This document shows positions 1 to 64,000 of a DNA stretch of 64,000 nt, piece after piece; position 1 is the first letter of the stretch, and the number at the start of each line of letters is the position of its first letter. The translations under genes and the position numbers were made by a program. Source of the stretch: an uncultured Candidatus Saccharibacteria bacterium. Lineage in GTDB: Bacteria > Patescibacteriota > Minisyncoccia > Phycocordibacterales > SBAW01. Under the pieces are notes generated by a model. The model was given only the letters and a program-made list of their open reading frames with translations, was not told the origin of the DNA and made no database searches. The stretch is from assembly GCA_964566795.1 (NCBI GenBank), contig CAZMIU010000001.1, positions 399,797 to 463,796 of the forward strand. Reading direction: 5' to 3'.

Positions 1-399
1 CCAGTTCTGAGTCGAGACGTTGTTAGGAGACGCTGCATCTGCAGCACCACTCGCCTGAGAAAGGGCGTACTGGCAGGTTGCACTGAGCGTACCGGTAAGT
101 GCACAGTTGGTACCCGAAGTAGATGGGTCGAGGAACTGCGACATGTCCGGCGTGGTGCAAGTGCTTACGTTAGGGAACCCCGTGCACACAACATCCGTAG
201 CTGGGTCACCATCGGCAAGCGCCATTGCGCGGGCCATCTGCTGGAGAGACGAAACGCGGTTTGCATCGCGACCCTTGCCGCGTGCGCCGTTAAGAGACAC
301 AAGCACTATAGATGCCAAGATACCTATGATGGCGATAACCACCAAGAGCTCGATAAGGGTGAAGCCCTGGGTTACCTTCTTGGAGAACGTTTTATACAT
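1..399 (-). CDS. pilA: Type IV major pilin (prepilin), C-terminus runs off the window edge
   Basis: Minus-strand translation from the ATG at 397-399 gives [33 protein letters not shown]..., the canonical class-III leader (G|FTLIE) plus hydrophobic N-terminal helix. The frame stays open to position 1. It is absent from the ORF track because no stop lies in the window. Confidence 0.85.
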
Positions 400-526
400 A
401 GAGATAATTAAACGATTAATCTGCGTTTTTAAAGAATAGTCGCAGGTAGCCCTAGTATAGCGGCCCAATAACCACCTCCCCTGCCCCGCTGTGGATATCG
501 TCCAAGGACGATAGGTTCATCCTTCG

Positions 527-550
527 TTCGGAAATGACAATAAATTGTCA
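527..550. promoter_or_regulatory. Perfect 24-nt palindrome GAAATGACAATAAATTGTCATTTC about 130 nt upstream of the pilin start; candidate operator site
   Basis: Read directly from the sequence. The two 12-nt arms are exact reverse complements with no spacer. It lies in the pilC-pilA intergenic region. Confidence 0.35.
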
Positions 551-579
551 TTTCTCTCTCTTCAGTCGAACATAAGGGA

Positions 580-1821
580 CTACAAAGCACTTGCGGTGTT
601 GTAAATAGGCAGGAGCACGGCAGCCAGGAGGAAGCCCACACCAAGCGCCAGCGCCACAATGAGCGCCGGCTCGATAAGAGACACGAGCGTGTCCACGGCG
701 GCATTAACCTCGCGGTTGTAGAACTTGGCCAGGCGCTCCAAGAGTGTACCCATCTCGCCCGTCTCCTCGCCAATCTGGATCATCTGTGCAAATATCGCCG
801 GTATGTCGCCCGGGCTGTGGCGCGCCATCGCCTGCGAGAGCGGCGAGCCGCCCTTAACCGCTTCTATAGACTCGTGGAGTATCGCCTCGTACACATCGTT
901 CTCCACCACCTCGGCCGTAATCTCAAGCGCACGCACCACCGCAATGCCGGAGGTGAGCATCACGTTCATGTTGTCGGCGATACGTGCCAAAAAGAGCTTT
1001 TGGTAGAGCGTACCCACATATGGCAGGGAGAGCTGCAGGCGCGAGAGTGCCATGTGCCCGGTCGGTGTCTGCACGTAGCGCCAGACAAAGTAGCCTCCCA
1101 CAATAAGCGCCACGAGCAAAAAGATCCCGTAGTCAACCAAAAAGGTGCTAAACCCGAGGATAATCTGGGTGTACAAGGGCAGCTCTTGGCCCGACTCGCT
1201 TAAAATGCCGCCGATTTTTGGAATGACGACCGTAAGCATCAGGACCATCACGCCCACAAAGGTAACCATGATAAACGCCGGGTAGATAAGCGCGTTGCGC
1301 GCCTTGGCGGTGAGCTCGTACGAGCGGTCGATGTAGTCGGCCAAAAAGAGGAATGTCTGGTCGAGCTTCCCCGACTCCTCGCCGGCCTTAACCATGTTTA
1401 CATAAAAGCTCGAGAACACCTTGGGGTGCTTGGACAGCGACTTGGAGATTGAGTTGCCGCCCTGCAGGTCATCGCTAATCTCTGCCAAGACACGCCGCAA
1501 GTAGGGCTTGTCTGCCTGCTCGGCCAGGAGCCTGAAGATGCGCAGTGCAGATACCTGCGCCTCAAACAGAGTCGCAATCTGGCGCGAGAGCAGTACCAGG
1601 GTGCGTGATGACACGCCGTCAAAAAACGACACCTTGCCCAGCGACTCGATAAGGCCCTTTTGCTCATCGCCCACTATAGAGGTGATAGTGATCCCTTTGC
1701 GCTGGATAAGGTCAATAGCCGAGTCTTGTGTATTGGCATTTACCGAGCCCGCCTGGGGCTTGCCGTTCTGGTCGAGTCCTTCGTACTTAAACTCCATACG
1801 TATATATAGTGTACCCCGCAA
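580..1821 (-). CDS. pilC: Type IV pilus assembly inner-membrane platform protein PilC (GspF family)
   Basis: 413 aa with two T2SS-F-like repeats and three TM segments. It is adjacent to the pilin, pilT and pilB. Confidence 0.9.
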   Translation of the reverse strand: MRGTLYIRMEFKYEGLDQNGKPQAGSVNANTQDSAIDLIQRKGITITSIVGDEQKGLIESLGKVSFFDGVSSRTLVLLSRQIATLFEAQVSALRIFRLLAEQADKPYLRRVLAEISDDLQGGNSISKSLSKHPKVFSSFYVNMVKAGEESGKLDQTFLFLADYIDRSYELTAKARNALIYPAFIMVTFVGVMVLMLTVVIPKIGGILSESGQELPLYTQIILGFSTFLVDYGIFLLVALIVGGYFVWRYVQTPTGHMALSRLQLSLPYVGTLYQKLFLARIADNMNVMLTSGIAVVRALEITAEVVENDVYEAILHESIEAVKGGSPLSQAMARHSPGDIPAIFAQMIQIGEETGEMGTLLERLAKFYNREVNAAVDTLVSLIEPALIVALALGVGFLLAAVLLPIYNTASAL

Positions 1822-1849
1822 TCTAGGGGTCCTATAGTTAAATCCCCAA

Positions 1850-1870
1850 TGCAGAAGGGCACCTTCTGCA
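1850..1870. repeat. REP palindrome copy 1
   Basis: tgcagaagggcaccttctgca; a 9-bp stem with a 3-nt loop. Confidence 0.7.
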
Positions 1871-1881
1871 GAACATTCCGT

Positions 1882-2526
1882 TTAGTCGAGTAGAAGTTCC
1901 TCCAACTCCTTTTTGCCCTTTATAACCTCAAAGGTTTCCTCAACGTATTCACGATATGCGGCAGGATTTTGAAATTGTTCTAGTACTACCTCCCTCTCGC
2001 AGAAGGGCACCTTCTGCAAATCTATATAATCGAGATAGCTGCTATGGGGATATTTTGACAGGTTATCTACCAGACCAGCAGCTTGAGGATTCTGATGCAC
2101 ATATGCACTTAACCATAAAAGTTGCTCGTTTGATTCTACTCGAACTGATTTGAATTGATCTTGGAACACTGACCCTACTCGCTTATATACTTTATTGAAA
2201 TATTTAGAGTATCCACTAATCAAGCTGAGCATAAGCGCACTAACCGGCACATCGCCGTTCTGGCGTATGACAAGGTGGAAATGGTTTGGCATAAGGCAGT
2301 AGCAGACCAAAGAGAAGGAGCCCGGCGGGAAAGTTTTTCTGACATACCGCTCTTTTCCATCTGCAGTAGGTGCACTTTTGTCATCGGGAAAGAGATACTC
2401 TTTTAGGCGAGAAAGGAAGAAAGCATAGTCAGCCTGAGTACGGAAAATATCCATCTTGGCATTGCCGCGATTGAATACATGATAATACTCGCCGGGCGCA
2501 AAGGATTTATAATCCCTATTTTTCAT
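1882..2526 (-). CDS. REP-associated tyrosine transposase (IS200/Y1_Tnp-like, HUH motif LMPNHFHLV)
   Basis: Motifs YHVFNRGN, CYCLMPNHFHLVI and a later conserved Tyr. The start is taken at MKNRDYKSF (2526); the longer ORF start at 2562 only translates the upstream REP. The C-terminal part reads through the REP copy at 1999-2021. Confidence 0.7.
   Translation of the reverse strand: MKNRDYKSFAPGEYYHVFNRGNAKMDIFRTQADYAFFLSRLKEYLFPDDKSAPTADGKERYVRKTFPPGSFSLVCYCLMPNHFHLVIRQNGDVPVSALMLSLISGYSKYFNKVYKRVGSVFQDQFKSVRVESNEQLLWLSAYVHQNPQAAGLVDNLSKYPHSSYLDYIDLQKVPFCEREVVLEQFQNPAAYREYVEETFEVIKGKKELEELLLD
1999..2021. repeat. REP palindrome copy 2 (inside the 3' end of the transposase ORF)
   Basis: cgcagaagggcaccttctgcaaa. 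Confidence 0.7.
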
Positions 2527-2539
2527 AGGGACCACTCTA

Positions 2540-2562
2540 TTGCAGAAGGTGCCCTTCTGCAA
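2540..2562. repeat. REP palindrome copy 3 (inverted orientation)
   Basis: ttgcagaaggtgcccttctgcaa. Confidence 0.7.
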
Positions 2563-2583
2563 TACCCACCAAAAATCTCCAAG

Positions 2584-2943
2584 CTATCTCTTGCTCAAAA
2601 TAAGCGGAGTCAGGAAATACGCCAACACCGGGAGCCCTGCTACCGCTGCAACACTATGGAGTCCGTCGTAGGTCAGCACGAGCCCAAGCAGCCCGAACGC
2701 CGCATATAAAATGACAAACTTGCGCGGGAGACCCTGTTTATCGTAGAGCTTCTTCCTAAACAAGTAGAGCGTCGCGCAGAACGACGCACTAAAGATTGTA
2801 AACAGGAGCAGGAGGTCAAAAACAGACCACGGCCCGGACGGGATGTTGGTGATAAGAGGAACGAGTGCAAAGACAGCCACCAAGTGGAGCATATTCTGCA
2901 CTGCTCCTATGCCTAGTAGCTTCCACAGGCTGTCCCTTTTCAC
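2584..2943 (-). CDS. Small polytopic membrane protein, hypothetical (about 4 TM)
   Basis: 119 aa, hydrophobic; its start overlaps the pilT stop (2943/2945). Confidence 0.45.
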   Translation of the reverse strand: MKRDSLWKLLGIGAVQNMLHLVAVFALVPLITNIPSGPWSVFDLLLLFTIFSASFCATLYLFRKKLYDKQGLPRKFVILYAAFGLLGLVLTYDGLHSVAAVAGLPVLAYFLTPLILSKR

Positions 2944-2944
2944 A

Positions 2945-4006
2945 TTAGATAAGCCTCTGCAGGACGTTGGGGTTAAGAGAGCGCGAGTAGGCAGACTCGA
3001 CCGATATCTCTCCGGCGCGTACCAAGTCGGCCAGAGAGCGGTTCATGTCTATCATACCGTCCTGGGCACCCGTCTCGATTACAGTCTGTATCTCGTGAGT
3101 GCGCTTCTCGCGTATCAGGTTTTGCACAGCCGGGTTGTTTATCAGGAGCTCGCACGCCGGTATAAGCCCGCCCGAGATGCGCGGCACCAGGCGCTGGCTA
3201 AAGATGCCTGCCAAAGAGCCTGCAAGCTGTACGCGTATCTGGTCCTGCTGGTTTGCGGGGAACGTGTCTATAATGCGGTCGATAGTCTGGGCTGCGTTGT
3301 TGGTGTGCAATGTAGAAAAGACAAGGTGGCCTGTCTCGGCCGCGGTAACTGCGGCAGCCATGGTTTGCGGGTCGCGCATCTCGCCTATCATAAGCACGTC
3401 AATATCCTGTCTGAACACGCTCGTGAGCGCCTGCGCAAAGTCGGAGGTGTCCACACGCACCTCGCGCTGCTCCACCAAAGACTTTTTGCTCTCAAACAGA
3501 TACTCGATAGGGTCCTCGATTGTCACTATGTGCTCGGCACGCTCCTGGTTGATCTTCTCAATGAGCGCGGCAAGCGTTGTTGTCTTGCCCTGCCCCACCG
3601 GCCCCACCACCAAAAAGAACCCCTGCTCGCGCCCCGCAAAGCTCTCGAGTATGGGCGGCAGGTTAAGCTCGGCCGTGGTGCGTATCTGGCGCGGTATCAG
3701 GCGCAGCGCCATGCCCATGCGGCCGCGCTCAAAGTAGGCATTGCCCCTAAAGCGCGTTTTGTCGGTATGCGCATAGCTAAAGTCTGCCTCCTGTGTCTTT
3801 AAAAACAGCACCTTGCGCTCACCGGGCAAAAGCTCGGTAATTAGCCCCATCAGATCGTCAGGGGTCAGCGCAGTTTCTGTAAGAATCGGTGTCAATGAGC
3901 CCGATACGCGGATGATGGGCTGCGAGCCTACGGATAGGTGCAGGTCGGATGCACCCTGCGCTATGACAATCTCTATCAGTTGTACGAGTTTTTGCTTGTA
4001 GTCCAT
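2945..4006 (-). CDS. pilT: Twitching-motility (retraction) ATPase PilT
   Basis: 353 aa, Walker A GPVGQGKTTTL, and the PilT/PilU family length and motifs. Confidence 0.9.
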   Translation of the reverse strand: MDYKQKLVQLIEIVIAQGASDLHLSVGSQPIIRVSGSLTPILTETALTPDDLMGLITELLPGERKVLFLKTQEADFSYAHTDKTRFRGNAYFERGRMGMALRLIPRQIRTTAELNLPPILESFAGREQGFFLVVGPVGQGKTTTLAALIEKINQERAEHIVTIEDPIEYLFESKKSLVEQREVRVDTSDFAQALTSVFRQDIDVLMIGEMRDPQTMAAAVTAAETGHLVFSTLHTNNAAQTIDRIIDTFPANQQDQIRVQLAGSLAGIFSQRLVPRISGGLIPACELLINNPAVQNLIREKRTHEIQTVIETGAQDGMIDMNRSLADLVRAGEISVESAYSRSLNPNVLQRLI

Positions 4007-4032
4007 ATCTACTTGTTGGGAGTTGTGTCGAA

Positions 4033-5904
4033 CTAGACTTCTACATCAGGCTCCTTGGCGGGCACTATGGGTGCGCTTGTCTCCTCGCCGCTCTCGGTCA
4101 TGGCAACAGGGCTTGGCGCCGCGGCCGCCTTAACATCTTCGGCAAGATCAAACTCGCCGCCAAGCGTGTTAACCTCCTCAAACGGGACAATGCCTTTGGC
4201 TGATTTGATGATAGCATCCTCTTTCATCGTGAGCATGCCCTGCTTGCGGACAATCGCAAATATTTCCTCCTCCGACTTGCCCGCCAGGATGGCGCGCTCA
4301 AGCTCCGGGGTCATGTCAAACACCTCAAAGCACGCAATGCGGCCGTGGGTGCCCGACGGGCAATCGGCTGTGGGCTCGAGCTTGTACACCTCATTAAGGC
4401 TCGGGATATCCTTTTTGTGCTCCTCGGGCACATCGGCAAACTCGTCCTCGAGCATCTTGCGCGTAGAGTCGTCTACCGCCACCTTTTTGCCGCCGCCCTC
4501 GCATAGTGTCTGCACCAGACGCTGTGCCACGCCCAATATAAGCACGGGCGGGATAAGATAGGGCTCCACACCCATATCAAGCAGGCGCGGCACAATGCCC
4601 ACGGCGTTGTTGGTGTGGATGGTCGAGAGCACCAGGTGGCCGGTAAGCGCGGCCTGCACCGCCAGGTTGGCAGTCTCTGAGTCGCGGATCTCACCCACCA
4701 TGATGATGTTCGGGTCCTGGCGCAGCGTGGTTCTCAGTCCGTTGGCAAACGTGTAGCCAATCTCGGGGCGCACCTGGCTCTGGGATACTCCGGGGATCAC
4801 ATACTCGACCGGGTCCTCCAGCGAGAGTACGTTAAAGCGCTCGCGGTCAATCTCGTTAAGAAGGGTGTACAGCGTGGTCGACTTACCCGAGCCTGTGGGG
4901 CCCGAGATAAGGATGAGTCCGTAGGGCTTTTTTATCGCGGCCTTAATGAGCTCGAGGTTGCGCGGAGTAAGCCCCACGCCGTCAAGCTTCCAGTCTTTTG
5001 TCTGCACGCCCAAGATACGCATCACCACCTTCTCGCCGTAATAGGTCGGGAATGTCGACACGCGGAAGTCTACTTTAGTACCGGAGACTCTCGCGCTAAA
5101 GCGGCCGTCCTGCGGTTTGCGCTTCTCGTCCAGCCTCATGTTGGACATAACCTTGATGCGCGCGACTACCGAGCCGTGCACCTTGGGCGGGAGCGTTATG
5201 TTGGTGATAAGCACGCCGTCGATACGGAACCGCACGCGCGTCTGGTCTACAAGCGGTTCTATATGGATGTCGGATGCGCGTTCCTCAGTGGCATGGCGCA
5301 GTATGGTAGACACGATTTTTGTAACCGGCGCGTCCTCGGTCATCGCCGAGTCCGAGGTCTCTGTCACCAGCTCGTCGTCGAGCACGTTCTTGTGCTGCTT
5401 GTCACCCTTTTTCTCCTGCTCGCGGGTGCGGGCCATAGTCTCGGTCTCGAGCTCGCCCAGCGCCTTGCCCACCTCGCCCGAGAGTCCCTTGTACTGGGCA
5501 AGCAGTTTCTCAAAGTCGGTCTCAGATATCAAAAACAGCTTGTAGGGCATGCCCACCTTGCTCGAGATAAACGTAAGCGCATCGCGCGCCTCAAGGTTGT
5601 CCGGGTCTACAATGCCAACCTCCAAAACGCCGTCCTTAATAGCCAGCGGCACCAGCTTGTAATGGCGCGCAGACTCCTCGGGCACATACTGCAAAATATC
5701 AAACGGCACGGCAGCCTCGCCCATCTCGCGCGTAGGCACGCCGTAGTAGTCGCCCTTAACCCGCAGGAGGTCGGCAGGCTTTACGCCGGCCTTGGTAAGT
5801 TCAAACTCGGGCTTGGCATCCGGCTTCTGGAGCAACACCTCAAGCTCGGGTATCTGTCCCCGCTCTATAAGGCGCGCATCAGCCAAGAGCTCTAACAGGT
5901 TCAT
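4033..5904 (-). CDS. pilB: Type IV pilus assembly ATPase PilB (GspE family) with a T2SSE N-terminal domain
   Basis: 623 aa, Walker A GPTGSGKSTTL, an N-terminal GspE_N-like domain, and an acidic C-terminal tail. Confidence 0.9.
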   Translation of the reverse strand: MNLLELLADARLIERGQIPELEVLLQKPDAKPEFELTKAGVKPADLLRVKGDYYGVPTREMGEAAVPFDILQYVPEESARHYKLVPLAIKDGVLEVGIVDPDNLEARDALTFISSKVGMPYKLFLISETDFEKLLAQYKGLSGEVGKALGELETETMARTREQEKKGDKQHKNVLDDELVTETSDSAMTEDAPVTKIVSTILRHATEERASDIHIEPLVDQTRVRFRIDGVLITNITLPPKVHGSVVARIKVMSNMRLDEKRKPQDGRFSARVSGTKVDFRVSTFPTYYGEKVVMRILGVQTKDWKLDGVGLTPRNLELIKAAIKKPYGLILISGPTGSGKSTTLYTLLNEIDRERFNVLSLEDPVEYVIPGVSQSQVRPEIGYTFANGLRTTLRQDPNIIMVGEIRDSETANLAVQAALTGHLVLSTIHTNNAVGIVPRLLDMGVEPYLIPPVLILGVAQRLVQTLCEGGGKKVAVDDSTRKMLEDEFADVPEEHKKDIPSLNEVYKLEPTADCPSGTHGRIACFEVFDMTPELERAILAGKSEEEIFAIVRKQGMLTMKEDAIIKSAKGIVPFEEVNTLGGEFDLAEDVKAAAAPSPVAMTESGEETSAPIVPAKEPDVEV

Positions 5905-5961
5905 TGTATACAGTATACGCCCGCGCAGCGCGTGGTGCTTGCGACTATCAACAAAACAAAC

Positions 5962-6321
5962 TTACTGCGCAGGCGTTGTAGACGCGGTTCTCTGCGTTGA
6001 GCTCGCGGTCTGGGTCGGGGTCGGGCCATTTTGCCCTACCGGGGCAAACGGGTTGCGGCGGCCGGCAGCAGCAGGCGGTATAGAGACGCCAAAGTCCGAC
6101 AGCGATATAAACAGCGGATCGCTAAAGATAGAGTTGTCGAGCTTGATAGTACGCAGGTTGCCCAAGGTAGCCAAAATCTCCTGCGATACCGGGAGCTCGC
6201 TGTCCTGCGAGCTGGTCAAGAGCTCGCCGCTCCCGCTGGACATAAAGAAGTAGTACAAAAGGCCGGCGACAACCACGAGTACGCCTATAAGGACCATGTT
6301 CTTTTTAATGAGAGCCATCAT
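5962..6321 (-). CDS. Small single-TM pilus assembly-associated protein (PilP-like position)
   Basis: The internal start MMALIKKNMVLIGVLVVVAGLLYY (6321) sits 2 nt after the pilO stop. One TM segment followed by a Thr/Ser/Pro-rich tail. The ORF's N-terminal 50 aa (to 6471) overlap pilO and were rejected. Confidence 0.5.
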   Translation of the reverse strand: MMALIKKNMVLIGVLVVVAGLLYYFFMSSGSGELLTSSQDSELPVSQEILATLGNLRTIKLDNSIFSDPLFISLSDFGVSIPPAAAGRRNPFAPVGQNGPTPTQTASSTQRTASTTPAQ

Positions 6322-6322
6322 A

Positions 6323-6871
6323 TTAGTGGAGCCAGTAGGTGCGGATAGTAAAGTTAAAGGTATATTTGCCTGCTGTAGCCGCGCCAAAGGACAACTTTTG
6401 TATATCGAGGATGCGCAGGCTGTGCTCGAGGTCCTGCAGGAATGCCAGGAAGTCCTCATAGCTGGCGACAACGGAGAACCCGAGGTTGACCGAGCCGATA
6501 CGGTCGCCGGTTGGGCCTATGGCAATGCCGCTTGAGTCGGTCGAGGAGCGCGACACCTCTCCTAAGGCCACATCCGAGAGTGCCAGGCCGCGGCGCGCCG
6601 CTATGCTGTTGATGTCTATAATAAGTCGGATATTGTCTACCTGGTCTGGCACGAGGCGTGTGAGCTTCTGCTCATCCTGCGGGCTAAACGCGTTGCGGGC
6701 AGACTGCAGCTTGTCGCGCAGCGACTTAAGTTCCTGCGACTTGTCGAGCGCGTCGTCGTAGGCGCTTACCTTTGCCTGCGCGCCCTTAAGCCCCTGGTAG
6801 GTCGGGTTGGTGTACATGACAAAGAGCCCGATGGCTGCCAGCACGAGGACAAGTGGGAAAGCTAGTCGCAT
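6323..6871 (-). CDS. pilO: Type IV pilus assembly protein PilO
   Basis: 182 aa with an N-terminal TM segment, a coiled-coil and a C-terminal domain, in the pilM-N-O order. Confidence 0.75.
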   Translation of the reverse strand: MRLAFPLVLVLAAIGLFVMYTNPTYQGLKGAQAKVSAYDDALDKSQELKSLRDKLQSARNAFSPQDEQKLTRLVPDQVDNIRLIIDINSIAARRGLALSDVALGEVSRSSTDSSGIAIGPTGDRIGSVNLGFSVVASYEDFLAFLQDLEHSLRILDIQKLSFGAATAGKYTFNFTIRTYWLH

Positions 6872-6874
6872 ACG

Positions 6875-7465
6875 TTATTGTGGGATGCCGGTGCCGGCCT
6901 GCTTTGCATAATTGAGCACGGACGGGTCTACGCTCGCGCTTACGGAAAATTGCACGCGGCCCGTGATGTCAGTCGAGATACCCGAGAACACGACGTCTCT
7001 GAGCACTTTGGCCGCGCCAAACTCGTCTGACTGCAACGCGAGCGACGAGAATGAGTCCGCAACGCCTGTCATCGAGAGCTTGCCGGAGCCCTCTGAGCCA
7101 ATGTCGAGGTTAAGCGAGGTAAACTGCACCCGCTCGAGCGTTGCCGCAGAGAGGAAGGTAAACAGCCCAGAGGGTGCCGTATGGTTTTGTATCAGCTCGC
7201 GCGCCTCAGTAAGCCTGATATCGAGCCTCTCGAGGTCGCGGATAGAGCTGGTGTCAAAAGCGCCCTCGGCAGCCTTAAGCGATTTGTCCTTTGAGATGAG
7301 CGCGCTGTCGAGGTATGTCTTGTAGGCAAATGCGGCGCCAGCCGACGCAATAGAGCCGACAAATATCAAAACAGCGATGAGGCTCAAAAGCCCTCCGCCT
7401 GCGCCGCGCGGCTCGCCCACGAGCGGCTTCTTTGGGATAAACGATTGTTGCACCTGTGGGTCCAT
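6875..7465 (-). CDS. pilN: Type IV pilus assembly protein PilN
   Basis: 196 aa, single TM (LLSLIAVLIFVGSIASAGAAFAY), downstream of pilM. Confidence 0.75.
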   Translation of the reverse strand: MDPQVQQSFIPKKPLVGEPRGAGGGLLSLIAVLIFVGSIASAGAAFAYKTYLDSALISKDKSLKAAEGAFDTSSIRDLERLDIRLTEARELIQNHTAPSGLFTFLSAATLERVQFTSLNLDIGSEGSGKLSMTGVADSFSSLALQSDEFGAAKVLRDVVFSGISTDITGRVQFSVSASVDPSVLNYAKQAGTGIPQ

Positions 7466-7519
7466 GTATGTATTCAGTATAAGGCCGCAATTTTTGCGCA
7501 GCCTTTCATATCAACACGA

Positions 7520-8608
7520 CTAGCCCAACTCCTGCAGTCGCCTGAGCGCCAGACCCACAGCCACAGCAAACTCCGGGCCCGCCTCTTTGAGTATTGTTTC
7601 GAGAAATGCGGGCGCCTGAGTCTTTCCAAACGGGTCTGCCATACGTATCTCGTTTTGCACCTTGCCCTGCATGTACTCCTTAAGGCCCTTGAGAGTCGCT
7701 CCCCCGCCGGTTAAGACCAGCGCCGAGAGCGCCTGGTTGTGCGACTGCTCCCACGAGGCCGCGGTGCGCGCTATCTCTGAGGCAATGGGACCCAAAGAAA
7801 GCTCGAGCGATTGCTTGATCGAGTTCTCGGGTGTGGCAACCAGCCCAAACTTGCGCTTGCGCTCCTCTGCCTGCGCGACTGTAATGGAAAGTGCGCGCGA
7901 TGCGGCGAGGGTCAGGTCTTGGCTGCCGTGGTTAATAATGTGGCTCTCGCGTATGAGCCCGCGCTCCACGACATAAAACTTGGTCGTGGCAGCGCCCATG
8001 TCTACAACCGCCACCGGTGCCAGCCCGTGGTCCAGGCTTGCGCGCACCGAGGAGAACACCTCAATCTCAAAAAAGCCCACATTAAGCTTGGCCTCGGTCG
8101 CCATCGAGCGGAACTTGGCTATCGTGTCGTTATGTATGGCAACCAGGAGCACCTCTATCTTGCCATCTGCGGCCGCGGCCTGTTTGCCGCCTGTCACTAC
8201 AAACCAGTCCAAAAGCACCTCATTGATAGGCACAGGGATATACTTGCGCGCCTCAATCGGCATTACCGAGGCGAGCTGGCTCTCCAAAGAGGCCTGGAGT
8301 TTGACCAGTGAGATTAAAGAAGAGGCATATGGTATAGATATGGCGGCGTCTTGGGTGGTGGTGTTGGCCTCCCTCAGTACGTCCTTAAGCGCTTCTGTGA
8401 TTTTCTCCGCTGGCAGCGAGGTGGCGCGGCCTATCTCTACCCCGGCATAGGGGCCCAGAGCTATGGCGCCATAGGTCTCGAGGACCACGCGGCCGTGTTC
8501 ACGCCTGAGCTGCACCACCTTGATGCTCGAGGTACCAATGTCTATCCCCAGTACGCTTTGCGAGGGTTTTGAGAAGAGTCCAGAAAGGGATGGGAGCTGA
8601 AACTCCAT
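7520..8608 (-). CDS. pilM: Type IV pilus assembly protein PilM (actin-like ATPase fold)
   Basis: GIDIGTSSIKVVQL N-terminal motif. The start is chosen at MEFQLPSLSGLFSK by similarity to known PilM N-termini; the alternative start is 8629. Confidence 0.85.
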   Translation of the reverse strand: MEFQLPSLSGLFSKPSQSVLGIDIGTSSIKVVQLRREHGRVVLETYGAIALGPYAGVEIGRATSLPAEKITEALKDVLREANTTTQDAAISIPYASSLISLVKLQASLESQLASVMPIEARKYIPVPINEVLLDWFVVTGGKQAAAADGKIEVLLVAIHNDTIAKFRSMATEAKLNVGFFEIEVFSSVRASLDHGLAPVAVVDMGAATTKFYVVERGLIRESHIINHGSQDLTLAASRALSITVAQAEERKRKFGLVATPENSIKQSLELSLGPIASEIARTAASWEQSHNQALSALVLTGGGATLKGLKEYMQGKVQNEIRMADPFGKTQAPAFLETILKEAGPEFAVAVGLALRRLQELG

Positions 8609-8632
8609 ATACACCAAAGTATATACCATTAT

Positions 8633-9304
8633 ATGTCTCTACATTTGCTCCAAAAACTTGTGAGCTTCATACTCCCGCCCCGCATAAGCGAGCGCGTGGT
8701 TGAAGAGCTCACACTAGACGAGTTGGCGGACCTCCAGACGCGCGAGGGGCTCCCCTATGCAGACACAAGTGTAAAAAGTCTGGTGTGGGAGCTTAAGTAC
8801 TACGCCAACCCGCGCGCTGCCGCGCTCGCGGGAGAGCTTGTGGCCGAGGAGCTGCTCGCAATTGCCTCTGAGGAGCTGGGCCGCCCGCTTTTAATACCCG
8901 TGCCCATGCACCCGGCTCGTATAAAAGAGCGCGGGCATAACCACACTGAGCTTTTGTGCGAAGCTGCGTTAGTGGCTTTGGGAGATTTTCCTGTAAAAAA
9001 GTCCTCGGGTCTCCTGCCCCCGGCAGGCCAGACTATTTTTCCAGAAAAATCTCCCACCGCCTTCGACTACACGCCTGGTGTACTCACACGTATTCGGCAT
9101 ACTCCCGAGCAGCAAAAACTTTCCCGTGCCGAGCGTCTAGTGAATCTCAAAAACTCCATGCAAGCTAGCGACCACGTTGTGGGCCGTGTGTGCGTGGTCG
9201 TAGATGATGTCACAACCACCGGCGCGACTCTTTCAGAAGCAAAGAGGGCACTCCTGGAAGCCGGCGCCACAAAAGTACACACCCTCGCCCTCGCTCAGTC
9301 TTAG
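8633..9304 (+). CDS. comF: ComF family protein (phosphoribosyltransferase-domain competence protein)
   Basis: C-terminal PRTase motif VVDDVTTTGATL; divergent from the pilus operon. Confidence 0.7.
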   Translation: MSLHLLQKLVSFILPPRISERVVEELTLDELADLQTREGLPYADTSVKSLVWELKYYANPRAAALAGELVAEELLAIASEELGRPLLIPVPMHPARIKERGHNHTELLCEAALVALGDFPVKKSSGLLPPAGQTIFPEKSPTAFDYTPGVLTRIRHTPEQQKLSRAERLVNLKNSMQASDHVVGRVCVVVDDVTTTGATLSEAKRALLEAGATKVHTLALAQS

Positions 9305-16549: not shown

Positions 16550-18961
16550 CTAATTCTGGGTAAGTAGTGCCCGTACTTTAATGTCGTCTGCAAGCGACGT
16601 GGGTGTGTAGCGTATGTACGTCGTCTCGTTCCCCTTGTCGGTAGTGTTGTATGAGCCCCACGCGCCGCCGTCGTTGGTCGACTTCTCCCACGTGCCGTCT
16701 GCCGATGCCGTCGTCGTGTCATCCAGCAGGAGCCCACCTGTCTCTGCGTTATACAGGCGTATGCGCAGGGTGGGCACTGTGCCTCCAAACGCAGTCGAGA
16801 ACCGCCACGCAAACCTCTTGCTTGAAATGGACGATTGCGCCACAGACGGCTGGTAGTGGCTGTCGGTGGTGTTGTCCTCATACACCACGCACACGTTGTA
16901 TACGCGGTTTGGCAGGCAAAATGTGCCAATCGTGCGGAACTCCAGAGCAAACTGGATAGCCGACGCACCGTCGACGCTGGTCAAGTCCCCTGTCTGATCA
17001 ATAAGCGTCCATGACCCGCTATTGTCGGAGATGCCCGAGGTACGGTAGTACATGCGCACCGGCTCCGTGGGCAAAGTCAGGTTGTCGGTGCCCAGATACT
17101 GCGCGGTATTAAAGTAAGCGCGCACGTATTTTTCCGCATTGGGGGTTGAGAGGGACGGCGTTACAAGCCGCTGCTTTACCGTGCCATCTGCATACGTCCA
17201 GTCAGCACCAAGCGGCACTGCATACAAGTGGTTGGTGGTAGATGCGGTACCCGCGCGTGCAATGTAGGTAAGCCCCTCTTCAGACCACACATTAAACACG
17301 CCGGCGTTTATGGTTGGGTGCGGCACCGATGCCGAGTCGGCAACCGACTGGTCCATCTGCTTGGAGTCTATGAGGAACATGTGGTCAAACGGGTCGGAGT
17401 TGGTGTTGTATTTGGTTACATAGCTGCGCACGCCGGCGGCACCTGTCGATGTCACAATAAGCCGGTCTATCTGGTCAGATATCTCAACACCCGTCAAGGC
17501 GCCCGTTACGGCATAGGTGCCTGTGCCGCCGGTTGGGACCTCCACCATGTTGTCGGACAAAAAGGTGGTCGAGCCCGTCGTGATATTGGAGACTGCCACG
17601 CGGTACACGCGCGTGGTGGTGACGAAGTAGAGCGACTTAACCCCGCTCCCGGGGCCGTGCTGCAGCGTACCCAACCTCCCGTTGTTCGTCTGCGACACGT
17701 TGCCGGTAACCGTCTGCACACCTGTGGCAAGCACAAATGCCGAGGTTGTCTTGCCGGACGATATTGAAGCAAGCGCCGTGCGGAAGTTATATTTGTATAT
17801 TGCCGGCGTTGTCGCGGCTTGGCGCTCAATTATGTAGCAGTACTGCTGGGTCCAGCTGTCTCTGTCATCAAGTGCCAGGCCCGAGGCCACGTCGTTGGTG
17901 ACAGTAGAGGCATCCGCAAGCCAGTACACCCCTTTTACTTTATCTACAGTAGTCGCGGCCGCAATGGTTGTACCGGCCGTGGCAAAGTCACCATAAGCGA
18001 GCCCTGGCGCCATATACAAGCCGCCGTTGGTAGCGGTGGCATTCGTAGTTGCCGTCAGGACGCGCAGGTCCTCTATAACATAGTCGGCGCCTGCGCCAAC
18101 CGATATGTTTGCCGCGGTACCTCCGGTACCCGCCGCAGTCACGTTTACCTGTATGGTAATCGAGGTGTCCGAGCCAACTGCATTTATATAGTACCAAGTA
18201 GATATCTGAGTTGGGTCTGTCGAGCCAAACCCGATGCGCGAGCCAATGTTGATGCGGTCGGAGCTCCAGGTGGTGTTAGAGCCTGTAACTGTTGCGCCCG
18301 ATACCCCAACGGTGCCGGTAGTGTACTTGGCATACACCACGCGCATGCCGGCAATAGTGTGGTTGGTGGCCGTGGGGTATGTGAGCGTTACAAACCCCTT
18401 CCACGTAAAGACCGACGTGCCCCGGCGGAACTCAAACATGGTTATGCGCCTGGTTGTGGCCGCGGTGGCAATGTCCGCCAAAAACACCCAGTCGATGTTG
18501 TAGTTCATGTCGATCACGTACGAGGTGCCGCCGCTCACAGTGCCAGCCGAGCTGTCTATCGTAATAGAGGTGGCGGAGCCAATGGCGGTAATGTTGTACC
18601 AATCGGTCACCGCGGCCGGGTCGGTGGTGCCAAAGCCTATGCGCGCGTTAATAGGCACGCCAGCCGACAACCAGCTGGTGCCGGAGCCCGTAACAGCTGT
18701 GCCGGAGGCGGACACTGTCCCGGTAGTGTAATACCCCGACTTGTCCGCCCAGCGCACCACGTGCGGATACACGCCAGGTACGGCGGTACTTGTCTCGTTG
18801 GGGCGGGCCACCGCAACCTTTACCGGTCCGGCAAACTTGTCGGTGTTGGTCGCCCCCGTGTACTGGCGGATAAGGTCGCCTAAAACAGTCTTGCTTGAGT
18901 CGTACGAGTCATACATAACCGTACCCCCCGTAAAAAGATGTTCTACAACTCGTTTTGCCAT
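16550..18961 (-). CDS. Large Thr/Gly/Ser-rich beta-type hypothetical protein (803 aa) with an internal ~60-aa tandem duplication; no signal peptide; fibre/tail-fibre-like composition
   Basis: The duplicated unit is YYTTGTVSASGTAVTGSGTSWLSAGVPINARIGFGTTDPAAVTDWYNITAIGSATSITI // KYTTGTVGVSGATVTGSNTTWSSDRINIGSRIGFGSTDPTQISTWYYINAVGSDTSITI. The ORFs on the opposite strand are Arg/Gly junk typical of antisense frames in high-GC DNA. Confidence 0.55.
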   Translation of the reverse strand: MAKRVVEHLFTGGTVMYDSYDSSKTVLGDLIRQYTGATNTDKFAGPVKVAVARPNETSTAVPGVYPHVVRWADKSGYYTTGTVSASGTAVTGSGTSWLSAGVPINARIGFGTTDPAAVTDWYNITAIGSATSITIDSSAGTVSGGTSYVIDMNYNIDWVFLADIATAATTRRITMFEFRRGTSVFTWKGFVTLTYPTATNHTIAGMRVVYAKYTTGTVGVSGATVTGSNTTWSSDRINIGSRIGFGSTDPTQISTWYYINAVGSDTSITIQVNVTAAGTGGTAANISVGAGADYVIEDLRVLTATTNATATNGGLYMAPGLAYGDFATAGTTIAAATTVDKVKGVYWLADASTVTNDVASGLALDDRDSWTQQYCYIIERQAATTPAIYKYNFRTALASISSGKTTSAFVLATGVQTVTGNVSQTNNGRLGTLQHGPGSGVKSLYFVTTTRVYRVAVSNITTGSTTFLSDNMVEVPTGGTGTYAVTGALTGVEISDQIDRLIVTSTGAAGVRSYVTKYNTNSDPFDHMFLIDSKQMDQSVADSASVPHPTINAGVFNVWSEEGLTYIARAGTASTTNHLYAVPLGADWTYADGTVKQRLVTPSLSTPNAEKYVRAYFNTAQYLGTDNLTLPTEPVRMYYRTSGISDNSGSWTLIDQTGDLTSVDGASAIQFALEFRTIGTFCLPNRVYNVCVVYEDNTTDSHYQPSVAQSSISSKRFAWRFSTAFGGTVPTLRIRLYNAETGGLLLDDTTTASADGTWEKSTNDGGAWGSYNTTDKGNETTYIRYTPTSLADDIKVRALLTQN

Positions 18962-18993
18962 ACTATGAATTCCCTATGAATACGTACATTTAA

Positions 18994-19575
18994 TCACACT
19001 TCCAGATAATCGATATTCACCTGCACGTTGCCGGTGCCGGAAATGACGCAGTACACGACCTCGTCCACGCCGCCCTCTACATAGTTGGGGTGGTTTTTTG
19101 TGCCGTACAGCCCTCCCAGTCGCGGAGAGACGTACTTTTCATAATCCGTGCCGCCCGACGTAAAACGGAACGAGACGCTAGTCAGGTTAGCGTCCAGCGA
19201 AAACCGTGTATTGTACACGCGCACCTTCTTGCCGCTCGCGGGCGTGTGCACGGTGCCCGAGGCGCTCAGGCTCGTTGTCTTTTTGAGGACGGCTGCACCC
19301 TCTTTTACCGACGGGTTAACGCGGGTGTTGGACGAATCTTTAACACCCACCACGCCCGTGCCGGGCGTGCTACCCATCACGAGTGCCGAAGCGCGCTTGG
19401 GGAGCGCGCTTGCAGCAACAGCGCCGACCGCTATGACCGCAAGGCTCTTGAGGAACAGGCGCTTATGCTGGTCGCCGGGCGCAGCATGAGCCGCGCCGGG
19501 TTTTAGCGCGCGCGGCAAGGGCTCCAGCACCTCGTACTCAGGCTCTGGAGGGCGTCTGTAGGGAAGAATACCCAC
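18994..19575 (-). CDS. Secreted beta-rich hypothetical protein with a Tat-like signal (..QHKRLFLKSLAVIAVGAVAASALPKRASA)
   Basis: GTG start at 19575 with the SD AAAGGGTGGG 8 nt upstream. The KRLFLK + h-region + AxA arrangement resembles the twin-arginine consensus SRRxFLK with KR in place of RR. Confidence 0.5.
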   Translation of the reverse strand: MGILPYRRPPEPEYEVLEPLPRALKPGAAHAAPGDQHKRLFLKSLAVIAVGAVAASALPKRASALVMGSTPGTGVVGVKDSSNTRVNPSVKEGAAVLKKTTSLSASGTVHTPASGKKVRVYNTRFSLDANLTSVSFRFTSGGTDYEKYVSPRLGGLYGTKNHPNYVEGGVDEVVYCVISGTGNVQVNIDYLEV

Positions 19576-19620
19576 CCTTTCAGTATATAAGACGTATGAA
19601 GGCCCAATGAGAGCAGCTTT

Positions 19621-20154
19621 TTACTCTGGGGATTTCCTCTCCTTTCTGCTCCCCGCATAATAAAACCTCAGTGGCAACTCTTTGGATTTGGAGATCCCTA
19701 TGCGCGGCGACACGCGTACCTCGCGCGTGTCACTTCCCTCGGCCACAAACAGCCCGCTCTCTTTATTTGTCATATCTACCCCATCGAGTGCTTTATTGAT
19801 ATGAAATGTTCTGCCTACAAGGCCCGGGCCGCGCACCGGCAGGGCGCCGCGGATAAGCACTGAGCTCGGTGTGCCCGCCGCCTCTGTCACCACATCGAGC
19901 AAAACGTATTGCCGCATGGCGTGCACATAGGCGTGGCCCGCCTCTTTATATAGGCTCTGGTTGCGCAGACTCTTGCCCTTATGACCGTGGGCGGCCTTAT
20001 CTCCCACGGCCAGGTAGGCCTCTGTCTCGACAATTGTCCCGGCCATCTCTTTGCCGCCCACCCTTCTTACAAGCAGCTTGCCCAACAACTCGCGCGCCAC
20101 TGTGGCCGGCTCGCGGTTAAAAAAGCTCCTCGGCAGCGGCTTATACATCCGCAC
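19621..20154 (-). CDS. mpg: DNA-3-methyladenine glycosylase (Mpg/AAG family)
   Basis: 177 aa with the motifs ETEAY, AHGHKG..RN and YVHAMRQY. Confidence 0.8.
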   Translation of the reverse strand: MRMYKPLPRSFFNREPATVARELLGKLLVRRVGGKEMAGTIVETEAYLAVGDKAAHGHKGKSLRNQSLYKEAGHAYVHAMRQYVLLDVVTEAAGTPSSVLIRGALPVRGPGLVGRTFHINKALDGVDMTNKESGLFVAEGSDTREVRVSPRIGISKSKELPLRFYYAGSRKERKSPE

Positions 20155-20216
20155 AGTTTAGCAAAACGGTACTAAGTACCCATATTTTTCAATTTTTGTG
20201 GTGTTATTTTGGGCCC

Positions 20217-20615
20217 TTAGCGCCTGTTGAGAGATGTGATAGTCAGCTGCAAGGCGGTGGCAAAGGAGACCCAGGCCAGGTATGGCAGGTTTATGAGCGC
20301 GACCCAGGGTGCGATGGGCCAGATGGCCACAAGCGCCCACACGAGCGTGGCCCACACAAGCACGATGTCTATTGCGGCGAGTGTAAAGTTGCGCAGGCGA
20401 AACTGGATGGGCGTAAATAGGAGGTTAAAGATAAGGTTCAGCGCAAATGGTAAAGCAACCAAGGTGGGCACCATACCTTGGTACCAGGCAACGCCAACAT
20501 GCCCAAACGAAATGGCGATGAGTATGTAGAGCACAGTCCACACCGGGCCAAAAGCCCAAGCAGGCGGCGCCCATGATGGCTTTTTGTAGTCTTTGTATTG
20601 AGCTGGGGTGTTCAT
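20217..20615 (-). CDS. tspO: TspO/MBR family tryptophan-rich sensory protein
   Basis: PSWAPPAWAFGPVWTVLYILIAIS signature and 5 TM segments. The start is chosen at MNTPAQYKDYKK. Confidence 0.75.
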   Translation of the reverse strand: MNTPAQYKDYKKPSWAPPAWAFGPVWTVLYILIAISFGHVGVAWYQGMVPTLVALPFALNLIFNLLFTPIQFRLRNFTLAAIDIVLVWATLVWALVAIWPIAPWVALINLPYLAWVSFATALQLTITSLNRR

Positions 20616-20795
20616 ACAACAATTATACAAAATTGAGGGATGGGTTCGGTCACAAATATTTTTCTGCTGAAAATTTTCGCGACCCCGGCTTTCGAATCGG
20701 GATTCGGCCAAGAACATTTTTAGCTGTCGTCACAGCAAAAAATTTCTCGGCCCTGGAACTGCGACCTTGCCCACTGGCAAGGTGCCCGCAGTTCC

Positions 20796-20822
20796 GTTCG
20801 AATCCCTCCCTCTTCCTGCAAA
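20796..20822 (+). repeat. Inverted partial copy of the tRNA-Ser 3' end (T-loop plus acceptor strand)
   Basis: GTTCGAATCCCTCCCTCTTCC on the plus strand, 44 nt from the 3' end of the real tRNA. It has no matching 5' half. Confidence 0.6.
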
Positions 20823-20865
20823 AAATATAATCCCGCACAGACATGCTGTGCGGTCATTATTTTTG

Positions 20866-20956
20866 CGGAGAGGGAGGGATTCGAACCCTCGATACGGATA
20901 TTACCCCGTATGGGGGATTAGCAATCCCCTGCTTTCAGCCGCTCAGCCACCTCTCC
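20866..20956 (-). tRNA. tRNA-Ser (anticodon GCU) with a long variable arm; CCA not encoded
   Basis: Minus-strand sequence GGAGAGGTGGCTGAGCGGCTGAAAGCAGGGGATTGCTAATCCCC..(long variable arm)..GAGGGTTCGAATCCCTCCCTCTCCG. The anticodon loop is TTGCTAA, and the T-arm and 7-bp acceptor stem fold. Confidence 0.8.
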
Positions 20957-20981
20957 AATATACTTCGAATTGTCGCCAGGA

Positions 20982-21061
20982 GACGGTGGCTGAGCGGCTG
21001 CCACGTCGCTTTGCTCCGATGGGGTACAAAGCAGTTTGTACCCCATCCACTCAGCCACCTC
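20982..21061. repeat. Two further copies (one inverted, one direct) of the 18-19-nt tRNA-Ser 5' segment flanking a 10-bp-stem hairpin
   Basis: ggagacggtggctgagcgg (20982-21000, inverted) ... ggggtacaaagcagtttgtacccc ... ccactcagccacctctcc (21043-21061, direct). There is no T-loop, so this is not a functional tRNA. Confidence 0.6.
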
Positions 21062-21170
21062 TCCTTTACTCATACAACTTACACCAAAACAGCACCAATA
21101 AAAAGACCGGCTTTACATGGGCTCAATACGCGGTACAGTGACGGCAGAGCAATGCACAAAGGAGCTAGCC

Positions 21171-21596
21171 ATGCGCCGGCACCATCCAAACAACGTTTTG
21201 AAGGTCAATACGCCTGTCATCGAGCTCCTGTGCAAGAACCCCGCACCTGAGGATCTGATAGACGCCGTAACGACATCGATAATCATCAATTCGACCAGGT
21301 CGGACCTTATGCAGGCGGCCACGGCGGCAGGCGACCTGCTAAGCGCGGTGCGCACAAATGTCTGCGCACCCGGGAGGGTCATCTTCCTCGTACACTTCAA
21401 TATCGAGAGCGACTATCCGTCCTGCACGGTAGCACTCGCCAACGGCGATATTACCGCCAAACTGTACTGCCGGGTCAATACCTATACCGATACGGTAGAG
21501 GTGTACCCTGCCCCCGCGGATACAGCAGGGCCGGCACTCATCGTCTCGCTAAAAAATCTGCGGTACGAGCGCGATAGTACCGCTCGGTTTAACTGA
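21171..21596 (+). CDS. Hypothetical protein (141 aa)
   Basis: Start MRRHHPNN with the SD AAAGGAG 7 nt upstream; followed by a terminator hairpin. Confidence 0.5.
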   Translation: MRRHHPNNVLKVNTPVIELLCKNPAPEDLIDAVTTSIIINSTRSDLMQAATAAGDLLSAVRTNVCAPGRVIFLVHFNIESDYPSCTVALANGDITAKLYCRVNTYTDTVEVYPAPADTAGPALIVSLKNLRYERDSTARFN

Positions 21597-21597
21597 A

Positions 21598-21630
21598 CAA
21601 CGCGGCCCATCCGGGCCGCGTTTTCTCTTG
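21598..21630 (+). terminator. Rho-independent terminator
   Basis: cgcggccc-atcc-gggccgcg followed by ttttctctt. Confidence 0.6.
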
Positions 21631-21659
21631 TAAGATCACAAGCTCGCGGTACACGCCCG

Positions 21660-22793
21660 TTATAACAAATCGATATGTAAGGGCGCTTCAACTTCTGTTG
21701 GGTCCTGCTTAAGTATGGGGGTTATGATGTTTTGCTCAATGCGGGTCTGTGCCTTAAGCAATACATAGAGCTTTGTGGCGCGTGCCAGAGCCTCGGTGTA
21801 GTCGCTCCTCGCTTCATCAAAGTGCCCCTCAGCAAGCGTTGTCGAGCCAAGCTCCATCTGGTCTCGTATAGCAACAAGCTCGCCCGACACCTGCGTTATC
21901 ACGGCCGGGCTCAGGTCATCTTTAATGCCATCAAACAGCTCGCGCACGTCTGCAAGTGTCTCTTCTGCGCGGGCCTGAGCGCGTAATGCTGTCTGCTCGT
22001 CGCCGCGTGGCATCTGTGCGACCATGTCGTTTTCCAACGATACAGTGCCGCTGGCCTCGGTGCCTGTTGAGGTGTCGCTTGCAACCATAGACATGCTCAT
22101 AGTCTGATTTACAGTGGGCGCCGTCTTGGCTACTCGCATGGCGATAGGCGCCGTGGCCGCGCGGGCCGAGGTATTGGTGCGTGCCAAGACCTTAGCGGCA
22201 ATAACGCCAGTACCCTCCTGGTTCTCCTTGGCACCGCCCACCGTAAGCGTTGCAAGTATCTCGCCGTGGGCCAGTAAAGACGAGTCCAATTTGGCACGAA
22301 GCTCTGTGGCGACTTCCGGATCCTCGGTCTCTAGCACCTCCACCTGCTTGTCAGCGTCCTGTGCATGGCTCTCAAAGCTTGCCGCGAGCGCCTCGCCCAC
22401 TGCGGGGTTTAGTTTGCCCTGCGCAGCAAGCGTCTCGGCCTCCTCCACGCGCCTCTGGGCGAGCTTGGCCGACACCTCGGCACGGGCTACAGGCGTGGTT
22501 GCGAGCGCCACCTCTAGCGCCTCGTTAACAGACACCTTAACCGGATACAAAAGGTCCCCCGGCAGAGTGCTCTGTGCCGCAGCTGCGGTACCGGAGCTAA
22601 CAAGTACAACAAGTACAAGTGACAACGGAACAAGAGCCCTAGTACTAAAGAAATGAAATGAGTAACTAAAATACGAGCTCGGTTGCGACGCAAGCGGCGA
22701 GGCAACCCCAAATATGCTTGCCTTCATGGCAGCCTTCTCGTCCGCAGTCATGCGGATCTTTAGTGATTCAGTTTTTAAATTATTGAGTTCCAT
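21660..22793 (-). CDS. Anti-sigma-factor-like membrane protein with a DUF5667 domain
   Basis: One TM segment (ALVPLSLVLVVLVSSG) followed by LPGDLLYPVKVSVNEALE, the characteristic DUF5667 start. Its start overlaps the upstream ECF sigma stop by 14 nt. Confidence 0.55.
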   Translation of the reverse strand: MELNNLKTESLKIRMTADEKAAMKASIFGVASPLASQPSSYFSYSFHFFSTRALVPLSLVLVVLVSSGTAAAAQSTLPGDLLYPVKVSVNEALEVALATTPVARAEVSAKLAQRRVEEAETLAAQGKLNPAVGEALAASFESHAQDADKQVEVLETEDPEVATELRAKLDSSLLAHGEILATLTVGGAKENQEGTGVIAAKVLARTNTSARAATAPIAMRVAKTAPTVNQTMSMSMVASDTSTGTEASGTVSLENDMVAQMPRGDEQTALRAQARAEETLADVRELFDGIKDDLSPAVITQVSGELVAIRDQMELGSTTLAEGHFDEARSDYTEALARATKLYVLLKAQTRIEQNIITPILKQDPTEVEAPLHIDLL

Positions 22794-23334
22794 TGTTCTT
22801 TGTACGTGTCGTACTTTGTTGTTCGAGCATAGCTCGGAGTTTTTTCAGCCCGCGGTGTACCCTGACCGACACCACGTTCTCGCTCTCGCCTATTGTCTCG
22901 GCAATCTCGCGGGGCGAGAGGCCGTCAATATAGCGCAGCGTCACCGCCTCGCGGTAGGGCTCGGGCAGGTCCTTAAGTACCACGAGCACCCGCGCAGCCT
23001 CGTGCCTGTCTATGGCAGCCTCCAGGGTGTTGCTCTCGTCCGCAGACAAAAGCATCTCCACATCCATGTCGTGTTTCTCGGCTATAGCCTCAAGCGAGGT
23101 TGCCTTGTGCTTGCGGTACTCATCAATGATGAGGTTGCGCAGGGTGCGGTACAAAAAGGGCCTGATGTCTTTAATATCCTCGCCCTTTTGTGCATAGCTC
23201 CACGCTTTCATGAACGCCTCCTGGGTTAACTCAAGCGCACGCTCGCGGTCGGAAAGCCGTATAGAGGCATGACGAAAGAGCTCGTCGCTGTATGCCTCAA
23301 AGGCCTGCTCAAAGGTGTGTTGCAGTTCATCCAT
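22780..23334 (-). CDS. ECF-type RNA polymerase sigma factor (sigma-70 regions 2 and 4)
   Basis: 184 aa. Region 2 (..FMKAWSY..) and a region-4 helix-turn-helix (LSPREIAETIGESENVVSVRVHRGLKKLR). Confidence 0.8.
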   Translation of the reverse strand: MDELQHTFEQAFEAYSDELFRHASIRLSDRERALELTQEAFMKAWSYAQKGEDIKDIRPFLYRTLRNLIIDEYRKHKATSLEAIAEKHDMDVEMLLSADESNTLEAAIDRHEAARVLVVLKDLPEPYREAVTLRYIDGLSPREIAETIGESENVVSVRVHRGLKKLRAMLEQQSTTRTKNNGTQ

Positions 23335-23362
23335 AGGTATAGACGGCCCACGCCTATCTATA

Positions 23363-24517
23363 TTACTTTATTGCTCTCGCCACCGCCTCTGCCACCCCCT
23401 TATCAAAAGGGCCTGGGATTATCCTCGCCACTGTGGGATTTTTAACAAGCGCCGCCAGGTTGTGTGCTGCCTTTATCTTCATCTGGTCAGTAATTTTGGC
23501 CACTTTGTTGTCGAGAGCCCCGCGGAATATGCCCGGGAATGCGAGACTGTTGTTAACCTGGTTGGGGTAGTCTGAGCGGCCCGTGGCTACCACGCCGGCA
23601 CCCGCTTTGAGCGCTAACTCCGGCATAATCTCGGGCGTTGGGTTAGCCATCGCAAATATGATCGGGCTCGGTGCCATAGTCTTGATCATCTCCGGCGTGA
23701 GCACGCCGGGCTTTGATACGCCCACAAATATGTTGGCGTCTACAAGCGCCTTGGCCAAGTCACCACCCTCGCGGGCTAATATAATCTTGTCTTTGATCAG
23801 TCTTTTCTTGGTGTCGTTTAAGTCACGGCGGCCCTCCCACACCACACCCTCGCTGTCGACCGCAATGATGTTTATCTTTGGTGCAGCTTGCTTGAGCAGG
23901 CGCATGATAGCCACGCCCGCAGCCCCTACCCCGCTTACAACAACAAAGCAGTCTTTGCTGTTTAAAGACTTTTTAACAACCTTGGCCGCGTTAAGCAGGC
24001 CCGCCAACACCACAATGGCGGTGCCGTGCTGGTCGTCGTGCATCACCGGGATAGATAAGCGCCTCTTAAGCTCCTCTTCTATATAAAAACATTTGGGTGC
24101 GGCAATATCCTCGAGGTTAATCCCGCCAAAGCCGGGCGCCACTGCCATAACCGCCTCGATAATCTTCTCCGGGTCCTGGGTGTCGAGTACGAGCGGGAAT
24201 GCGTCTACATTGGCAAAGGTCTTAAAGAGTGCGCACTTGCCCTCCATCACCGGGAGCGCGCCAAGCGCGCCAATGTTGCCCAGCCCCAACACCGCAGAGC
24301 CGTCGCTTATTACCGCTATCATGCGGCCTTTCATGGTGTGCGTGCGCGCAAGTTTATGGTCTTTAGCCACAGCGCTCGAGACTGCCGCAACACCGGGCGT
24401 GTAAACCAAAGAGAGGTCCTCGCGTGTAACAACCCGAGTGGTGGGTGCTATAGCAATTTTGCCCCCGAGCTTTTTGTGCAGTGCAATCGCCTCCTTGGAT
24501 ACGTCTTTTTTAGCCAT
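23363..24517 (-). CDS. NAD(P)-dependent malic enzyme (short form)
   Basis: Motifs LSLVYTPGVA, VISDGSAVLGLGNIG and VVSGVGAAGVA. The start is at MAKKDVSKEAIALHKK; the longer ORF's N-terminus was rejected. Confidence 0.8.
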   Translation of the reverse strand: MAKKDVSKEAIALHKKLGGKIAIAPTTRVVTREDLSLVYTPGVAAVSSAVAKDHKLARTHTMKGRMIAVISDGSAVLGLGNIGALGALPVMEGKCALFKTFANVDAFPLVLDTQDPEKIIEAVMAVAPGFGGINLEDIAAPKCFYIEEELKRRLSIPVMHDDQHGTAIVVLAGLLNAAKVVKKSLNSKDCFVVVSGVGAAGVAIMRLLKQAAPKINIIAVDSEGVVWEGRRDLNDTKKRLIKDKIILAREGGDLAKALVDANIFVGVSKPGVLTPEMIKTMAPSPIIFAMANPTPEIMPELALKAGAGVVATGRSDYPNQVNNSLAFPGIFRGALDNKVAKITDQMKIKAAHNLAALVKNPTVARIIPGPFDKGVAEAVARAIK

Positions 24518-24554
24518 GCCTGCAAGTATATCAAAGGACAAAGAGAAAGGCCGT

Positions 24555-24998
24555 CTAAGCAGACGGCCTCCTAAAAATAACAAAACGGCTGACGGGATAA
24601 TTTTGACACACCCCGAGCAGGATGCCCGCGAGCGGGTGCGCGAGCATGGGAGCCAGTGTTGCATACTCCACTAGAACAATCACAAGCAAGGGAGCCGCGC
24701 CAAGGTTGTTCCAGAGCTTGAGCGCCCCGTGCGAGATTGTCTGGAGCGACGTCGCTTTTTTACTCCTGCCCCGGTCGCCAAACGTCCACCACTTGTGGAG
24801 CGGAAAGTTAAGCATCCACGCTCCAATACCGGCTATAGCTGTGGCTATTGGGTAATGGACACCCGCCCCAAGGAACAACAGGGAGAAAAAGCCGTAGTTA
24901 ACAACACCGGTGATACCGCCCGCGAGGAAATACCGGACCAATTTGCGCTGCAGGAGATCTCTACCCCACTGCAGCACGTACGCACACGGATGCAGCAT
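24555..24998 (-). CDS. GtrA family membrane protein
   Basis: RYFLAGGITGVVNYGFF ... NFPLHKWWTF, the GtrA signature. Confidence 0.7.
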   Translation of the reverse strand: MLHPCAYVLQWGRDLLQRKLVRYFLAGGITGVVNYGFFSLLFLGAGVHYPIATAIAGIGAWMLNFPLHKWWTFGDRGRSKKATSLQTISHGALKLWNNLGAAPLLVIVLVEYATLAPMLAHPLAGILLGVCQNYPVSRFVIFRRPSA

Positions 24999-25042
24999 GG
25001 GACCTACTCCTTATACATCTGTGCTATTGGTATACTCTGGCC

Positions 25043-43852: not shown

Positions 43853-44155
43853 TTAGAATTTGAGGCCGCCCTCGCGCGCAGCGTCTGCCAGGGTGGCAAT
43901 AGCACCCGTGTAGCGGAAGCCGCCGCGGTCAAACACCACAGCCTCTACACCTTGGGCCTTTGCCTTCTTGGCAATCTCTACACCCGCCTTCTTGGCGTCG
44001 TCCATCTTAACGGAGGCGAGTGTGTGGCCCTTGGAGTCGTCTATAACCTGTACCTCAAGGTAGCGGTTAGACTTGTACACGGCCAGGCGTGGGCGCTCGG
44101 CGGTGCCTTGTACTTTTGCGCGTATGCGGTTGTGACGGCGGATGCGGTTATTCAT
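43853..44155 (-). CDS. rplR: 50S ribosomal protein L18
   Basis: Family similarity and position. Confidence 0.95.
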
Positions 44156-44164
44156 ACGATTGTT

Positions 44165-44698
44165 TTATGCGGCCTTCTTACCCTGCTTGCGGCGGATTAC
44201 CTCGCCCTCGTAGCGGATACCCTTGCCCTTGTACGGCTCGGGCTTTTTCATAGCCCTAATGTCTGCTGCAAACTGCCCCACGAGCTCTTTGTTAAAGCCG
44301 GCGATGACGAGCTCGCCCTTGTTTGCGGTCACCGTGAGGCCCTCCGGAATCTCAACCTTAACCGGATGAGAAAAACCAAGTGCCAGGTTGAGCGTCTTGC
44401 CCTGCACATCCCACTTGTAGCCCACGCCCTCGACCAGGAGCTTCTTCTGAAAACCCTCGGTAACGCCCTTAAGCATGTTACGCACATGGGAGGCGTAGGT
44501 GCCGACTGCGGCGCGGGCCTCGAGTGTGTCGCCCTTCTTGGTTACCTGCACGCCCTCGGGAGTAACCTCGATGGTAACAAAGCGCGAAATTGGCTTCTCC
44601 AGAGTGCCCTTAGGGCCCTTAACCACGACACCAGCCTCCGAGACAGTGATCTCGGTTTTGGCAGGTATAGCGATGGGGCGTTTAGCAAGACGTGACAT
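44165..44698 (-). CDS. rplF: 50S ribosomal protein L6
   Basis: Family similarity and position. Confidence 0.95.
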   Translation of the reverse strand: MSRLAKRPIAIPAKTEITVSEAGVVVKGPKGTLEKPISRFVTIEVTPEGVQVTKKGDTLEARAAVGTYASHVRNMLKGVTEGFQKKLLVEGVGYKWDVQGKTLNLALGFSHPVKVEIPEGLTVTANKGELVIAGFNKELVGQFAADIRAMKKPEPYKGKGIRYEGEVIRRKQGKKAA

Positions 44699-44710
44699 AA
44701 AGAAAAAGTA

Positions 44711-45094
44711 TTACCAGATTTGGAAGAGGACCTCGCCGCCGACGCGCTTCTCGCGTGCCTCCTTGCCGGTGACTACACCCGCGGGCGTGGAGAGCACCAA
44801 AAGGCCTGCTCCACGCTTAACCGGCTGCACGTCGCGTACACCCATGTACATGCGGCGGGAGGGCTTGGAGATGCGCTTGACGCCGTTGATGGTCGGGCGA
44901 CCGGACGCATTGTAGGAAAGGCCGACCACAAGCGAGTTGTTGCGCTTGGATACATTGGTAAGGTAGCCCTCGCGCTCCAAAATCTTGGCGATAGCGTTCT
45001 TGATGGAAGAGTATGGCAAGGTCACAGAAGCGTGACCCACCATAGAGGCGTTTTGGAGGCGAACCAGGAAGTCTGCGATAGGGTCGTTTACCAT
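44711..45094 (-). CDS. rpsH: 30S ribosomal protein S8
   Basis: The start is at MVNDPIADFL; the longer ORF's N-terminus was rejected. Confidence 0.95.
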   Translation of the reverse strand: MVNDPIADFLVRLQNASMVGHASVTLPYSSIKNAIAKILEREGYLTNVSKRNNSLVVGLSYNASGRPTINGVKRISKPSRRMYMGVRDVQPVKRGAGLLVLSTPAGVVTGKEAREKRVGGEVLFQIW

Positions 45095-45098
45095 ACAA

Positions 45099-45284
45099 TT
45101 ACCAGGATGACTTGCGGATACCAGGAATGAGGCCCTCGAGAGCCGCCTCCCTAAAGCAGGCACGGCACATGCCGAAATCGCGCATAAACGCGCGCTTGCG
45201 GCCGCACCTAAAGCAGCGGTTAACCACACGCGACTTAAACTTCGGCGTGCGGGTAGAGCGGTGGACTGTAGACTTTTTTGCCAT
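45099..45284 (-). CDS. rpsZ: 30S ribosomal protein S14, type Z (zinc-binding, 61 aa)
   Basis: [23 protein letters not shown] contains a C4 zinc ribbon. Confidence 0.95.
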
Positions 45285-45504
45285 GGTGGATTTTTAAGCC
45301 GGGACTGGCCCGGAGCACCCCCTTGCCTAGGGGTTACGATTCTGATGGTTTGCCTCGCCCTGGCCTTGATTTAAGCAAAGCTTGCGGACTAAGCGGCACC
45401 TGTCAGAAAAAAGGAGCCCTGTTGGGCGTGGGCCCACTATAGCCTAGCAGATGTAGGAATGCAAGCCTTACGAAAAAGACCCCCTTTCGGGGGCCTTTTA
45501 AGAT
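45285..45504 (-). other. Unusual 220-nt non-coding spacer between rplE and rpsZ containing a terminator-like hairpin and additional stem-loops
   Basis: aaaaagaccccctttcgggggcctttt (45473-45499) lies right after the rplE stop. Further hairpins include ccggg-actgg-cccgg and cccc-ttgccta-gggg. No ORF. Confidence 0.5.
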
Positions 45505-46053
45505 TTACTTTTTGAACGGGAAGCCGAGGTGGTCGAGGTAGGCTTTTGCCTCTGCCTTGGACTTGGCCGAGGTAACAACGGTTACCGCCATACCAAAGAC
45601 GTCCTTAACATCCTCGTCGGCAGTCTCGGGGAAGACGGTGTGTTCCTTGATGCCCACGGTGTAGTTGCCCATCTCATCGACGCCGGAGGCGCCAATGCCC
45701 TTAAAGTCCTTGGTGCGCGGTAGCGCTACGTGGATGAGGCGGTTAAGGAAGTCCTCTGCCCTCTTGCCGCGGAGTGTCACCTGGTAGCCCACCTTGTCGC
45801 CAATGCGGGTCTTGTAGGTGGCGATAGCCTTCTTGGCACCGCGCGAGACTGCCCTTTGCCCGGTGATTTTCTCCAGGCGGTTGGCAACGAGCTCTACCTT
45901 GTTTTTATCCTTGGCCATCTTGCCTACGCCAACAGAGACAACCACCTTCTTGACCTTGGGGGTCTGCATAACATTCTTCCAGCCCAAGTCTCCCTTCAGT
46001 GTAGAGAAGGTATCTTTCTGCTTGTCTTGGATGAGGGGGGTTTTAGTGGCCAT
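45505..46053 (-). CDS. rplE: 50S ribosomal protein L5
   Basis: Start at MATKTPLIQD. Confidence 0.95.
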   Translation of the reverse strand: MATKTPLIQDKQKDTFSTLKGDLGWKNVMQTPKVKKVVVSVGVGKMAKDKNKVELVANRLEKITGQRAVSRGAKKAIATYKTRIGDKVGYQVTLRGKRAEDFLNRLIHVALPRTKDFKGIGASGVDEMGNYTVGIKEHTVFPETADEDVKDVFGMAVTVVTSAKSKAEAKAYLDHLGFPFKK

Positions 46054-46063
46054 AACGGTTTTA

Positions 46064-46288
46064 TTACTTCTTAGCGACCTTAGACGCATGGATAGCGTGC
46101 TGCTTCTTGAGGATCTGGCCCTTCTGGCCGGAGCGGCGGGGCCTTTGGTGCTTGGTGCGCATCGCTATACCCTCAACAACAACCAACCCCAGCTTGGGGA
46201 GTACCTCGGTGACCTTGCCCGACTTGCCCTTGTCGTTGCCCGACAGGACCACTACGGTGTCACCTTTTTTAACATGGAGAGTGTTCAT
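46064..46288 (-). CDS. rplX: 50S ribosomal protein L24
   Basis: Start at MNTLHVKKGDTVVVLSG (KOW motif); the long ORF's N-terminus was rejected. Confidence 0.95.
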   Translation of the reverse strand: MNTLHVKKGDTVVVLSGNDKGKSGKVTEVLPKLGLVVVEGIAMRTKHQRPRRSGQKGQILKKQHAIHASKVAKK

Positions 46289-46307
46289 AAAGATATACGA
46301 GTGACGA

Positions 46308-46688
46308 CTATACAACCTCAGGGGCGCGCGAGATGATAGTCTGGTAGCCAAGCTCCTGGAGCTCGCGCGGTATAGGACCAAAGATGCGGCCCGCCTTGGG
46401 CTCCTTCTTGTCCTTGGCACCCCAGTCGAGGACCACAACAGCGTTGTCATCAAAGCGGATGTAGGAGCCGTCCTTGCGCCTAAAGGCTTTCTTCTGGCGC
46501 ACCACAACGCCGTGGAGGACATCCTTCTTTTTGACCTGCTTGCGGGGCTCGGCGCTCTGTACCGAGAACACGACAATCTCCCCTATCTGCGCGTAGCGCT
46601 TCTTGCTGGCGCCCGGAATCTTGAAAATGCGTCCGATCTTGGCGCCGGAGTTGTCTGTAACAGTTACGAGTGAGCGGTCTTGAATCAT
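46308..46688 (-). CDS. rplN: 50S ribosomal protein L14
   Basis: MIQDRSLVTVTDNSGAK. Confidence 0.95.
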   Translation of the reverse strand: MIQDRSLVTVTDNSGAKIGRIFKIPGASKKRYAQIGEIVVFSVQSAEPRKQVKKKDVLHGVVVRQKKAFRRKDGSYIRFDDNAVVVLDWGAKDKKEPKAGRIFGPIPRELQELGYQTIISRAPEVV

Positions 46689-46706
46689 AAAGGTGTAGGG
46701 ATGAAA

Positions 46707-46940
46707 CTATGCGACGATCTCGAAATGCTTCGTCTTTGAAAGCGGACGGCAGCTGCGGATAGTGACCTTGTCGCCCTCTTTGGCCTTGCCTCCCGGGTTG
46801 TGTACGGTAAAGCGAGAGGTTTTCTTGAGGTACTTCTTGTACTTGGGATGCTTCACAAAGCGCGATACAGCCACGACAGCAGAGTCGGTCATTTTGTCCG
46901 ACACCACTACCCCCTTAAATTCTTTGCGCTTGGTTTCCAT
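46707..46940 (-). CDS. rpsQ: 30S ribosomal protein S17
   Basis: Start at METKRKEFKGVVVSDKM. Confidence 0.95.
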   Translation of the reverse strand: METKRKEFKGVVVSDKMTDSAVVAVSRFVKHPKYKKYLKKTSRFTVHNPGGKAKEGDKVTIRSCRPLSKTKHFEIVA

Positions 46941-46941
46941 A

Positions 46942-47133
46942 TTAGTTTTTTGCGGGCTTGTTGAGCTGCGTAAAGGCACGGGCGATCTCCTTGCGGAGGT
47001 TGCGGGCGGCCTTAGTATTACGATTTTTACTACCAGAGGCGCCAAAGCGCAAGACCCTAAGCTCCTCGCGCTTGTCATGAGCGAGTTTCATAAGCTCTTC
47101 TTTGGTGTGCTTGGTGAGGTCGGTCTTTTTCAT
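46942..47133 (-). CDS. rpmC: 50S ribosomal protein L29
   Basis: 63 aa in the L16-L29-S17 position. Confidence 0.9.
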   Translation of the reverse strand: MKKTDLTKHTKEELMKLAHDKREELRVLRFGASGSKNRNTKAARNLRKEIARAFTQLNKPAKN

Positions 47134-47138
47134 ATGCG

Positions 47139-47558
47139 TTAGTGGCGGGCTACAACCTTAGCTTTCAAAGGCAGTTTCTTGGCAGCCTTGCTCAGCGCAT
47201 CAATTGCGATAGTGTCGGCAACGCCGTCTACCTCAAAGAGCACGCGGCCAGGCCATACCTGCACCTCGTAGCCAACCGGGTCACCCTTGCCCTTGCCGAG
47301 CTTAACCTCGGGCGGCTTCTGGGTAAACGGCTTGTCTGGGAAGATACGGATCCAGCTGCGGCCGGTCTTGCCCAGGGAGCGGGCGATAACCTTGCGGGCC
47401 GACTCAATCTGGTTGGAGCGCACGCGGGCAGCGGTCATTGCCTTAAGGCCATGGCTGCCAAAGGCAACAGTTATGCCACGGGTTGCGACCTTAATCTTTT
47501 TGGGATTAATGCGCATGGTGTGCGACTTGCGGAATTTTACTTTCTTAGGGAAAAGCAT
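47139..47558 (-). CDS. rplP: 50S ribosomal protein L16
   Basis: MLFPKKVKFRKSH. Confidence 0.95.
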   Translation of the reverse strand: MLFPKKVKFRKSHTMRINPKKIKVATRGITVAFGSHGLKAMTAARVRSNQIESARKVIARSLGKTGRSWIRIFPDKPFTQKPPEVKLGKGKGDPVGYEVQVWPGRVLFEVDGVADTIAIDALSKAAKKLPLKAKVVARH

Positions 47559-47564
47559 ACAGGT

Positions 47565-48227
47565 TTATTTATCCTTCTTAGAGAAAACCTCTCCCTTGTA
47601 AATCCACACCTTGATGCCGATTACGCCAAGGGGCAGGTTTGCGCGCTCGCGGGCATAGTCGATGTCGGAGCGGAAGGTCTGCAGCGGCACGCGGCCCTTC
47701 TTGAGCGTCTCGGTGCGCGACATGGAGCCACCCCCCAGCATGCCCGAGACCTGCACGCGCACACCCTTAACATCGCGGTTTGCGCTCACCTTCTCGATAG
47801 TCTGCTTGAGGACGCGCCTAAACGGCATGCGCTTCTCCAAGCCCTCGGCAACCATGTAGGCCACGATAGCCGCGTTTGACTCAGGAGAGCGTATCTCCTC
47901 GATATCGAGCTTTACCTCGGGTACGGGGAGCTTCTTTGACTTCAAAAAGTCCTCGATAGACTTGCGTAGTTTGGCAGAGCCCTCGCCGGAGCGGCCAATG
48001 ATAACGCCAGGGCGCGAGGTCTTGATGATAACGCGCAGCTGCTTTGCGTTGCGCTCTATCTCGAGCCCGCCTATATACATGCCGCGCAGCGACTTGAGGA
48101 GATACTCGCGCAGGAGGACGTCCGCCTTCAGATTTAACTGAAACTGCGGGCCGGACGCGTACCAGCGATGGCGCCAATCCCTGAGGATCCCGAGGCGGTG
48201 TGCAAATGGGTTAACAATTTTAGACAT
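47565..48227 (-). CDS. rpsC: 30S ribosomal protein S3
   Basis: KH domain plus C-terminal domain. Confidence 0.95.
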   Translation of the reverse strand: MSKIVNPFAHRLGILRDWRHRWYASGPQFQLNLKADVLLREYLLKSLRGMYIGGLEIERNAKQLRVIIKTSRPGVIIGRSGEGSAKLRKSIEDFLKSKKLPVPEVKLDIEEIRSPESNAAIVAYMVAEGLEKRMPFRRVLKQTIEKVSANRDVKGVRVQVSGMLGGGSMSRTETLKKGRVPLQTFRSDIDYARERANLPLGVIGIKVWIYKGEVFSKKDK

Positions 48228-48233
48228 ATAGGT

Positions 48234-48629
48234 TTATGCTTGTGCCCGTACCTCGGGTGCGGTGGTCTCTTCCTTTTTAGCCTTTGCGGACCTCTCCTTC
48301 TTGGGAGCTTTTTTGGAGAGGCTCAGGGTGATGTGGCTGGTGCGCTTGAGGATCTGTGATGCGCGGCCGCGTGCGCGGGGCATAGAGCGCTTAAGCACAG
48401 TGCCCTCGTTGACCTGGATAGATGATACATAGAGCTCTGTGGCCTTAAGACCGGCGTTGGCTACAGCCGACTTAACGAGCTTCATCATTGGCTCGGATGC
48501 GCGCTTGGGGAGCATCGAAAGCATCGATATGGCATTGGACGCGCTCTTGCCGCGTATCAGGTCAGCCACAAGACGCACTTTGCGGGGTGCCTGGCGGTAG
48601 TTAGATAGTTTTGCAGTTGCGGTGTCCAT
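48234..48629 (-). CDS. rplV: 50S ribosomal protein L22
   Basis: Family similarity and position. Confidence 0.95.
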   Translation of the reverse strand: MDTATAKLSNYRQAPRKVRLVADLIRGKSASNAISMLSMLPKRASEPMMKLVKSAVANAGLKATELYVSSIQVNEGTVLKRSMPRARGRASQILKRTSHITLSLSKKAPKKERSAKAKKEETTAPEVRAQA

Positions 48630-48638
48630 ACGTTGAAA

Positions 48639-48986
48639 TTACTTCTTCTTGGCGACGTCGGTAGCAGCCTTGGCAGCCTGTGCAGATGCGATCTCGGCCT
48701 CCTTAGCCTTGGTCTCCATCTCCTTTTGCATCTTGCCGCCGTGGCGGACGAACTTCTTGGTGGGAGAGAACTCGCCCAGGCGGTGCCCGACCATGTCCTC
48801 GCTCACCAACACCTCAATGTGCGTCTTGCCGTTGTGTACGCCAAACTTAAACCCGACCATCTCAGGGGCGATCTGGCTGCGGCGGGCCCACGTCTTAATT
48901 GTCTCAGTGGTCTGAGGCTTTTTCCCCTCAATCTTCTTGAGGAGCTTCTCGTCGACGTAGGGTCCTTTTTTAACGCTTCGTGCCAT
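48639..48986 (-). CDS. rpsS: 30S ribosomal protein S19 with a Lys/Ala-rich C-terminal extension
   Basis: Start at [12 protein letters not shown] with the SD AGGGGA. Confidence 0.95.
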
Positions 48987-49143
48987 AAGAAATCCCCTAC
49001 CCGCCGTGGCCAGAGAGCGGCCGGGCCTTGCGGTAGGGATTGGACCCAATGTACAGGAAAGCCTCTGTGGAGTCAAATAGCCTTGTTTTTAGGGCTTGCA
49101 TGGTATAGTTTTGTGCAGGTTCAAGCACCAAGGGAGACGCCCG

Positions 49144-49335
49144 ATGCGCAGCTACACGTTCCGCTACATCAAGGGGAGCTCCGCTCCCTACCAGACGCTG
49201 GAAGCCAGGGATCACCTCGACTTCTACAACAAGCTCAAGGACTTTTTGGGCAATACGCTCCGGCTGATGCCAGGCACTATCAGCTACCAGGAGCGTGGCC
49301 AGGTCGATGACCCTCCCCTCCAGCACGCCGCCTGA
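49144..49335 (+). CDS. Small hypothetical protein (63 aa) encoded antisense within the rplB-rpsS spacer
   Basis: MRSYTFRYIKGSS.. with the SD AAGGGAG 8 nt upstream of the ATG. A strong terminator follows immediately. Confidence 0.45.
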   Translation: MRSYTFRYIKGSSAPYQTLEARDHLDFYNKLKDFLGNTLRLMPGTISYQERGQVDDPPLQHAA

Positions 49336-49356
49336 CACAAGTCGGCCAATACGAAA

Positions 49357-49390
49357 CCGCCCCGGACATTTTGTCCGGGGCGTTTTTCCT
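49357..49390. terminator. Rho-independent terminator hairpin with a T-tract
   Basis: cgccccggaca-tttt-gtccggggcg followed by tttttcctttt. Confidence 0.65.
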
Positions 49391-49394
49391 TTTC

Positions 49395-50243
49395 TTACTT
49401 ACCCGCTCCGCGCTTGCCGACTTTGCGGCGGGACACGATGAGGTAGTTGGAGTACTTCTTGGGGCTGCGGGTCTTCTGGCCCTTGCCGGTCGGCTTGCCC
49501 CAGAGCGACTTGGCGCGCTTAAGGCCCCTGCCCTGGCGACCCTCGCCGCCGCCGTGCGGATGGTCTACCGGGTTCATTGCGGTACCGCGGACAGTCGGGC
49601 GCCTCCCCATCCAGCGCGAGCGGCCAGCTTTGCCGATAGTGCGCAGGTGGTGCTCGTCGTTAGATACCTCGCCGATAGTGGCCCAGCAGGTCTCGGGTAC
49701 CTTGCGTACCTCGGAGGACGGCATCTTGAGGTCTGCATAGCCGCCGTCACGGGCAATAACCTCGATATAGGTACCTGCTGCGCGGCCAAGCTTGCCGCCG
49801 TTGCCGGGCTTGAGCTCTACGTTGTAGACAAATGCGCCGATAGGAACGTTCTTAAGCGGCATGCGGTTGCCCGGTGCTGCCGGAGCAGTTTCGGAGGTCT
49901 CGATAGTCTGGCCCACGGCAACAGACTTAGGCAGGAGGTTGTAGCGGCGCTCGCCGTCGCGGTACACCATGAGCCCGATAAAGCCGGAGCGGTTCGGATC
50001 GTACTCAACAGTCTCTACCTTGGCCGGGATGTGCTTCTGGTAGCCAAAGTCGACATCACGGAAGAGGCGCTTGTGGCCGCCGCCCTTGTGGCGCACCGAG
50101 ATGCGGCCTGCATTGTTGCGGCCCACATCACGCTTAAAGCCCGAGGTAAGCGCCTTATGAGGCTCGGTTGCCGTGACCTTACCCTTAAAGGTAACGGTGG
50201 TCATGTGGCGGCGCGACTTGGTGTATGGCTTATAGGATTTCAT
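49395..50243 (-). CDS. rplB: 50S ribosomal protein L2
   Basis: Family similarity. Confidence 0.95.
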   Translation of the reverse strand: MKSYKPYTKSRRHMTTVTFKGKVTATEPHKALTSGFKRDVGRNNAGRISVRHKGGGHKRLFRDVDFGYQKHIPAKVETVEYDPNRSGFIGLMVYRDGERRYNLLPKSVAVGQTIETSETAPAAPGNRMPLKNVPIGAFVYNVELKPGNGGKLGRAAGTYIEVIARDGGYADLKMPSSEVRKVPETCWATIGEVSNDEHHLRTIGKAGRSRWMGRRPTVRGTAMNPVDHPHGGGEGRQGRGLKRAKSLWGKPTGKGQKTRSPKKYSNYLIVSRRKVGKRGAGK

Positions 50244-50257
50244 AAAAGTATTTGAAA

Positions 50258-50545
50258 CTATGCAATCTCGATAGTGTCGCCGGCCTTAAGGTAGACGTAT
50301 GCCTTCTTGCCGCCACGGCTGTAACCAACCTGGTTGGTGTTGCGGGTGCGTACAGCCTTGCGCGGGACACTAACAATGGTCACCTTGCGCGGAGTTACTT
50401 TAAACACCTCGCGGATAGCCTCGGCAATCTGCACCTTGTTGGCATCAACACCAACGTTAAAGACGTACACGCCCTTAGCGGAGAGATAGGCACCCTTCTC
50501 GGTGATGCGCGGCGATATGAGTGTGTGTACAGCGGGCCGTTTCAT
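50258..50545 (-). CDS. rplW: 50S ribosomal protein L23
   Basis: Family similarity and position. Confidence 0.95.
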   Translation of the reverse strand: MKRPAVHTLISPRITEKGAYLSAKGVYVFNVGVDANKVQIAEAIREVFKVTPRKVTIVSVPRKAVRTRNTNQVGYSRGGKKAYVYLKAGDTIEIA

Positions 50546-50574
50546 GATAATGAAATAAATTAAATAGACATAGG

Positions 50575-51240
50575 TTACTTTGCAGCTTTAGCGGACAGCT
50601 TCTTGCTCAGCGTCTCGATAGCAGACTTGGGATCTACGATAACGAGCTGCTTTTTGCCAAGCACATGGATGGGGTTGAGGTCTGCAATAGAGCCCACCTC
50701 TACGTTGCCCATGTTGCGGAATGACTTAAGCGCATTCTGGTCGCGGGACGGGAGTGCGATGTATGCGGCATTGCTGCGCTTGTTGATAGAAAGCGACTTG
50801 AGCATGGCGGCTGCGGTCTTGGTCTTAGGTGCAGCAAGGGACACCGAGTCGATAAAGACAATCTGGCCGTCCTTGTACTTGCGCGAGAGTGCTACCAAAA
50901 GGGCCTTCTGGCGCATCGAGCGGTTAATCTTAACCGCGTAGTTCTTCTCATTGCGGGGGCCATGGGTTACACCGCCGCCCTTCCAGATAGGAGACCTGCT
51001 CGAGCCATGGCGTGCGCGGCCGGTGCCCTTCTGCTGCCAGGGCTTGCGACCGCCGCCGCGTACCTCGCCGCGGTCCTTGGTGTGGGCATTGGAGTGGCGG
51101 GCATTTGCCTGCATGGCCACAACCACCTGGTGTACCAGGTCGGCGTTCCAGGGCAGGCCAAAGATGTTCTCAGGCAGAGTAACCTTGCCTGCATCCTTGC
51201 CCTCTATGTTGTACATCTTAGTTTCCATATTGGTATTCAA
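50575..51240 (-). CDS. rplD: 50S ribosomal protein L4 (the true start may be MYNIEG at 51216)
   Basis: LVHQVVVA..GG.KPWQQKGTGRAR motifs. Confidence 0.95.
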   Translation of the reverse strand: MNTNMETKMYNIEGKDAGKVTLPENIFGLPWNADLVHQVVVAMQANARHSNAHTKDRGEVRGGGRKPWQQKGTGRARHGSSRSPIWKGGGVTHGPRNEKNYAVKINRSMRQKALLVALSRKYKDGQIVFIDSVSLAAPKTKTAAAMLKSLSINKRSNAAYIALPSRDQNALKSFRNMGNVEVGSIADLNPIHVLGKKQLVIVDPKSAIETLSKKLSAKAAK

Positions 51241-51245
51241 ATCGC

Positions 51246-51938
51246 CTAGCCACGGATCTCTACAAGGGTGCCGCGGCGGCCCGGGATAGCACCGGCGATA
51301 ACAAGCTCGCCAGTCTCCGGGAGGACCTGCAGTATTGCAAGATTGCGCACAGTGACACGGTCCTGGCCCATGCGGCCGGCCATGCGCATACCCTTGGCAA
51401 CGCGACCGCCTGCACGGCCACCGGAGCCTCCGATGGAGCCCGGAGCGCGCTCGCTGTGCTTCTGGCCGTGAGAGCGGGGGCCACCCTTAAAGCCATGGCG
51501 CTTAACCACGCCCTGGAAGCCCCTACCCTTAGAAATTGCCGAGACAACCACCTTGTCGCCCGGCGCAAACATAGATACGTCGACAGTAGAGCCAACCTCA
51601 GGGAAGTTGGTGTCTGCCTTGGCATCCTTGGTAGCAGGGCGGGGGCGCAGCTCCTTAAAGTGGCGCAGGGCCTTGCCCTTGGCATGGCCAACCTGCGCCT
51701 TGTTGGCGCGGGCCTCCTTAATCTCGACAGCACCAAGCTGCACGGCGTCATAGCCGTCCGAATCTTGGGTCTTGATCTGGGTTACGACGTTCGGGGCCGC
51801 ATTTACTACGGTAGCAGCATATGCCCTACCCTCCTCGGTAAATACAGTCGTCATCTTGCCCTTTGTTCCAAGGATGAATTTCATGATGGTTTCTATTGGT
51901 CCCGCTGCTCGAGCTAAAAAGCCCTGGGACATGGACAA
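51246..51938 (-). CDS. rplC: 50S ribosomal protein L3
   Basis: Family similarity. Confidence 0.95.
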   Translation of the reverse strand: MSMSQGFLARAAGPIETIMKFILGTKGKMTTVFTEEGRAYAATVVNAAPNVVTQIKTQDSDGYDAVQLGAVEIKEARANKAQVGHAKGKALRHFKELRPRPATKDAKADTNFPEVGSTVDVSMFAPGDKVVVSAISKGRGFQGVVKRHGFKGGPRSHGQKHSERAPGSIGGSGGRAGGRVAKGMRMAGRMGQDRVTVRNLAILQVLPETGELVIAGAIPGRRGTLVEIRG

Positions 51939-51983
51939 CCCTATGTATAGAGAGTCTTCGAGACTATACCTGACCCTCTAATT

Positions 51984-52415
51984 TTATGCAAGATAGGCAA
52001 GAATAGTGGCCATGCCCATAAGCAGGACCAGGTAGTAGCCCAAGTTGATGGCAAGCGTAATCCGGGTCTTTTTGCCAAACAGGACCTCGTTTAAGAGGAC
52101 CGGCACCATAAACCCGAGCCAGCACCAGGTAGCCCCCATAAGCCCGCCCTCAAGCCCCGAGGTACCCGCGTAGGCGTTGCCAAAGGTGATGACGTGGTGG
52201 AGCACATAGGCCATGACAAGCGCGCCCAGTGCGGTGAGCGCGTAGGTGGCCGCCATGCCACCGCGCTTTGCCATAGCAGCCTCTTTGTCTGCCTCGGTCC
52301 AGCCCATCTCGCGCGACCACAGCCTGCCAAACAAGGGGCCGTACCAGAGTGTGCCCACGACCATAGAAAACACTACACAGCCCGCAAGCGCCCAGTAGTT
52401 TACAAGTACTTCCAT
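51984..52415 (-). CDS. DUF1761 family membrane protein inserted between rpsJ and rplC
   Basis: Four TM segments with the WYGPLFGRLW motif characteristic of DUF1761. Confidence 0.55.
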   Translation of the reverse strand: MEVLVNYWALAGCVVFSMVVGTLWYGPLFGRLWSREMGWTEADKEAAMAKRGGMAATYALTALGALVMAYVLHHVITFGNAYAGTSGLEGGLMGATWCWLGFMVPVLLNEVLFGKKTRITLAINLGYYLVLLMGMATILAYLA

Positions 52416-52455
52416 ATATAAAGATTACCTAGTACCTCATAAGTATATATACGAA

Positions 52456-52483
52456 AAAGCCCCCATGCATGGGGGCTTTTTCG
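52456..52483. terminator. Bidirectional rho-independent terminator
   Basis: aaaaagccccc-atgcat-gggggcttttt. Confidence 0.7.
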
Positions 52484-52659
52484 TTGTATTTCTTTGCTCG
52501 GCTTACAGGTAATGCCCTGAATTGTATGTCGAGGAAAAAAAGCGACGCCTAGAAGTCGCCCAGAAATAACACTATTTGTTCGCGAACAAACCAATGAACA
52601 CCTTTTTCCTATTCTATCAGCAATTCATGAAGAATCAATTAATCGCGCGTGAAAAAGAA

Positions 52660-52685
52660 AATCCCCTCTCGCGAGGGGATTGTCT
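52660..52685 (-). terminator. Rho-independent terminator immediately after rpsJ
   Basis: Minus strand: aatcccctc-gcga-gaggggatttt followed by ctttttc. Confidence 0.6.
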
Positions 52686-53057
52686 TTAGACCATCTTTAC
52701 ATCGATGGTGACGCCGGAGGGGAGGCTGAGGTTGGTGAGCGCCTCTATCACCTTGGCGTTGGGCTCGAGGATGTCGATCACGCGCTTGTGGACGCGCATC
52801 TCAAACTGCTCGCGTGCGTCCTTGTAGACGAAGGTGGAGCGGTTAACGGTGTACTTCTTGATCTCTGTCGGCAGTGGGATTGGGCCTGCAACCTTTGCGT
52901 CATAGCGCAGGGCGGTGTCCAATATCTGCTTAACACTCGCGTCGAGCACCTTGTGCTCGTATGCGCGCACCTTGATACGCAACCTCTGCACGGGGGCCTC
53001 TGTCTTCTTGGCGCGGGGCACAGCCTTCGCCTTCTTCTCTTTCTTCTCGGTTGCCAT
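52686..53057 (-). CDS. rpsJ: 30S ribosomal protein S10 with a Lys-rich N-terminal extension
   Basis: Family similarity from [12 protein letters not shown] onward. Confidence 0.95.
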
Positions 53058-53200
53058 ATGTGTGTGAGCCTAGTTCTCCCCTTTTCAGAGGTAACCTATG
53101 CCCGATTAGCTAACGCTTACAGATAATAAACGAACACAGGCACTGTAGCATAGAAAAACCCCGCGGTGAAGCGGGGTTTTTCTTTCAAACGTTGGGGTGA

Positions 53201-54394
53201 TTACGCGATTATCTTTGTGACAACGCCTGCACCTACGGTCTTGCCGCCCTCGCGGACTGCAAAGCGGGTCTTGTCCTCGAGTGCCACAGGCGCTACGAGC
53301 TTGACCTTAAAGGTAATGGTGTCGCCCGGCATAACCATCTCAGTACCAGCAGGCAAGGTTACCTCGCCGGTTACGTCCGTAGTGCGGACGTAGAACTGGG
53401 GCTTGTAGCCGGTGAAGAACGGCGTGTGGCGGCCACCCTCCTCCTTGGTGAGGATGTATACCTCGGCCTCAAACTCGGTGTGCGGGGTTACGGAACCCGG
53501 CTTAGCCAAGACCTGGCCGCGGTGGATGTCATCCTTGGCGGTACCGCGCAGGAGGATGCCTGCGTTGTCGCCTGCCTGGCCCTGGTCGAGCTGCTTGTTG
53601 AACATCTCGATACCGGTAACGGTGGTCTTAGTGGTTGGCTGGAGACCTACAATCTCGATATCCTCGCCTACCTTGAGCACGCCGCGCTCGATGCGGCCTG
53701 TCACTACAGTGCCGCGACCCTCGATAGAGAAGATGTCCTCTACCGGCATAAGGAACGGCTTGTCGAGCTCGCGGACCGGGTCTGGGAAGAAGCTGTCCAT
53801 GGTGTTAACGAGCTCCAATACCTTCTGAGACCACTCGTTGCTCAAGTCATTAGACTCGAGCGCCTTGAGGCCGGAACCCTTGATAACCGGAGAACCCTCG
53901 TAGCCCTGCTTGGCCAAAAGCTCCTTGATCTCCTCCTCGACGAGGTCCAAGAGATCCTTGTCCTCAACCATGTCGCACTTGTTGAGGAAGACGATGAGTT
54001 TCGGCACGCCAACCTGGCGGGCCAAGAGCACGTGCTCGCGGGTCTGGGGCATAAGGCCGTCAGTTGCCGCAACTACAAGCACTGCGCCGTCCATCTGGGC
54101 AGCACCGGTGATCATGTTCTTGATGTAGTCGGCGTGACCCGGAGCGTCGATGTGTGCGTAGTGACGCTTAGGGGTCTCGTACTCCGAGTGGTGGAGCGCG
54201 ATGGTGATACCGCGAGCCTTCTCCTCCGGAGCGTTGTCGATACCGTCAACGGCCTCGACGCGTGCGCCGTAACCCTGGCTCTTTGCCATGTCGAGCGTGT
54301 GGAGGATCGACGCGGTGAGCGTAGTCTTGCCGTGGTCAACGTGACCGATGGTGCCCACGTTCATGTGGGGCTTAGACCTTTCGAAATTTGCCAT
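53201..54394 (-). CDS. tuf: Elongation factor Tu
   Basis: [10 protein letters not shown] and DCPGHADY motifs. Confidence 0.98.
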
Positions 54395-54479
54395 AAATAA
54401 AACTAACTAATTAATAACAACTTATATACACAGCGCACTCCAAAAGCACAGGAAAGTAGCCCCATGTGCATTGCGGTTC

Positions 54480-54508
54480 AATATATAGCAGAAGGTACAC
54501 AGGTGCAA
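54480..54508 (-). promoter_or_regulatory. Candidate sigma-70 promoter for tuf (-35 TTGCAC, 17-nt spacer, -10 TATATT)
   Basis: On the minus strand the -35 is at 54503-54508 and the -10 at 54480-54485, about 85 nt upstream of the tuf ATG. Confidence 0.3.
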
Positions 54509-54557
54509 GCCCCGCAATGGTGCCTGCGGGGCGCACCGCTTATGTATTACTTATGTA

Positions 54558-56591
54558 TTAATAGAGTCCGGCCTGGAAGAGGAACTCGGAGAAGGCGTCT
54601 ACTATCATGTAGACCGGGGCCATCTCAACCGCTGCAAGCGCATCGGTCACTTTGCTCATGGTCTCGTAGAAACTTATAGGCAGGTATGGGAGCGCTGCCG
54701 TCAGCTCAGAGACAGGCACCATGGAGGTTGAGCCGGGCACGGTCACCGTCTTGGTGATTACCGGGGTCGGCGACGCGCATACCGCAGTCGCAGGGCATGA
54801 GGTTGGAGGGAGCACCTTGATGGTGTAGGTGCCGGCTGTTTTGTACGGATAGCTGCGGGTAAATACCGGCTGGCAGCTGCCGATACCTATGGGGATATTG
54901 GCACTAACGCCGTCACCATAGTCGAGCGTATAGGTCTTACCATCGCAGCCCTGGCCCGTGCTGCCCTGGATACTTACCCAAAGCGAGCCAGCAGAGGTTG
55001 CCACCGTGAGTGTGGGCTGTGTTACCGAGGTACCGCCTGTCGAGTCGCTGGGCTTTGAGGGATTAAGGTACACAAAGCCGGAGTCGAGCACGTCGCCCGC
55101 CTCGTTGAGTATCGCCACGCTGTAGGTACCCTGGGTAAAGGTGCGCGTGGTGGTGTGTGACCAGCGGCCACTTGTGACCGCGATAGCCGGCGAGTTGTAG
55201 ACAGTCGCCAAATCTTTCAGCATCGTGATGTAGATTTTTGAGATTGTAGCTGAGCCGCCAAAGGTTATCTTGCCGGTGCTGTCTGTTGAGGTAGTGTCGC
55301 GCGATACCTGCCTCTCCTGTGAGTTGCGGTCCATAACCTGCATAGAGAACACCGCGTTGCTCAGGCCCTGGGAGAGCACCGTACCGTCTGCCTTGTAGGC
55401 CACAACCTTGGCCTGGTACTTGTTGCCGGCGGGCACGCGTGCATACCCGCGGGTTGTTGAGTCCTGATTGCTGGTGCCTACGTTTACGCAGTTGTTGGTT
55501 TCAGGCAAAGGATATGAAACGCCTGATGAACCGTTGTAAAGGAAGGAGCATGCGTACGAGCCGGCAGGCATCTTGTAGTTGCGCCACCCAATAAGCATGC
55601 TGGTGCCAAAGTGGCCGTCGCGCGTAATGTCGTACGGACCTTTGCTATTTTTAGGGTACGTTACAACAACTGTCGGGACTGTATATACGGGCTCAGAAGA
55701 CGAATTATCCTCCTCCCCCTCATCTTCGTCCTCATCCTGGTCATTGCTGCAGGATGCGGTGTTCGAGTTGTCATTGCGGTTGCACTCTAAGCTTGCAGCC
55801 AGAACATTAACTGTCTTGAATGCCACCATCTCACCCTTGGCGCCATCTTTATGCAACGCTGCGACATAGGTACCCGGGGTCGAGTAGGTGTGGGTCGCGT
55901 TCACTTCCCCATATCCGCTGATTGAACCGTCGCCAAAGCTGATGTAGGCACCCGCGCTAAGTGCAGAGCCACTGCCTTTAAACGAAACCGTAAGGGGTGC
56001 CTTGCCCGATGTGGGGCTGGCAGTAAAAGTGACTTCACTCGTATTGCTGGAGGAATTCCCGATGATGAGAATGCCCTTAGCGAGAGCGACTTTGGATGCG
56101 TAATCAAATACTACTACCCTCATGGTAGCGGCGGCGTTGATACCAAATTGTGCAGACCAGCGGCCGTTTTTTACATCGGACTTCTCGATAAAGATGCCGT
56201 CCTTGCCGAGCTGGCCGGCAATGGTGTTGTAGTCCGTAATGGACGCGTAGGTCTCATAGTTTGTAGGCACGAGCACGACTGCGACTTTCTTGGTGTTAGC
56301 CGCGGTACCTGTGATATAAAACTTGCCCAAGCCAGTAGTGATCGACTCCTGGTCCAATGACGCACTGGATACGTTCGGATTGGTGGTGCCCGAACCGCCA
56401 CCGAGGACGGACTTAACCGTGTTGATGGTTGCCTGCGGCACATCAAACGCCTCGAGTAGGTTTATGACCGCGTTAATCTGCGCCGAGGTCAGCTGCCCTG
56501 CCGCCCGCGCCGGTTGTGCGCTTACGGCAACAAGTACGAGCGAGATGATAAGGGCGGCGAGGAGTGAGCGGATGGAGCGTGCAGCAGTCAT
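54558..56591 (-). CDS. Secreted multi-domain protein with PKD domain(s), an acidic linker and an N-terminal module shared with the next gene
   Basis: Signal MTAARSIRSLLAALIISLVLVAVSAQPARA. The PKD-like block is EVTFTASPTSGKAPLTVSFKGSGS..ISFGDGSISGYGEVNATHTYSTPGTYVAAL. The acidic stretch is DQDEDEDEGEEDNSS. Confidence 0.6.
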   Translation of the reverse strand: MTAARSIRSLLAALIISLVLVAVSAQPARAAGQLTSAQINAVINLLEAFDVPQATINTVKSVLGGGSGTTNPNVSSASLDQESITTGLGKFYITGTAANTKKVAVVLVPTNYETYASITDYNTIAGQLGKDGIFIEKSDVKNGRWSAQFGINAAATMRVVVFDYASKVALAKGILIIGNSSSNTSEVTFTASPTSGKAPLTVSFKGSGSALSAGAYISFGDGSISGYGEVNATHTYSTPGTYVAALHKDGAKGEMVAFKTVNVLAASLECNRNDNSNTASCSNDQDEDEDEGEEDNSSSEPVYTVPTVVVTYPKNSKGPYDITRDGHFGTSMLIGWRNYKMPAGSYACSFLYNGSSGVSYPLPETNNCVNVGTSNQDSTTRGYARVPAGNKYQAKVVAYKADGTVLSQGLSNAVFSMQVMDRNSQERQVSRDTTSTDSTGKITFGGSATISKIYITMLKDLATVYNSPAIAVTSGRWSHTTTRTFTQGTYSVAILNEAGDVLDSGFVYLNPSKPSDSTGGTSVTQPTLTVATSAGSLWVSIQGSTGQGCDGKTYTLDYGDGVSANIPIGIGSCQPVFTRSYPYKTAGTYTIKVLPPTSCPATAVCASPTPVITKTVTVPGSTSMVPVSELTAALPYLPISFYETMSKVTDALAAVEMAPVYMIVDAFSEFLFQAGLY

Positions 56592-56609
56592 ACGAGTTAC
56601 AAATTGAAA

Positions 56610-58163
56610 TTAAAATCCAAATAATGCGGCATAGGCCGAGAGCACGCCAGCGAGCGACCAGTTTATCTCTATGATCTGGTCTGCAACAATGTTTATAGAT
56701 GCAGTCATAGACTCCATCGGGATCATGGCGGCGGCGGCCATCATCTGGCCTCCGTCAAACAGTGCCGACGAGATGCCAAAATTGCGCGGCCATGAGGTTA
56801 TCGACTGCAGGTTGATGCCCGCAGCATCGAGCTGCGATTGCATGCTAGAGAGATCTGCCTTGCTAAACCCAAAGTTGGTTATGTGCTTGAGGAGCACGTC
56901 CGGGTTGGCTGCCGATGTAAGCTGGTAGCCGTTTGCATCTACAAGCGCGAGCACGTAGTTGACGCCGACACCCGGGAGTATCTCCTTGTAGAAGGTAAAG
57001 TTGCCCGCGTGCGCAAGTACCGTGGTGTTGGCGCGGTCTGCCGGGCGGGTGGCGCCCGATGCCAGGTAGGCGGTGGAGCCGCTATTGTACATGGCACTGG
57101 TAAGTGCGCGCGCCGTTGCGAGCGGATTTGCGGAGGACATTATGACGCCCCAATCGCGCATGTCGACGTTGGACCCTATGACGCCGTAGAGCATGCTCGA
57201 GGCGATAGACGCGTCGGTCTTGGCCGCGGCGGCAAACTGCGCCGTGTTGGGCTTGGACGCAGACATGCTGTTTGTACCTGTGTTGGTAGTTGTGTTGGTG
57301 TTTGTGTTCGTCTCAGTTGTGGTCTCGGTCTGTGTTGCCGGCATCTCGCCGCCGGTGGTGATGAGACCCGGTATAAAACCGCGGGGCCACGAAGTTGCCG
57401 ATTGAAGGTTGATACCCTTTCCATCAAGCTGGGCCTGGAGCACAGCCAACTCTGCCTTGTTAAACCCAAAGTTTAGGACCAGCTTCTGGAGCGTGTCGGA
57501 GTTGGCTGCCGATGTAAGCTGGTAGCCGTTCTTGTCTACAAGCGCGAGCACGTAGTTGATGATGCTGCCCGGCAAGATTTCCTTGTAGAGCGTAAAGTTG
57601 CCATAGCTGGCAAGCACTGAGGTGTTGGCGCGGTCCTGGGGGCGGGTGGCGCCCGATGCCAAATATGCCTTAGAGCCGCTGTTGTACATTGCCGCAGTTG
57701 CCGCACGGGCGGCAGCAAGCGGGTTAGACGACGCCATGATGGCCGTCCAGTCGCGCACATCCAGGTTGGACCCTATGACGCCGTAGAGCATGCTCGAGGC
57801 GGTAGACGCGTCGGTCTTGGCCGCGGCGGCAAACTGCGCCGTGTTGGGCTTGGACGATGAGATTGTCTGGCTTTGCTGTGTCTGCGTGCTCGCCGGAGTT
57901 TCTGGCTCTACGGACGGTGCCACAGGCATCGTCGCTGCAGGAGCGGTGCCGCCGTTTAAAATGGTTTTGACGTTGGCGATGGTTGCCGCATCAACGCCGA
58001 AGGCGGACAAAAGCCCTATAACGCCGCTTACCTGGGTTGAGGTAAGCCCGGCCGCCTGGGCGGGGGTCGGGGTTACCACAAGAGCGAGGGTGAGCACAAA
58101 CATGACAACGCCTACAACCAGGTGTAGTGCGATGGAGCGGAGGGCTATAGGGCGGGCGTGCAT
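56610..58163 (-). CDS. Secreted protein with a perfect ~200-aa internal tandem duplication and the shared N-terminal module
   Basis: Signal, then AGLTSTQVSGVIGLLSAFGVDAATIANVKTILNGG. The unit SKPNTAQFAAAAKTDAS..LYGVIGSN.D.RDW..IM.S.NPLA.AR..T.AMYNSGS.AYLASGATRP.DRANT.VLA..GNFT.YKEILPG...NYVLALVD.NGYQLTSAAN.D.L repeats twice. Confidence 0.55.
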   Translation of the reverse strand: MHARPIALRSIALHLVVGVVMFVLTLALVVTPTPAQAAGLTSTQVSGVIGLLSAFGVDAATIANVKTILNGGTAPAATMPVAPSVEPETPASTQTQQSQTISSSKPNTAQFAAAAKTDASTASSMLYGVIGSNLDVRDWTAIMASSNPLAAARAATAAMYNSGSKAYLASGATRPQDRANTSVLASYGNFTLYKEILPGSIINYVLALVDKNGYQLTSAANSDTLQKLVLNFGFNKAELAVLQAQLDGKGINLQSATSWPRGFIPGLITTGGEMPATQTETTTETNTNTNTTTNTGTNSMSASKPNTAQFAAAAKTDASIASSMLYGVIGSNVDMRDWGVIMSSANPLATARALTSAMYNSGSTAYLASGATRPADRANTTVLAHAGNFTFYKEILPGVGVNYVLALVDANGYQLTSAANPDVLLKHITNFGFSKADLSSMQSQLDAAGINLQSITSWPRNFGISSALFDGGQMMAAAAMIPMESMTASINIVADQIIEINWSLAGVLSAYAALFGF

Positions 58164-58325
58164 AGGGACTAGTTATTTCTAAAAACGTATAAGTGGCTGC
58201 AGAACAAGCAGGAGCGGAGCGACAAAACAAGAAAGGGCCCCAACGCAAATGCGTTGGTGCCCTGTATGAGACTCAGTATAGTCCCTCTTGCCTACCCCAC
58301 AAGTAGGGGGTGTGTATAAGTGTCG

Positions 58326-59465
58326 TTAATCCTCGATGGTAAAGAGGTGGCTCTTGTCATCGTCCAGCCTCTCGCCGGTGCCATTGTCGTCCTCGTACAG
58401 GCTCGCCTTGATGTAGTACTCGCCGTCAAGGTCATAGCCGCACAAGCCGTTAGGGTACTGGAGGGTGCAGTAGTCGCCCTTCTCAGGCACATCCCACTCA
58501 TACTCCTCCTCATCGGCATCAACGATGGCTATAGTGCCAACGCGGTCGTCGTCCTCGTCATAAAGCTCCAGGACCACGGAGGCGTCGTTAGGCTCGTCGG
58601 TGACATTCCACTCGATATCAAGGTCATCGCCCTGCTCTACCTCGACATTGGAAGAGGGCGAGGTTACGTCTATAGTGCCGTCCTCATCGTTGTCGTTATC
58701 ATTGTCGTCATCGTCCTCAGTCACGCGGAAGGTGGCCTCATCGCGGTCAAGCTCCTTAACCTCAATGTTCCAGTCGCGGAAGTTGACGTCGTCACCGTCT
58801 TCAAGGATATACGACTGCGAGGGAGCATAGAAGCAGTAGGTGCCCGCCCTGCAGCCTTCGGTTACCGTAATGCGCACGGCCTGGGGCTCCTGATTGTAGT
58901 AATAGCCATAGCCGTACTGGCTCATAACCACCTGGTTAAGCGTGATAGTGAGGTCTTCATTGCGCAGCTCGCCTGTCTCGCCCACATCAAGAGAGAAGTC
59001 ACGGTCAAGACGGAAGGTCGTGGTGCGGGTAGTGGGGTTGGTCGGATAGCCCGGGTTATAGCTGCCGCCGCATACGCGTGCGATTGCCTGGCGGGTCAGA
59101 GGACCAACCCCGCCCGTTGCCGGGTATACGCCGTTTTCCTGCTGGAAGCGGGTCACGTAGTAGCTCGTGAGCTGGCCATAGTAGCCGCCCGTGAGGCGCG
59201 TGTCGCTATAGCGGGAGCGCAAAAAGTTCTGCAGTGAGCTTACCTGGCCGCCGGTGGTGTAGTCGCTGGAGCCCAGGGTGAGGTTGTAGCTCAGAGCCGG
59301 GCAGCCGTAGGAGGTACCACCATAGTACTGGTTGGTGTACTGCGGCTGGGTGTACTGCGGGTAGTAGTAGCTCGGGTTGTAGGTCTGAGCCATTGCCGGA
59401 GCGGCCACAAAGAGACCCGCGAGGGCTGCGAGGCCAAATACAAAGGTTTTCATACGATTTTGCAT
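58326..59465 (-). CDS. Secreted protein with a PG_binding_1 (peptidoglycan-binding) domain and a highly acidic C-terminal domain
   Basis: Signal MKTFVFGLAALAGLFVAAPAMA; a Tyr/Gln-rich stretch; GGQVSSLQNFLRS..GGYYGQLTSYYVTRFQQENGVYPATGGVGPLTRQAIA; D/E-rich blocks. Confidence 0.6.
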   Translation of the reverse strand: MQNRMKTFVFGLAALAGLFVAAPAMAQTYNPSYYYPQYTQPQYTNQYYGGTSYGCPALSYNLTLGSSDYTTGGQVSSLQNFLRSRYSDTRLTGGYYGQLTSYYVTRFQQENGVYPATGGVGPLTRQAIARVCGGSYNPGYPTNPTTRTTTFRLDRDFSLDVGETGELRNEDLTITLNQVVMSQYGYGYYYNQEPQAVRITVTEGCRAGTYCFYAPSQSYILEDGDDVNFRDWNIEVKELDRDEATFRVTEDDDDNDNDNDEDGTIDVTSPSSNVEVEQGDDLDIEWNVTDEPNDASVVLELYDEDDDRVGTIAIVDADEEEYEWDVPEKGDYCTLQYPNGLCGYDLDGEYYIKASLYEDDNGTGERLDDDKSHLFTIED

Positions 59466-59588
59466 TGATAAATAAGGCTAAAATGGGCCCTTGATAATTA
59501 GGTTCGCGCTTACAATACCACAAGACGCGCAAAGCGCAACTGTATTACAAAAGCCCGGGGTTTCCCCCGGGCTTTGTCGTGATGTGGC

Positions 59589-60221
59589 TCAATTGGGTCG
59601 GCCTGTTGCTTGTTCTGCCGAAGGAGGGGGCGTAAGTAGAGCATACCCCCGAAACACGCTCCTCGTGCACTCCTGCTCGGTAAGTGGGCGGCCAGCGTCG
59701 CAAGTATCTCCAATGATTGAGAATATCAGGGACATTGCCTTTGAACACTGGTTCATTGCATTACCCAGACTCTCCTTATATTCCTCGTCGCAAAGAGAGC
59801 TGTAAAAGACCGGAACGACATACTGCAGTACAGCAATCTTCTTGTCATACGCAGGGATGACATATCCAGCCAGAGTATCCTCGGCGCGCTCGAGCGCTTT
59901 TTTTATCGAGCGGTCGACCGTGCGCGAGAAAGCCTCAAATTTGGCATTCGTCAGAAACTTCTGCTGGTGCTGCATCCCGACTATGACTAATTCGTCGCTT
60001 AGTCTGTGCTCAATACGGGAGCAGAAGCTTGTTCCGTCGTTTGCTTTCATCAAAAACTCTATTCTCTGCGTCGACTCCCGGAGGATAGTGCAGACGTCAT
60101 TGTTTTCGATAAGACCTTGTCGGGCGACAGCTAGCGGGCGACTGGAAGTTCCTACCATGGCTCTGCCTTTCTTTTGTGACAACTTCTGTATCCATTCAAG
60201 CACCGGCACGCACAAATGCAA
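59589..60221 (-). CDS. Hypothetical cytoplasmic protein in a locally lower-GC segment
   Basis: 210-aa ORF with noticeably lower GC than its flanks; flanked by hairpin terminators. Confidence 0.4.
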   Translation of the reverse strand: MHLCVPVLEWIQKLSQKKGRAMVGTSSRPLAVARQGLIENNDVCTILRESTQRIEFLMKANDGTSFCSRIEHRLSDELVIVGMQHQQKFLTNAKFEAFSRTVDRSIKKALERAEDTLAGYVIPAYDKKIAVLQYVVPVFYSSLCDEEYKESLGNAMNQCSKAMSLIFSIIGDTCDAGRPLTEQECTRSVFRGYALLTPPPSAEQATGRPN

Positions 60222-60242
60222 GCCGGTTGTTATAACGAAAAA

Positions 60243-60272
60243 ACGCCGCCCCCGCGTGGGGCGGCGTTTTTC
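60243..60272. terminator. Bidirectional rho-independent terminator after fusA
   Basis: acgccgcccc-cgcgt-ggggcggcgttttt. Confidence 0.7.
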
Positions 60273-60285
60273 TTACGTCTTTGGA

Positions 60286-62436
60286 TTACTTGCGTGCGGC
60301 AACGATGGTTGCGGCTACCTGCGGAGGCACCACCTCGTAGTGGTCGAACTCCATGGTAAACGACGCGCGGCCCTCAGACATTGAGCGCAGCGCTGTAGTG
60401 TAGCCGAACATCTCCGAAAGAGGCACCTTGGCACGGATTGCACGCGCGAGCCCGCGCTCCTCCATGCCCTCAATCTGGCCGCGCTTGGAGTTAAGGGAGC
60501 CGGTTACGTCACCCATGAACTTCTCGGGGGTAACGACCTCCACTTTCATAATCGGCTCCAGAAGTACAGGCTTTGCCTTGGTCATTGCATCCTGGAAGCC
60601 CATAGATGCGGCGATTTTAAAGGCAATCTCGGATGAGTCCACATCGTGGTAGGAACCGTCATAGAGCTCGATGGAGATGTCGACCATCTTAAAGCCGGCA
60701 ACATAGCCGCGCTCCATAGCCTCGCGCACGCCGTCCTCTACCGGACCGATAAACTCGTTGGGGACCACGCCGCCCTTGATGTTGTTGATAAACTCGAAGT
60801 GGTCCTCGCGGGTAACGTTCTTAGCCTGCTTCTTGTCCTCGTTCACGGGCTCAAGCGGCTTTACGCGCAGGCGCACATGGCCGTACTGGCCCTTGCCGCC
60901 TGTCTGCTTGATGTACTTGCCCTCGCCCTCTGCCGGTGCCTGGATAGTCTCGCGGTAGGCAACCTGGGGCTTGCCGGTGTTGGCCTCGACGCCAAACTCG
61001 CGCTTCATGCGGTCTACCAAGATCTCGAGGTGGAGCTCACCCATGCCCGAGATTAGGGTCTCGTTGGTCTCGGTATCGGTGGTCACACGGAAGGTTGGGT
61101 CCTCGTCTGCAAGCTTCTTCATGGCCATACCCATCTTCTCCTGGTCGGCCTTGGTCTTGGGCTCGATGCGCATCGAGATAACCGGCTCGGGTACGGTAAT
61201 GCCCTCGAGGATAATGGGGTTGGTCTCGTCTGAGAGCGTGTGGCCGGTCTTAGCCGACTTCAGCCCCACGGCTGCGGCAATCTCGCCTGCAAACACCTTT
61301 TTTACCTCTTCGCGCTTGTCTGCCTGGAGGCGCACGATGCGGCCCAGGCGCTCCTTCTCACCCGTGGAAGAGTTGATGATGTAGGAACCTGCCTCCACAA
61401 CGCCCGAGTACACACGGAAGAATGTCAGCTGGCCCACAAACGGGTCTGCCTGGAGCTTAAAGGCGAGCGCGGAGAACGGCTCGTCGTCTGCGGCCTGGCG
61501 CATGATAGGGTCGCCGGTCTTGGGGTTGGTGCCGGTGATTGGCGGCATGTCTACCGGTGAGGGTAGGTAGTCGACAACAGCGTCAAGCACCAATTGCACG
61601 CCGCGGTTCTTGAGTGCCGAGCCGGTGTATACGGGGAAAATCTTGTTGTTGATGACTGCTTTGCGGAGGGTCTTTTTGAGATCCTCAAGCGACGGCTCCT
61701 TGCCGTCGAGGTATGCGGTCATGAGGTCATCGTCGTTCTCAACGATCTTCTCGATAAGCTCTGCGCGGTACTTCTTGGCATCCTCGAGCATGTCTGCCGG
61801 GATGTCGTAGGTAGACACGATCTCACCCATGGCGCCCTCAAACTTGTAGGCCTTCATGGTAAGGAGGTCGACAACGCCGTCGAACTCGGCCTCAGCACCA
61901 ATGGGGAGCTGCATGCGCACTGCGCGCGGGGTAAGGCGGTCGAGGATGGAGGCGTACGACTTCTCAAACGATGCACCCATGCGGTCCATCTTGTTTATAA
62001 AGCAGATGCGCGGCACGTTGGCCTCGTCTGCATAGCGCCAGTTGGTCTCAGACTGTGGCTCTACACCGGCAACGCCGTCAAACACCACTACTGCGCCGTC
62101 GAGCACGCGCATGGAGCGCTTAACCTCTACGGTAAAGTCGATGTGGCCGGGGGTGTCGATAACGTTGAAGCGGAATTTCTTGGATGCGTCCTTTTTGTCC
62201 GGCTCGTCGGTCTTGGACCAGAAGCAGGTGATAGCCGCCGCGGTAATGGTGATGCCGCGCTCGCGCTCCTGCTCCATCCAGTCAGTCGTGGTCTGGCCGT
62301 CGTGCACCTCGCCTATCTTGTGCTGGGAACCGGTGTAGTACAGCACGCGCTCAGACGTGGTGGTCTTGCCGGCATCGATATGGGCGATGATGCCAAAGTT
62401 GCGGATCTTCTCGAGCGGGTAATCTCTAGTGGGCAT
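60286..62436 (-). CDS. fusA: Elongation factor G
   Basis: Start at [27 protein letters not shown] (716 aa). The ORF-track entry extends a further 300 aa upstream through an open frame and was trimmed. Confidence 0.97.
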
Positions 62437-62539
62437 GAGCTTATAGTCTAAGTAATAATTAGATTCAAAAATCCGCCGGTAGGCGGGCTTGGCACTATAG
62501 TACTGCGTCCGGGGCAAAAAGCAATATACTAAGTTCATC

Positions 62540-62980
62540 ATGGACAACATAACCGAACCCCAATTTGAGTGCTGCCACTGCTCTTTAGAGGTCACACCCA
62601 ACCCCTCCATGGGCACGATGCACCGCAACCACTGCAACCACTGTTTGTGGAGTAAGCACGTGGACCAGACCCCGGGCGACCGCGCCTCCACCTGTGGCGG
62701 ATGCATGGAGCCCATAGGTGTGACGCTCAAGCACGAGGGCCAGGACAAGTACGGCAAAGAGAGGCTGGGCGACGTGATGCTCGCACACCGCTGCACGCAA
62801 TGCGGACACATAAACATTAACCGCATAGCAGCCGACGACCCGGAAGACCTGATAGTAAAAGTGTTTGATATATCAAGCACCCTGCCCCGAGAGACGCTCG
62901 ACGGGCTCGCAAAACAAAACATCGCGCTCCTAACCGATAAAAAACTCCTAAAGGAAAAGCTTTTTGGAAAGAGTAAATAA
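62540..62980 (+). CDS. RNHCP-domain Cys/His-rich (zinc-binding) protein, antisense to and inside the rpsG-fusA spacer
   Basis: ECCHC...HRNHCNHC...CGGC...CTQCGH cysteine/histidine clusters including the eponymous RNHC motif; followed by a terminator. Confidence 0.55.
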
Positions 62981-62988
62981 ATACAAAA

Positions 62989-63012
62989 ACGCCGCCCGGA
63001 TGGGCGGCATTC
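62989..63012 (+). terminator. Rho-independent terminator after the RNHCP gene
   Basis: cgccgccc-ggat-gggcggc followed by attcttttatattttt. Confidence 0.6.
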
Positions 63013-63049
63013 TTTTATATTTTTGGGATTACCAGGCGACCAATTGGGG

Positions 63050-63520
63050 TTACCAGGCGAAGTGTGCAAAAGCCTTGTTAGCCTCGGCCATGCGGTGGGT
63101 GTCCTCTTTCTTCTTAAAGGCAAAGCCCTCGTTGTTGGCAGCTGCCATAAGCTCGGTAGCCAACTTCTCGGCCATAGGGCGGCCCTTGGCAGAGCGTGCT
63201 GCCTGGAGTATCCAGCGGAAGGCCATGGCCTGCTTGCGCTCGGGGCGCACCTCGCGGGGCACCTGGTAGTTGGCACCGCCCACGCGGCGCGAGCGGATCT
63301 CCATCGCAGGAGAAACGTTGCGGATAGCGGTCTCAAAGAGCTCTACCGGGTTCTCTACCTTGGCCTTCTCCTTCATGATGTCAAAGGCATCGTATACAAC
63401 CTTGCGTGCGGTCGACTTCTTGCCGTCCCACATAACAGAGTTGATAAACTTCTCCACGCGGACAGAGCCGAACTTGATGTCCGGACCTGCCATGTTGCGA
63501 TTTTTAACGGGGCGACGCAT
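63050..63520 (-). CDS. rpsG: 30S ribosomal protein S7
   Basis: Family similarity. Confidence 0.97.
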
Positions 63521-63542
63521 ATCAGTAAATTAAAATATCAAA

Positions 63543-63950
63543 TTATTTCGGGCGCTTTGCACCATAGCGCGAGCGGGAGCGGCGGCGCTTCTCGAGGCCC
63601 GCTGCATCGAGCTTGCCGCGCACTACCTGGTAGCGCACGTTGATGTCCTTCACGCGGCCGGCGCGGACAATTACCACGGAGTGCTCCTGGAGGTTGTGGC
63701 CCTCGCCCGGGATGTAGGCGGTAATCTCCTGGCCATTGGTGAGGCGCACGCGGGCGATCTTGCGGATAGCGGAGTTAGGCTTGCGGGGGGTCGTGGTGGT
63801 CACCTTGGTGCAGACACCGCGCTTGAAAGGGCTCGGGTAGAAGACAGGCTTGTTCTTAAGCACGTTAAAACCGCGCGCGAGTGCGGGCGACTTGGTCTTG
63901 TTGGGGCGCTCTTTGCGGCCCTTGCGGATGAGTTGTGAGAGACGTGCCAT
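63543..63950 (-). CDS. rpsL: 30S ribosomal protein S12
   Basis: PNSAIRK and related S12 motifs. Confidence 0.97.
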
Positions 63951-64000
63951 TTAGTCTAAATTCTTCCCTATTGTTTTAATTGCCGAGGCAATTAAAAACG

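Follow-up and report, generated by a model that had tools for sequence, protein, structure and literature searches.

A likely REPtron between the pilus genes pilT and pilC: a RAYT-type gene with its hairpin repeats, and its relatives in Patescibacteria

The locus analyzed here (positions 1850-2562 of the window, that is, of the whole stretch of 64,000 nt) is likely to be a REPtron, in which the gene of a RAYT-type HUH/Y1 single-stranded DNA (ssDNA) endonuclease/transposase is accompanied by copies of its cognate hairpin. The RAYT-type gene is probably single-copy. Shown directly are the sequence anatomy of the locus, the co-variation of flanking and internal hairpins across the protein family, the dispersal of the repeat in other genomes, and the empty site found in relatives. 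The positions of all features are given in Table 1.

Table 1. Features of the locus and its neighborhood (window coordinates)
Feature	Position	Strand	Remarks
pilC (T2SSF), downstream neighbor	580-1797	-	Pfam T2SSF, 4.6e-58
Inserted segment, 1147 bp	1798-2944	-	orf119, 22-nt spacer, hairpin-RAYT-hairpin and 52 nt; missing at the pilT-pilC junction of relatives
Downstream hairpin	1850-1870		starts 11 nt 3' of the stop; coding-strand loop TGC; -8.8 kcal/mol, z -4.0
RAYT-like HUH/Y1 gene, 214 aa	1882-2526	-	HUH H82-F83-H84; Y142 in YVHQNP; SS motif 162-163; C-terminal helix 188-213
Perfect internal hairpin	1999-2019		encodes L170-Q-K-V-P-F-C176 (LQKVPFC); -8.1 kcal/mol, z -4.8
Decayed internal hairpin, 16/21 nt	2362-2382		in the ORF at the family hot spot "site 1"; encodes K50-S-A-P-T-A55; found as a repeat pair
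Upstream hairpin	2541-2561		ends 14 nt 5' of the ATG; perfect 12-bp stem when extended to 2538-2564; coding-strand loop GCA; -11.4 kcal/mol, z -6.2
orf119, orphan predicted membrane ORF, 119 aa	2584-2943	-	GTG start one base after the pilT stop
pilT-like ATPase (T2SSE, 353 aa), upstream neighbor	2945-4006	-	Pfam T2SSE, 8e-43

The RAYT-type gene and its hairpins in the window

The earlier note on this DNA had placed an HUH/Y1 gene of the RAYT type between pilC and pilT, and several lines of evidence bear this out. The protein passed the Pfam model PF01797 (Y1_Tnp) with 33.2 bits against a cutoff of 23, over residues 67-146. The HUH residues H82-F-H84 and the tyrosine Y142 are invariant in alignments of 17 and 51 homologs, so that the catalytic tyrosine, whose absence would have spoken against the assignment, is in place. 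It lies within helix 133-149 of the AF2 model and opens the motif Y142-V-H-Q-N146-P147, of which N146 is invariant and P147 is found in at least 90% of homologs. The motif thus has the Y---NP form that is the signature of class 2 (TnpA-REP), Y---Q being the signature of IS200 (Quentin et al. 2018, PMC6006769). The AF2 model (pLDDT 85.7) has a predicted TnpA-like fold, with a Foldseek probability of 1.00 to 4er8, 2xo6, 2f4f and 2a6m; its top match in the PDB was the E. coli RAYT with a REP hairpin (4er8_A, E=1.7e-6), followed by the TnpA proteins of ISDra2, IS200 and IS608. A phmmer search against solved structures gave no direct sequence match and the profile similarity to E. coli RAYT 4er8 was marginal (E=0.088), so the link to solved structures rests on Pfam and on the fold. 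In the proposed comparison with the RAYT family, the class 2 tyrosine motif and the best fold match agree with that family, and the score for the NCBIfam RAYT equivalog (NF047646, REP_Tyr_transpos) was 53 bits, below its cutoff of 80.

Homology searches returned 2,843 full-length homologs covering 100% of the query. All of those with a source name come from Patescibacteria and, as judged from these sequences, the family of ~215 aa is so far known from this group only. JGI labels many of these homologs "REP element-mobilizing transposase RayT". Carriage by a phage or a plasmid was considered and rejected, as the best matches of the protein in a phage and plasmid search reached no more than 34% identity. 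The ATG start agrees with the N-terminus of the family; the 226-aa call extended to a TTG merely translates the upstream hairpin (as MQKGTFC). The GC content of the gene is 0.43 versus 0.57 in the flanks, 14 points lower. Since it is likewise below the flanks in all 61 homologs with enough flanking DNA (median -7.7 points), the low GC says nothing on recency and was rejected as a sign of recent acquisition.

The repeat has a perfect 9-bp stem and a 3-nt loop (TGCAGAAGG-NNN-CCTTCTGCA, 21 nt; searchable as GCAGAAGGNNNCCTTCTGC) and occurs in three perfect copies. On the + strand, the loop reads GCA in the downstream and the perfect internal copies and TGC, its inverse, in the upstream one. The two flanking copies are 100% complementary, which means that the gene is bracketed by one palindromic repeat. 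Dinucleotide shuffles gave an expectation of 0.04 hairpin matches in 64 kb, the observed count being reached in 0 of 100 shuffles, and the three perfect copies fold as ssDNA with -8.1 to -11.4 kcal/mol (z -4.0 to -6.2). The inverted bracket described earlier is therefore real in the window, but it is not a fixed property of the locus, since the sister strain (L128) has its upstream loop in the opposite orientation, so that all copies there are direct, and since loops vary between relatives. A fourth copy, within the ORF, is decayed. It has lost its folding in the ssDNA fold test and lies in a loop (aa 46-70) that is unstructured and of low pLDDT in the AF2 model. In many close homologs its counterpart reads RRAPSA or RRCPSA, the exact translation of a perfect copy, and perfect copies are found at the homologous place in three loci (L015, L019 and L039).

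No other good copy was found in the remaining 61 kb of the window. The sole other match with up to three mismatches in the 64 kb (at 51016) is probably fortuitous, its stem being broken. The statement that the stretch holds no further copies is thus right for good copies and overlooked the decayed one. A second recurrent hairpin family was not found in the window either. The hairpin is free of stops in all six frames (CRRAPSA, AEGHLL, QKGTFC, CRRCPSA, AEGALL and QKVPFC). Its 5' foot does not carry a GT[AG]G (or CGTC) tetranucleotide; the stem starts with GCAG and the flanks of the copies have only T...A in common. No T-run follows any of the copies and Rfam gave no match at E<=1. In the absence of a T-run behind it, the downstream hairpin is not terminator-like, and intrinsic terminators or a known RNA family were ruled out as an explanation of the hairpins. 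Among close homologs, the window and L019 alone have a further small hairpin over the start codon, which was rejected as a family feature.

The perfect internal copy had been taken to make the 40 C-terminal residues partly REP-encoded. The copy itself is real; it accounts for seven residues only (170-176), and the remaining 38 C-terminal residues form a helix (188-213) that is conserved in the family, as seen in the homolog alignment and in the AF2 model. Going by this conservation, the C-terminus is not REP-derived. At residues 170-176 the family carries the motif G-x-R-x-G-x-L-C, which is present in members of 35-41% identity that have unrelated hairpins. The window hairpin replaces seven codons of this motif with no change in length, keeping Leu170 and Cys176. 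As the DNA of the homologs has no palindrome at this site, the hairpin took over the seven codons in the window lineage, and this overwriting might damage the window protein. Besides the sister strain, only one other locus (L076) has a hairpin at this site. The idea that the family motif (as L-R-x-G-T-L-C) is itself an ancient exapted REP copy (frame-3 translation LQKGTFC) was rejected, because the motif is kept alongside unrelated hairpins and the homolog DNA matches the REP at 8-12 of 19 positions, as expected by chance.

Hairpins across the family and in other genomes

A metagenome scan with the alignment of the protein yielded 80 more loci of 35-54% identity, so that 81 distinct loci were compared. 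A recurrent perfect hairpin specific to the locus is present in 49 of the 81, with a stem of 8-14 bp, mostly a 3-nt loop and a sequence that differs from locus to locus; the other 32 have no recurrent hairpin. The hairpin lies upstream of the start (13-50 nt) in 45 loci, downstream of the stop in 40 and at both ends in 36, and 34 loci hold copies within the ORF (45 copies). The density of cognate hairpins in the ORF interior is 1.41 per kb, compared with 0.034 per kb in 348 kb of flanks (41-fold). Counting any perfect hairpin, the two gene ends reach 6.7 and 6.1 per kb versus 0.20 per kb in the flanks. The internal copies (in window numbering) fall at residues 50-79 (n=28), at aa 48 (n=1) and at 150-159 (n=13). 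Both hot spots, 50-79 and 150-159, are loops in the AF2 model; the former is rich in indels, unstructured and of low confidence, and the copies there are sometimes whole doublets. Loop sequence and orientation vary freely among copies and between close relatives.

The exact 19-mer of the window was then searched in the GTDB genome set (one genome per species). It occurs in 39 loci, versus ~4 expected by chance from the size of the collection. Five of these are single occurrences in genomes outside the Patescibacteria, and all others belong to Patescibacteria assemblies, of which there are at least 14 (Paceibacterota, Kaiser-, Adler- and Zambryskibacteria, Spechtbacterales and one Saccharibacteria). 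Several of the Patescibacteria assemblies, within loci chosen for holding an exact copy, have 9 to ~14 copies each, and many of the dispersed copies are REPIN-like inverted doublets 2-10 nt apart. A RAYT homolog is found near a 19-mer copy in five clear loci, with two more weak matches, and most copies are far from any RAYT gene. A Candidatus Adlerbacteria assembly (L127), whose pilT-pilC junction is empty, holds the repeat on another contig (L018). On these results, the earlier idea that the element is rare or recent, and not part of a REP family, finds no support at the level of the clade. Other genomes have about one copy per 50-100 kb, and the absence of the repeat from the other 61 kb of the window is therefore uninformative.

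Most of the dispersed copies (47/55) are located within ORFs of 100 aa or more. Because overlapping ORFs at some high-GC loci are spurious, Pfam was used to check ten of the host ORFs. In nine of them the copy lies inside or between Pfam domains, the host genes being AtpD (ATP synthase beta), MiaA, PheT, LigA (two), a NifS-like desulfurase, TsaE, trigger factor and an HhH-GPD glycosylase. The remaining one, RsmH, has the copy on the N-terminal side of the domain, where it may fall before the true start.

By homology with E. coli TnpA-REP and with the TnpA proteins of IS608 and ISDra2, the protein would be catalytically active and would recognize the hairpin when extruded on single-stranded DNA. 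Cleavage beside the hairpin by Tyr142 and an HUH-bound metal would be followed by strand rejoining. In this way, hairpins could be copied or moved around the genome, singly or as inverted doublets. The copies would persist chiefly as in-frame inserts in tolerant protein loops, because intergenic space is nearly absent from these genomes and the hairpin is stop-free in six frames. The RAYT gene is its own most heavily hit target, which suggests that the enzyme may act preferentially in cis. Taken together, the excess of copies in and near the gene, their restriction to loops and the mix of perfect and decayed ones point to recurrent insertion close to where the enzyme is made, within the limits of what the protein can bear.

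A more far-reaching proposal, which we regard as doubtful, is that the Patescibacteria hold a distinct RAYT lineage with intragenic repeats, whose hairpins were shaped to be stop-free in order to survive in essential genes. Its own ORF would serve as a maintained landing pad or "master copy", and the internal hairpins would be functional, as autoregulatory operators or as sources of dissemination, their perfection being due to recurrent conversion, of which the loop flip in the sister strain would be an instance.

It is also conceivable, if unlikely, that the hairpins are not passive scars of the REPtron but were selected as regulatory elements, either as operators through which the gene or its mRNA is self-repressed, or as structures that stabilize mRNA or attenuate translation in the pilus operon. 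The constancy of their positions (5' of the start, 3' of the stop and two loop sites) across homologs of 35-40% identity whose hairpin sequences differ would fit this, and so would the many perfect internal copies, the conserved stems with variable or flipped loops, and the small hairpin over the start codon in the window and its closest homolog. However, the site-1 copy of the window has decayed to 16/21 nt and does not fold. Internal copies are present in just 34 of the 81 loci, with 32 lacking a recurrent hairpin altogether, and they come as singlets or doublets at shifting loop positions, which looks like repeated insertion. Moreover, the hairpin sits in many unrelated housekeeping genes, has no terminator-like tail and matches nothing in Rfam. 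Under the REPtron reading, any effect on the expression of the pilus genes is hypothetical.

The pilT-pilC junction and the inserted segment

In relatives whose PilC is 88-91% identical (L123/L124, L125/L126 and L127), the pilT stop is 3-14 nt from the ATG of pilC. Inspection of this junction, which the earlier note had recommended, thus found it uninterrupted and, since pilT of the relatives adjoins pilC, the window carries an insertion of 1147 bp. The sister strain has the same arrangement (pilT-orf119-RAYT-pilC), with a nucleotide identity to the window of 80% for orf119 and 93-95% for pilT and pilC. The same context is also found on two short Logan contigs. For orf119, no Pfam, NCBIfam or PADLOC match was obtained, and only two homologs were found among 5.8 billion clusters, both within the pilT-orf119-RAYT-pilC context. 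The closest relative (L122, PilC 95%) has at this place a different insertion of 2.7 kb that includes a reverse transcriptase, so the junction is a recurrent insertion site. The idea of a REP-RAYT-REP element inserted in the pilus operon hence holds as far as the insertion is concerned, but what was inserted is a larger block that includes orf119 and is not bounded by hairpins. It overshoots them by 384 bp on one side and 52 bp on the other, so that hairpin-directed transposition of the gene itself is hypothetical. The block of orf119 and the RAYT gene entered the junction in the window lineage without breaking any gene.

A recent move, as a unit, of an autonomous insertion sequence of the IS200 type (~712 bp, encoding TnpA only and having subterminal hairpins) into the pilT-pilC spacer is also quite unlikely in our view. 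Such an element would account for the IS200-like length (712 bp) from one hairpin to the other (1850-2561), the subterminal hairpins at both ends, the lack of the unit at the junction of relatives, a gene with a GC content 14 points under its flanks and the significant fold matches to the TnpA of IS200, IS608 and ISDra2. Three points decide against it: the tyrosine motif is the wrong one (Y---NP, class 2 and RAYT-like, not the Y---Q of IS200; PMC6006769), the insertion of 1147 bp does not end at the hairpins but takes in an unrelated orphan ORF beyond one of them and 52 nt beyond the other, and other genomes have the hairpin dispersed in the absence of the gene. In addition, the window holds one copy of the gene only, the low GC is common to 61/61 loci, and the best fold match is to RAYT and not to IS200. 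That the palindromes are a by-product of chance or of coding constraint with no tie to the protein has next to no probability: the hairpin does fall on conserved, compatible protein motifs in LigA (L021, L041) and at residues 170-176, but three perfect sites stand against 0.04 expected, two of the three perfect copies are non-coding, and flanking and internal copies co-vary in 49 loci.

Significance and comparison with known systems

To our knowledge, work on REP/RAYT systems has been confined almost entirely to Proteobacteria, and surveys extend to Cyanobacteria and Bacteroidetes. Our literature search found no paper tying REP/RAYT to the Candidate Phyla Radiation, and elements of this kind appear to be undescribed in Patescibacteria. 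REPs in frame within RAYT genes, as well as intragenic REPs, are already published for other phyla. The present family differs from the published ones by its phylum, motif set, missing GTAG foot, insertion sites and mainly intragenic copies, and these family-level features are of specialist interest rather than categorically new. The reduced, gene-dense genomes of Patescibacteria carry a RAYT-like family (~2,800 homologs) with cognate hairpins and, in genomes that hold the hairpin of the window, most dispersed copies lie within genes. Such a compact natural system lends itself to the study of how a hairpin-specific ssDNA enzyme co-evolves with its repeats, and a possible preference of the enzyme for action in cis and the tolerance of essential proteins to in-frame repeats can be addressed in it as well. 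The practical consequence for the window is small: an ordinary REPtron separates pilT from pilC and both genes are intact.

Among known systems, the E. coli TnpA-REP/RAYT (YafM, PDB 4ER8) shares the HUH/Y1 fold, as the best match, and the Y---NP motif. It is likewise a single gene between cognate hairpins, and its hairpins are dispersed, often as inverted pairs, as that of the window is in other genomes. In contrast to it, the window protein has ~50 extra C-terminal residues, a sequence similarity that is marginal and a score under the NCBIfam cutoff. Its hairpin, unlike the E. coli REP, is a perfect 9-bp palindrome with a 3-nt loop and without the GTAG guide tetranucleotide, and the dispersed copies of this hairpin number tens, not hundreds, and are mostly intragenic.

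IS200 elements are multi-copy and near-identical within genomes, and encode a short, core-only protein of about 150 aa. They resemble the locus in having a unit of ~0.7 kb with a Y1 transposase gene of the same fold between subterminal hairpins, whereas the window protein has YVHQNP instead of Y---Q and comprises 214 aa with a C-terminal tail, its hairpins disperse without the gene, and the insertion is not hairpin-bounded.

A further parallel is found in subclass 2.4 of TnpA-Y1 (Cyanobacteria/Bacteroidetes; Bertels group 4), in which REPs occur in frame inside tnpA-REP, in a peripheral variable region, besides the flanking copies; those REPs are long or "double foot" and carry GT[AG]G (Quentin et al. 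2018, PMC6006769). The in-frame internal copies of the window, one perfect and one decayed, and of 34/81 homologs are alike in this respect. However, the copies of the present family lie before the HuH motif (aa 48-79) and after the tyrosine (aa 150-176), the W-motif is F121-Q122 (FQ) and not WQ, and the GTAG is missing. By its motif set (NHFH / FQ / YVHQNP / SS), the family comes closer to subclasses 2.1 or 2.6 (PMC6006769).

Finally, intragenic REPs and the Rickettsia palindromic elements are short palindromes, often dimers, located in frame in housekeeping genes, where they add roughly 7-30 residues in tolerant regions; in the survey that describes them, most REPs are intergenic and the intragenic ones are a minority (Di Nocera et al. 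2013, PMC3733652). In our case, on the contrary, 47 of the 55 sampled copies are within long ORFs, and a cognate RAYT-like gene can be identified.

Insertions at the pilT-pilC junction

In L122, the closest relative (its PilC is 95% identical), the pilT-pilC junction also carries an insertion, which is 2.7 kb long and unlike the one in the window. It encodes a stand-alone reverse transcriptase (see table) and two further ORFs, of 221 and 182 aa, for which no family match was found. Given this different insertion at the same position, the junction seems to be a hot spot for insertions in this lineage.

In the window, the RAYT-like gene is accompanied by orf119, an orphan ORF with a predicted membrane product, which starts one base past the pilT stop and for which only two homologs were recovered among 5.8 billion protein clusters.

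Coordinates of the features discussed (loci other than the window carry their L-number)
Feature	Position	Description
Insertion at the pilT-pilC junction	L122:2325-5000	2.7 kb
Reverse transcriptase ORF	within L122:2325-5000	313 aa; Pfam RVT_1; PADLOC RT, 158 bits
orf119	window 2584-2943 (-)	119 aa
Identical block	window 2110-2445	335 nt, 100% identical to L128
Start-codon hairpin	window 2513-2531	7 bp, TCCCTAT-gaaaa-ATAGGGA
Upstream hairpin	window 2541-2561	loop GCA
Upstream hairpin, sister strain	L128:846-868	loop TGC
In-frame inverted doublet	L042:2999-3040	site 1
In-frame inverted doublets	L054, L057, L100	site 1
Palindrome in LigA	L021:341-359	
Palindrome in LigA	L041:2901-2919	

Divergence from the sister strain and hairpins of the RAYT gene

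The sister strain L128, which has the same insertion, shares with the window a perfectly identical block within the central part of the RAYT gene. Elsewhere, identity is 93-95% in pilT and pilC, about 90% in the 3' part of the RAYT gene and 80% in orf119 at the nucleotide level (79% at the amino acid level), the latter evolving much faster than its neighbours; despite this fast divergence, its reading frame is open in both strains. Such a mosaic suggests that the gene core was recently recombined or transferred.

In the hairpin upstream of the RAYT gene, one strain has the loop flipped relative to the other; the stem is intact, and a 10-nt indel lies immediately upstream. Comparable loop flips (ccg/cgg, tgg/cca and tca/tga) were observed between hairpin copies at other loci. 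A second, shorter hairpin includes the RAYT start codon and might occlude translation initiation; the closest homolog, L019, has an equivalent, which the rest of the family lacks.

The palindrome within other genes

In other Patescibacteria MAGs (L003, L004, L005, L013, L017, L021, L023, L026, L030 and L041), the palindrome of the window occurs, as copies and inverted doublets, in frame within housekeeping genes. The host genes encode AtpD, TsaE, PheT, an HhH-GPD glycosylase, LigA, trigger factor, MiaA and a NifS-like protein, and in RsmH the copy is situated on the N-terminal side of the domain and may fall ahead of the start. The inserts add peptides such as SRRAPSA...AEGALL. Two MAGs that are unrelated to each other have the palindrome in LigA (one copy exact, the other with one mismatch), where it falls on the conserved adenylation-domain segment Y-AEGxL-xA-ATRGDG and adds no length; thus, a compatible conserved motif was overprinted, as at residues 170-176 of the window's RAYT-like protein.

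Outside Patescibacteria, two of the single matches, in L006 (Motilibacteraceae) and L029 (Prevotella), lie close to additional, incomplete copies of a similar motif centred on GGGCACC/GGTGCCC, and may be members of unrelated repeat families rather than pure chance.

Composition and copies of RAYT-like genes

In every locus whose flanking DNA amounted to 3 kb or more, namely the window and 61 homologous loci (L015-L121), the GC content of the RAYT-like gene was below that of its flanks (median difference -7.7 points, maximum -19.5). One MAG encodes at least three divergent RAYT-like paralogs within 31.6 kb of a single contig (CAIOKC010000013.1, with L039 and L040), and the same palindrome accompanies two or more of these genes. 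At site 1, an unstructured loop that is a hot spot for internal hairpin copies, the ORFs of some homologs contain entire in-frame inverted doublets with arms of 15-22 bp, which resemble REPINs.

Follow-up and report, generated by a model that had tools for sequence, protein, structure and literature searches.

How does an intact tRNA gene come to lie among partial copies of its own two ends? The question is posed by a tRNA-Ser(GCU) gene on the minus strand at positions 20865-20956 of a 64,000-nucleotide stretch of DNA, the whole of which we analysed and call the window. ARAGORN recovered the gene as intact, with CCA not encoded, and Rfam family RF00005 matched it at 20866-20956 with 58.7 bits (threshold 29); by both it is a type II tRNA, with a cloverleaf, the GCU anticodon and a long variable arm. 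A sequence-only reading had already placed this gene in a hairpin-dense region, together with an inverted copy of its T-loop/acceptor segment and two extra copies of its 5' end, and had read the whole as a likely scar of repeated integration and excision, with a structured processing or regulatory region as the alternative. The pieces themselves were all recovered by inverted-repeat and copy searches. The inverted copy of the tRNA from T-loop to 3' end lies on the plus strand at 20796-20822 (sense reading GCAGGAAGAGGGAGGGATTCGAAC) and starts exactly at the T-loop; its segment 20796-20817 differs from the T-loop/acceptor 22-mer of the gene by 3 mismatches, with 18 nt exact (chance expectation 0.00 in 64 kb). 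The two 5' copies, within a few bases of where they had been placed, are an inverted one at 20979-21000 (plus strand, tRNA positions 1-21, 16 of 16 exact with a 1-nt insertion) and a direct one at 21044-21064 (minus strand, tRNA positions 1-18, or 1-21 with 2 mismatches in 21; chance expectation 0.00). The hairpin between them (21018-21047) is present too, with a stem of 13 bp and not of 10 as first counted. Compared with shuffled sequences the region folds far more stably, the z-score being -11.6 for the minus strand and -7.7 for the plus strand.

Three more pieces belong on this list. One, at 20635-20648, is a direct copy in degenerate form; at 20691-20706 two T-loop pieces lie together; and a T-loop heptamer occupies 20964-20970. 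Indeed, all four TTCGAAT heptamers of the window fall within the 280 nt between 20691 and 20970, when about 4.5 would be expected over the entire 64 kb. Between the gene and its inverted 3' copy, a terminator scan of both strands found a bidirectional, terminator-like hairpin of 8 bp with A/T tracts on both sides (20833-20853); a GC-rich hairpin followed by a T-tract was recognized here by pattern match only. It forms the centre of the 3' palindrome and is enclosed by two inverted repeats. A search of positions 19500-22500 against Rfam 15 (E <= 10), which covered T-boxes and tRNA-like elements, gave the tRNA as its sole true match. Sub-threshold Rfam matches in the flanks were of miRNA or plastid type and are produced by the palindromes.

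The surroundings of the gene are those of an ordinary chromosome, with genes for a methylpurine glycosylase, TspO, an ECF sigma factor and its DUF5667 partner, malic enzyme, RecG and dihydroorotate dehydrogenase. At 81-83% identity to proteins of Patescibacteria metagenome-assembled genomes (MAGs) labelled Adlerbacteria, Kaiserbacteria or Paceibacteria, the malic enzyme places the window among these. Paceibacteria-like MAGs also have the same conserved gene order, from malic enzyme through ECF sigma and DUF5667 to tRNA-Ser. On the 3' side of the tRNA lies a TspO/MBR-family gene (20217-20615, minus strand; PF03073, E 1.8e-30, profile positions 21-143 of 145), whose 132-aa product is without the first transmembrane helix of the profile and is found likewise on three Logan contigs. 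On the other side, an orphan open reading frame (21117-21596, plus strand) is transcribed away from the tRNA. It had been described as a gene of no known function, and no Pfam family matched it; a search of 5.8 billion proteins returned one homologue, at 95% identity, and a search of genome contigs returned none. Since it lies outside the 5' module described below and is missing from the nearest relatives (L104, L105, L108), it is not part of the feature.

A chimeric join or a collapsed repeat at the tRNA gene could in principle produce such an arrangement. The contigs of several relatives do break at or within ~20 nt of the ends of tRNA-Ser, which marks the site as hard to assemble; we read these breaks as strain heterogeneity at the site. 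However, Logan contigs from other samples carry the same arrangements with 1-4 substitutions, the 5' one in L001 and the 3' one in L002, and a variant of the 5' arrangement occurs in L096 and L112. These are independent samples and assemblers, and the copies differ by point substitutions. The arrangement is therefore not an assembly artefact, an explanation to which we assign next to no probability.

tRNA and tmRNA genes are textbook landing sites of integrase-bearing islands, and scanning metagenomes with a 36-mer of the tRNA-Ser gene provided a direct view of what lands here. The scan returned 13 loci, and in five a gene of the Phage_integrase family lies directly 3' of the tRNA. Altogether a tyrosine integrase occupies this position in seven relatives (L085, L087, L089, L093, L094, L110, L112), six of which have a tRNA-Ser sequence identical to that of the window, as do L005, L007, L090, L091, L096, L097, L104 and L107. 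The Pfam Phage_integrase profile matched in L085 and L087 with E-values of 7e-33 and 3e-34, and tblastn identities for the five loci of the scan are 72-81%. The family is large, with 1636 homologues at E <= 1e-40, some of them named Paceibacterota or Minisyncoccia. Two of the elements are complete. In L110, a 9.6-kb element runs from the tRNA through the integrase and an HTH_17 gene to a 24-nt direct repeat, GGGTTCGAATCCCTCCCTCTCCGC, which reaches from the T-arm to the tRNA's 3' end; in L112, whose tRNA is that of the window, a 10.4-kb element with a primase-polymerase ends at the same repeat. In both cases the old trailer now lies on the attR side, where classical integration would put it. 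Empty and occupied sites coexist among relatives: L091 has the identical tRNA with nothing but a plain terminator on its 3' side. The cargo of the islands is of defence type (reverse transcriptase with Mrr nuclease; methylase with Z1 and ATPase; primase-polymerase). Scans of viral contigs with the 5' junction, the TGTGAC junction described below and the tRNA 36-mer gave either no match or unrelated phage coding sequence. The integrases and complete elements of the relatives show the tRNA-Ser gene to be a hot spot of site-specific integration in this lineage.

In 2002 Williams reportedly sorted tRNA-gene attB sites into sublocation classes. The elements of L110 and L112 resemble systems of the T-loop sublocation, such as mycobacteriophage Ms6 at tRNA-Ala, whose attB for a tyrosine integrase lies within the tRNA gene (PMC1762012). 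As in those, the crossover falls in the T-arm, the tRNA's 3' end is restored and the direct repeat extends from T-arm to 3' end (24 nt); in the relatives the integrase gene also lies beside attL, with an excisionase-like HTH_17 gene next to it. The window is different. The search for a nearby integrase that the sequence-only reading had advised came back empty: tblastn with the family integrase gave no match in the 64 kb, and none of the reading frames there contains an HxLRH motif. An integrase next to the tRNA is found in the seven relatives only. Moreover, the direct copies of the window are decayed, and its inverted and 5'-end copies lie outside the scheme altogether.

What fills the 3' side of the window's tRNA can be recognized by comparison with these relatives. 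Read in the sense of the tRNA, the gene is followed by its trailer and terminator, by the inverted copy GCAGGAAGAGGGAGGGATTCGAAC and by a first unit, which we call beta and which ends in CTAAAAATGTTCTTGGC; then come CGAATCCC and GATTCGAA, a second unit, alpha (AGCC GGGGTCGCG-hairpin-TGTGAC), the degenerate copy CGAACCCATCCCTC and the promoter region of TspO. Unit beta (20707-20795, minus strand) comprises a long hairpin at 20755-20795 and an alpha-like hairpin, and ends with CTAAAAATGTTCTTGGC at the junction with the T-loop fragment; this junction, CTAAAAATGTTCTTGGC|CGAATCCC, recurs in L112. Between the units, two T-loop pieces stand back to back, on the sense strand a direct one at 20699-20706 (CGAATCCC) and an inverted one at 20691-20698 (GATTCGAA), and the identical CGAATCCC|GATTCGAA junction again separates alpha from beta in L112. 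Unit alpha (20642-20691, minus strand) is a conserved 16-bp hairpin (GGGGTCGCG, loop, TGTGAC) that abuts a T-loop-initiated tRNA fragment. A covariance model of it (R1) scores 70.1 bits in the window (E 1.6e-12) and matches beta weakly (20700-20759, 21.9 bits, E 0.07), and the homologue in L005 is 87.5% identical over 56 nt.

The degenerate direct copy of the window (20635-20648, minus strand, T-loop to acceptor, ~20 nt upstream of the TspO start codon) adjoins alpha at a TGTGAC|CGAA junction and aligns with a perfect 19-nt copy, CGAATCCCTCCCTCTCCGC, placed in L005 behind the same TGTGAC; there alpha occurs alone and terminates at that copy. A shared junction, TATGTGTGAC, precedes T-loop-initiated direct copies in L005, L007, L097 and the window. 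A tRNA 3' portion from the T-arm onward thus marks the far end of the insert in degenerate form in the window and in perfect form in relatives, over 19 nt in L005 and L007 and over 24 nt in L110 and L112. Judging from this alignment, we read the window's copy as a probable decayed, attR-like remnant, the last fragment of the 3' flank. Direct fragments of this kind form tandem arrays in L005, L007 and L112, and in L005 and L007 additional ones are spaced by 0.7-1.3 kb of orphan cargo; no integrase was found in the small islands of L005, L007 and L097. In L021, a genuine trailer comes after the direct copy, together with a terminator shared with a convergent gene; an original 3' end that had been displaced would look like this. 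L112 corresponds to an L005-like locus with the 10.4-kb element added: its order is tRNA, element, attR, a small module with alpha then beta (the opposite of the window, with identical junctions) just beyond attR, and a further direct copy. Flanks of att type around material that has no recombination genes, in tandem with an autonomous element, are what defines a cis-mobilizable element (CIME), and L112 has this architecture.

CIMEs, and the tandem accretion of integrative elements, are known in other bacteria (PMC5704250; ICEberg 2.0, PMC6323972). The likeness lies in the att-type flanks, the lack of recombination genes and the tandem position with an integrase-bearing element at one site in L112. 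Here, unlike in CIMEs, the units are gene-less, ~50-210 bp long, dominated by hairpins and equipped with an inverted copy of the target, and their mobilization is putative. Another known arrangement with direct partial copies of a tRNA 3' end downstream of the gene is that of the distal repeats of Escherichia coli tyrT, 178-bp units each containing the last 19 bp of the tRNA. In contrast to what we describe, those are local tandem duplications, with no inverted copies, no body shared at other genes and no link to an integrase.

Classical integration at tRNA genes leaves direct 3' repeats only, and we know of no case in which it left copies 5' of the tRNA gene. Since classical attL and attR are direct and derived from the 3' end, the inverted 3' copy and the 5' copies of the window are not of that kind; classical integration accounts for the direct 3' copies and does not explain the others. 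The idea of an att-remnant scar must therefore be divided. It holds for the hot spot, given the integrases, the complete elements and the tandem direct fragments of relatives and the TGTGAC junction in the window; as a simple scar it does not fit the inverted 3' copy and the extra 5' copies on which it had been built, which belong to conserved hairpin modules. Inverted 3' pieces homologous to the window's, all starting from TTCGAA, were found in L005, L006, L007, L008, L021, L095, L110 and L112. Two origins for them were considered and rejected. A PBS-like origin, complementary to the mature tRNA 3' end with its CCA, conflicts with inverted copies that mirror the trailer of the gene and not CCA. 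Had integration occurred in reverse orientation at the palindromic TTCGAA, copies should meet head to head at the T-loop and the tRNA should be disrupted, which is not what stands beside the terminator.

An origin of the palindromes without any mobile element is conceivable: replication could switch template at hairpins such as the terminator or the T-arm and so create palindromes first and direct copies later. The palindromes do have the terminator loop as their centre, in L088 and L094 the mirrored sequence includes the trailer, shorter terminator palindromes in L005, L006 and L007 have swallowed just the last 5-9 nt of tRNA-Ile, and templated correction can alter both arms of a perfect palindrome. 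Such palindrome growth may contribute to the inverted copies; it cannot account for the shared bodies. The non-tRNA bodies (alpha, beta and the 5' interior) are conserved in different genomes and beside different genes, the shared junction motifs are left without explanation, and a single 108-bp module occurs in two leader lineages. As an account of the whole locus we therefore rate local template switching as improbable.

The 108-bp module in question is what carries the 5' copies. It occupies 20957-21064, between the tRNA and a conserved promoter-like motif, TTTTGGTGTAAGTTG (21075-21089, minus strand; a putative promoter of the tRNA gene), and has an 18-nt direct repeat of the tRNA 5' end at its boundaries. 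In eight relatives (L007, L091, L093, L097, L104, L105, L107, L108) this motif lies beside the tRNA itself, 9-12 nt upstream of it; its form among relatives is TTTTGGTGTAA(A/G)TTG. In the window, the promoter-like motif keeps this native distance from the distal 5' copy (21044-21064) and not from the tRNA, which identifies 20957-21064 as an insertion. Next to the tRNA the module begins with a spacer, TGGCGACAATTCGAAGTATATT (20957-20978, minus strand), which contains the T-loop heptamer (20964-20970, plus strand) and is nearly invariant among the window, L001, L096 and L112. Then follow the inverted 5' copy, present in the same three relatives, and an interior (21001-21047) made of a 17-nt linker and the perfect 13-bp hairpin, which occurs once in the window. 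Among the 26 junctions that are visible, four have the module (window, L001, L096, L112) and 22 are without it, among them L085, L087 and L089, which have exactly the window's leader, as well as L104, L105 and L108, the closest relatives. The window and L096 types share ~87% identity, although the adjoining leaders differ. Among L096, L112, L097 and L005, the 5' flank and the 3' flank vary in state independently of each other.

The 5' and 3' modules have an architecture in common: gene end, spacer, inverted copy, hairpin and direct copy, with the inverted copy extending 2-3 nt deeper into the tRNA than the direct one in both. In this alone they agree, as the 5' interior has no significant sequence similarity to the 3' modules (best E ~1.5).

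Alpha is not confined to tRNA-Ser. Its covariance model retrieves further copies at 32-41 bits, two of them ~120 nt downstream of tmRNA genes (L007, L011). Alpha is found downstream of tRNA-Ile(TAT) as well (L094, L018). Where we read the full architecture, in L094 (tRNA-Ile) and in L007 and L011 (tmRNA), it recurs as gene 3' end, terminator palindrome, inverted acceptor piece, hairpin, inverted T-arm piece, alpha-bearing conserved body and direct copy. In each module, at tRNA-Ser, tRNA-Ile or tmRNA, the inverted and direct copies match the neighbouring gene (e.g., GGCGGAATTGAA and TCAATCGCCCATCTCCAC at the tmRNA of L007, GCGGCAGGGATCGAA and CGATCCCTGCCGC at the tRNA-Ile of L094), and the inverted copies begin at the T-loop in every case read. 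The window's own tRNA-Ile(TAT) has no flanking copies and thus represents an empty site. Literature searches found no description of alpha, beta or the 5' modules.

The hairpins of these modules are conserved as structures. In six alpha sequences, 7 of the 16 pairs show compensatory double changes, and two positions are G.U (in 6/6 and 5/6 sequences), pairing on the tRNA-sense strand only. The 5' hairpin has 13 pairs, of which 3 are compensatory between the window and L096/L112, with 100% of cells paired, in a comparison of only two lineages. One-sided changes follow the same rule: four in the outer helix of the 5' module all become G.U on the sense strand, and one substitution of beta in L002 retains a G.U pair there. 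Over the one-sided changes as a whole, 5 of 5 events give G.U pairs on the tRNA-sense strand only. By these compensatory changes, alpha and the 5' hairpin qualify as conserved structured elements and as a candidate new family.

Such conservation raises the alternative that the modules are structured RNAs of benefit to the host, or cis-acting leader and trailer structures that control the processing, termination or stability of T-arm transcripts, the copies pairing with the ends of the tRNA. Relatives with the arrangement and with covarying structure were what the sequence-only reading had named as evidence for a functional RNA over a scar, and that part of its test went partly against the scar, with 7 compensatory pairs in alpha and 3 in the 5' hairpin. 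The restriction of G.U pairs to the sense strand and the ~87% identity of the 5' module between lineages with differing leaders favour the same alternative, as does the minimum-free-energy fold of the full transcript, in which the antisense copies sequester both tRNA ends. However, strains with identical tRNA and leader do without the modules, which are thus dispensable, and their absence from close relatives counts against an essential role in processing. Moreover, the T-tract of the terminator comes before the 3' inverted copy, in L005 and L112 a terminator-like hairpin sits inside a split inverted copy, alpha and beta are found in either order, and no Rfam family matched the modules at E <= 10. 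A host function in RNA thus appears unlikely to us.

The explanation we favour, with confidence a little above even, is that the tRNA-Ser gene is flanked by the products of a hot spot, its 3' side having accreted integrase-less element material and its 5' copies belonging to a separate 108-bp module. According to this proposal, tyrosine-integrase islands of the lineage would recombine in the T-arm of tRNA-Ser, and the 3' flank (20635-20864) would be accreted material of a CIME-like pattern. The small modules would be non-autonomous relatives or remnants of the islands, presumably moved or trimmed by integrases acting in trans, and the inverted copies would be palindromes either brought in by an element or templated by a hairpin. 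As for the 5' module, it would be a small insertion of its own, one that the gene tolerates and that is probably read into a long leader. There the upstream direct copy could bind the antisense copy before transcription reaches the tRNA; with the antisense copy neutralized, the tRNA may fold unhindered and be released by RNase P. Contrary to this last step, the minimum-free-energy fold of the entire transcript has the antisense copies trapping both tRNA ends. Five points weigh against the favoured explanation. The window has no integrase, and the mobility of the small modules is putative. Neither inverted copies nor copies of the 5' end are predicted by classical integration. The interior of the 5' module does not resemble the 3' modules in sequence. 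The constraint on the hairpins and the sense-strand G.U pairs (5/5) fit a functional RNA or a single-stranded form better than inert debris. Finally, a common body with gene-matched copies at tRNA-Ser, tRNA-Ile and tmRNA fits poorly with remnants of three element lineages.

The modules could accordingly be seen from another side, as a small targeted element family or a tRNA-linked structured RNA. We suggest, very tentatively, that they are undescribed gene-less mini-elements of Paceibacteria, ~110-210 nt long, whose targets are the ends of T-arm genes (tRNA-Ser, tRNA-Ile, tmRNA). In each, conserved hairpins would be bracketed by two copies of the element's own target segment, one inverted and one direct. 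Were such an element excised in circular or single-stranded form, it would fold into a dumbbell, with a stem that rebuilds the duplex target site. Folded single-stranded recombination sites exist in the attC of integrons and in the forked-hairpin attP of the CTX phage, and the mini-elements would by analogy recombine like these, except that their stem would match the target in the manner of a guide. An element of the same kind, the 5' module would have the other end of the acceptor stem as its target. As in attC and CTX attP, structure is conserved while sequence varies, G.T/G.U pairs indicate a single, correctly folding strand, and two inverted copies of the core site could rebuild a duplex site by folding. 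The attC and dif consensus motifs are absent here, unlike in those systems, and a link to IntI or Xer, or a single-stranded intermediate, would be hypothetical. MITEs and small palindromic repeats are likewise small, gene-less, rich in hairpins, bounded by inverted repeats and variably present between strains. In the modules, however, the terminal repeats copy the adjacent gene and vary by site, we found neither a transposase of DDE type nor a short target duplication of fixed form, and each unit occurs once in the window. With one alpha and one weak paralogue, a 5' hairpin found once in 64 kb and terminal repeats that vary by gene, we rejected classification as MITEs derived from a DDE transposon.

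The mobile elements of Patescibacteria are little studied. The tRNA-Ser locus extends tRNA-gene integration to this group, in which the associated integrase family is very large. Less ordinary are hairpin bodies that are conserved between genera and beside host genes of three kinds, with flanking repeats that copy the adjacent gene, and the position of one module on the 5' side of a tRNA gene, contrary to classical integration. Should the modules prove mobile, they would offer the cognate integrases, which are abundant, a compact and target-matched substrate for recombination; should they be RNA elements, minimal-genome organisms would have a new class of structured RNA linked to tRNA.

Metagenome and Logan contigs of several relatives break at or close to the tRNA-Ser(GCU) gene. 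Those designated L085, L087 and L089 start 14-20 nt upstream of it, and L104, L105, L107 and L108 end at its 3' end. Because the relatives' contigs start or stop so near the gene ends, we suggest that there is strong strain-level variation on either side of the gene. Relatives also differ in which way tRNA-Ser points with respect to the malic-enzyme block (L008, L011, L012, L021 and L006 versus L005 and L007), and L011 carries an inverted 18-nt fragment of the tRNA 3' end, 1.1 kb upstream of the gene; together these observations suggest inversions at the locus. A second variable site is the position of the orphan ORF (window 21117-21596, plus strand), which has the DUF5667 terminator on one side and the tRNA promoter on the other. 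This ORF matches no Pfam family, has a single homologue among 5.8 billion proteins (95% identical, from the same lineage) and is absent from the nearest relatives, while L096 and L107 carry other extra genes at its position.

The module architecture of the tRNA-Ser flank, a gene-less, hairpin-rich segment, recurs downstream of tmRNA genes in relatives (L007 2685-2857; L011 1396-1573; L010 about 1850-2089). There, a terminator palindrome is followed by a split inverted copy, the conserved body with the alpha unit (a conserved 16-bp hairpin) and a direct copy, and both the inverted and the direct copies match the T-arm and acceptor of tmRNA. A tRNA-Ile with the anticodon TAT (UAU) adjoins RecG (window 27294-27366, plus strand). 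The UAU anticodon is infrequent among bacteria, in which AUA is usually read by a lysidine-modified CAU tRNA; this RecG-adjacent gene is kept in nearly all relatives checked (L005-L015, L018, L021 and L094). The alpha unit is also found 3' of tRNA-Ile(TAT), in L094 (3799-3950), where the accompanying copies are derived from tRNA-Ile, in L018 (3720-3772) and, as a degenerate copy scoring only 17 bits (E 0.84), in L006 (1794-1849). The tRNA-Ile site of the window is empty.

On the minus strand, the window encodes a TspO homologue (Pfam profile match; 20217-20717 including an upstream extension, start at 20615). It lacks the first transmembrane helix, matching positions 21-143 of the 145 in the profile, and the stretch in frame before its start has no membrane-like character. 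Rearrangements at the att array may have truncated the gene. Since an extended -10-like element, TGTATAAT, stops 7 nt short of the ATG, the sequence suggests that the TspO mRNA would be leaderless. Separately, a minus-strand ORF at 18994-19575, neighboring an 803-aa protein without a Pfam family, matches a contractile-injection-system spike tip in Pfam weakly and below threshold (E 0.005).

The tyrosine-integrase islands found at tRNA-Ser in relatives carry the following cargo: a reverse transcriptase adjoining an Mrr-like nuclease (L085 3592-6175), a Dcm methylase with HATPase_c_3, Z1 and DUF4420 (L109 639-6694), an NrS1-1-like primase-polymerase with HTH_17 (L112 7385-10020), and trypsin-like proteases with an HNH protein (L110 3141-7561). 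Much of this cargo looks like defence-type.

Follow-up and report, generated by a model that had tools for sequence, protein, structure and literature searches.

Few gene pairs in prokaryotes are as conserved as rplB and rpsS. In the 64,000-nucleotide stretch analysed here (the window, to which all positions refer), which comes from a tiny-genome bacterium of the CPR/Parcubacteria, the coordinates of the flanking genes show this L2–S19 junction to be interrupted by a gap of 408 nt (48987–49394). The rplB product is 100% identical to a database L2 with the Pfam domains Ribosomal_L2_N and Ribosomal_L2_C, and the S19 of this genome has the Ala/Lys-rich C-terminal tail typical of Parcubacteria, for which it has been described (PMC9297842). 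All of the features that the initial annotation had placed in the gap from the letters of the DNA (an antisense 63-aa ORF with the Shine-Dalgarno sequence AAGGGAG, a strong terminator behind that ORF, and a long imperfect inverted repeat upstream of rpsS) were found, with coordinates shifted by one base. Together with the promoters described below, the features are:

49395–50243, minus strand: rplB (ribosomal protein L2) of the upstream unit, with its stop codon at 49395–49397 (from the ORF list)
49358–49387, both strands: bidirectional intrinsic-terminator-like hairpin, common to the small gene (plus) and rplB (minus)
49144–49335, plus strand: small protein gene, 63 aa, MRSYTFRYIKGSSAPYQTLEARDHLDFYNKLKDFLGNTLRLMPGTISYQERGQVDDPPLQHAA (homologues, position, dN/dS, open frame, AlphaFold model, GC3)
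49130–49136, plus strand: Shine-Dalgarno sequence AAGGGAG, 7 nt before the small-gene ATG
49081–49109, plus strand: putative small-gene promoter, with an extended -10 element TGgTATAGT (49101–49109) and a weak -35-like cCTTGt (49081–49088)
49048–49076, minus strand: predicted rpsS promoter, with -35 TTGACT (49076–49071), a 17-nt spacer and -10 TACATT (49053–49048)
48995–49038, minus strand: structured rpsS 5' leader, an imperfect stem-loop (covariation and invariance)
48639–48986, minus strand: rpsS (ribosomal protein S19, 115 aa), first gene of the downstream unit (from the ORF list)

Against Rfam, the window contains only a tmRNA and two tRNAs, with no rRNA, and the gap itself gave only sub-threshold matches, to terminator-like sRNAs. 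The ribosomal-protein cluster of this genome has other insertions: four genes lie between fusA and tuf, and a DUF1761 gene lies between S10 and L3.

The small gene and its relatives

The small ORF runs from an ATG at 49144 to a TGA at 49333–49335. An ORF of 63 codons in 408 nt at 56% GC is within chance, and one of 113 codons is open on the opposite strand; we regard the small ORF as real because it is conserved in other genomes, not on the strength of the window by itself. Homologues of the peptide were sought with a profile, a check that the initial annotation had suggested together with comparative synteny; in 1.84 billion representatives, 28 matches reached E ≤ 1e-3. One of them, P0008, was rejected: it is a type IX secretion PKD/SprB protein of 4267 aa in which a short YSLDYVDGSGSP motif had produced a repeat artefact. 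That leaves about 27 small proteins; in a set of 15 billion proteins clustered at 50% identity, the family makes up about 27 clusters. Within this family G11, P15 and A21 are invariant and a V-x-D-P-P motif lies near the C terminus. The window's member contains the stretches SYTFR, GSSAPYQTLEAR and LMPGTISYQER.

The synteny is strict: in all 11 distinct members whose context was read, the small gene adjoins rpsS, antisense to it and divergent from it, and this adjacency is kept even in locus L008, where a threonine synthase gene lies between the small gene and L2. The small-gene frame is the only one free of stops in all 11 loci; its third codon positions are the most variable, its indels are in frame, and dN/dS is 0.2–0.5. 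GGAG or GGAGG stands at the site of the Shine-Dalgarno sequence in six relatives (L006, L008, L009, L012, L013 and L017), and the GC3 of 0.83 is like that of the neighbouring highly expressed genes. The small protein is only 30–50% identical between relatives whose S19 keeps 88–93%, and the gene is retained across hosts whose L2 proteins are only 77–84% identical. It is tandemly duplicated in L101, and L016, L056 and L090 have a probable divergent subfamily (hhalign E 8.5e-5) in this slot. The gene is nonetheless dispensable, since it is missing from one close relative (L018) and replaced by unrelated antisense ORFs in two others (L019 and L020).

On this comparative evidence the small ORF, whose conservation in relatives the initial annotation had left in question, is a genuine conserved gene with its own predicted ribosome-binding site and terminator. 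The family it defines is undescribed and, as judged from the homologues detected, found only in an Adlerbacteria-like clade of Parcubacteria (CPR). Pfam (at E ≤ 1, 28 members), NCBIfam, PHROGs and PADLOC gave no match for any family member, a PDB sequence search with the small protein gave none either, and no relatives turned up in viral contigs in two pattern scans. The family alignment (A3) is too divergent for a pattern scan of metagenomes, and S19 was used there as the anchor instead. Predicted isoelectric points range from 4.7 to 10.2 (median 6.7), with many acidic members and no conserved charge pattern. We also considered a RiPP precursor, with a conserved N-domain and a variable tail, and rejected it: the neighbourhood encodes no modifying enzymes, and the DPP motif of the window's member is followed by just 5 residues.

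Promoters, shared hairpin and rpsS leader

A consensus scan found a sigma70-type promoter directly upstream of rpsS, absent from the initial annotation, with a predicted transcription start at about 49041. Its layout, including the fixed 17-nt spacer, recurs in 14 of the 14 lineages compared, and in 74 of 77 related metagenome loci the 200 nt upstream of rpsS contain the looser pattern TTGnnn (at least 5/6), 16–18 nt, TAnnnT; the controls gave 5 of 77 for the opposite strand and 0 of 77 for the coding sequence. The motif is also found in L018, which has neither the inserted gene nor the terminator. These counts indicate that rpsS has a conserved sigma70-type promoter of its own across the wider group. 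In many related contigs no rplB lies within 1.5 kb upstream of rpsS, which for that reason appears to start a unit of its own.

The putative promoter of the small gene lies back to back with that of rpsS, their -35 regions about 10 bp apart, and would start transcription at about 49116. Its -35 element is poor. Within alignment A1 the TGGTATAGT block does not vary, although the sequence around it does, and equivalents of the form TGG(C/G/T)ATAtT or TATAG occur in seven further loci (L008, L012, L013, L009, L100, L101 and L021).

Between the small gene and rplB, the two arms of the hairpin (49358–49368 and 49372–49382) form an 11-bp stem with 9 G-C pairs around a TTT loop. On the plus strand it is followed by TTTTT (49383–49387) and folds at -24.5 kcal/mol (z = -6.4, with 0 of 200 shuffles folding as well), which bears out, as a predicted element, the strong terminator noted after the small ORF. 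On the minus strand the fold is -26.4 kcal/mol (z -5.2) with a weaker U-tract, GTTTCGTATT. This is the strongest terminator-like site in the 19.5 kb of the ribosomal-protein cluster, and at the equivalent position nine relatives (L001, L006, L008, L009, L012, L013, L016, L017 and L019) have a GC hairpin between an A run and a T run (A4 ahead of it, T4–7 behind). The hairpin of the window lies 12 nt past the rplB stop and may be active on the rplB strand, so that rplB transcription probably ends there, although some read-through from rplB is possible because the U-tract on that strand is weak here (GGUUUCGUAUU).

The inverted repeat upstream of rpsS escaped an exact-seed repeat finder and is present at 48995–49038 as a covarying stem-loop in the predicted 5' leader. 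Its folding energy, -23.6 kcal/mol, is not unusual (z = -1.3), and we hold the structure to be real because of covariation across relatives rather than energy: of the cells in its 16 pairs, 95.8% are paired, both sides have changed in 6 pairs (6–7 distinct sequences), none of 500 shuffles reaches the score, and slid controls are 33–46% paired. The window, L001 and L006 have identical leaders, although their synonymous sites differ by 15–20%. The stem-loop has a conserved unpaired GCAAGG and an apical region CGCUCUCUG, and is followed by a U-rich GAUUUCUU and the start codon; a possible rpsS Shine-Dalgarno sequence, AGGGGA (48998–48993), lies partly within the 3' arm. Sequestration of this site by the hairpin was rejected as a general mechanism: L012 and L021 have their ribosome-binding site beyond the hairpin, and L016 and L017 have none.

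Only a narrow clade has this structure. A covariance model found copies only upstream of rpsS in its six source sequences, with none elsewhere in 315 kb or in the rest of the window, and Rfam gave nothing for 48995–49038, whether at the gathering threshold or at E ≤ 10. In more distant relatives the place is taken by other short GC hairpins, a U-rich stretch follows the leader hairpin in every lineage, and in L008, L013, L019 and L101 hairpin and U-rich tract together resemble a short intrinsic terminator. We regard the covarying rpsS leader as a candidate new cis-regulatory RNA.

The junction as a probable operon boundary

The reading that we favour, and consider probable, is that the L2–S19 spacer is a compact conserved module, both regulatory and coding, which makes an operon boundary with re-initiation and in which the small gene is real. 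Transcription of rplB would end at the shared hairpin, and the local promoter would start transcription anew for rpsS, rplV, rpsC and the genes beyond. Since about 60 bp of DNA serve both promoters, the small gene would be co-expressed with the strong rpsS promoter; the sharing would also lock the gene pair together in evolution. In this clade of Parcubacteria an antisense gene with predicted signals of its own stably separates rplB from rpsS, and the rpsS promoter predicted across the wider group changes how ribosomal-protein operons in CPR genomes are to be read.

The alternative that survives best would make the small protein unrelated to transcription or translation: one of several lineage-specific passengers at an insertion hot spot between L2 and S19 in Parcubacteria, kept beside rpsS only because its promoter overlaps that of rpsS, so that rearrangement would damage an essential promoter. 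The spacer between L2 and S19 varies from 56 to 1405 nt across related loci and holds unrelated genes, and the slot occupied by different antisense ORFs in L019 and L020 is empty in L018. The fast evolution of the small protein relative to S19 fits a passenger, as do the fusA–tuf and S10–L3 insertions elsewhere in the cluster. On the other side, purifying selection and retention across such divergent L2 proteins argue for a useful function, and the tandem duplication and the probable subfamily in the same slot also speak against a mere passenger. This account is silent on what the protein does and overlaps the operon-boundary reading on all that is shown; we give it real weight, while thinking it somewhat the less probable way for the matter to turn out.

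The initial annotation had suggested that both the long hairpin and the convergent gene could attenuate the S10 operon between L2 and S19; spelled out as a rival model, hairpins and antisense gene would act on a single S10 transcript, through both partial termination and transcriptional interference, and so tune how much of the upstream ribosomal proteins is made relative to the downstream ones. Partial termination is conceivable at the shared hairpin, given its position just after the rplB stop and its weak U-tract on the rplB strand, and the U-rich tracts behind the leader, terminator-like in four loci, make attenuation conceivable for transcripts that reach rpsS or start upstream of it. The long hairpin, however, sits downstream of the conserved promoter TTGACT-17-TACATT, which is the wrong place for attenuating read-through from L2. 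The predicted small-gene transcript overlaps the coding sequence of neither rplB nor rpsS, the convergent units sharing only the terminator hairpin. The conserved promoter lying between terminator and rpsS (the 74 loci include L018) makes the junction better described as an operon boundary than as an attenuator within one operon, and the many contigs in which rpsS has no nearby upstream rplB point the same way. We therefore consider attenuation of a single transcript quite unlikely, and neither part of the proposal is supported in the form in which it was put.

Placement within the S10–spc cluster could also mean that the small protein is a lineage-specific ribosomal or ribosome-associated protein, placed there for co-expression. 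We think this very unlikely: the protein is not basic, many members being acidic, its gene lies on the opposite strand with a patchy distribution and is dispensable in close relatives, and it evolves far faster than ribosomal proteins do. Nor does it fit an eL20/LX-like ribosomal protein, which would be basic, RNA-binding and universally retained in the lineage, given the median pI of 6.7 and the loci without the gene (L018, L019 and L020).

That the ORF is spurious and the conserved thing a non-coding RNA or DNA element (an sRNA, say, or the overlapping 113-codon operon-strand ORF at 48997–49338) is already largely refuted and hardly credible: the window and L001 are indeed 95–99% similar here as against 80–92% in the flanking genes, but L006, only 79% identical in the ORF, lacks this similarity, which therefore looks like a local recombination tract and not RNA constraint, while the minus-strand ORF has stops in 8 of 11 loci, the plus frame is always open and behaves as coding sequence in its third positions, dN/dS and indels, the profile recognises members at 30–40% identity, and structure prediction is confident.

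Predicted fold of the small protein and comparison with known systems

AlphaFold predicts a beta-beta-alpha-beta-beta fold for the 63-aa protein with high confidence (pLDDT 90.3). In a Foldseek search of the PDB, the RNA polymerase subunit epsilon/YkzG ranks first (4njc, TM 0.55/0.69), followed by epsilon in B. subtilis polymerase complexes (7ckq_H, 8xa6_E) and Gp2 (4lk0_M); among viral models, the best match carries the label "RNA polymerase inhibitor." These matches are statistically weak (E 0.01–0.1, none ≤ 0.001). The beta-beta-alpha-beta fold is simple and common to unrelated small proteins, among them phi29 p56, T4 Dmd, AcrIE2 and archaeal eL20/LX. By hhalign, alignment A3 showed no sequence homology to T7 Gp2 (probability 0.1%; the Gp2 sequence was checked against PDB 2wnm) or to two epsilon sequences (probability 0.5%).

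Genes for RNA polymerase subunits are commonly found in ribosomal-protein clusters, and to our knowledge epsilon and Gp2 are the only known RNA polymerase binders of their type. From the predicted model we tentatively suggest that the small protein may be an accessory protein that binds RNA polymerase or the transcription machinery, though the odds are against it. The fuller proposal, which we likewise hold to be unlikely, is that the family is an unrecognised RNA polymerase accessory subunit or regulator, an analogue or very remote homologue of epsilon/Gp2, co-expressed with ribosomal proteins from the shared bidirectional promoter region, and that the rpsS leader is, separately, a new ribosomal-protein operator or attenuator RNA. 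We know of very few recognisable regulators in CPR bacteria, and for that reason a polymerase accessory protein wired to a ribosomal-protein promoter would, if true, be a useful lead. The family has no annotation anywhere, yet has a confidently predicted fold resembling epsilon/Gp2; overall we see the importance of these findings as moderate, since they are lineage-restricted and are predictions from sequence and models.

Epsilon and Gp2 are structurally related polymerase binders (PMC7722741; bioRxiv 10.1101/2021.06.06.447298). Like epsilon (RpoY/YkzG, PF07288, of Bacilli and Lactobacilli), the small protein is encoded by a chromosomal gene, and is of similar size (epsilon has about 65–70 residues); the compact beta-beta-alpha-beta topology of its model may be that of epsilon, both proteins begin with an M-x-(x)-Y-x-[FV]-x-Y strand, and both are dispensable and lineage-restricted (for epsilon, PMC7722741). 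The small protein differs in matching no Pfam profile, in belonging to Patescibacteria and not Firmicutes, in its gene neighbourhood, and in its V-x-D-P-P tail motif, which epsilon lacks. With T7 Gp2, the phage inhibitor of host RNA polymerase, it shares size and the same predicted compact topology, whereas identity in the structural alignment is 2%, the family lacks the conserved acidic strip and the Arg pair, its charge is variable, and its gene is not phage-borne but chromosomal, in a ribosomal-protein cluster in 11 of 11 contexts.

The rpsS promoter and leader can be compared with internal promoters and operon boundaries of the S10-spc-alpha ribosomal-protein cluster, and with the E. coli S10 leader attenuator, which is controlled by L4. 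As there, a sigma70-type promoter (here predicted) leads into a structured leader with a U-rich end, ahead of a long run of ribosomal-protein genes, and compensatory changes conserve the rpsS leader structure. The promoter and leader described here differ in lying before rpsS, in the middle of the S10 operon by the E. coli layout, and the leader is set apart from described ribosomal-protein leaders in that no Rfam leader family matched it. As for the gene pair, conserved divergently transcribed genes are reportedly a classic regulator–target arrangement, a view that Korbel et al. are said to have put forward in 2004. The small protein departs from such regulators in having no recognisable DNA-binding domain, but small gene and rpsS are arranged like divergent genes whose promoters overlap: their predicted promoters, set back to back, fit into about 60 bp, and the pairing is invariant across the family.

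The antisense gene between rplB and rpsS

The ribosomal-protein cluster of the window lies on the minus strand, and rplB and rpsS (encoding L2 and S19, coordinates from the ORF list) are separated by 408 nt (48987-49394), the size given by the initial annotation. The other elements described there, an opposite-strand ORF with its ribosome-binding site and terminator hairpin and an inverted repeat upstream of rpsS, are also all present:

49395-50243, minus strand: rplB
49358-49382, plus strand: GC-rich hairpin of 11 bp followed by TTTTT, 3′ of the small ORF
49144 (ATG) to 49335 (TGA), plus strand: small ORF, 63 aa
49130-49136, plus strand: Shine-Dalgarno sequence AAGGGAG, 5′ of the small ORF
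48995-49038: imperfect inverted repeat, the rpsS leader stem-loop
48639-48986, minus strand: rpsS

The suggested search for homologues bore out the proposal that this ORF is a gene. Two homologues came from a word-indexed search (95% and 69% identity, the latter with a 2-residue in-frame insertion), and a profile run against 1.84 billion representatives (E ≤ 1e-3) gave 28 matches: 27 proteins of 57-139 aa, and P0008, which was rejected as a repeat artefact. The family motif is M-R-x-Y-x-F-x-Y-x-x-G-x-S-x-P-x-x-T-[IL]-E-A-x-[DN]-D-x-[DE]-[FA]-Y-x-x-[LI]-x-x-[FW]-L ... L-V-P-G-[ST]-I ... V-[PA]-[DE]-P-P, with G11, P15 and A21 invariant across the alignment and C-terminal tails that differ among members. 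No member matched Pfam, NCBIfam, PHROGs or PADLOC, and none matched PDB sequences. The dN/dS of the gene is 0.2-0.5, versus 0.04-0.12 in the adjoining S19 gene, and of the six frames its own is the only one free of stops in 11/11 loci; on the operon strand, an ORF of 113 codons is interrupted in 8/11. Its GC3 of 0.83 is similar to that of adjacent highly expressed genes, and it is present once in the window. The small gene is real, conserved and lineage-restricted, and the protein family is undescribed.

Identity of the small protein falls to 30-40% across hosts whose L2 is 77%-97% identical to that of the window. Between the window and L001, a locus from a relative, synonymous sites have diverged by 0.02 in the small gene and by 0.33 in rpsS. 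Over ~700 bp (48900-49600), which take in the small gene and terminator together with the ends of rplB and rpsS, identity between the two is 95-99%, versus 80-92% for the flanking ribosomal-protein genes; a scrambled block at 49080-49106 is the exception. This pattern suggests a recent recombination tract.

The host genome belongs to the Parcubacteria group of the CPR/Patescibacteria. Its cluster has no L30 between S5 and L15, its L2, which matches that of one NCBI assembly at every residue, has as nearest named relatives Candidatus Adlerbacteria (91%), Paceibacterota, Kaiserbacteria (87%) and Nomurabacteria, and its S19 bears an Ala/Lys-rich tail, as reported for Parcubacteria (PMC9297842). 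Elsewhere in the window are a standard tmRNA gene (32180-32554, Rfam 102 bits) that ARAGORN missed, an 803-aa Thr/Ser/Gly-rich ORF without a Pfam match (16550-18961, minus strand) and a tRNA-Ile with anticodon TAT (27294-27366), which is uncommon among bacteria.

Position and distribution

We examined the genomic context of 11 distinct family members.

Family members and the loci (contigs of relatives) that carry them
Window protein: window
P0001: L001-L004
P0002: L005-L006
P0003: L017
P0030: L008
P0027: L009-L011
P0017: L012
P0015: L013-L015
P0028: L100
P0021: L101
Unnamed member: L021

This comparison of synteny, another check proposed initially, found all 11 antisense to the ribosomal-protein genes and directly divergent from rpsS. 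At L008 a threonine synthase gene separates the small gene from L2 and the small gene still adjoins rpsS, and at L101 the gene is present twice in tandem next to rpsS (216-746), the diverged paralogues measuring 76 and 94 aa. Distribution among relatives is patchy: the L2-S19 spacer of L018, from a Kaiserbacteria genome (L2 87%), is just 69 nt, and L019 and L020 have antisense ORFs at this position that are unrelated. At three loci the position is taken by a second group of small antisense ORFs, with the motif M-x-Y-x-L-x-Y-x-Q-x-R-P ... A-x-x-F-L:

L016, 2918-3148
L056, 186-458
L090, 399-632

Their alignment to the family is weak (hhalign probability 60%, E 8.5e-5 over 37 columns) and includes a loop insertion of 11 residues; they are probably a divergent subfamily.

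We also collected 80 metagenome loci anchored on S19 (L020-L099), of which 77 were usable. Where L2 was found upstream, the spacer measured 56-1405 nt and held various unrelated genes, including a sense-strand 134-aa membrane protein (L028, L034, L062) and a 250-aa antisense protein (L056, L071); in 23 loci having the full 1.5 kb upstream of S19, L2 was not within it. Breaks at L2|S19 are general in this group, and the junction is an insertion hot spot across these Parcubacteria-like contigs.

The str/S10 region of the window (51984-63950) is itself heavily interrupted by non-ribosomal genes. Four of them, encoding proteins of 210 aa, 379 aa (with a PG-binding domain), 517 aa (no match) and 677 aa (with a PKD domain), separate fusA (60289-63336) from tuf (53204-54394), and a DUF1761 membrane-protein gene is inserted between S10 and L3. 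The spacer from the S10 gene to the DUF1761 gene (52416-52685) marks another break in the cluster and could encode a small RNA of roughly 75 nt or a leader; it contains:

52660-52681, minus strand: terminator-like hairpin
52638-52611, minus strand: promoter-like TTGATT-16-TAGAAT, with TG upstream
52540-52561, minus strand: terminator-like hairpin
52451-52484, both strands: terminator-like hairpin

Predicted promoters, leader and terminator

When the window is aligned with L001-L003 and L006, the rpsS-proximal stretch shows no change between 48987 and about 49063, and the block 48987-49075 (88 nt) has 3 mismatches in total, versus 15-20% at synonymous sites of the flanking genes. The two divergent promoters predicted here are:

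49076-49071 and 49053-49048, minus strand: rpsS promoter TTGACT, 17 nt, TACATT, inside the conserved block
49101-49109, plus strand: small-gene extended -10, TGgTATAGT, invariant, with a weak -35

The rpsS layout, with its constant 17-nt spacer, recurs in 14/14 lineages compared, including those without the small gene, and the 200 nt ahead of rpsS contain the motif TTGnnn(≥5/6)-16..18-TAnnnT in 74/77 usable metagenome loci (opposite strand, 5/77; inside rpsS, 0/77), at a median of 40 nt from the start codon. These sequence comparisons together show that rpsS has its own conserved promoter throughout the group. The initial annotation proposed attenuation of the S10 operon between L2 and S19, a model that overlooks this promoter. 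Since the -35 regions of rpsS and the small gene are about 10 bp apart, the promoters stand back to back and overlap in some lineages.

Transcription from the rpsS promoter is predicted to start at about 49041, 2-3 nt ahead of the stem-loop (49038-48995). Folding energy by itself is unremarkable (-23.6 kcal/mol, z -1.3). Across six distinct versions (window, L012, L016, L017, L020, L021; L100 was added as a seventh by eye), paired positions covary and the unpaired GCAAGG and CGCUCUCUG are constant: 95.8% of cells are paired, with both sides changed in 6/16 pairs; the covariation score is reached by 0/500 shuffles, and slid controls are 33-46% paired. The leader is thus, on this alignment, a covarying structure. 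Its covariance model, run over 315 kb, matched the six training sequences, all upstream of rpsS, and nothing else there; no Rfam family matches it. Lineages further removed carry another short GC hairpin, equally far from the -10 element, and a U-rich stretch follows the leader hairpin in all lineages. The leader may serve as a 5′-terminal stabiliser, an attenuator or a protein operator; a general role in sequestering the Shine-Dalgarno sequence was rejected on comparison of lineages.

The hairpin at 49358-49382 is the strongest terminator-like site across 19.5 kb of the cluster. Its folding energy is -24.5 kcal/mol (z -6.4) for the plus strand; for the minus strand, where it lies 12 nt past the rplB stop and precedes a weaker U-rich tail, the value is -26.4 kcal/mol (z -5.2). 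Every locus has a GC hairpin 3′ of the small gene, with an A-run ahead and a T-run after. The convergent units are separated by a strong hairpin whose flanks are T-rich on either strand, which fits a shared terminator for rplB and the small gene. The S10 cluster would be split at L2|S19 into two transcription units, and the small gene would form a monocistronic unit of its own, regulated together with the rpsS promoter.

Predicted fold and possible roles of the small protein

AlphaFold2, given the 28-sequence alignment, predicts beta(2-10)-beta(16-21)-alpha(24-35)-beta(40-41)-beta(47-50) with a pLDDT of 90.3; the V-x-D-P-P motif sits in a less ordered tail after the last strand. Foldseek's best match in the PDB is the RNA polymerase epsilon subunit YkzG (4njc; E 0.076, TM 0.55/0.69), ahead of the epsilon chains of B. 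subtilis polymerase complexes (7ckq_H, 8xa6_E) and of the phage T7 inhibitor Gp2 (4lk0_M), and among viral models it is an “RNA polymerase inhibitor” (E 0.0098); no match reached E ≤ 0.001. Epsilon and Gp2 are known to have the same fold, and each binds RNA polymerase (PMC7722741; bioRxiv 10.1101/2021.06.06.447298).

Two readings of the protein seem comparably likely. It may be a passenger whose function is unrelated, fixed in place by promoter overlap; the overlapping promoters would explain why the small gene and rpsS are never separated. The other reading, suggested by the structural matches, is the speculative and rather doubtful one that it binds RNA polymerase as epsilon or Gp2 do. Those matches call for caution: the fold is simple and also found in other small proteins, including eL20/LX, charge varies across the family, profile comparison detected no sequence homology to Gp2 or epsilon, and two pattern scans of viral contigs yielded no relatives. 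The gene offers a testable lead into CPR polymerase biology, though its role is putative and its distribution narrow.

That the antisense small gene at L2|S19 is a real and unusual feature is well supported. Our literature search found no description of the family, the antisense L2|S19 position or the rpsS leader structure. Insertions and internal promoters are already known in ribosomal-protein clusters; the novelty here lies in the protein family, in its constant antisense placement at this junction and in the structure of the rpsS leader.

Follow-up and report, generated by a model that had tools for sequence, protein, structure and literature searches.

A predicted helical hairpin at the mature N-terminus of secreted proteins in CPR/Patescibacteria and its adjacency to PG_binding_1 domains

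Two adjacent genes on the minus strand of the stretch of DNA analysed here (64 kb at its full length, hereafter the window) encode secreted proteins, A and B, that share a homologous segment of about 35 amino acids directly after the signal peptide (Table 1). The question raised by this locus is how far the segment extends beyond the two genes and what it may do in the proteins that carry it. CPR/Patescibacteria, most of them uncultivated, account for a very large share of bacterial diversity and live attached to other cells, and, to our knowledge, the organisation of their envelope and surface proteins is largely unknown.

Table 1. Coordinates of genes and protein features at the A-B locus (window positions; signal peptides were read from sequence).
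Feature	Position	Strand	Description
Gene A	54558..56591	minus	Secreted, 677 aa; ORF; orthologues P0169, P0029, P0170-P0172
Signal peptide of A, predicted Sec	56502..56591	minus	aa 1-30; R5/R8 in the n-region, then a hydrophobic core and the cleavage motif A28-R29-A30
Hairpin module of A	56394..56501	minus	Mature aa 31-66, AGQLTSAQINAVINLLEAFDVPQATINTVKSVLGGG
A-type C-terminal tail	54561..54710	minus	aa 628-677, ...AAVEMAPVYMIVDAFSEFLFQAGLY-COOH; conserved at extreme C-terminus
Gene B	56610..58163	minus	Secreted, 517 aa; ORF; homologues P0002-P0007
Signal peptide of B, predicted Sec	58053..58163	minus	aa 1-37; A35-Q36-A37 cleavage motif
Hairpin module of B	57948..58052	minus	Mature aa 38-72, AGLTSTQVSGVIGLLSAFGVDAATIANVKTILNGG
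B-type C-terminal tail	56613..56750	minus	aa 472-517, ...MMAAAAMIPMESMTASINIVADQIIEINWSLAGVLSAYAALFGF-COOH; kept in P0002-P0007, P0037, P0111
Gene C	58326..59465	minus	Secreted, 379 aa; PG_binding_1 at aa 72-128 (59082-59252); Ig-like domain

The segment covers residues 30-66 of A (AAGQLTSAQINAVINLLEAFDVPQATINTVKSVLGGG, window 56394-56504) and 37-72 of B (AAGLTSTQVSGVIGLLSAFGVDAATIANVKTILNGG, window 57948-58055), with identity at 20-22 of 36 residues. A search with either module by tblastn against the six-frame translation of the window found the other copy at E ~1e-8, the next-best match having an E of 0.04-0.1, and exactly two copies are present within the 64 kb. In BLASTP comparisons of A with B, the significance was due to the N-terminal stretch alone. 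The homology proposed by the first-pass annotation is thus borne out by the reading frames and the tblastn searches, although the positions 56591 and 56610 that it gave correspond to the junction between the stop of B and the start of A and not to the modules. For the family as a whole we used as working definition the pattern L-T-x-x-Q-[IV]-x-[AS]-[IV]-x-x-L-L-x-[SA]-F-[GND]-[AV]-x-x-x-[TV]-[IV]-x-x-[V]-x-x-x-L-x-G in a secreted protein, recognised by a match to the family HMM and a preceding signal peptide; both window copies follow a signal peptide and match the HMM, at E 3e-16 (A) and 9e-18 (B).

Beyond the module, A presents an Ig/PKD-rich middle part (Pfam PKD/PKD_4 at aa 187-254) followed by a conserved C-terminal tail, and B two tandem repeats of ~170 aa each, delimited by repeat alignment and corresponding to an uncharacterised domain, followed by a tail of the B type; the whole B protein showed no match in Pfam. 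A weak match of A to PamR, a CPR pilus protein of NCBIfam (E 0.002; 17 bits, where the cut-off is 300), falls in the PKD region and has no bearing on the module. The C-terminal helix-loop-helix of the B repeat (..nFGF..QLd..G) was considered as a diverged module, but the family HMM was silent on it at E<=0.01 and its comparison by hhalign (E 0.03, probability 1.6%) left such kinship unsupported.

The regions downstream of the module had been described as unrelated, which holds for the middle parts but not entirely for the C-termini, as the tails of A and B are fused in one protein in relatives. The A-type tail also ends the orthologues of A, the paralogues P0090 and P0173, and the fused relatives P0005-P0007, and is found in other module carriers (P0037, P0149, P0162, P0034, and P0075). 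A B-type tail followed by an A-type tail in the same protein was detected in P0005-P0007 and P0037. A relationship between the two tail types is unsupported (hhalign probability 4%). At locus L001, the single gene of P0006 holds what A and B hold separately, and the order fusA - C - module protein - tuf is common to L001 and L002, showing gene C to be a conserved neighbour of module genes. The PG_binding_1 domain of C was detected by Pfam at E 1.7e-6; no hairpin module was found in this protein, nor was any protein combining module and PG_binding_1, as a possible docking partner, found in the 64-kb window. Within their lineage, A and B are also products of local modular reshuffling.

Such reshuffling could suggest that the common segment is just a partial gene duplication of local scope, in which signal peptide and module were copied together, with no wider meaning; P0006 speaks for a locus with this kind of history. 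Nevertheless, the A and B copies show 58% nucleotide against 61% amino-acid identity, and only 13 of 36 third codon positions are identical, which is near saturation; the duplication is consequently old and the peptide has been kept by selection. In addition, a profile of the segment, run against a representative library at the 50% identity level, matched 1092 protein clusters with E<=1e-3, of which 39 reached E<=1e-10. The module is also encoded by five genomes from different CPR classes (MAGs of Saccharibacteria, Ryanbacteria, Sungbacteria, and further Patescibacteria), and metagenomes contain it at 120 loci or more. The motif is accordingly far from being limited to these two paralogues, the case that the first-pass annotation had named against itself, and a purely local duplication is thereby refuted. 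All the named cluster members belong to Paceibacterota or Patescibacteria, and the module is apparently specific to CPR/Patescibacteria, a restriction drawn from few named records and pattern-limited scans. It was not found in viral contigs with peptide patterns or with a DNA pattern.

The module was matched by nothing in Pfam, NCBIfam, or PDB, isolated modules retrieved no Pfam family even at E<=10, and a literature search for its motif strings returned no paper. The earlier view that the segment cannot be assigned to a known motif also agrees with the lack of the classical signatures. There is no Cys at the cleavage regions of A (ARA/AGQ) or B (AQA/AGL) that could belong to a lipobox, the C-termini (...FQAGLY and ...ALFGF) show neither LPXTG nor a basic tail, a type IV pilin class III motif is absent on direct reading of A and B, and neither Dockerin_1 nor SLH was matched by Pfam in A, B, or isolated modules. 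Searches for SLH, CWB2, and LysM were also negative in A and B (E<=1), in the modules (E<=10), and among the top 25 families of 130 carriers. The hairpin is, apparently, an uncurated and undescribed extracytoplasmic domain.

Regarding its structure, AlphaFold modelled the A module with a pLDDT of 90.4 as two helices (residues 7-19 and 24-34 of the 37-mer), which makes it a predicted helix-turn-helix hairpin of ~33-36 residues. The family consensus reads A-[AS]-[GS]-L-T-x-x-Q-[IV]-x-[AS]-[IV]-[LI]-x-L-L-x-[SA]-F-G-[AV]-D-x-x-T-I-x-N-V-x-x-x-L-x-G-G. Its conserved polar residues T5 and Q8 can be read, together with L4/I9, as a helix capping box with a hydrophobic staple, and the other conserved positions are hydrophobic, with a/d/e/g-type spacing on helix 1, a pattern that would suit a packing surface and not a ligand pocket. 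For tandem pairs of the module, a four-helix unit was predicted with a pTM of 0.77, its compactness being read from pTM and pLDDT only. The strongly hydrophobic helix faces, placed directly after the signal peptide, could also mean that the hairpin is amphipathic and rests against the cytoplasmic membrane from outside, where it would tether the mature N-terminus. This seems very improbable to us, as the predicted hairpin is closed, with the hydrophobic residues between its helices, the prediction for tandem pairs is a soluble four-helix unit, and some copies are located deep inside large extracellular proteins, after hundreds of residues.

With respect to processing, application of the -3/-1 rule places the predicted cleavage between ARA and AGQLT in A and between AQA and AGLT in B, one residue further on than initially annotated, and the same pattern, A-x-A followed by A-[ASG]-L-T, is found family-wide. 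In an independent metagenome sample obtained with a core pattern, a hydrophobic run preceded the module in 111 of 114 sequences, with the A-x-A motif 2 residues ahead of the 'LT'. Around 85% of the carriers contain one copy within 2-3 residues of the predicted signal-peptidase I site, which puts the helix N-cap 3-4 residues away from the N-terminus expected after processing. The module lies inside the first 45-50 residues in 125 of the 148 top matches and in 106 of 122 carriers from the same metagenome sample. The profile used for the cluster search comprises 40 positions, three of them from the signal peptide, and slightly favours N-terminal copies; the sample obtained with a DNA pattern of the core, without those residues, showed the same positional bias.

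This extreme positional preference, along with the joint conservation of signal peptide and module as a unit in the lineage of the window, is what would be expected from an N-terminal element for sorting or processing that a dedicated factor reads after Sec export, or that is required for efficient cleavage of the signal peptide or for retention. However, internal and C-terminal copies also exist, mostly as tandem pairs, and free-standing genes of 74 aa encode a signal peptide and the module alone (L001, positions 7611-7835, and also L003). Tandem copies at such places and mini-proteins indicate that the module is an autonomous domain and not strictly an N-terminal tag, so the original description of a conserved helical module directly after cleavage stands, and its reading as a tag fails for these cases. 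As for a specific partner gene, whose co-occurrence had been put forward as a check, none emerged among 132 genes in the immediate neighbourhood, and dedicated sorting machinery is therefore not indicated: transketolase appeared 11 times, as a result of lineage synteny, and nothing similar to sortases or peptidases was enriched. The sorting-signal models of NCBIfam gave no match either, and we regard a sorting function as improbable.

A different kind of association was found within the carriers themselves, which include a recurrent class of ~1170-aa proteins. PG_binding_1 was detected by Pfam in 69 of 130 carriers, and a custom HMM revealed a PG_binding-like domain in 95 of 150, as well as in 101 of 103 carriers of the core-pattern metagenome sample, directly after the hairpin. 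The usual cassette thus consists of signal peptide, hairpin, a short linker rich in Thr/Ser/Gly/Pro (median of 26 residues to the aligned domain start), PG_binding_1, and variable cargo, and internal single hairpins also sit ahead of PG_binding domains (P0084, P0104, and P0038). Proteins A and B, without PG_binding_1 and hence without the canonical cassette, are atypical, and it is the neighbouring gene C that has the domain. PG-binding proteins of the general kind found in the carriers have been reported as highly expressed in Paceibacteria (PMC10936435).

This near-obligate adjacency is consistent with the anchoring or docking role suggested in the first-pass annotation, and the hairpin probably contributes to the holding or assembly of proteins at the cell surface. 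Our preferred reading, to which we give slightly less than an even chance, is that the hairpin acts as an accessory self-associating or docking element of a cell-wall anchoring cassette. It would be a protein-protein association element: pairs of hairpins would form four-helix bundles, in cis for the tandem copies and in trans between single N-terminal copies, the latter being extrapolated from the modelled cis pairs. Through such pairing, weak PG-binding domains would gain a doubled valency, or proteins that lack such a domain would be docked onto wall-bound partners. In this way, proteins A and B would be held at the envelope together with C, their PG-binding neighbour, with a possible contribution from their conserved C-terminal tails.

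The main rival is that the hairpin itself binds the cell wall, either peptidoglycan or a secondary wall polymer, as a second site beside PG_binding_1 and as the sole wall anchor in A and B. The adjacency to PG_binding_1, including that of the internal single hairpins, fits direct binding equally well, A and B have no other recognisable anchor, and multi-module wall anchors (LysM, SLH, CWB2) are the rule in monoderm bacteria. Against it, the hairpin is unrelated in sequence to PG_binding_1 and to the wall-binding families of Pfam, helix capping would account for the conserved polar residues and leave no obvious ligand site, 35 residues are few for a glycan-binding site, and the flexible linker and the tandem pairs far from PG-binding domains point to an autonomous unit. 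Direct wall binding is in our opinion a real possibility, though a doubtful one.

The self-association reading can be taken a step further, into a bolder proposal that we find rather unlikely: a CPR-wide docking system that is self-complementary, with the hairpin as its 'plug' and trans four-helix bundles as its basis, in which cargo of the A/B type would ride on proteins with hairpin and PG_binding_1, and free mini-proteins of 36 residues would regulate assembly as caps or competitors. Independently of its exact function, one domain of 35 residues that recurs at the mature N-terminus in more than 1000 families of surface proteins offers a handle on CPR envelope organisation. Its sequence signature can be used to find surface proteomes in the genomes of CPR, the peptide is small enough for assays of binding or oligomerisation, and the family is a candidate for Pfam or NCBIfam curation.

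Among known modules, PG_binding_1 (PF01471) resembles the hairpin in being small, all-helical, and extracytoplasmic, and in its location close to the N-terminus of secreted proteins, but it forms a three-helix bundle of ~57 residues, compared to two predicted helices in 37 residues for the hairpin. The two are separated by a flexible linker, and A and B have the hairpin without any N-terminal match to PG_binding_1 by Pfam. The possibility that the module is a shortened PG_binding_1 was rejected, with an hhalign probability of 0.5% when 213 modules were compared with 101 PG_binding-like domains of the proteins that carry them. The 34-residue repeat of TAL effectors is similar in length class, in its two-helix hairpin, and in its start LT-x-x-Q-[VI]-x-A-I, but it reads DNA inside the cell in long arrays, whereas the hairpin is extracytoplasmic and occurs in single or paired copies. 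Kinship was also discarded here, since only positions 4-14 (11 residues) align, with an hhalign probability of 19% (0.5% for the global alignment), and the E-values obtained with TALE structures in PDB are an artefact of summing ~15 sub-threshold repeats; what both share in sequence appears to be the helix capping box with its hydrophobic staple. The C-terminal homodimerisation domain of Get5 (PDB 3VEJ), of ~40 aa and similar topology, forms a four-helix bundle like that predicted for the tandem pair, but it is cytosolic, eukaryotic, and unrelated in sequence, and its Foldseek match was non-significant (E 8.3), so it serves only as an analogy.

In dockerin-cohesin, SLH, and CWB2 systems, as here, a short conserved terminal module recurs in one organism on many secreted proteins that are unrelated in their other parts, and the non-covalent holding of cargo at the surface proposed for the hairpin would be alike. 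The use of small modules at protein termini for anchoring or docking is well known from monoderm bacteria, so no new principle is involved. Dockerin_1 also occurs elsewhere in the window (11644-14919) and, as a separate domain, in 2 of 130 carriers. Unlike type I dockerin (PF00404), the hairpin lacks the duplicated EF-hand-like loops that bind Ca (D-x-D-x-D-G), its consensus having a single conserved Asp. No cohesin-like partner was identified, and the proposed partner of the hairpin is a second copy of itself. If the 'plug' proposal were true, the hairpin would constitute a minimal analogue of cohesin-dockerin, with which ultrasmall episymbiotic bacteria organise their surface layer and possibly also the surface in contact with the host.

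Two adjacent secreted ORFs, A and B, were present as described in the first-pass annotation, and the homology claimed for the segments following their signal peptides was borne out: 20–22 of 36 residues are identical over a module of about 35, and with either segment as the query against the six-frame window (tblastn), the other copy was found at E ~1e-8, any further hit being no better than E 0.04, that is, no third copy. The end of B lies 18 bp upstream of A. As read from the sequence, both N-termini consist of a typical Sec signal peptide, with a basic n-region and a hydrophobic core of ~15 residues, and cleavage is predicted between ARA and AG in A and between AQA and AG in B. Pfam detected only a PKD domain in A (aa 187–254) and gave no match for B, NCBIfam gave nothing relevant for either protein, and for the isolated segments a cut-off as loose as E ≤ 10 still yielded no Pfam match. 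At the DNA level, the two module copies are 58% identical, with 13/36 third positions in common; the duplication is thus an old one, with purifying selection acting on the peptide. Separately, the ~170-aa tandem repeat of B, also without a Pfam match, represents an uncharacterised domain that is more widely distributed, with homologues in proteins of 285–361 aa from other metagenomic sources (P0008–P0017) that, by eye, have no N-terminal signal peptide.

Locations of the features discussed (window positions unless another locus is named)
Feature	Position	Strand	Remarks
Gene A	54558-56591	minus	677 aa
Gene B	56610-58163	minus	517 aa
Gene C	58326-59465	minus	secreted; PG_binding_1 and Ig-like domain; no hairpin
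A-type tail	54561-54710	minus	...AAVEMAPVY..TDA.SE.LFQAGLY-COOH
B-type tail	56613-56750	minus	...MMAAAAM.P...IN..ADQ..EIN..LA.V.SAY.ALFGF-COOH
B tandem repeat	56754-57263, 57354-57860	minus	KPNTAQF..AAKTD..LYGVIGSN.D.RDW..IM.S..PL..ARA.T.AMY ... NGYQLTSAAN...NFGF.K..L...Q.QL...GIN
tuf	53201-54394	minus
210-aa ORF	59589-60221	minus	no Pfam match
fusA	60286-	minus
fusA-tuf arrangement	53201-62400; L001 5360-13803; L002		three secreted-protein genes in the window
74-aa mini-gene	L001 7611-7835		signal peptide and one module only
Second module-only gene	L003 1961-2224		signal peptide and module
S5-L15	42764-43840		12 bp between the genes
T2SSF/PilC	580-1821		type IV pilus cluster (580-8629)
T2SSE/PilB	4033-5904		same cluster
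PilM	7520-8629		same cluster
1091-aa protein	11644-14919	minus	C-terminal type I dockerin (Pfam E 1.9e-8), MG2-like region
Its repeated segment	about 13090-13158, 13834-13902, 14215-14283		LS[ST]FG[ST]LAADVWS..TRTLTGAG

The possibility that the module is only a local duplication in two paralogues was excluded by its wide distribution. A profile of 40 positions, built from eight lineage copies and searched against 1.84 billion representative proteins, matched 1092 proteins at E ≤ 1e-3 (39 at E ≤ 1e-10); scanning one genome for each GTDB species with a pattern gave five loci, all from Patescibacteria (two Saccharibacteria MAGs, Ryanbacteria, Sungbacteria, and one unclassified); and a core-only DNA pattern (Q-I-x-A-I-x-x-L-L-x-S-F-G-A-D) was found in at least 120 metagenome contigs. 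No copy was found in viral sequences with peptide or DNA patterns. The only names on cluster members were “hypothetical protein” (Candidatus Paceibacterota; a Patescibacteria group bacterium) and the JGI label [quoted passage not shown]. Two module-bearing genes were present at 6/116 metagenome loci (L022, L027, L037, L071, L088, and L117), mostly side by side, like A and B, so local paralogue clusters are not rare.

The consensus of 213 copies, A-[AS]-[GS]-L-T-x-x-Q-[IV]-x-[AS]-[IV]-[LI]-x-L-L-x-[SA]-F-G-[AV]-D-x-x-T-I-x-N-V-x-x-x-L-x-G-G, is most conserved at L4 (97%), Q8 (99%), L15/L16 (95/93%), F19 (93%), and L33 (99%). AlphaFold, run on 50 copies with that of A first, predicted two helices (7–19 and 24–34; pLDDT 90.4) joined by a four-residue turn, F-G/D-A/V-D/P. 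L4-T5-x-x-Q8-I9 is built like a helix capping box combined with a hydrophobic staple, which explains both the invariant Gln and the only apparent matches in the PDB, namely TAL-effector repeats beginning LTPEQVVAIA. A relation to these repeats was rejected, as their E-values are sums of about 15 sub-threshold partial matches and only 11 residues align (hhalign); with the same tool, no relation to PG_binding_1 was detectable, and fold searches returned nothing specific.

Regarding the proposed N-terminal tag, the position was largely upheld: the first copy starts by residue 45 in 125 of the best 148 representatives, and, in an independent core-pattern metagenome sample, the module begins within the first 50 residues of the longest ORF in 106/122 and is preceded by a hydrophobic run in 111/114. 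The residues before L-T, A(-5)-x-A(-3)-A(-2)-[ASG](-1), form an AXA site only two residues before the module. Most carriers have a single N-terminal copy only (111), but others combine it with an internal pair (9), a C-terminal pair (3), or two pairs (4), or have pairs alone (6), and there are a few other arrangements. A strict sorting signal is therefore less likely, given these internal copies, the stand-alone ones, and the absence of any factor that accompanies the module: no consistent partner gene was seen among 132 immediate neighbours.

What accompanies the module is mostly a wall-binding domain. Pfam matches in 130 carriers comprised PG_binding_1 (69), PKD (15), Kre9_KNH (13), TIG (11), and other Ig-like domains, and an HMM trained on the carriers' own PG-binding domains detected one in 95/150 carriers and in 101/103 metagenome carriers long enough to hold it. 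The linker is Thr/Ser/Gly/Pro-rich; its median length up to where the domain alignment begins is 26 residues, about half of which is already the N-terminal strand of the domain, and internal single copies likewise lie just before PG-binding domains (P0084, P0104, P0038). A recurrent class of ~1100–1280 aa (signal peptide, hairpin, PG_binding_1, and a very long beta-rich region; L004–L006, L008, L015, L019, L020, L026, L033, and others), often encoded beside transketolase-subunit genes, may represent a major surface protein, perhaps one resembling an S-layer protein, in Paceibacteria-type CPR; 17/71 complete carriers, plus L004–L006, are of this class at ~1100–1250 aa. The hairpin is an autonomous domain, helical and extracytoplasmic, whose canonical place is the extreme N-terminus of a wall-anchoring cassette.

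Genes A, B, and C lie inside the str operon region, in the minus-strand order fusA, 210-aa ORF, C, B, A, tuf, and rpsJ. The arrangement is kept in related metagenome contigs, as fusA–C–P0002 in L002 and as fusA–74-aa gene–197-aa gene–C–P0006–tuf–rpsJ in L001, and this conserved placement suggests that they are expressed together with translation genes, whose expression is high. The 74-aa mini-gene, with mature peptide AALTEPQIQAILNLLAAFNVPQAEIDNVEGILHQSK, lies just downstream of fusA, as does the second module-only gene; it has no counterpart in the window, where the fusA–C interval holds only the 210-aa ORF. Protein P0006 (599 aa) consists of signal peptide, module, Ig/PKD, acidic linker, one B-repeat copy, B-type tail, Ala/Pro linker, and A-type tail; thus, a single gene elsewhere unites the separate contents of A and B. 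Signal peptide, module, and A-type tail recur in a third paralogue class (P0090/P0173, 755 aa), and the module belongs, within this lineage, to an N-terminal cassette that has been shuffled. The L15 gene comes immediately after that of S5, leaving no room for L30, the absence of which is a hallmark of CPR, and the arrangement fits a CPR/Patescibacteria genome; a type IV pilus cluster, typical of CPR episymbionts, is also encoded, as is a 1091-aa dockerin protein.

The ~45-residue C-termini of A and B are different, each conserved, and neither has an LPXTG or basic tail. Both types occur within one protein in relatives (tail-bearing relatives: P0005–P0007, P0037, P0111, P0034, P0075, P0162, and P0149), and P0037 (241 aa) holds nothing more than signal peptide, module, Pro-rich linker, B-tail, and A-tail. 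More distant carriers, e.g., a Paceibacterota protein, also end in the A-type tail, which may anchor the protein to the membrane as an amphipathic segment or provide a second site of interaction.

Concerning its role, we consider it unlikely that a single hairpin of 35 residues, its first helix bearing hydrophobic residues at a/d/e/g-type spacing, is stable or functional alone, and copies away from the N-terminus come mostly in twos, a pair being predicted as one compact bundle; for both reasons, we favour self-association or docking as its putative role. N-terminal hairpins would then pair in trans, raising the valency of single PG-binding domains or tethering proteins that have none. The latter kind would include A and B, atypical carriers with no PG-binding domain of their own and the hairpin-free PG-binding C encoded next door. 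The chief alternative, with which the present data agree equally well, is direct binding of the hairpin to the wall.

The module had no match in Pfam (2025 copy), NCBIfam (release 20), or PDB sequences, and no paper with its motif strings was found in the literature searched; highly expressed PG-binding-domain proteins have been reported in Paceibacteria parasitising methanogens, with no mention of such a module (PMC10936435). Its conservation is good, it is abundant in a phylum that is poorly understood, and it has a testable mechanism, but no new principle is shown. We rate it as a new family of a known kind, that of the small modules by which surface proteins are anchored or docked through one terminus.

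What the first reader, a model, noticed from the sequence alone, without database searches (positions are those of the whole stretch)
62437..63049. RNHCP-domain zinc-finger gene embedded antisense between rpsG and fusA
S7 and EF-G are normally adjacent. Here a 613-nt spacer holds a plus-strand gene for a 146-aa Cys/His-cluster protein (ECCHC, RNHCNHC, CGGC, CTQCGH) with its own terminator. It would be transcribed convergently against the str operon. 

RNHCP-domain proteins are poorly characterised. The placement invites a regulatory or antisense-interference role in expression of translation factors.
Basis: partly seen in the sequence, partly recalled or inferred. Interest (0 to 1): 0.5.

Follow-up and report, generated by a model that had tools for sequence, protein, structure and literature searches.

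The report
Zinc-protein gene splitting the str operon
A real, conserved gene for a small zinc-binding protein of unknown function (RNHCP family) sits on the opposite strand between the ribosomal protein S7 and elongation factor G genes of a candidate-phyla-radiation bacterium, but the layout looks built to keep the three transcription units apart, not to make them interfere.

Summary
The 613-nt rpsG–fusA spacer (62437–63049) holds a plus-strand ORF (62540–62980, 146 aa). It matches Pfam RNHCP (E=1.9e-26), has 359 homologues and is under purifying selection (dN/dS 0.12–0.17).

The antisense-interference reading is not supported.
- RNHCP converges only on rpsG. The two share a strong bidirectional terminator (62985–63014).
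- RNHCP diverges from fusA.
- fusA has its own promoter-like block and a 5' hairpin with a T tract. These align in register with the rpsL promoter and leader of relatives. fusA therefore looks like a separate, similarly controlled unit.

The arrangement is inherited within an Adlerbacteria-like Paceibacteria clade. It is present in every locus with RNHCP at 65% identity or more where flanks exist.

Elsewhere RNHCP genes have varied contexts, but several lineages place them in or beside translation operons: rpsL-rpsG-RNHCP, rpoA-rplQ-rplM-rpsI-RNHCP, RNHCP…secE-nusG-rplK, rsgA-RNHCP, pheT/aaRS-RNHCP and tgt-RNHCP. This hints at a translation-linked zinc factor, but it is inference only.

A confident AF2 model has no relative in the PDB, and no literature on the family was found.

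Verdict: a new member of a known, uncharacterised family in a lineage-specific operon variant. Interest is modest.

The parts
62540..62980 (+). RNHCP-family gene. It encodes 146 aa, with stop codon TAA at 62978-62980. Two Cys/His clusters are inferred: C11, C14, (H31) C32, C35; and (H40/H83) C52, C85, C88. A C-terminal three-helix part ends in the conserved LFGK.
   Evidence: ORF listed. Pfam PF12647, E=1.9e-26. 359 homologues. Invariant residues. dN/dS 0.12-0.17. AF2 model with pLDDT 86, pTM 0.79.
62525..62530 (+). -10-like hexamer TATACT, 9 nt before the RNHCP ATG. This is the putative RNHCP promoter. It implies a leaderless or nearly leaderless mRNA (inferred).
   Evidence: A TAnnnT hexamer, mostly TACAAT, starts 12-13 nt before the ATG in 11 of 13 clade loci, even where the surrounding sequence differs. 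Coordinates.
62497..62524 (-). Putative fusA promoter. -35 TTGCTT (62524..62519), 16-nt spacer, -10 TACTAT (62502..62497).
   Evidence: The blocks AAAAAGCAA and CTATAGTA are invariant or nearly so in five loci (A4). They align in register with the rpsL promoters of relatives, which include TTGACA-17-TAGAGT (A5). The block falls below the generic scan threshold, so this is an inference from conservation.
62467..62486 (-). fusA leader hairpin CCGCC-TACC-GGCGG (62486..62473) followed by a T run (62472..62467). It starts about 10 nt after the -10 hexamer. It is either a terminator-like attenuator or a 5'-terminal stabilising stem-loop.
   Evidence: Terminator-like hit. Fold -11.1 kcal/mol, z=-1.6, which is weak on its own. 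Position and form are conserved ahead of both fusA and rpsL in relatives.
62985..63014 (.). Bidirectional intrinsic terminator shared by RNHCP (+) and rpsL-rpsG (-).
   Evidence: One search finds it on both strands. One search gives -16.5 kcal/mol (+; z=-3.2) and -23.9 kcal/mol (-; z=-6.0). Equivalent hairpins with different sequence lie just after rpsG in L001 and L003.
63023..63060 (.). 17-nt direct repeat (63023-63039 and 63044-63060, 94% identical, 21 nt apart). It duplicates the last codons and stop codon of rpsG. It is a small local duplication seen only in this sequence.
   Evidence: It is absent from the relatives' spacers.
63050..63520 (-). rpsG (ribosomal protein S7, 156 aa).
   Evidence: PF00177, E=1.6e-59.
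63543..63950 (-). rpsL (ribosomal protein S12, 135 aa). Its leader runs off the end of the window.
   Evidence: PF00164, E=1.9e-31. The visible leader fragment (63951-64000) matches the 3' part of the L003/L006 rpsL leaders.
60286..62436 (-). fusA (EF-G, 716 aa).
   Evidence: Translation and tblastn: 94.7% identity to the L001 EF-G. Pfam domains of the orthologue are listed.

Best explanation
The spacer holds a genuine protein-coding gene for a small two-zinc-cluster protein of the RNHCP family (PF12647). It behaves as its own transcription unit.

Transcription layout:
- A -10 element sits just before the ATG, so the mRNA is probably leaderless.
- Transcription ends at a GC-rich hairpin that also terminates the rpsL-rpsG transcript coming from the other side.
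- fusA is therefore cut off from rpsL-rpsG. It is driven by its own promoter, followed by a 5' hairpin and U tract.
- That fusA module has the same layout, in register, as the rpsL promoter and leader in relatives. The two halves of the split str operon can thus still be controlled alike.
- The architecture insulates the three units. It does not set them up to collide.

Origin and function:
- The arrangement is inherited within one Adlerbacteria-like Paceibacteria clade.
- RNHCP genes in several other lineages sit inside or beside translation-machinery operons: after rpsL-rpsG, after rplM-rpsI, ahead of secE-nusG-rplK, after rsgA, after pheT or an aaRS, and next to tgt.
- From this I infer that the protein is most likely a zinc-dependent accessory factor acting on the translation apparatus, perhaps the small subunit or its assembly. 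The gene is probably not a cis-acting antisense device.

Shown here: a real gene, family membership, purifying selection, conserved synteny, terminator and promoter-like elements.
Inferred: actual transcription start and end points, zinc binding, and any link to translation.
For: Real gene and family:
-.

Synteny:
- rpsG is next to RNHCP in L001, L003-L006, L087 and L090-L093.
- fusA is next to it in L001-L006, L087, L088, L091 and L094, and in the P0045 contig.
- No locus with RNHCP at 65% identity or more contradicts this.

Insulation:
- Bidirectional terminator, with positional equivalents after rpsG in L001 and L003.

Independent fusA unit:
- Conserved -35/-10/hairpin/T-tract block.
- It aligns in register with the rpsL promoter and leader.
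- The motif AACGCC-N3-6-GGCG occurs only at these two leaders in the clade loci.

RNHCP promoter:
- Conserved TACAAT 6-7 nt before the ATG.

Link to translation:
- rsgA-RNHCP on the same strand in 12 Chloroflexota loci.
- M50-rpsL-rpsG-RNHCP on the same strand in L115.
- rpoA-rplQ-rplM-rpsI-RNHCP with an ATGA overlap in L020.
- RNHCP-rubredoxin-HD-secE-nusG-rplK in 13 metagenome loci.
- PheT, a class II aaRS and TGT as tight neighbours.
Against: - Contexts are heterogeneous. Type IV pilus genes, UvrD-like helicase, DciA, thymidylate kinase, a serine recombinase with UDP-glucose dehydrogenase, pyrophosphatase and XRE-HTH partners also occur.
- Fusion partners are UvrC, pentapeptide repeats and a cytidylate-kinase-like domain, not translation proteins.
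- The protein is not basic (pI 6.4; family median 7.6), unlike typical rRNA binders.
- Reduced CPR genomes are rich in translation genes, so some adjacency is expected by chance. I could not compute a genome-wide background.
- The str cluster in this window is also interrupted between fusA and tuf by four unrelated surface-protein genes, so the site may simply be permissive.
- The promoter assignments rest on conservation only. The generic scan did not call them, and the fusA hairpin is weak on its own (z=-1.6).
- No structural relative gives a functional hint.
Confidence: 0.5

Rival explanations
1. The locus would act in cis. Convergent or divergent transcription of RNHCP would interfere with expression of rpsL-rpsG and/or fusA, through antisense RNA, RNA polymerase collision or promoter competition, and so tune translation-factor levels.
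For: - RNHCP is convergent with rpsG.
- In relatives L093 and L087 the two stop codons are only 13 and 46 nt apart. The rpsG-sense terminator hairpin lies inside the last codons of RNHCP, so short transcript overlap is unavoidable there.
- In the window the fusA -35 (62519-62524) directly abuts the RNHCP -10 (62525-62530). The two inferred start sites are about 50 nt apart, so the two polymerases could exclude each other.
Against: - In the window a strong two-way terminator separates the converging genes.
- fusA and RNHCP diverge, so they produce no antisense overlap.
- The protein sequence is under purifying selection, and the family is widespread in unrelated contexts.
- L115 has RNHCP on the same strand as rpsG.
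- In relatives the two divergent promoters are 15 nt further apart.
Confidence: 0.12
2. RNHCP is a neutral passenger. It would be a zinc-finger protein working on DNA or nucleotides (repair, replication or nucleotide metabolism), or something unrelated to translation. It would sit between rpsG and fusA only because this lineage tolerates insertions in the str cluster, and the arrangement was then inherited.
For: - Fusions to UvrC (GIY-YIG, UVR and RNase H domains), pentapeptide repeats and a cytidylate-kinase-like domain.
- Tight neighbours include UvrD-like helicase, DciA, thymidylate kinase and an AAA_33 kinase, and RadA-like proteins nearby.
- Four unrelated genes lie between fusA and tuf in the same window.
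- Variable extra small ORFs occupy the same spacer in relatives.
- A serine recombinase lies next to RNHCP in L007, L086 and L095.
Against: - Several lineages that do not share the arrangement show linkage to ribosomal or translation operons, some with overlapping or near-abutting stop and start codons.
- The fusA-RNHCP pairing survives down to about 59% RNHCP identity even where the rpsG side has changed (L088).
Confidence: 0.3
3. The ORF is a chance open frame or a decayed pseudogene in a long non-coding spacer.
For: One relative (L087, a contig at 1.9x coverage) has lost two nearly invariant cysteines, C35W and C52S.
Against: - Pfam E=1.9e-26.
- 359 homologues and 1222 clusters at 50% identity.
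- dN/dS 0.12-0.17.
- All conserved ligand residues are intact in the window copy.
- Confident AF2 model.
Confidence: 0.01

Closest known systems
Pfam PF12647 (RNHCP domain) proteins
   Same: The full-length HMM matches well above the gathering score. The conserved CxxC...RNHC-x2-C...H...C...CxxC pattern and the NRIAADD block are present. Like most members it is a small stand-alone protein of 140-220 aa.
   Different: The eponymous Pro is Asn in this clade (RNHCN). The Pfam model covers residues 8-105 only. The conserved C-terminal three-helix part, ending in LFGK, lies outside it. The family has no assigned function, no solved structure and no literature in the searched library.
Classical str operon (rpsL-rpsG-fusA-tufA, as in E. 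coli; established knowledge, also described in PMC2965389)
   Same: The gene order rpsL, rpsG, fusA, tuf on one strand is retained.
   Different: An opposite-strand gene and a two-way terminator lie between rpsG and fusA. fusA has its own promoter-like block. Four unrelated genes (about 5.8 kb, 54558-60221) separate fusA from tuf.
[quoted passage not shown]
   Same: A GC hairpin with a T tract lies in the 5' leader. Similar copies sit in front of both rpsL and fusA.
   Different: The hairpin starts only about 6 nt after the -10 hexamer in relatives, and about 10 nt after it in the window. It would therefore sit at the extreme 5' end of the RNA. No alternative antiterminator fold was looked for or seen. 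There is no Rfam match. It may instead be a 5'-terminal stabilising stem-loop.
Bidirectional intrinsic terminators between convergent bacterial genes (established knowledge)
   Same: A perfect GC stem is flanked by an A run on one side and a T run on the other. It is predicted to terminate on both strands.
   Different: Nothing unusual, except that it ends a ribosomal-protein transcript that normally continues into fusA.

Membership tests
RNHCP domain family (Pfam PF12647) | Match to the family HMM above its gathering score. | tested here: met
   92.3 bits against a cut-off of 24, E=1.9e-26, profile positions 3-89 of 90.
RNHCP domain family (Pfam PF12647) | Conserved R-N-H-C-P motif. | tested here: met
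   R29, N30, H31 and C32 are present and invariant or nearly so. Position 33 is Asn here, and N, S or T in the clade, where the family consensus has Pro.
RNHCP domain family (Pfam PF12647) | Metal (zinc) binding by the Cys/His clusters. | not testable with these tools
   The ligand-like residues C11, C14, C32, C35, H40, C52, H83, C85 and C88 are conserved. Metal content needs a protein experiment.
Contiguous, co-transcribed str operon (rpsL-rpsG-fusA-tuf) | The four genes are adjacent on one strand with nothing between them. | tested here: not met
   RNHCP lies on the opposite strand between rpsG and fusA. Four genes lie between fusA and tuf.
Contiguous, co-transcribed str operon (rpsL-rpsG-fusA-tuf) | A single transcript runs from the rpsL promoter through fusA. 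| not testable with these tools
   The sequence predicts termination after rpsG and a separate fusA promoter. RNA data are needed.
Cis-antisense or convergent-transcription interference pair | Transcripts or transcribing polymerases of the two units overlap. | tested here: inconclusive
   In the window a strong two-way terminator lies between the stop codons, which argues against overlap. In L093 and L087 the genes are 13-46 nt apart, and the rpsG-sense terminator lies inside RNHCP, which argues for a short overlap there.
rpsL-leader type transcription attenuator | A terminator-like hairpin with a U tract between the promoter and the start codon of rpsL and/or fusA. | tested here: met
   fusA: 62486..62473 with a T run. 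The same module precedes rpsL and fusA in relatives.
rpsL-leader type transcription attenuator | An alternative antiterminator structure, or ligand or protein (S7) control of termination. | not tested
   The hairpin begins about 6 nt after the -10 in relatives and about 10 nt after it in the window. This leaves almost no upstream RNA for an antiterminator. Binding needs an experiment. There is no Rfam family match.
Ribosomal protein or ribosome-associated factor | Physical association with ribosomes or subunits. | not testable with these tools
   Only gene-neighbourhood hints are available. The protein is not basic. No similarity to any ribosomal protein structure reached significance.

The most novel reading that the evidence does not exclude
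RNHCP proteins would be a so far unrecognised zinc-dependent factor of the bacterial translation apparatus, acting on the small subunit or its assembly. Their fold has no solved relative. They would have been recruited repeatedly into ribosomal-protein and ribosome-biogenesis operons (rpsL-rpsG, rplM-rpsI, secE-nusG-rplK, rsgA) in Patescibacteria and Chloroflexota. In this clade the gene would be paired with fusA through overlapping divergent promoters.
Probability: 0.3. Interest if true: 0.6.

Novelty: new member of a known kind. Interest (0 to 1): 0.3.

Why it matters
On its own this is an ordinary member of a known domain-of-unknown-function family, sitting in a lineage-specific variant of a classical operon.

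It matters modestly in two ways.

1. It shows how a reduced CPR genome can split the near-universal str operon yet keep fusA under a promoter and leader module matching that of rpsL. This is a compact natural example of operon fission with retained control signals.

2. The comparative data give the first testable functional lead for the RNHCP family, which comprises about 1,200 clusters at 50% identity. The lead is recurrent linkage to ribosomal and ribosome-biogenesis genes. The family includes cultured Anaerolineae (Longilinea arvoryzae KOME-1, with rsgA-RNHCP) in which genetics or biochemistry is feasible.

Tried and rejected
Searches that found nothing:
- PDB sequence search with a 77-sequence profile: nothing below E=0.28.
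- Foldseek against the PDB: nothing below E=0.2.
- The afdb50 library was unavailable.
- NCBIfam, PHROGs and PADLOC: no hit.
- Literature searches for RNHCP, PF12647 and IPR024439: no relevant paper.
- Rfam on 62300-64000: only sub-threshold terminator look-alikes.

Ideas rejected:
- A single conserved operon partner across the family. There is none. RsgA is the commonest neighbour, but it is confined to Chloroflexota.
- The 8-mer TTAGACTA. It occurs only twice in the window, just upstream of the fusA and rpsL start codons. It is not conserved in relatives, and two occurrences are within chance, so I dropped it.
- The 10-nt inverted repeat flanking RNHCP (62556-62565 and 63042-63051). My own estimate is about 0.3 such pairs by chance in 741 nt. 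I do not take it as evidence of an inversion.
- An HNH or deaminase-like catalytic reading of the HRNHC motif. The motif order does not fit, and there is no structural support.

An error corrected:
- My first EF-G query was out of frame. I corrected it.

Full report
**1. What is there**

The window ends with rpsL (63543-63950, minus strand), rpsG (63050-63520, minus) and fusA (60286-62436, minus). Pfam confirms S12 and S7. The EF-G translation is 716 aa and 94.7% identical to the EF-G of a 'Candidatus Adlerbacteria bacterium' MAG, GCA_028286685.1.

It contains one plus-strand ORF, 62540-62980, of 146 aa.

- It matches Pfam RNHCP (PF12647) at E=1.9e-26, 92.3 bits against a gathering score of 24.
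- It has 359 homologues in the large protein collection. The best are 70-84% identical and come from Paceibacterota, Adlerbacteria and 'Pacebacteria' MAGs.
- A profile search of cluster representatives finds 1222 clusters at E<=1e-3.
- Against five orthologues dN/dS is 0.12-0.17, with synonymous sites near saturation.

So this is a functional protein-coding gene. The 1016-aa ORF 60286..63336 is only the fusA frame staying open upstream of its true start.

**2. Transcription signals**

*The terminator.* Ten nucleotides after the RNHCP stop codon lies the stem GCCGCCCGGATGGGCGGC (62991-63008). It has an A run on its 5' side and a T run on its 3' side. The scan calls it a terminator on both strands. 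It folds at -16.5 kcal/mol in the RNHCP sense and -23.9 kcal/mol (z=-6.0) in the rpsG sense. It is therefore at least as good a terminator for rpsL-rpsG as for RNHCP. Relatives carry a different but equivalent hairpin directly after rpsG (L001 and L003).

*The fusA promoter and leader.* The fusA-RNHCP spacer is only 103 nt (62437-62539). Aligning it with four relatives shows invariant or nearly invariant blocks (A4). Read on the fusA strand they are:
- TTGCTT (62524..62519);
- a 16-nt spacer;
- TACTAT (62502..62497);
- about 10 nt;
- the hairpin CCGCC-TACC-GGCGG (62486..62473);
- a T run;
- 30 nt of A/U-rich leader, then the ATG.

*The match to rpsL.* The rpsL genes of the relatives have the same layout in register: -35 (TTGACA, TTGCAG or TTGCAT), 17 nt, -10 (TAGAGT, TAAAGT or TACATT), 6 nt, an AACGCC-loop-GGCGTT hairpin and a T run (alignment A5). 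Within the clade loci the motif AACGCC-N3-6-GGCG occurs only at these two leaders. The rpsL leader of the window itself runs off the end at 64000. The visible part matches the L003/L006 form.

I conclude that fusA is a separate unit with rpsL-like control signals. This rests on conservation only.

*What the hairpin might do.* It would sit at the very 5' end of both RNAs. It could be a promoter-proximal attenuator. [quoted passage not shown] Alternatively it could be a 5'-terminal stabilising stem-loop. I cannot distinguish these. Alone, the window hairpin is weak (z=-1.6), and Rfam has no match.

*The RNHCP promoter.* A -10-like TAnnnT hexamer, mostly TACAAT, starts 12-13 nt before the ATG in 11 of 13 clade loci. 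This holds even in L088, where the rest of the spacer is unrelated. The window has TATACT at 62525-62530. This suggests a leaderless or nearly leaderless mRNA (inferred).

*Promoter proximity.* In the window the RNHCP -10 directly abuts the fusA -35. In relatives they are 15 nt further apart.

**3. Conservation of the arrangement**

Every locus with RNHCP at 65% identity or more and usable flanks has the same layout.
- rpsG is next to RNHCP in L001, L003-L006, L087 and L090-L093.
- fusA is next to it in L001-L006, L087, L091 and L094, and in the P0045 contig.
- L089 shows the fusA-leader hairpin at its contig end.

At 59% identity (L088) the divergent fusA-RNHCP pair remains, but CofD replaces rpsG on the other side. 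At 57-63% (L007, L086, L095) the neighbours are a serine recombinase and UDP-glucose dehydrogenase.

The spacer content varies.
- The RNHCP-rpsG gap ranges from 13 nt (L093) to 1258 nt (L006), with extra small ORFs in L001-L003.
- In L093, L087, L001 and L006 the last codons of RNHCP (EKPLLxERLFGK) themselves form a hairpin. On the rpsG strand this hairpin is followed by a T run. The window lacks this feature and uses the intergenic terminator instead.

In the window the cluster is also broken between fusA and tuf (53201-54394). Four genes lie there: a hypothetical protein, a PG_binding_1 protein, another hypothetical protein and a PKD-domain protein.

**4. The family elsewhere**

Across 160 further RNHCP loci from genomes and metagenomes no single partner is conserved.

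Several lineages link RNHCP to the translation apparatus:
- rsgA immediately upstream on the same strand in 12 Chloroflexota loci, including the isolate Longilinea arvoryzae KOME-1;
- M50 peptidase-rpsL-rpsG-RNHCP, all on one strand with a 20-nt gap, in L115;
- rpoA-rplQ-rplM-rpsI-RNHCP with an ATGA overlap in L020;
- RNHCP-rubredoxin-HD-secE-nusG-rplK in 13 metagenome loci;
- PheT and a class II aaRS upstream (L046, L079), and TGT adjacent (L010, L121).

Other tight neighbours are unrelated to translation:
- UvrD-like helicase, DciA, thymidylate kinase and an AAA_33 kinase;
- an XRE-type HTH and pyrophosphatase;
- type IV pilus genes.

Rare fusions join RNHCP to UvrC, to pentapeptide repeats and to a cytidylate-kinase-like domain.

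Together these contexts point to some nucleic-acid or ribosome-related role, with translation the most recurrent theme. CPR genomes are rich in translation genes, and I could not compute a proper background.

**5. The protein**

Conserved residues include:
- C11, C14, R29, N30, H31, C32, C35, H40 and C52;
- H83, C85 and C88;
- N94, R95, A97, D99 and D100;
- the C-terminal L141 and G143.

The Cys/His pattern fits two zinc sites (inferred). The many invariant polar residues suggest a specific ligand or active site, more than generic binding.

The AF2 model is confident (pLDDT 86, pTM 0.79). It shows an N-terminal knuckle-rich part, a three-stranded sheet (55-95) and three C-terminal helices.

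**6. Verdict**

It is an RNHCP gene with a terminator, on the opposite strand, inside the str cluster. The proposed antisense-interference role has no positive support. It runs against the insulating terminator, the divergent orientation to fusA, the independent rpsL-like fusA promoter and leader, the purifying selection on the protein, and the same-strand arrangement in L115.

What remains possible is modest cis coupling: promoter competition with fusA, and short 3' overlap with rpsG in some relatives.

The most useful outcome is a testable lead that RNHCP proteins work with the translation machinery. I put that at about 0.3-0.4.

In kind, this is a new member of a known but uncharacterised family, in a lineage-specific operon variant.

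Noticed in passing
window 63951-64000 and 62467-62524; L001 5801-5880; L003 5521-5600; L006 3472-3560; L091 and L092 rpsL leaders: rpsL and fusA of this clade carry the same promoter and 5' hairpin module, in register: -35, 16-17 nt, -10, about 6 nt, an AACGCC-loop-GGCGTT hairpin, then a T run. Within the fetched clade loci the motif occurs only at these two leaders.
   Followed up: partly
window 54558-60221: Four genes unrelated to translation lie between fusA and tuf (53201-54394): a 210-aa hypothetical protein, a 379-aa PG_binding_1 protein with an acidic repeat-rich C-terminus, a 517-aa hypothetical protein and a 677-aa PKD-domain protein. The str cluster is therefore interrupted twice.
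   Followed up: partly
window 63023-63060: A 17-nt direct repeat (TTGGGATTACCAGGCGA / TTGGGGTTACCAGGCGA, 21 nt apart) duplicates the last codons and stop codon of rpsG just downstream of the gene. It was not seen in relatives.
   Followed up: partly
window 27294-27366: ARAGORN reports a tRNA-Ile with anticodon TAT (UAU). It overlaps the start of a listed ORF (27281..28402). To my knowledge this anticodon is uncommon in bacteria, which usually read AUA with a modified CAU tRNA.
   Followed up: no
window 60286-63336 (minus strand): The fusA reading frame stays open for about 900 nt upstream of its real start. It runs antisense through the whole RNHCP gene and into rpsG, producing a spurious 1016-aa ORF.
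   Followed up: yes
L093 1329-1362; L001 4403-4432; L006 1274-1305; L087 2262-2283: In relatives the last codons of RNHCP (EKPLLxERLFGK) form a GC hairpin. On the opposite (rpsG-sense) strand this hairpin is followed by a T run, so a terminator for rpsG is embedded in the RNHCP coding sequence. The window copy lacks it.
   Followed up: partly
P0125, P0255, P0238, P0239, P0202: Rare fusion proteins exist: UvrC (GIY-YIG, UVR and RNase H domains) followed by RNHCP; pentapeptide repeats followed by RNHCP (three clusters); and RNHCP followed by a cytidylate-kinase-like domain.
   Followed up: partly
L149 3088-3935; L144, L142 and L159: In one Patescibacteria sublineage a 78-aa XRE-type helix-turn-helix gene overlaps the start of an RNHCP gene. 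That RNHCP carries a Lys-rich N-terminal extension. Downstream lie polysaccharide deacetylase and radical-SAM/SPASM genes. In L115 the same downstream block follows rpsL-rpsG-RNHCP.
   Followed up: no
L087 1844-2299: This RNHCP orthologue (68% identical) has lost two nearly invariant cysteines (C35W, C52S). The contig has only 1.9x coverage, so either sequencing error or gene decay is possible.
   Followed up: no
P0018: JGI labels a 146-aa RNHCP-only protein, 77% identical to the window protein, as 'ribosome biogenesis GTPase'. Other homologues are labelled 'RNA polymerase subunit RPC12/RpoP'. The first label may echo the rsgA-RNHCP linkage seen in Chloroflexota. I could not verify this.
   Followed up: no
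window 62444-62451 and 63952-63959 (minus strand): The 8-mer TTAGACTA occurs only twice in the 64 kb, each time just upstream of a start codon (fusA and rpsL). It is not conserved in relatives, and two occurrences are within chance expectation.
   Followed up: yes
L007 2910-3716; L086 2023-3543; L095 2252-2914: A serine recombinase or resolvase gene lies divergently upstream of RNHCP in three Parcubacteria loci. These are the closest relatives that lack the str-cluster position. This is a possible hint of how the gene moves.
   Followed up: no
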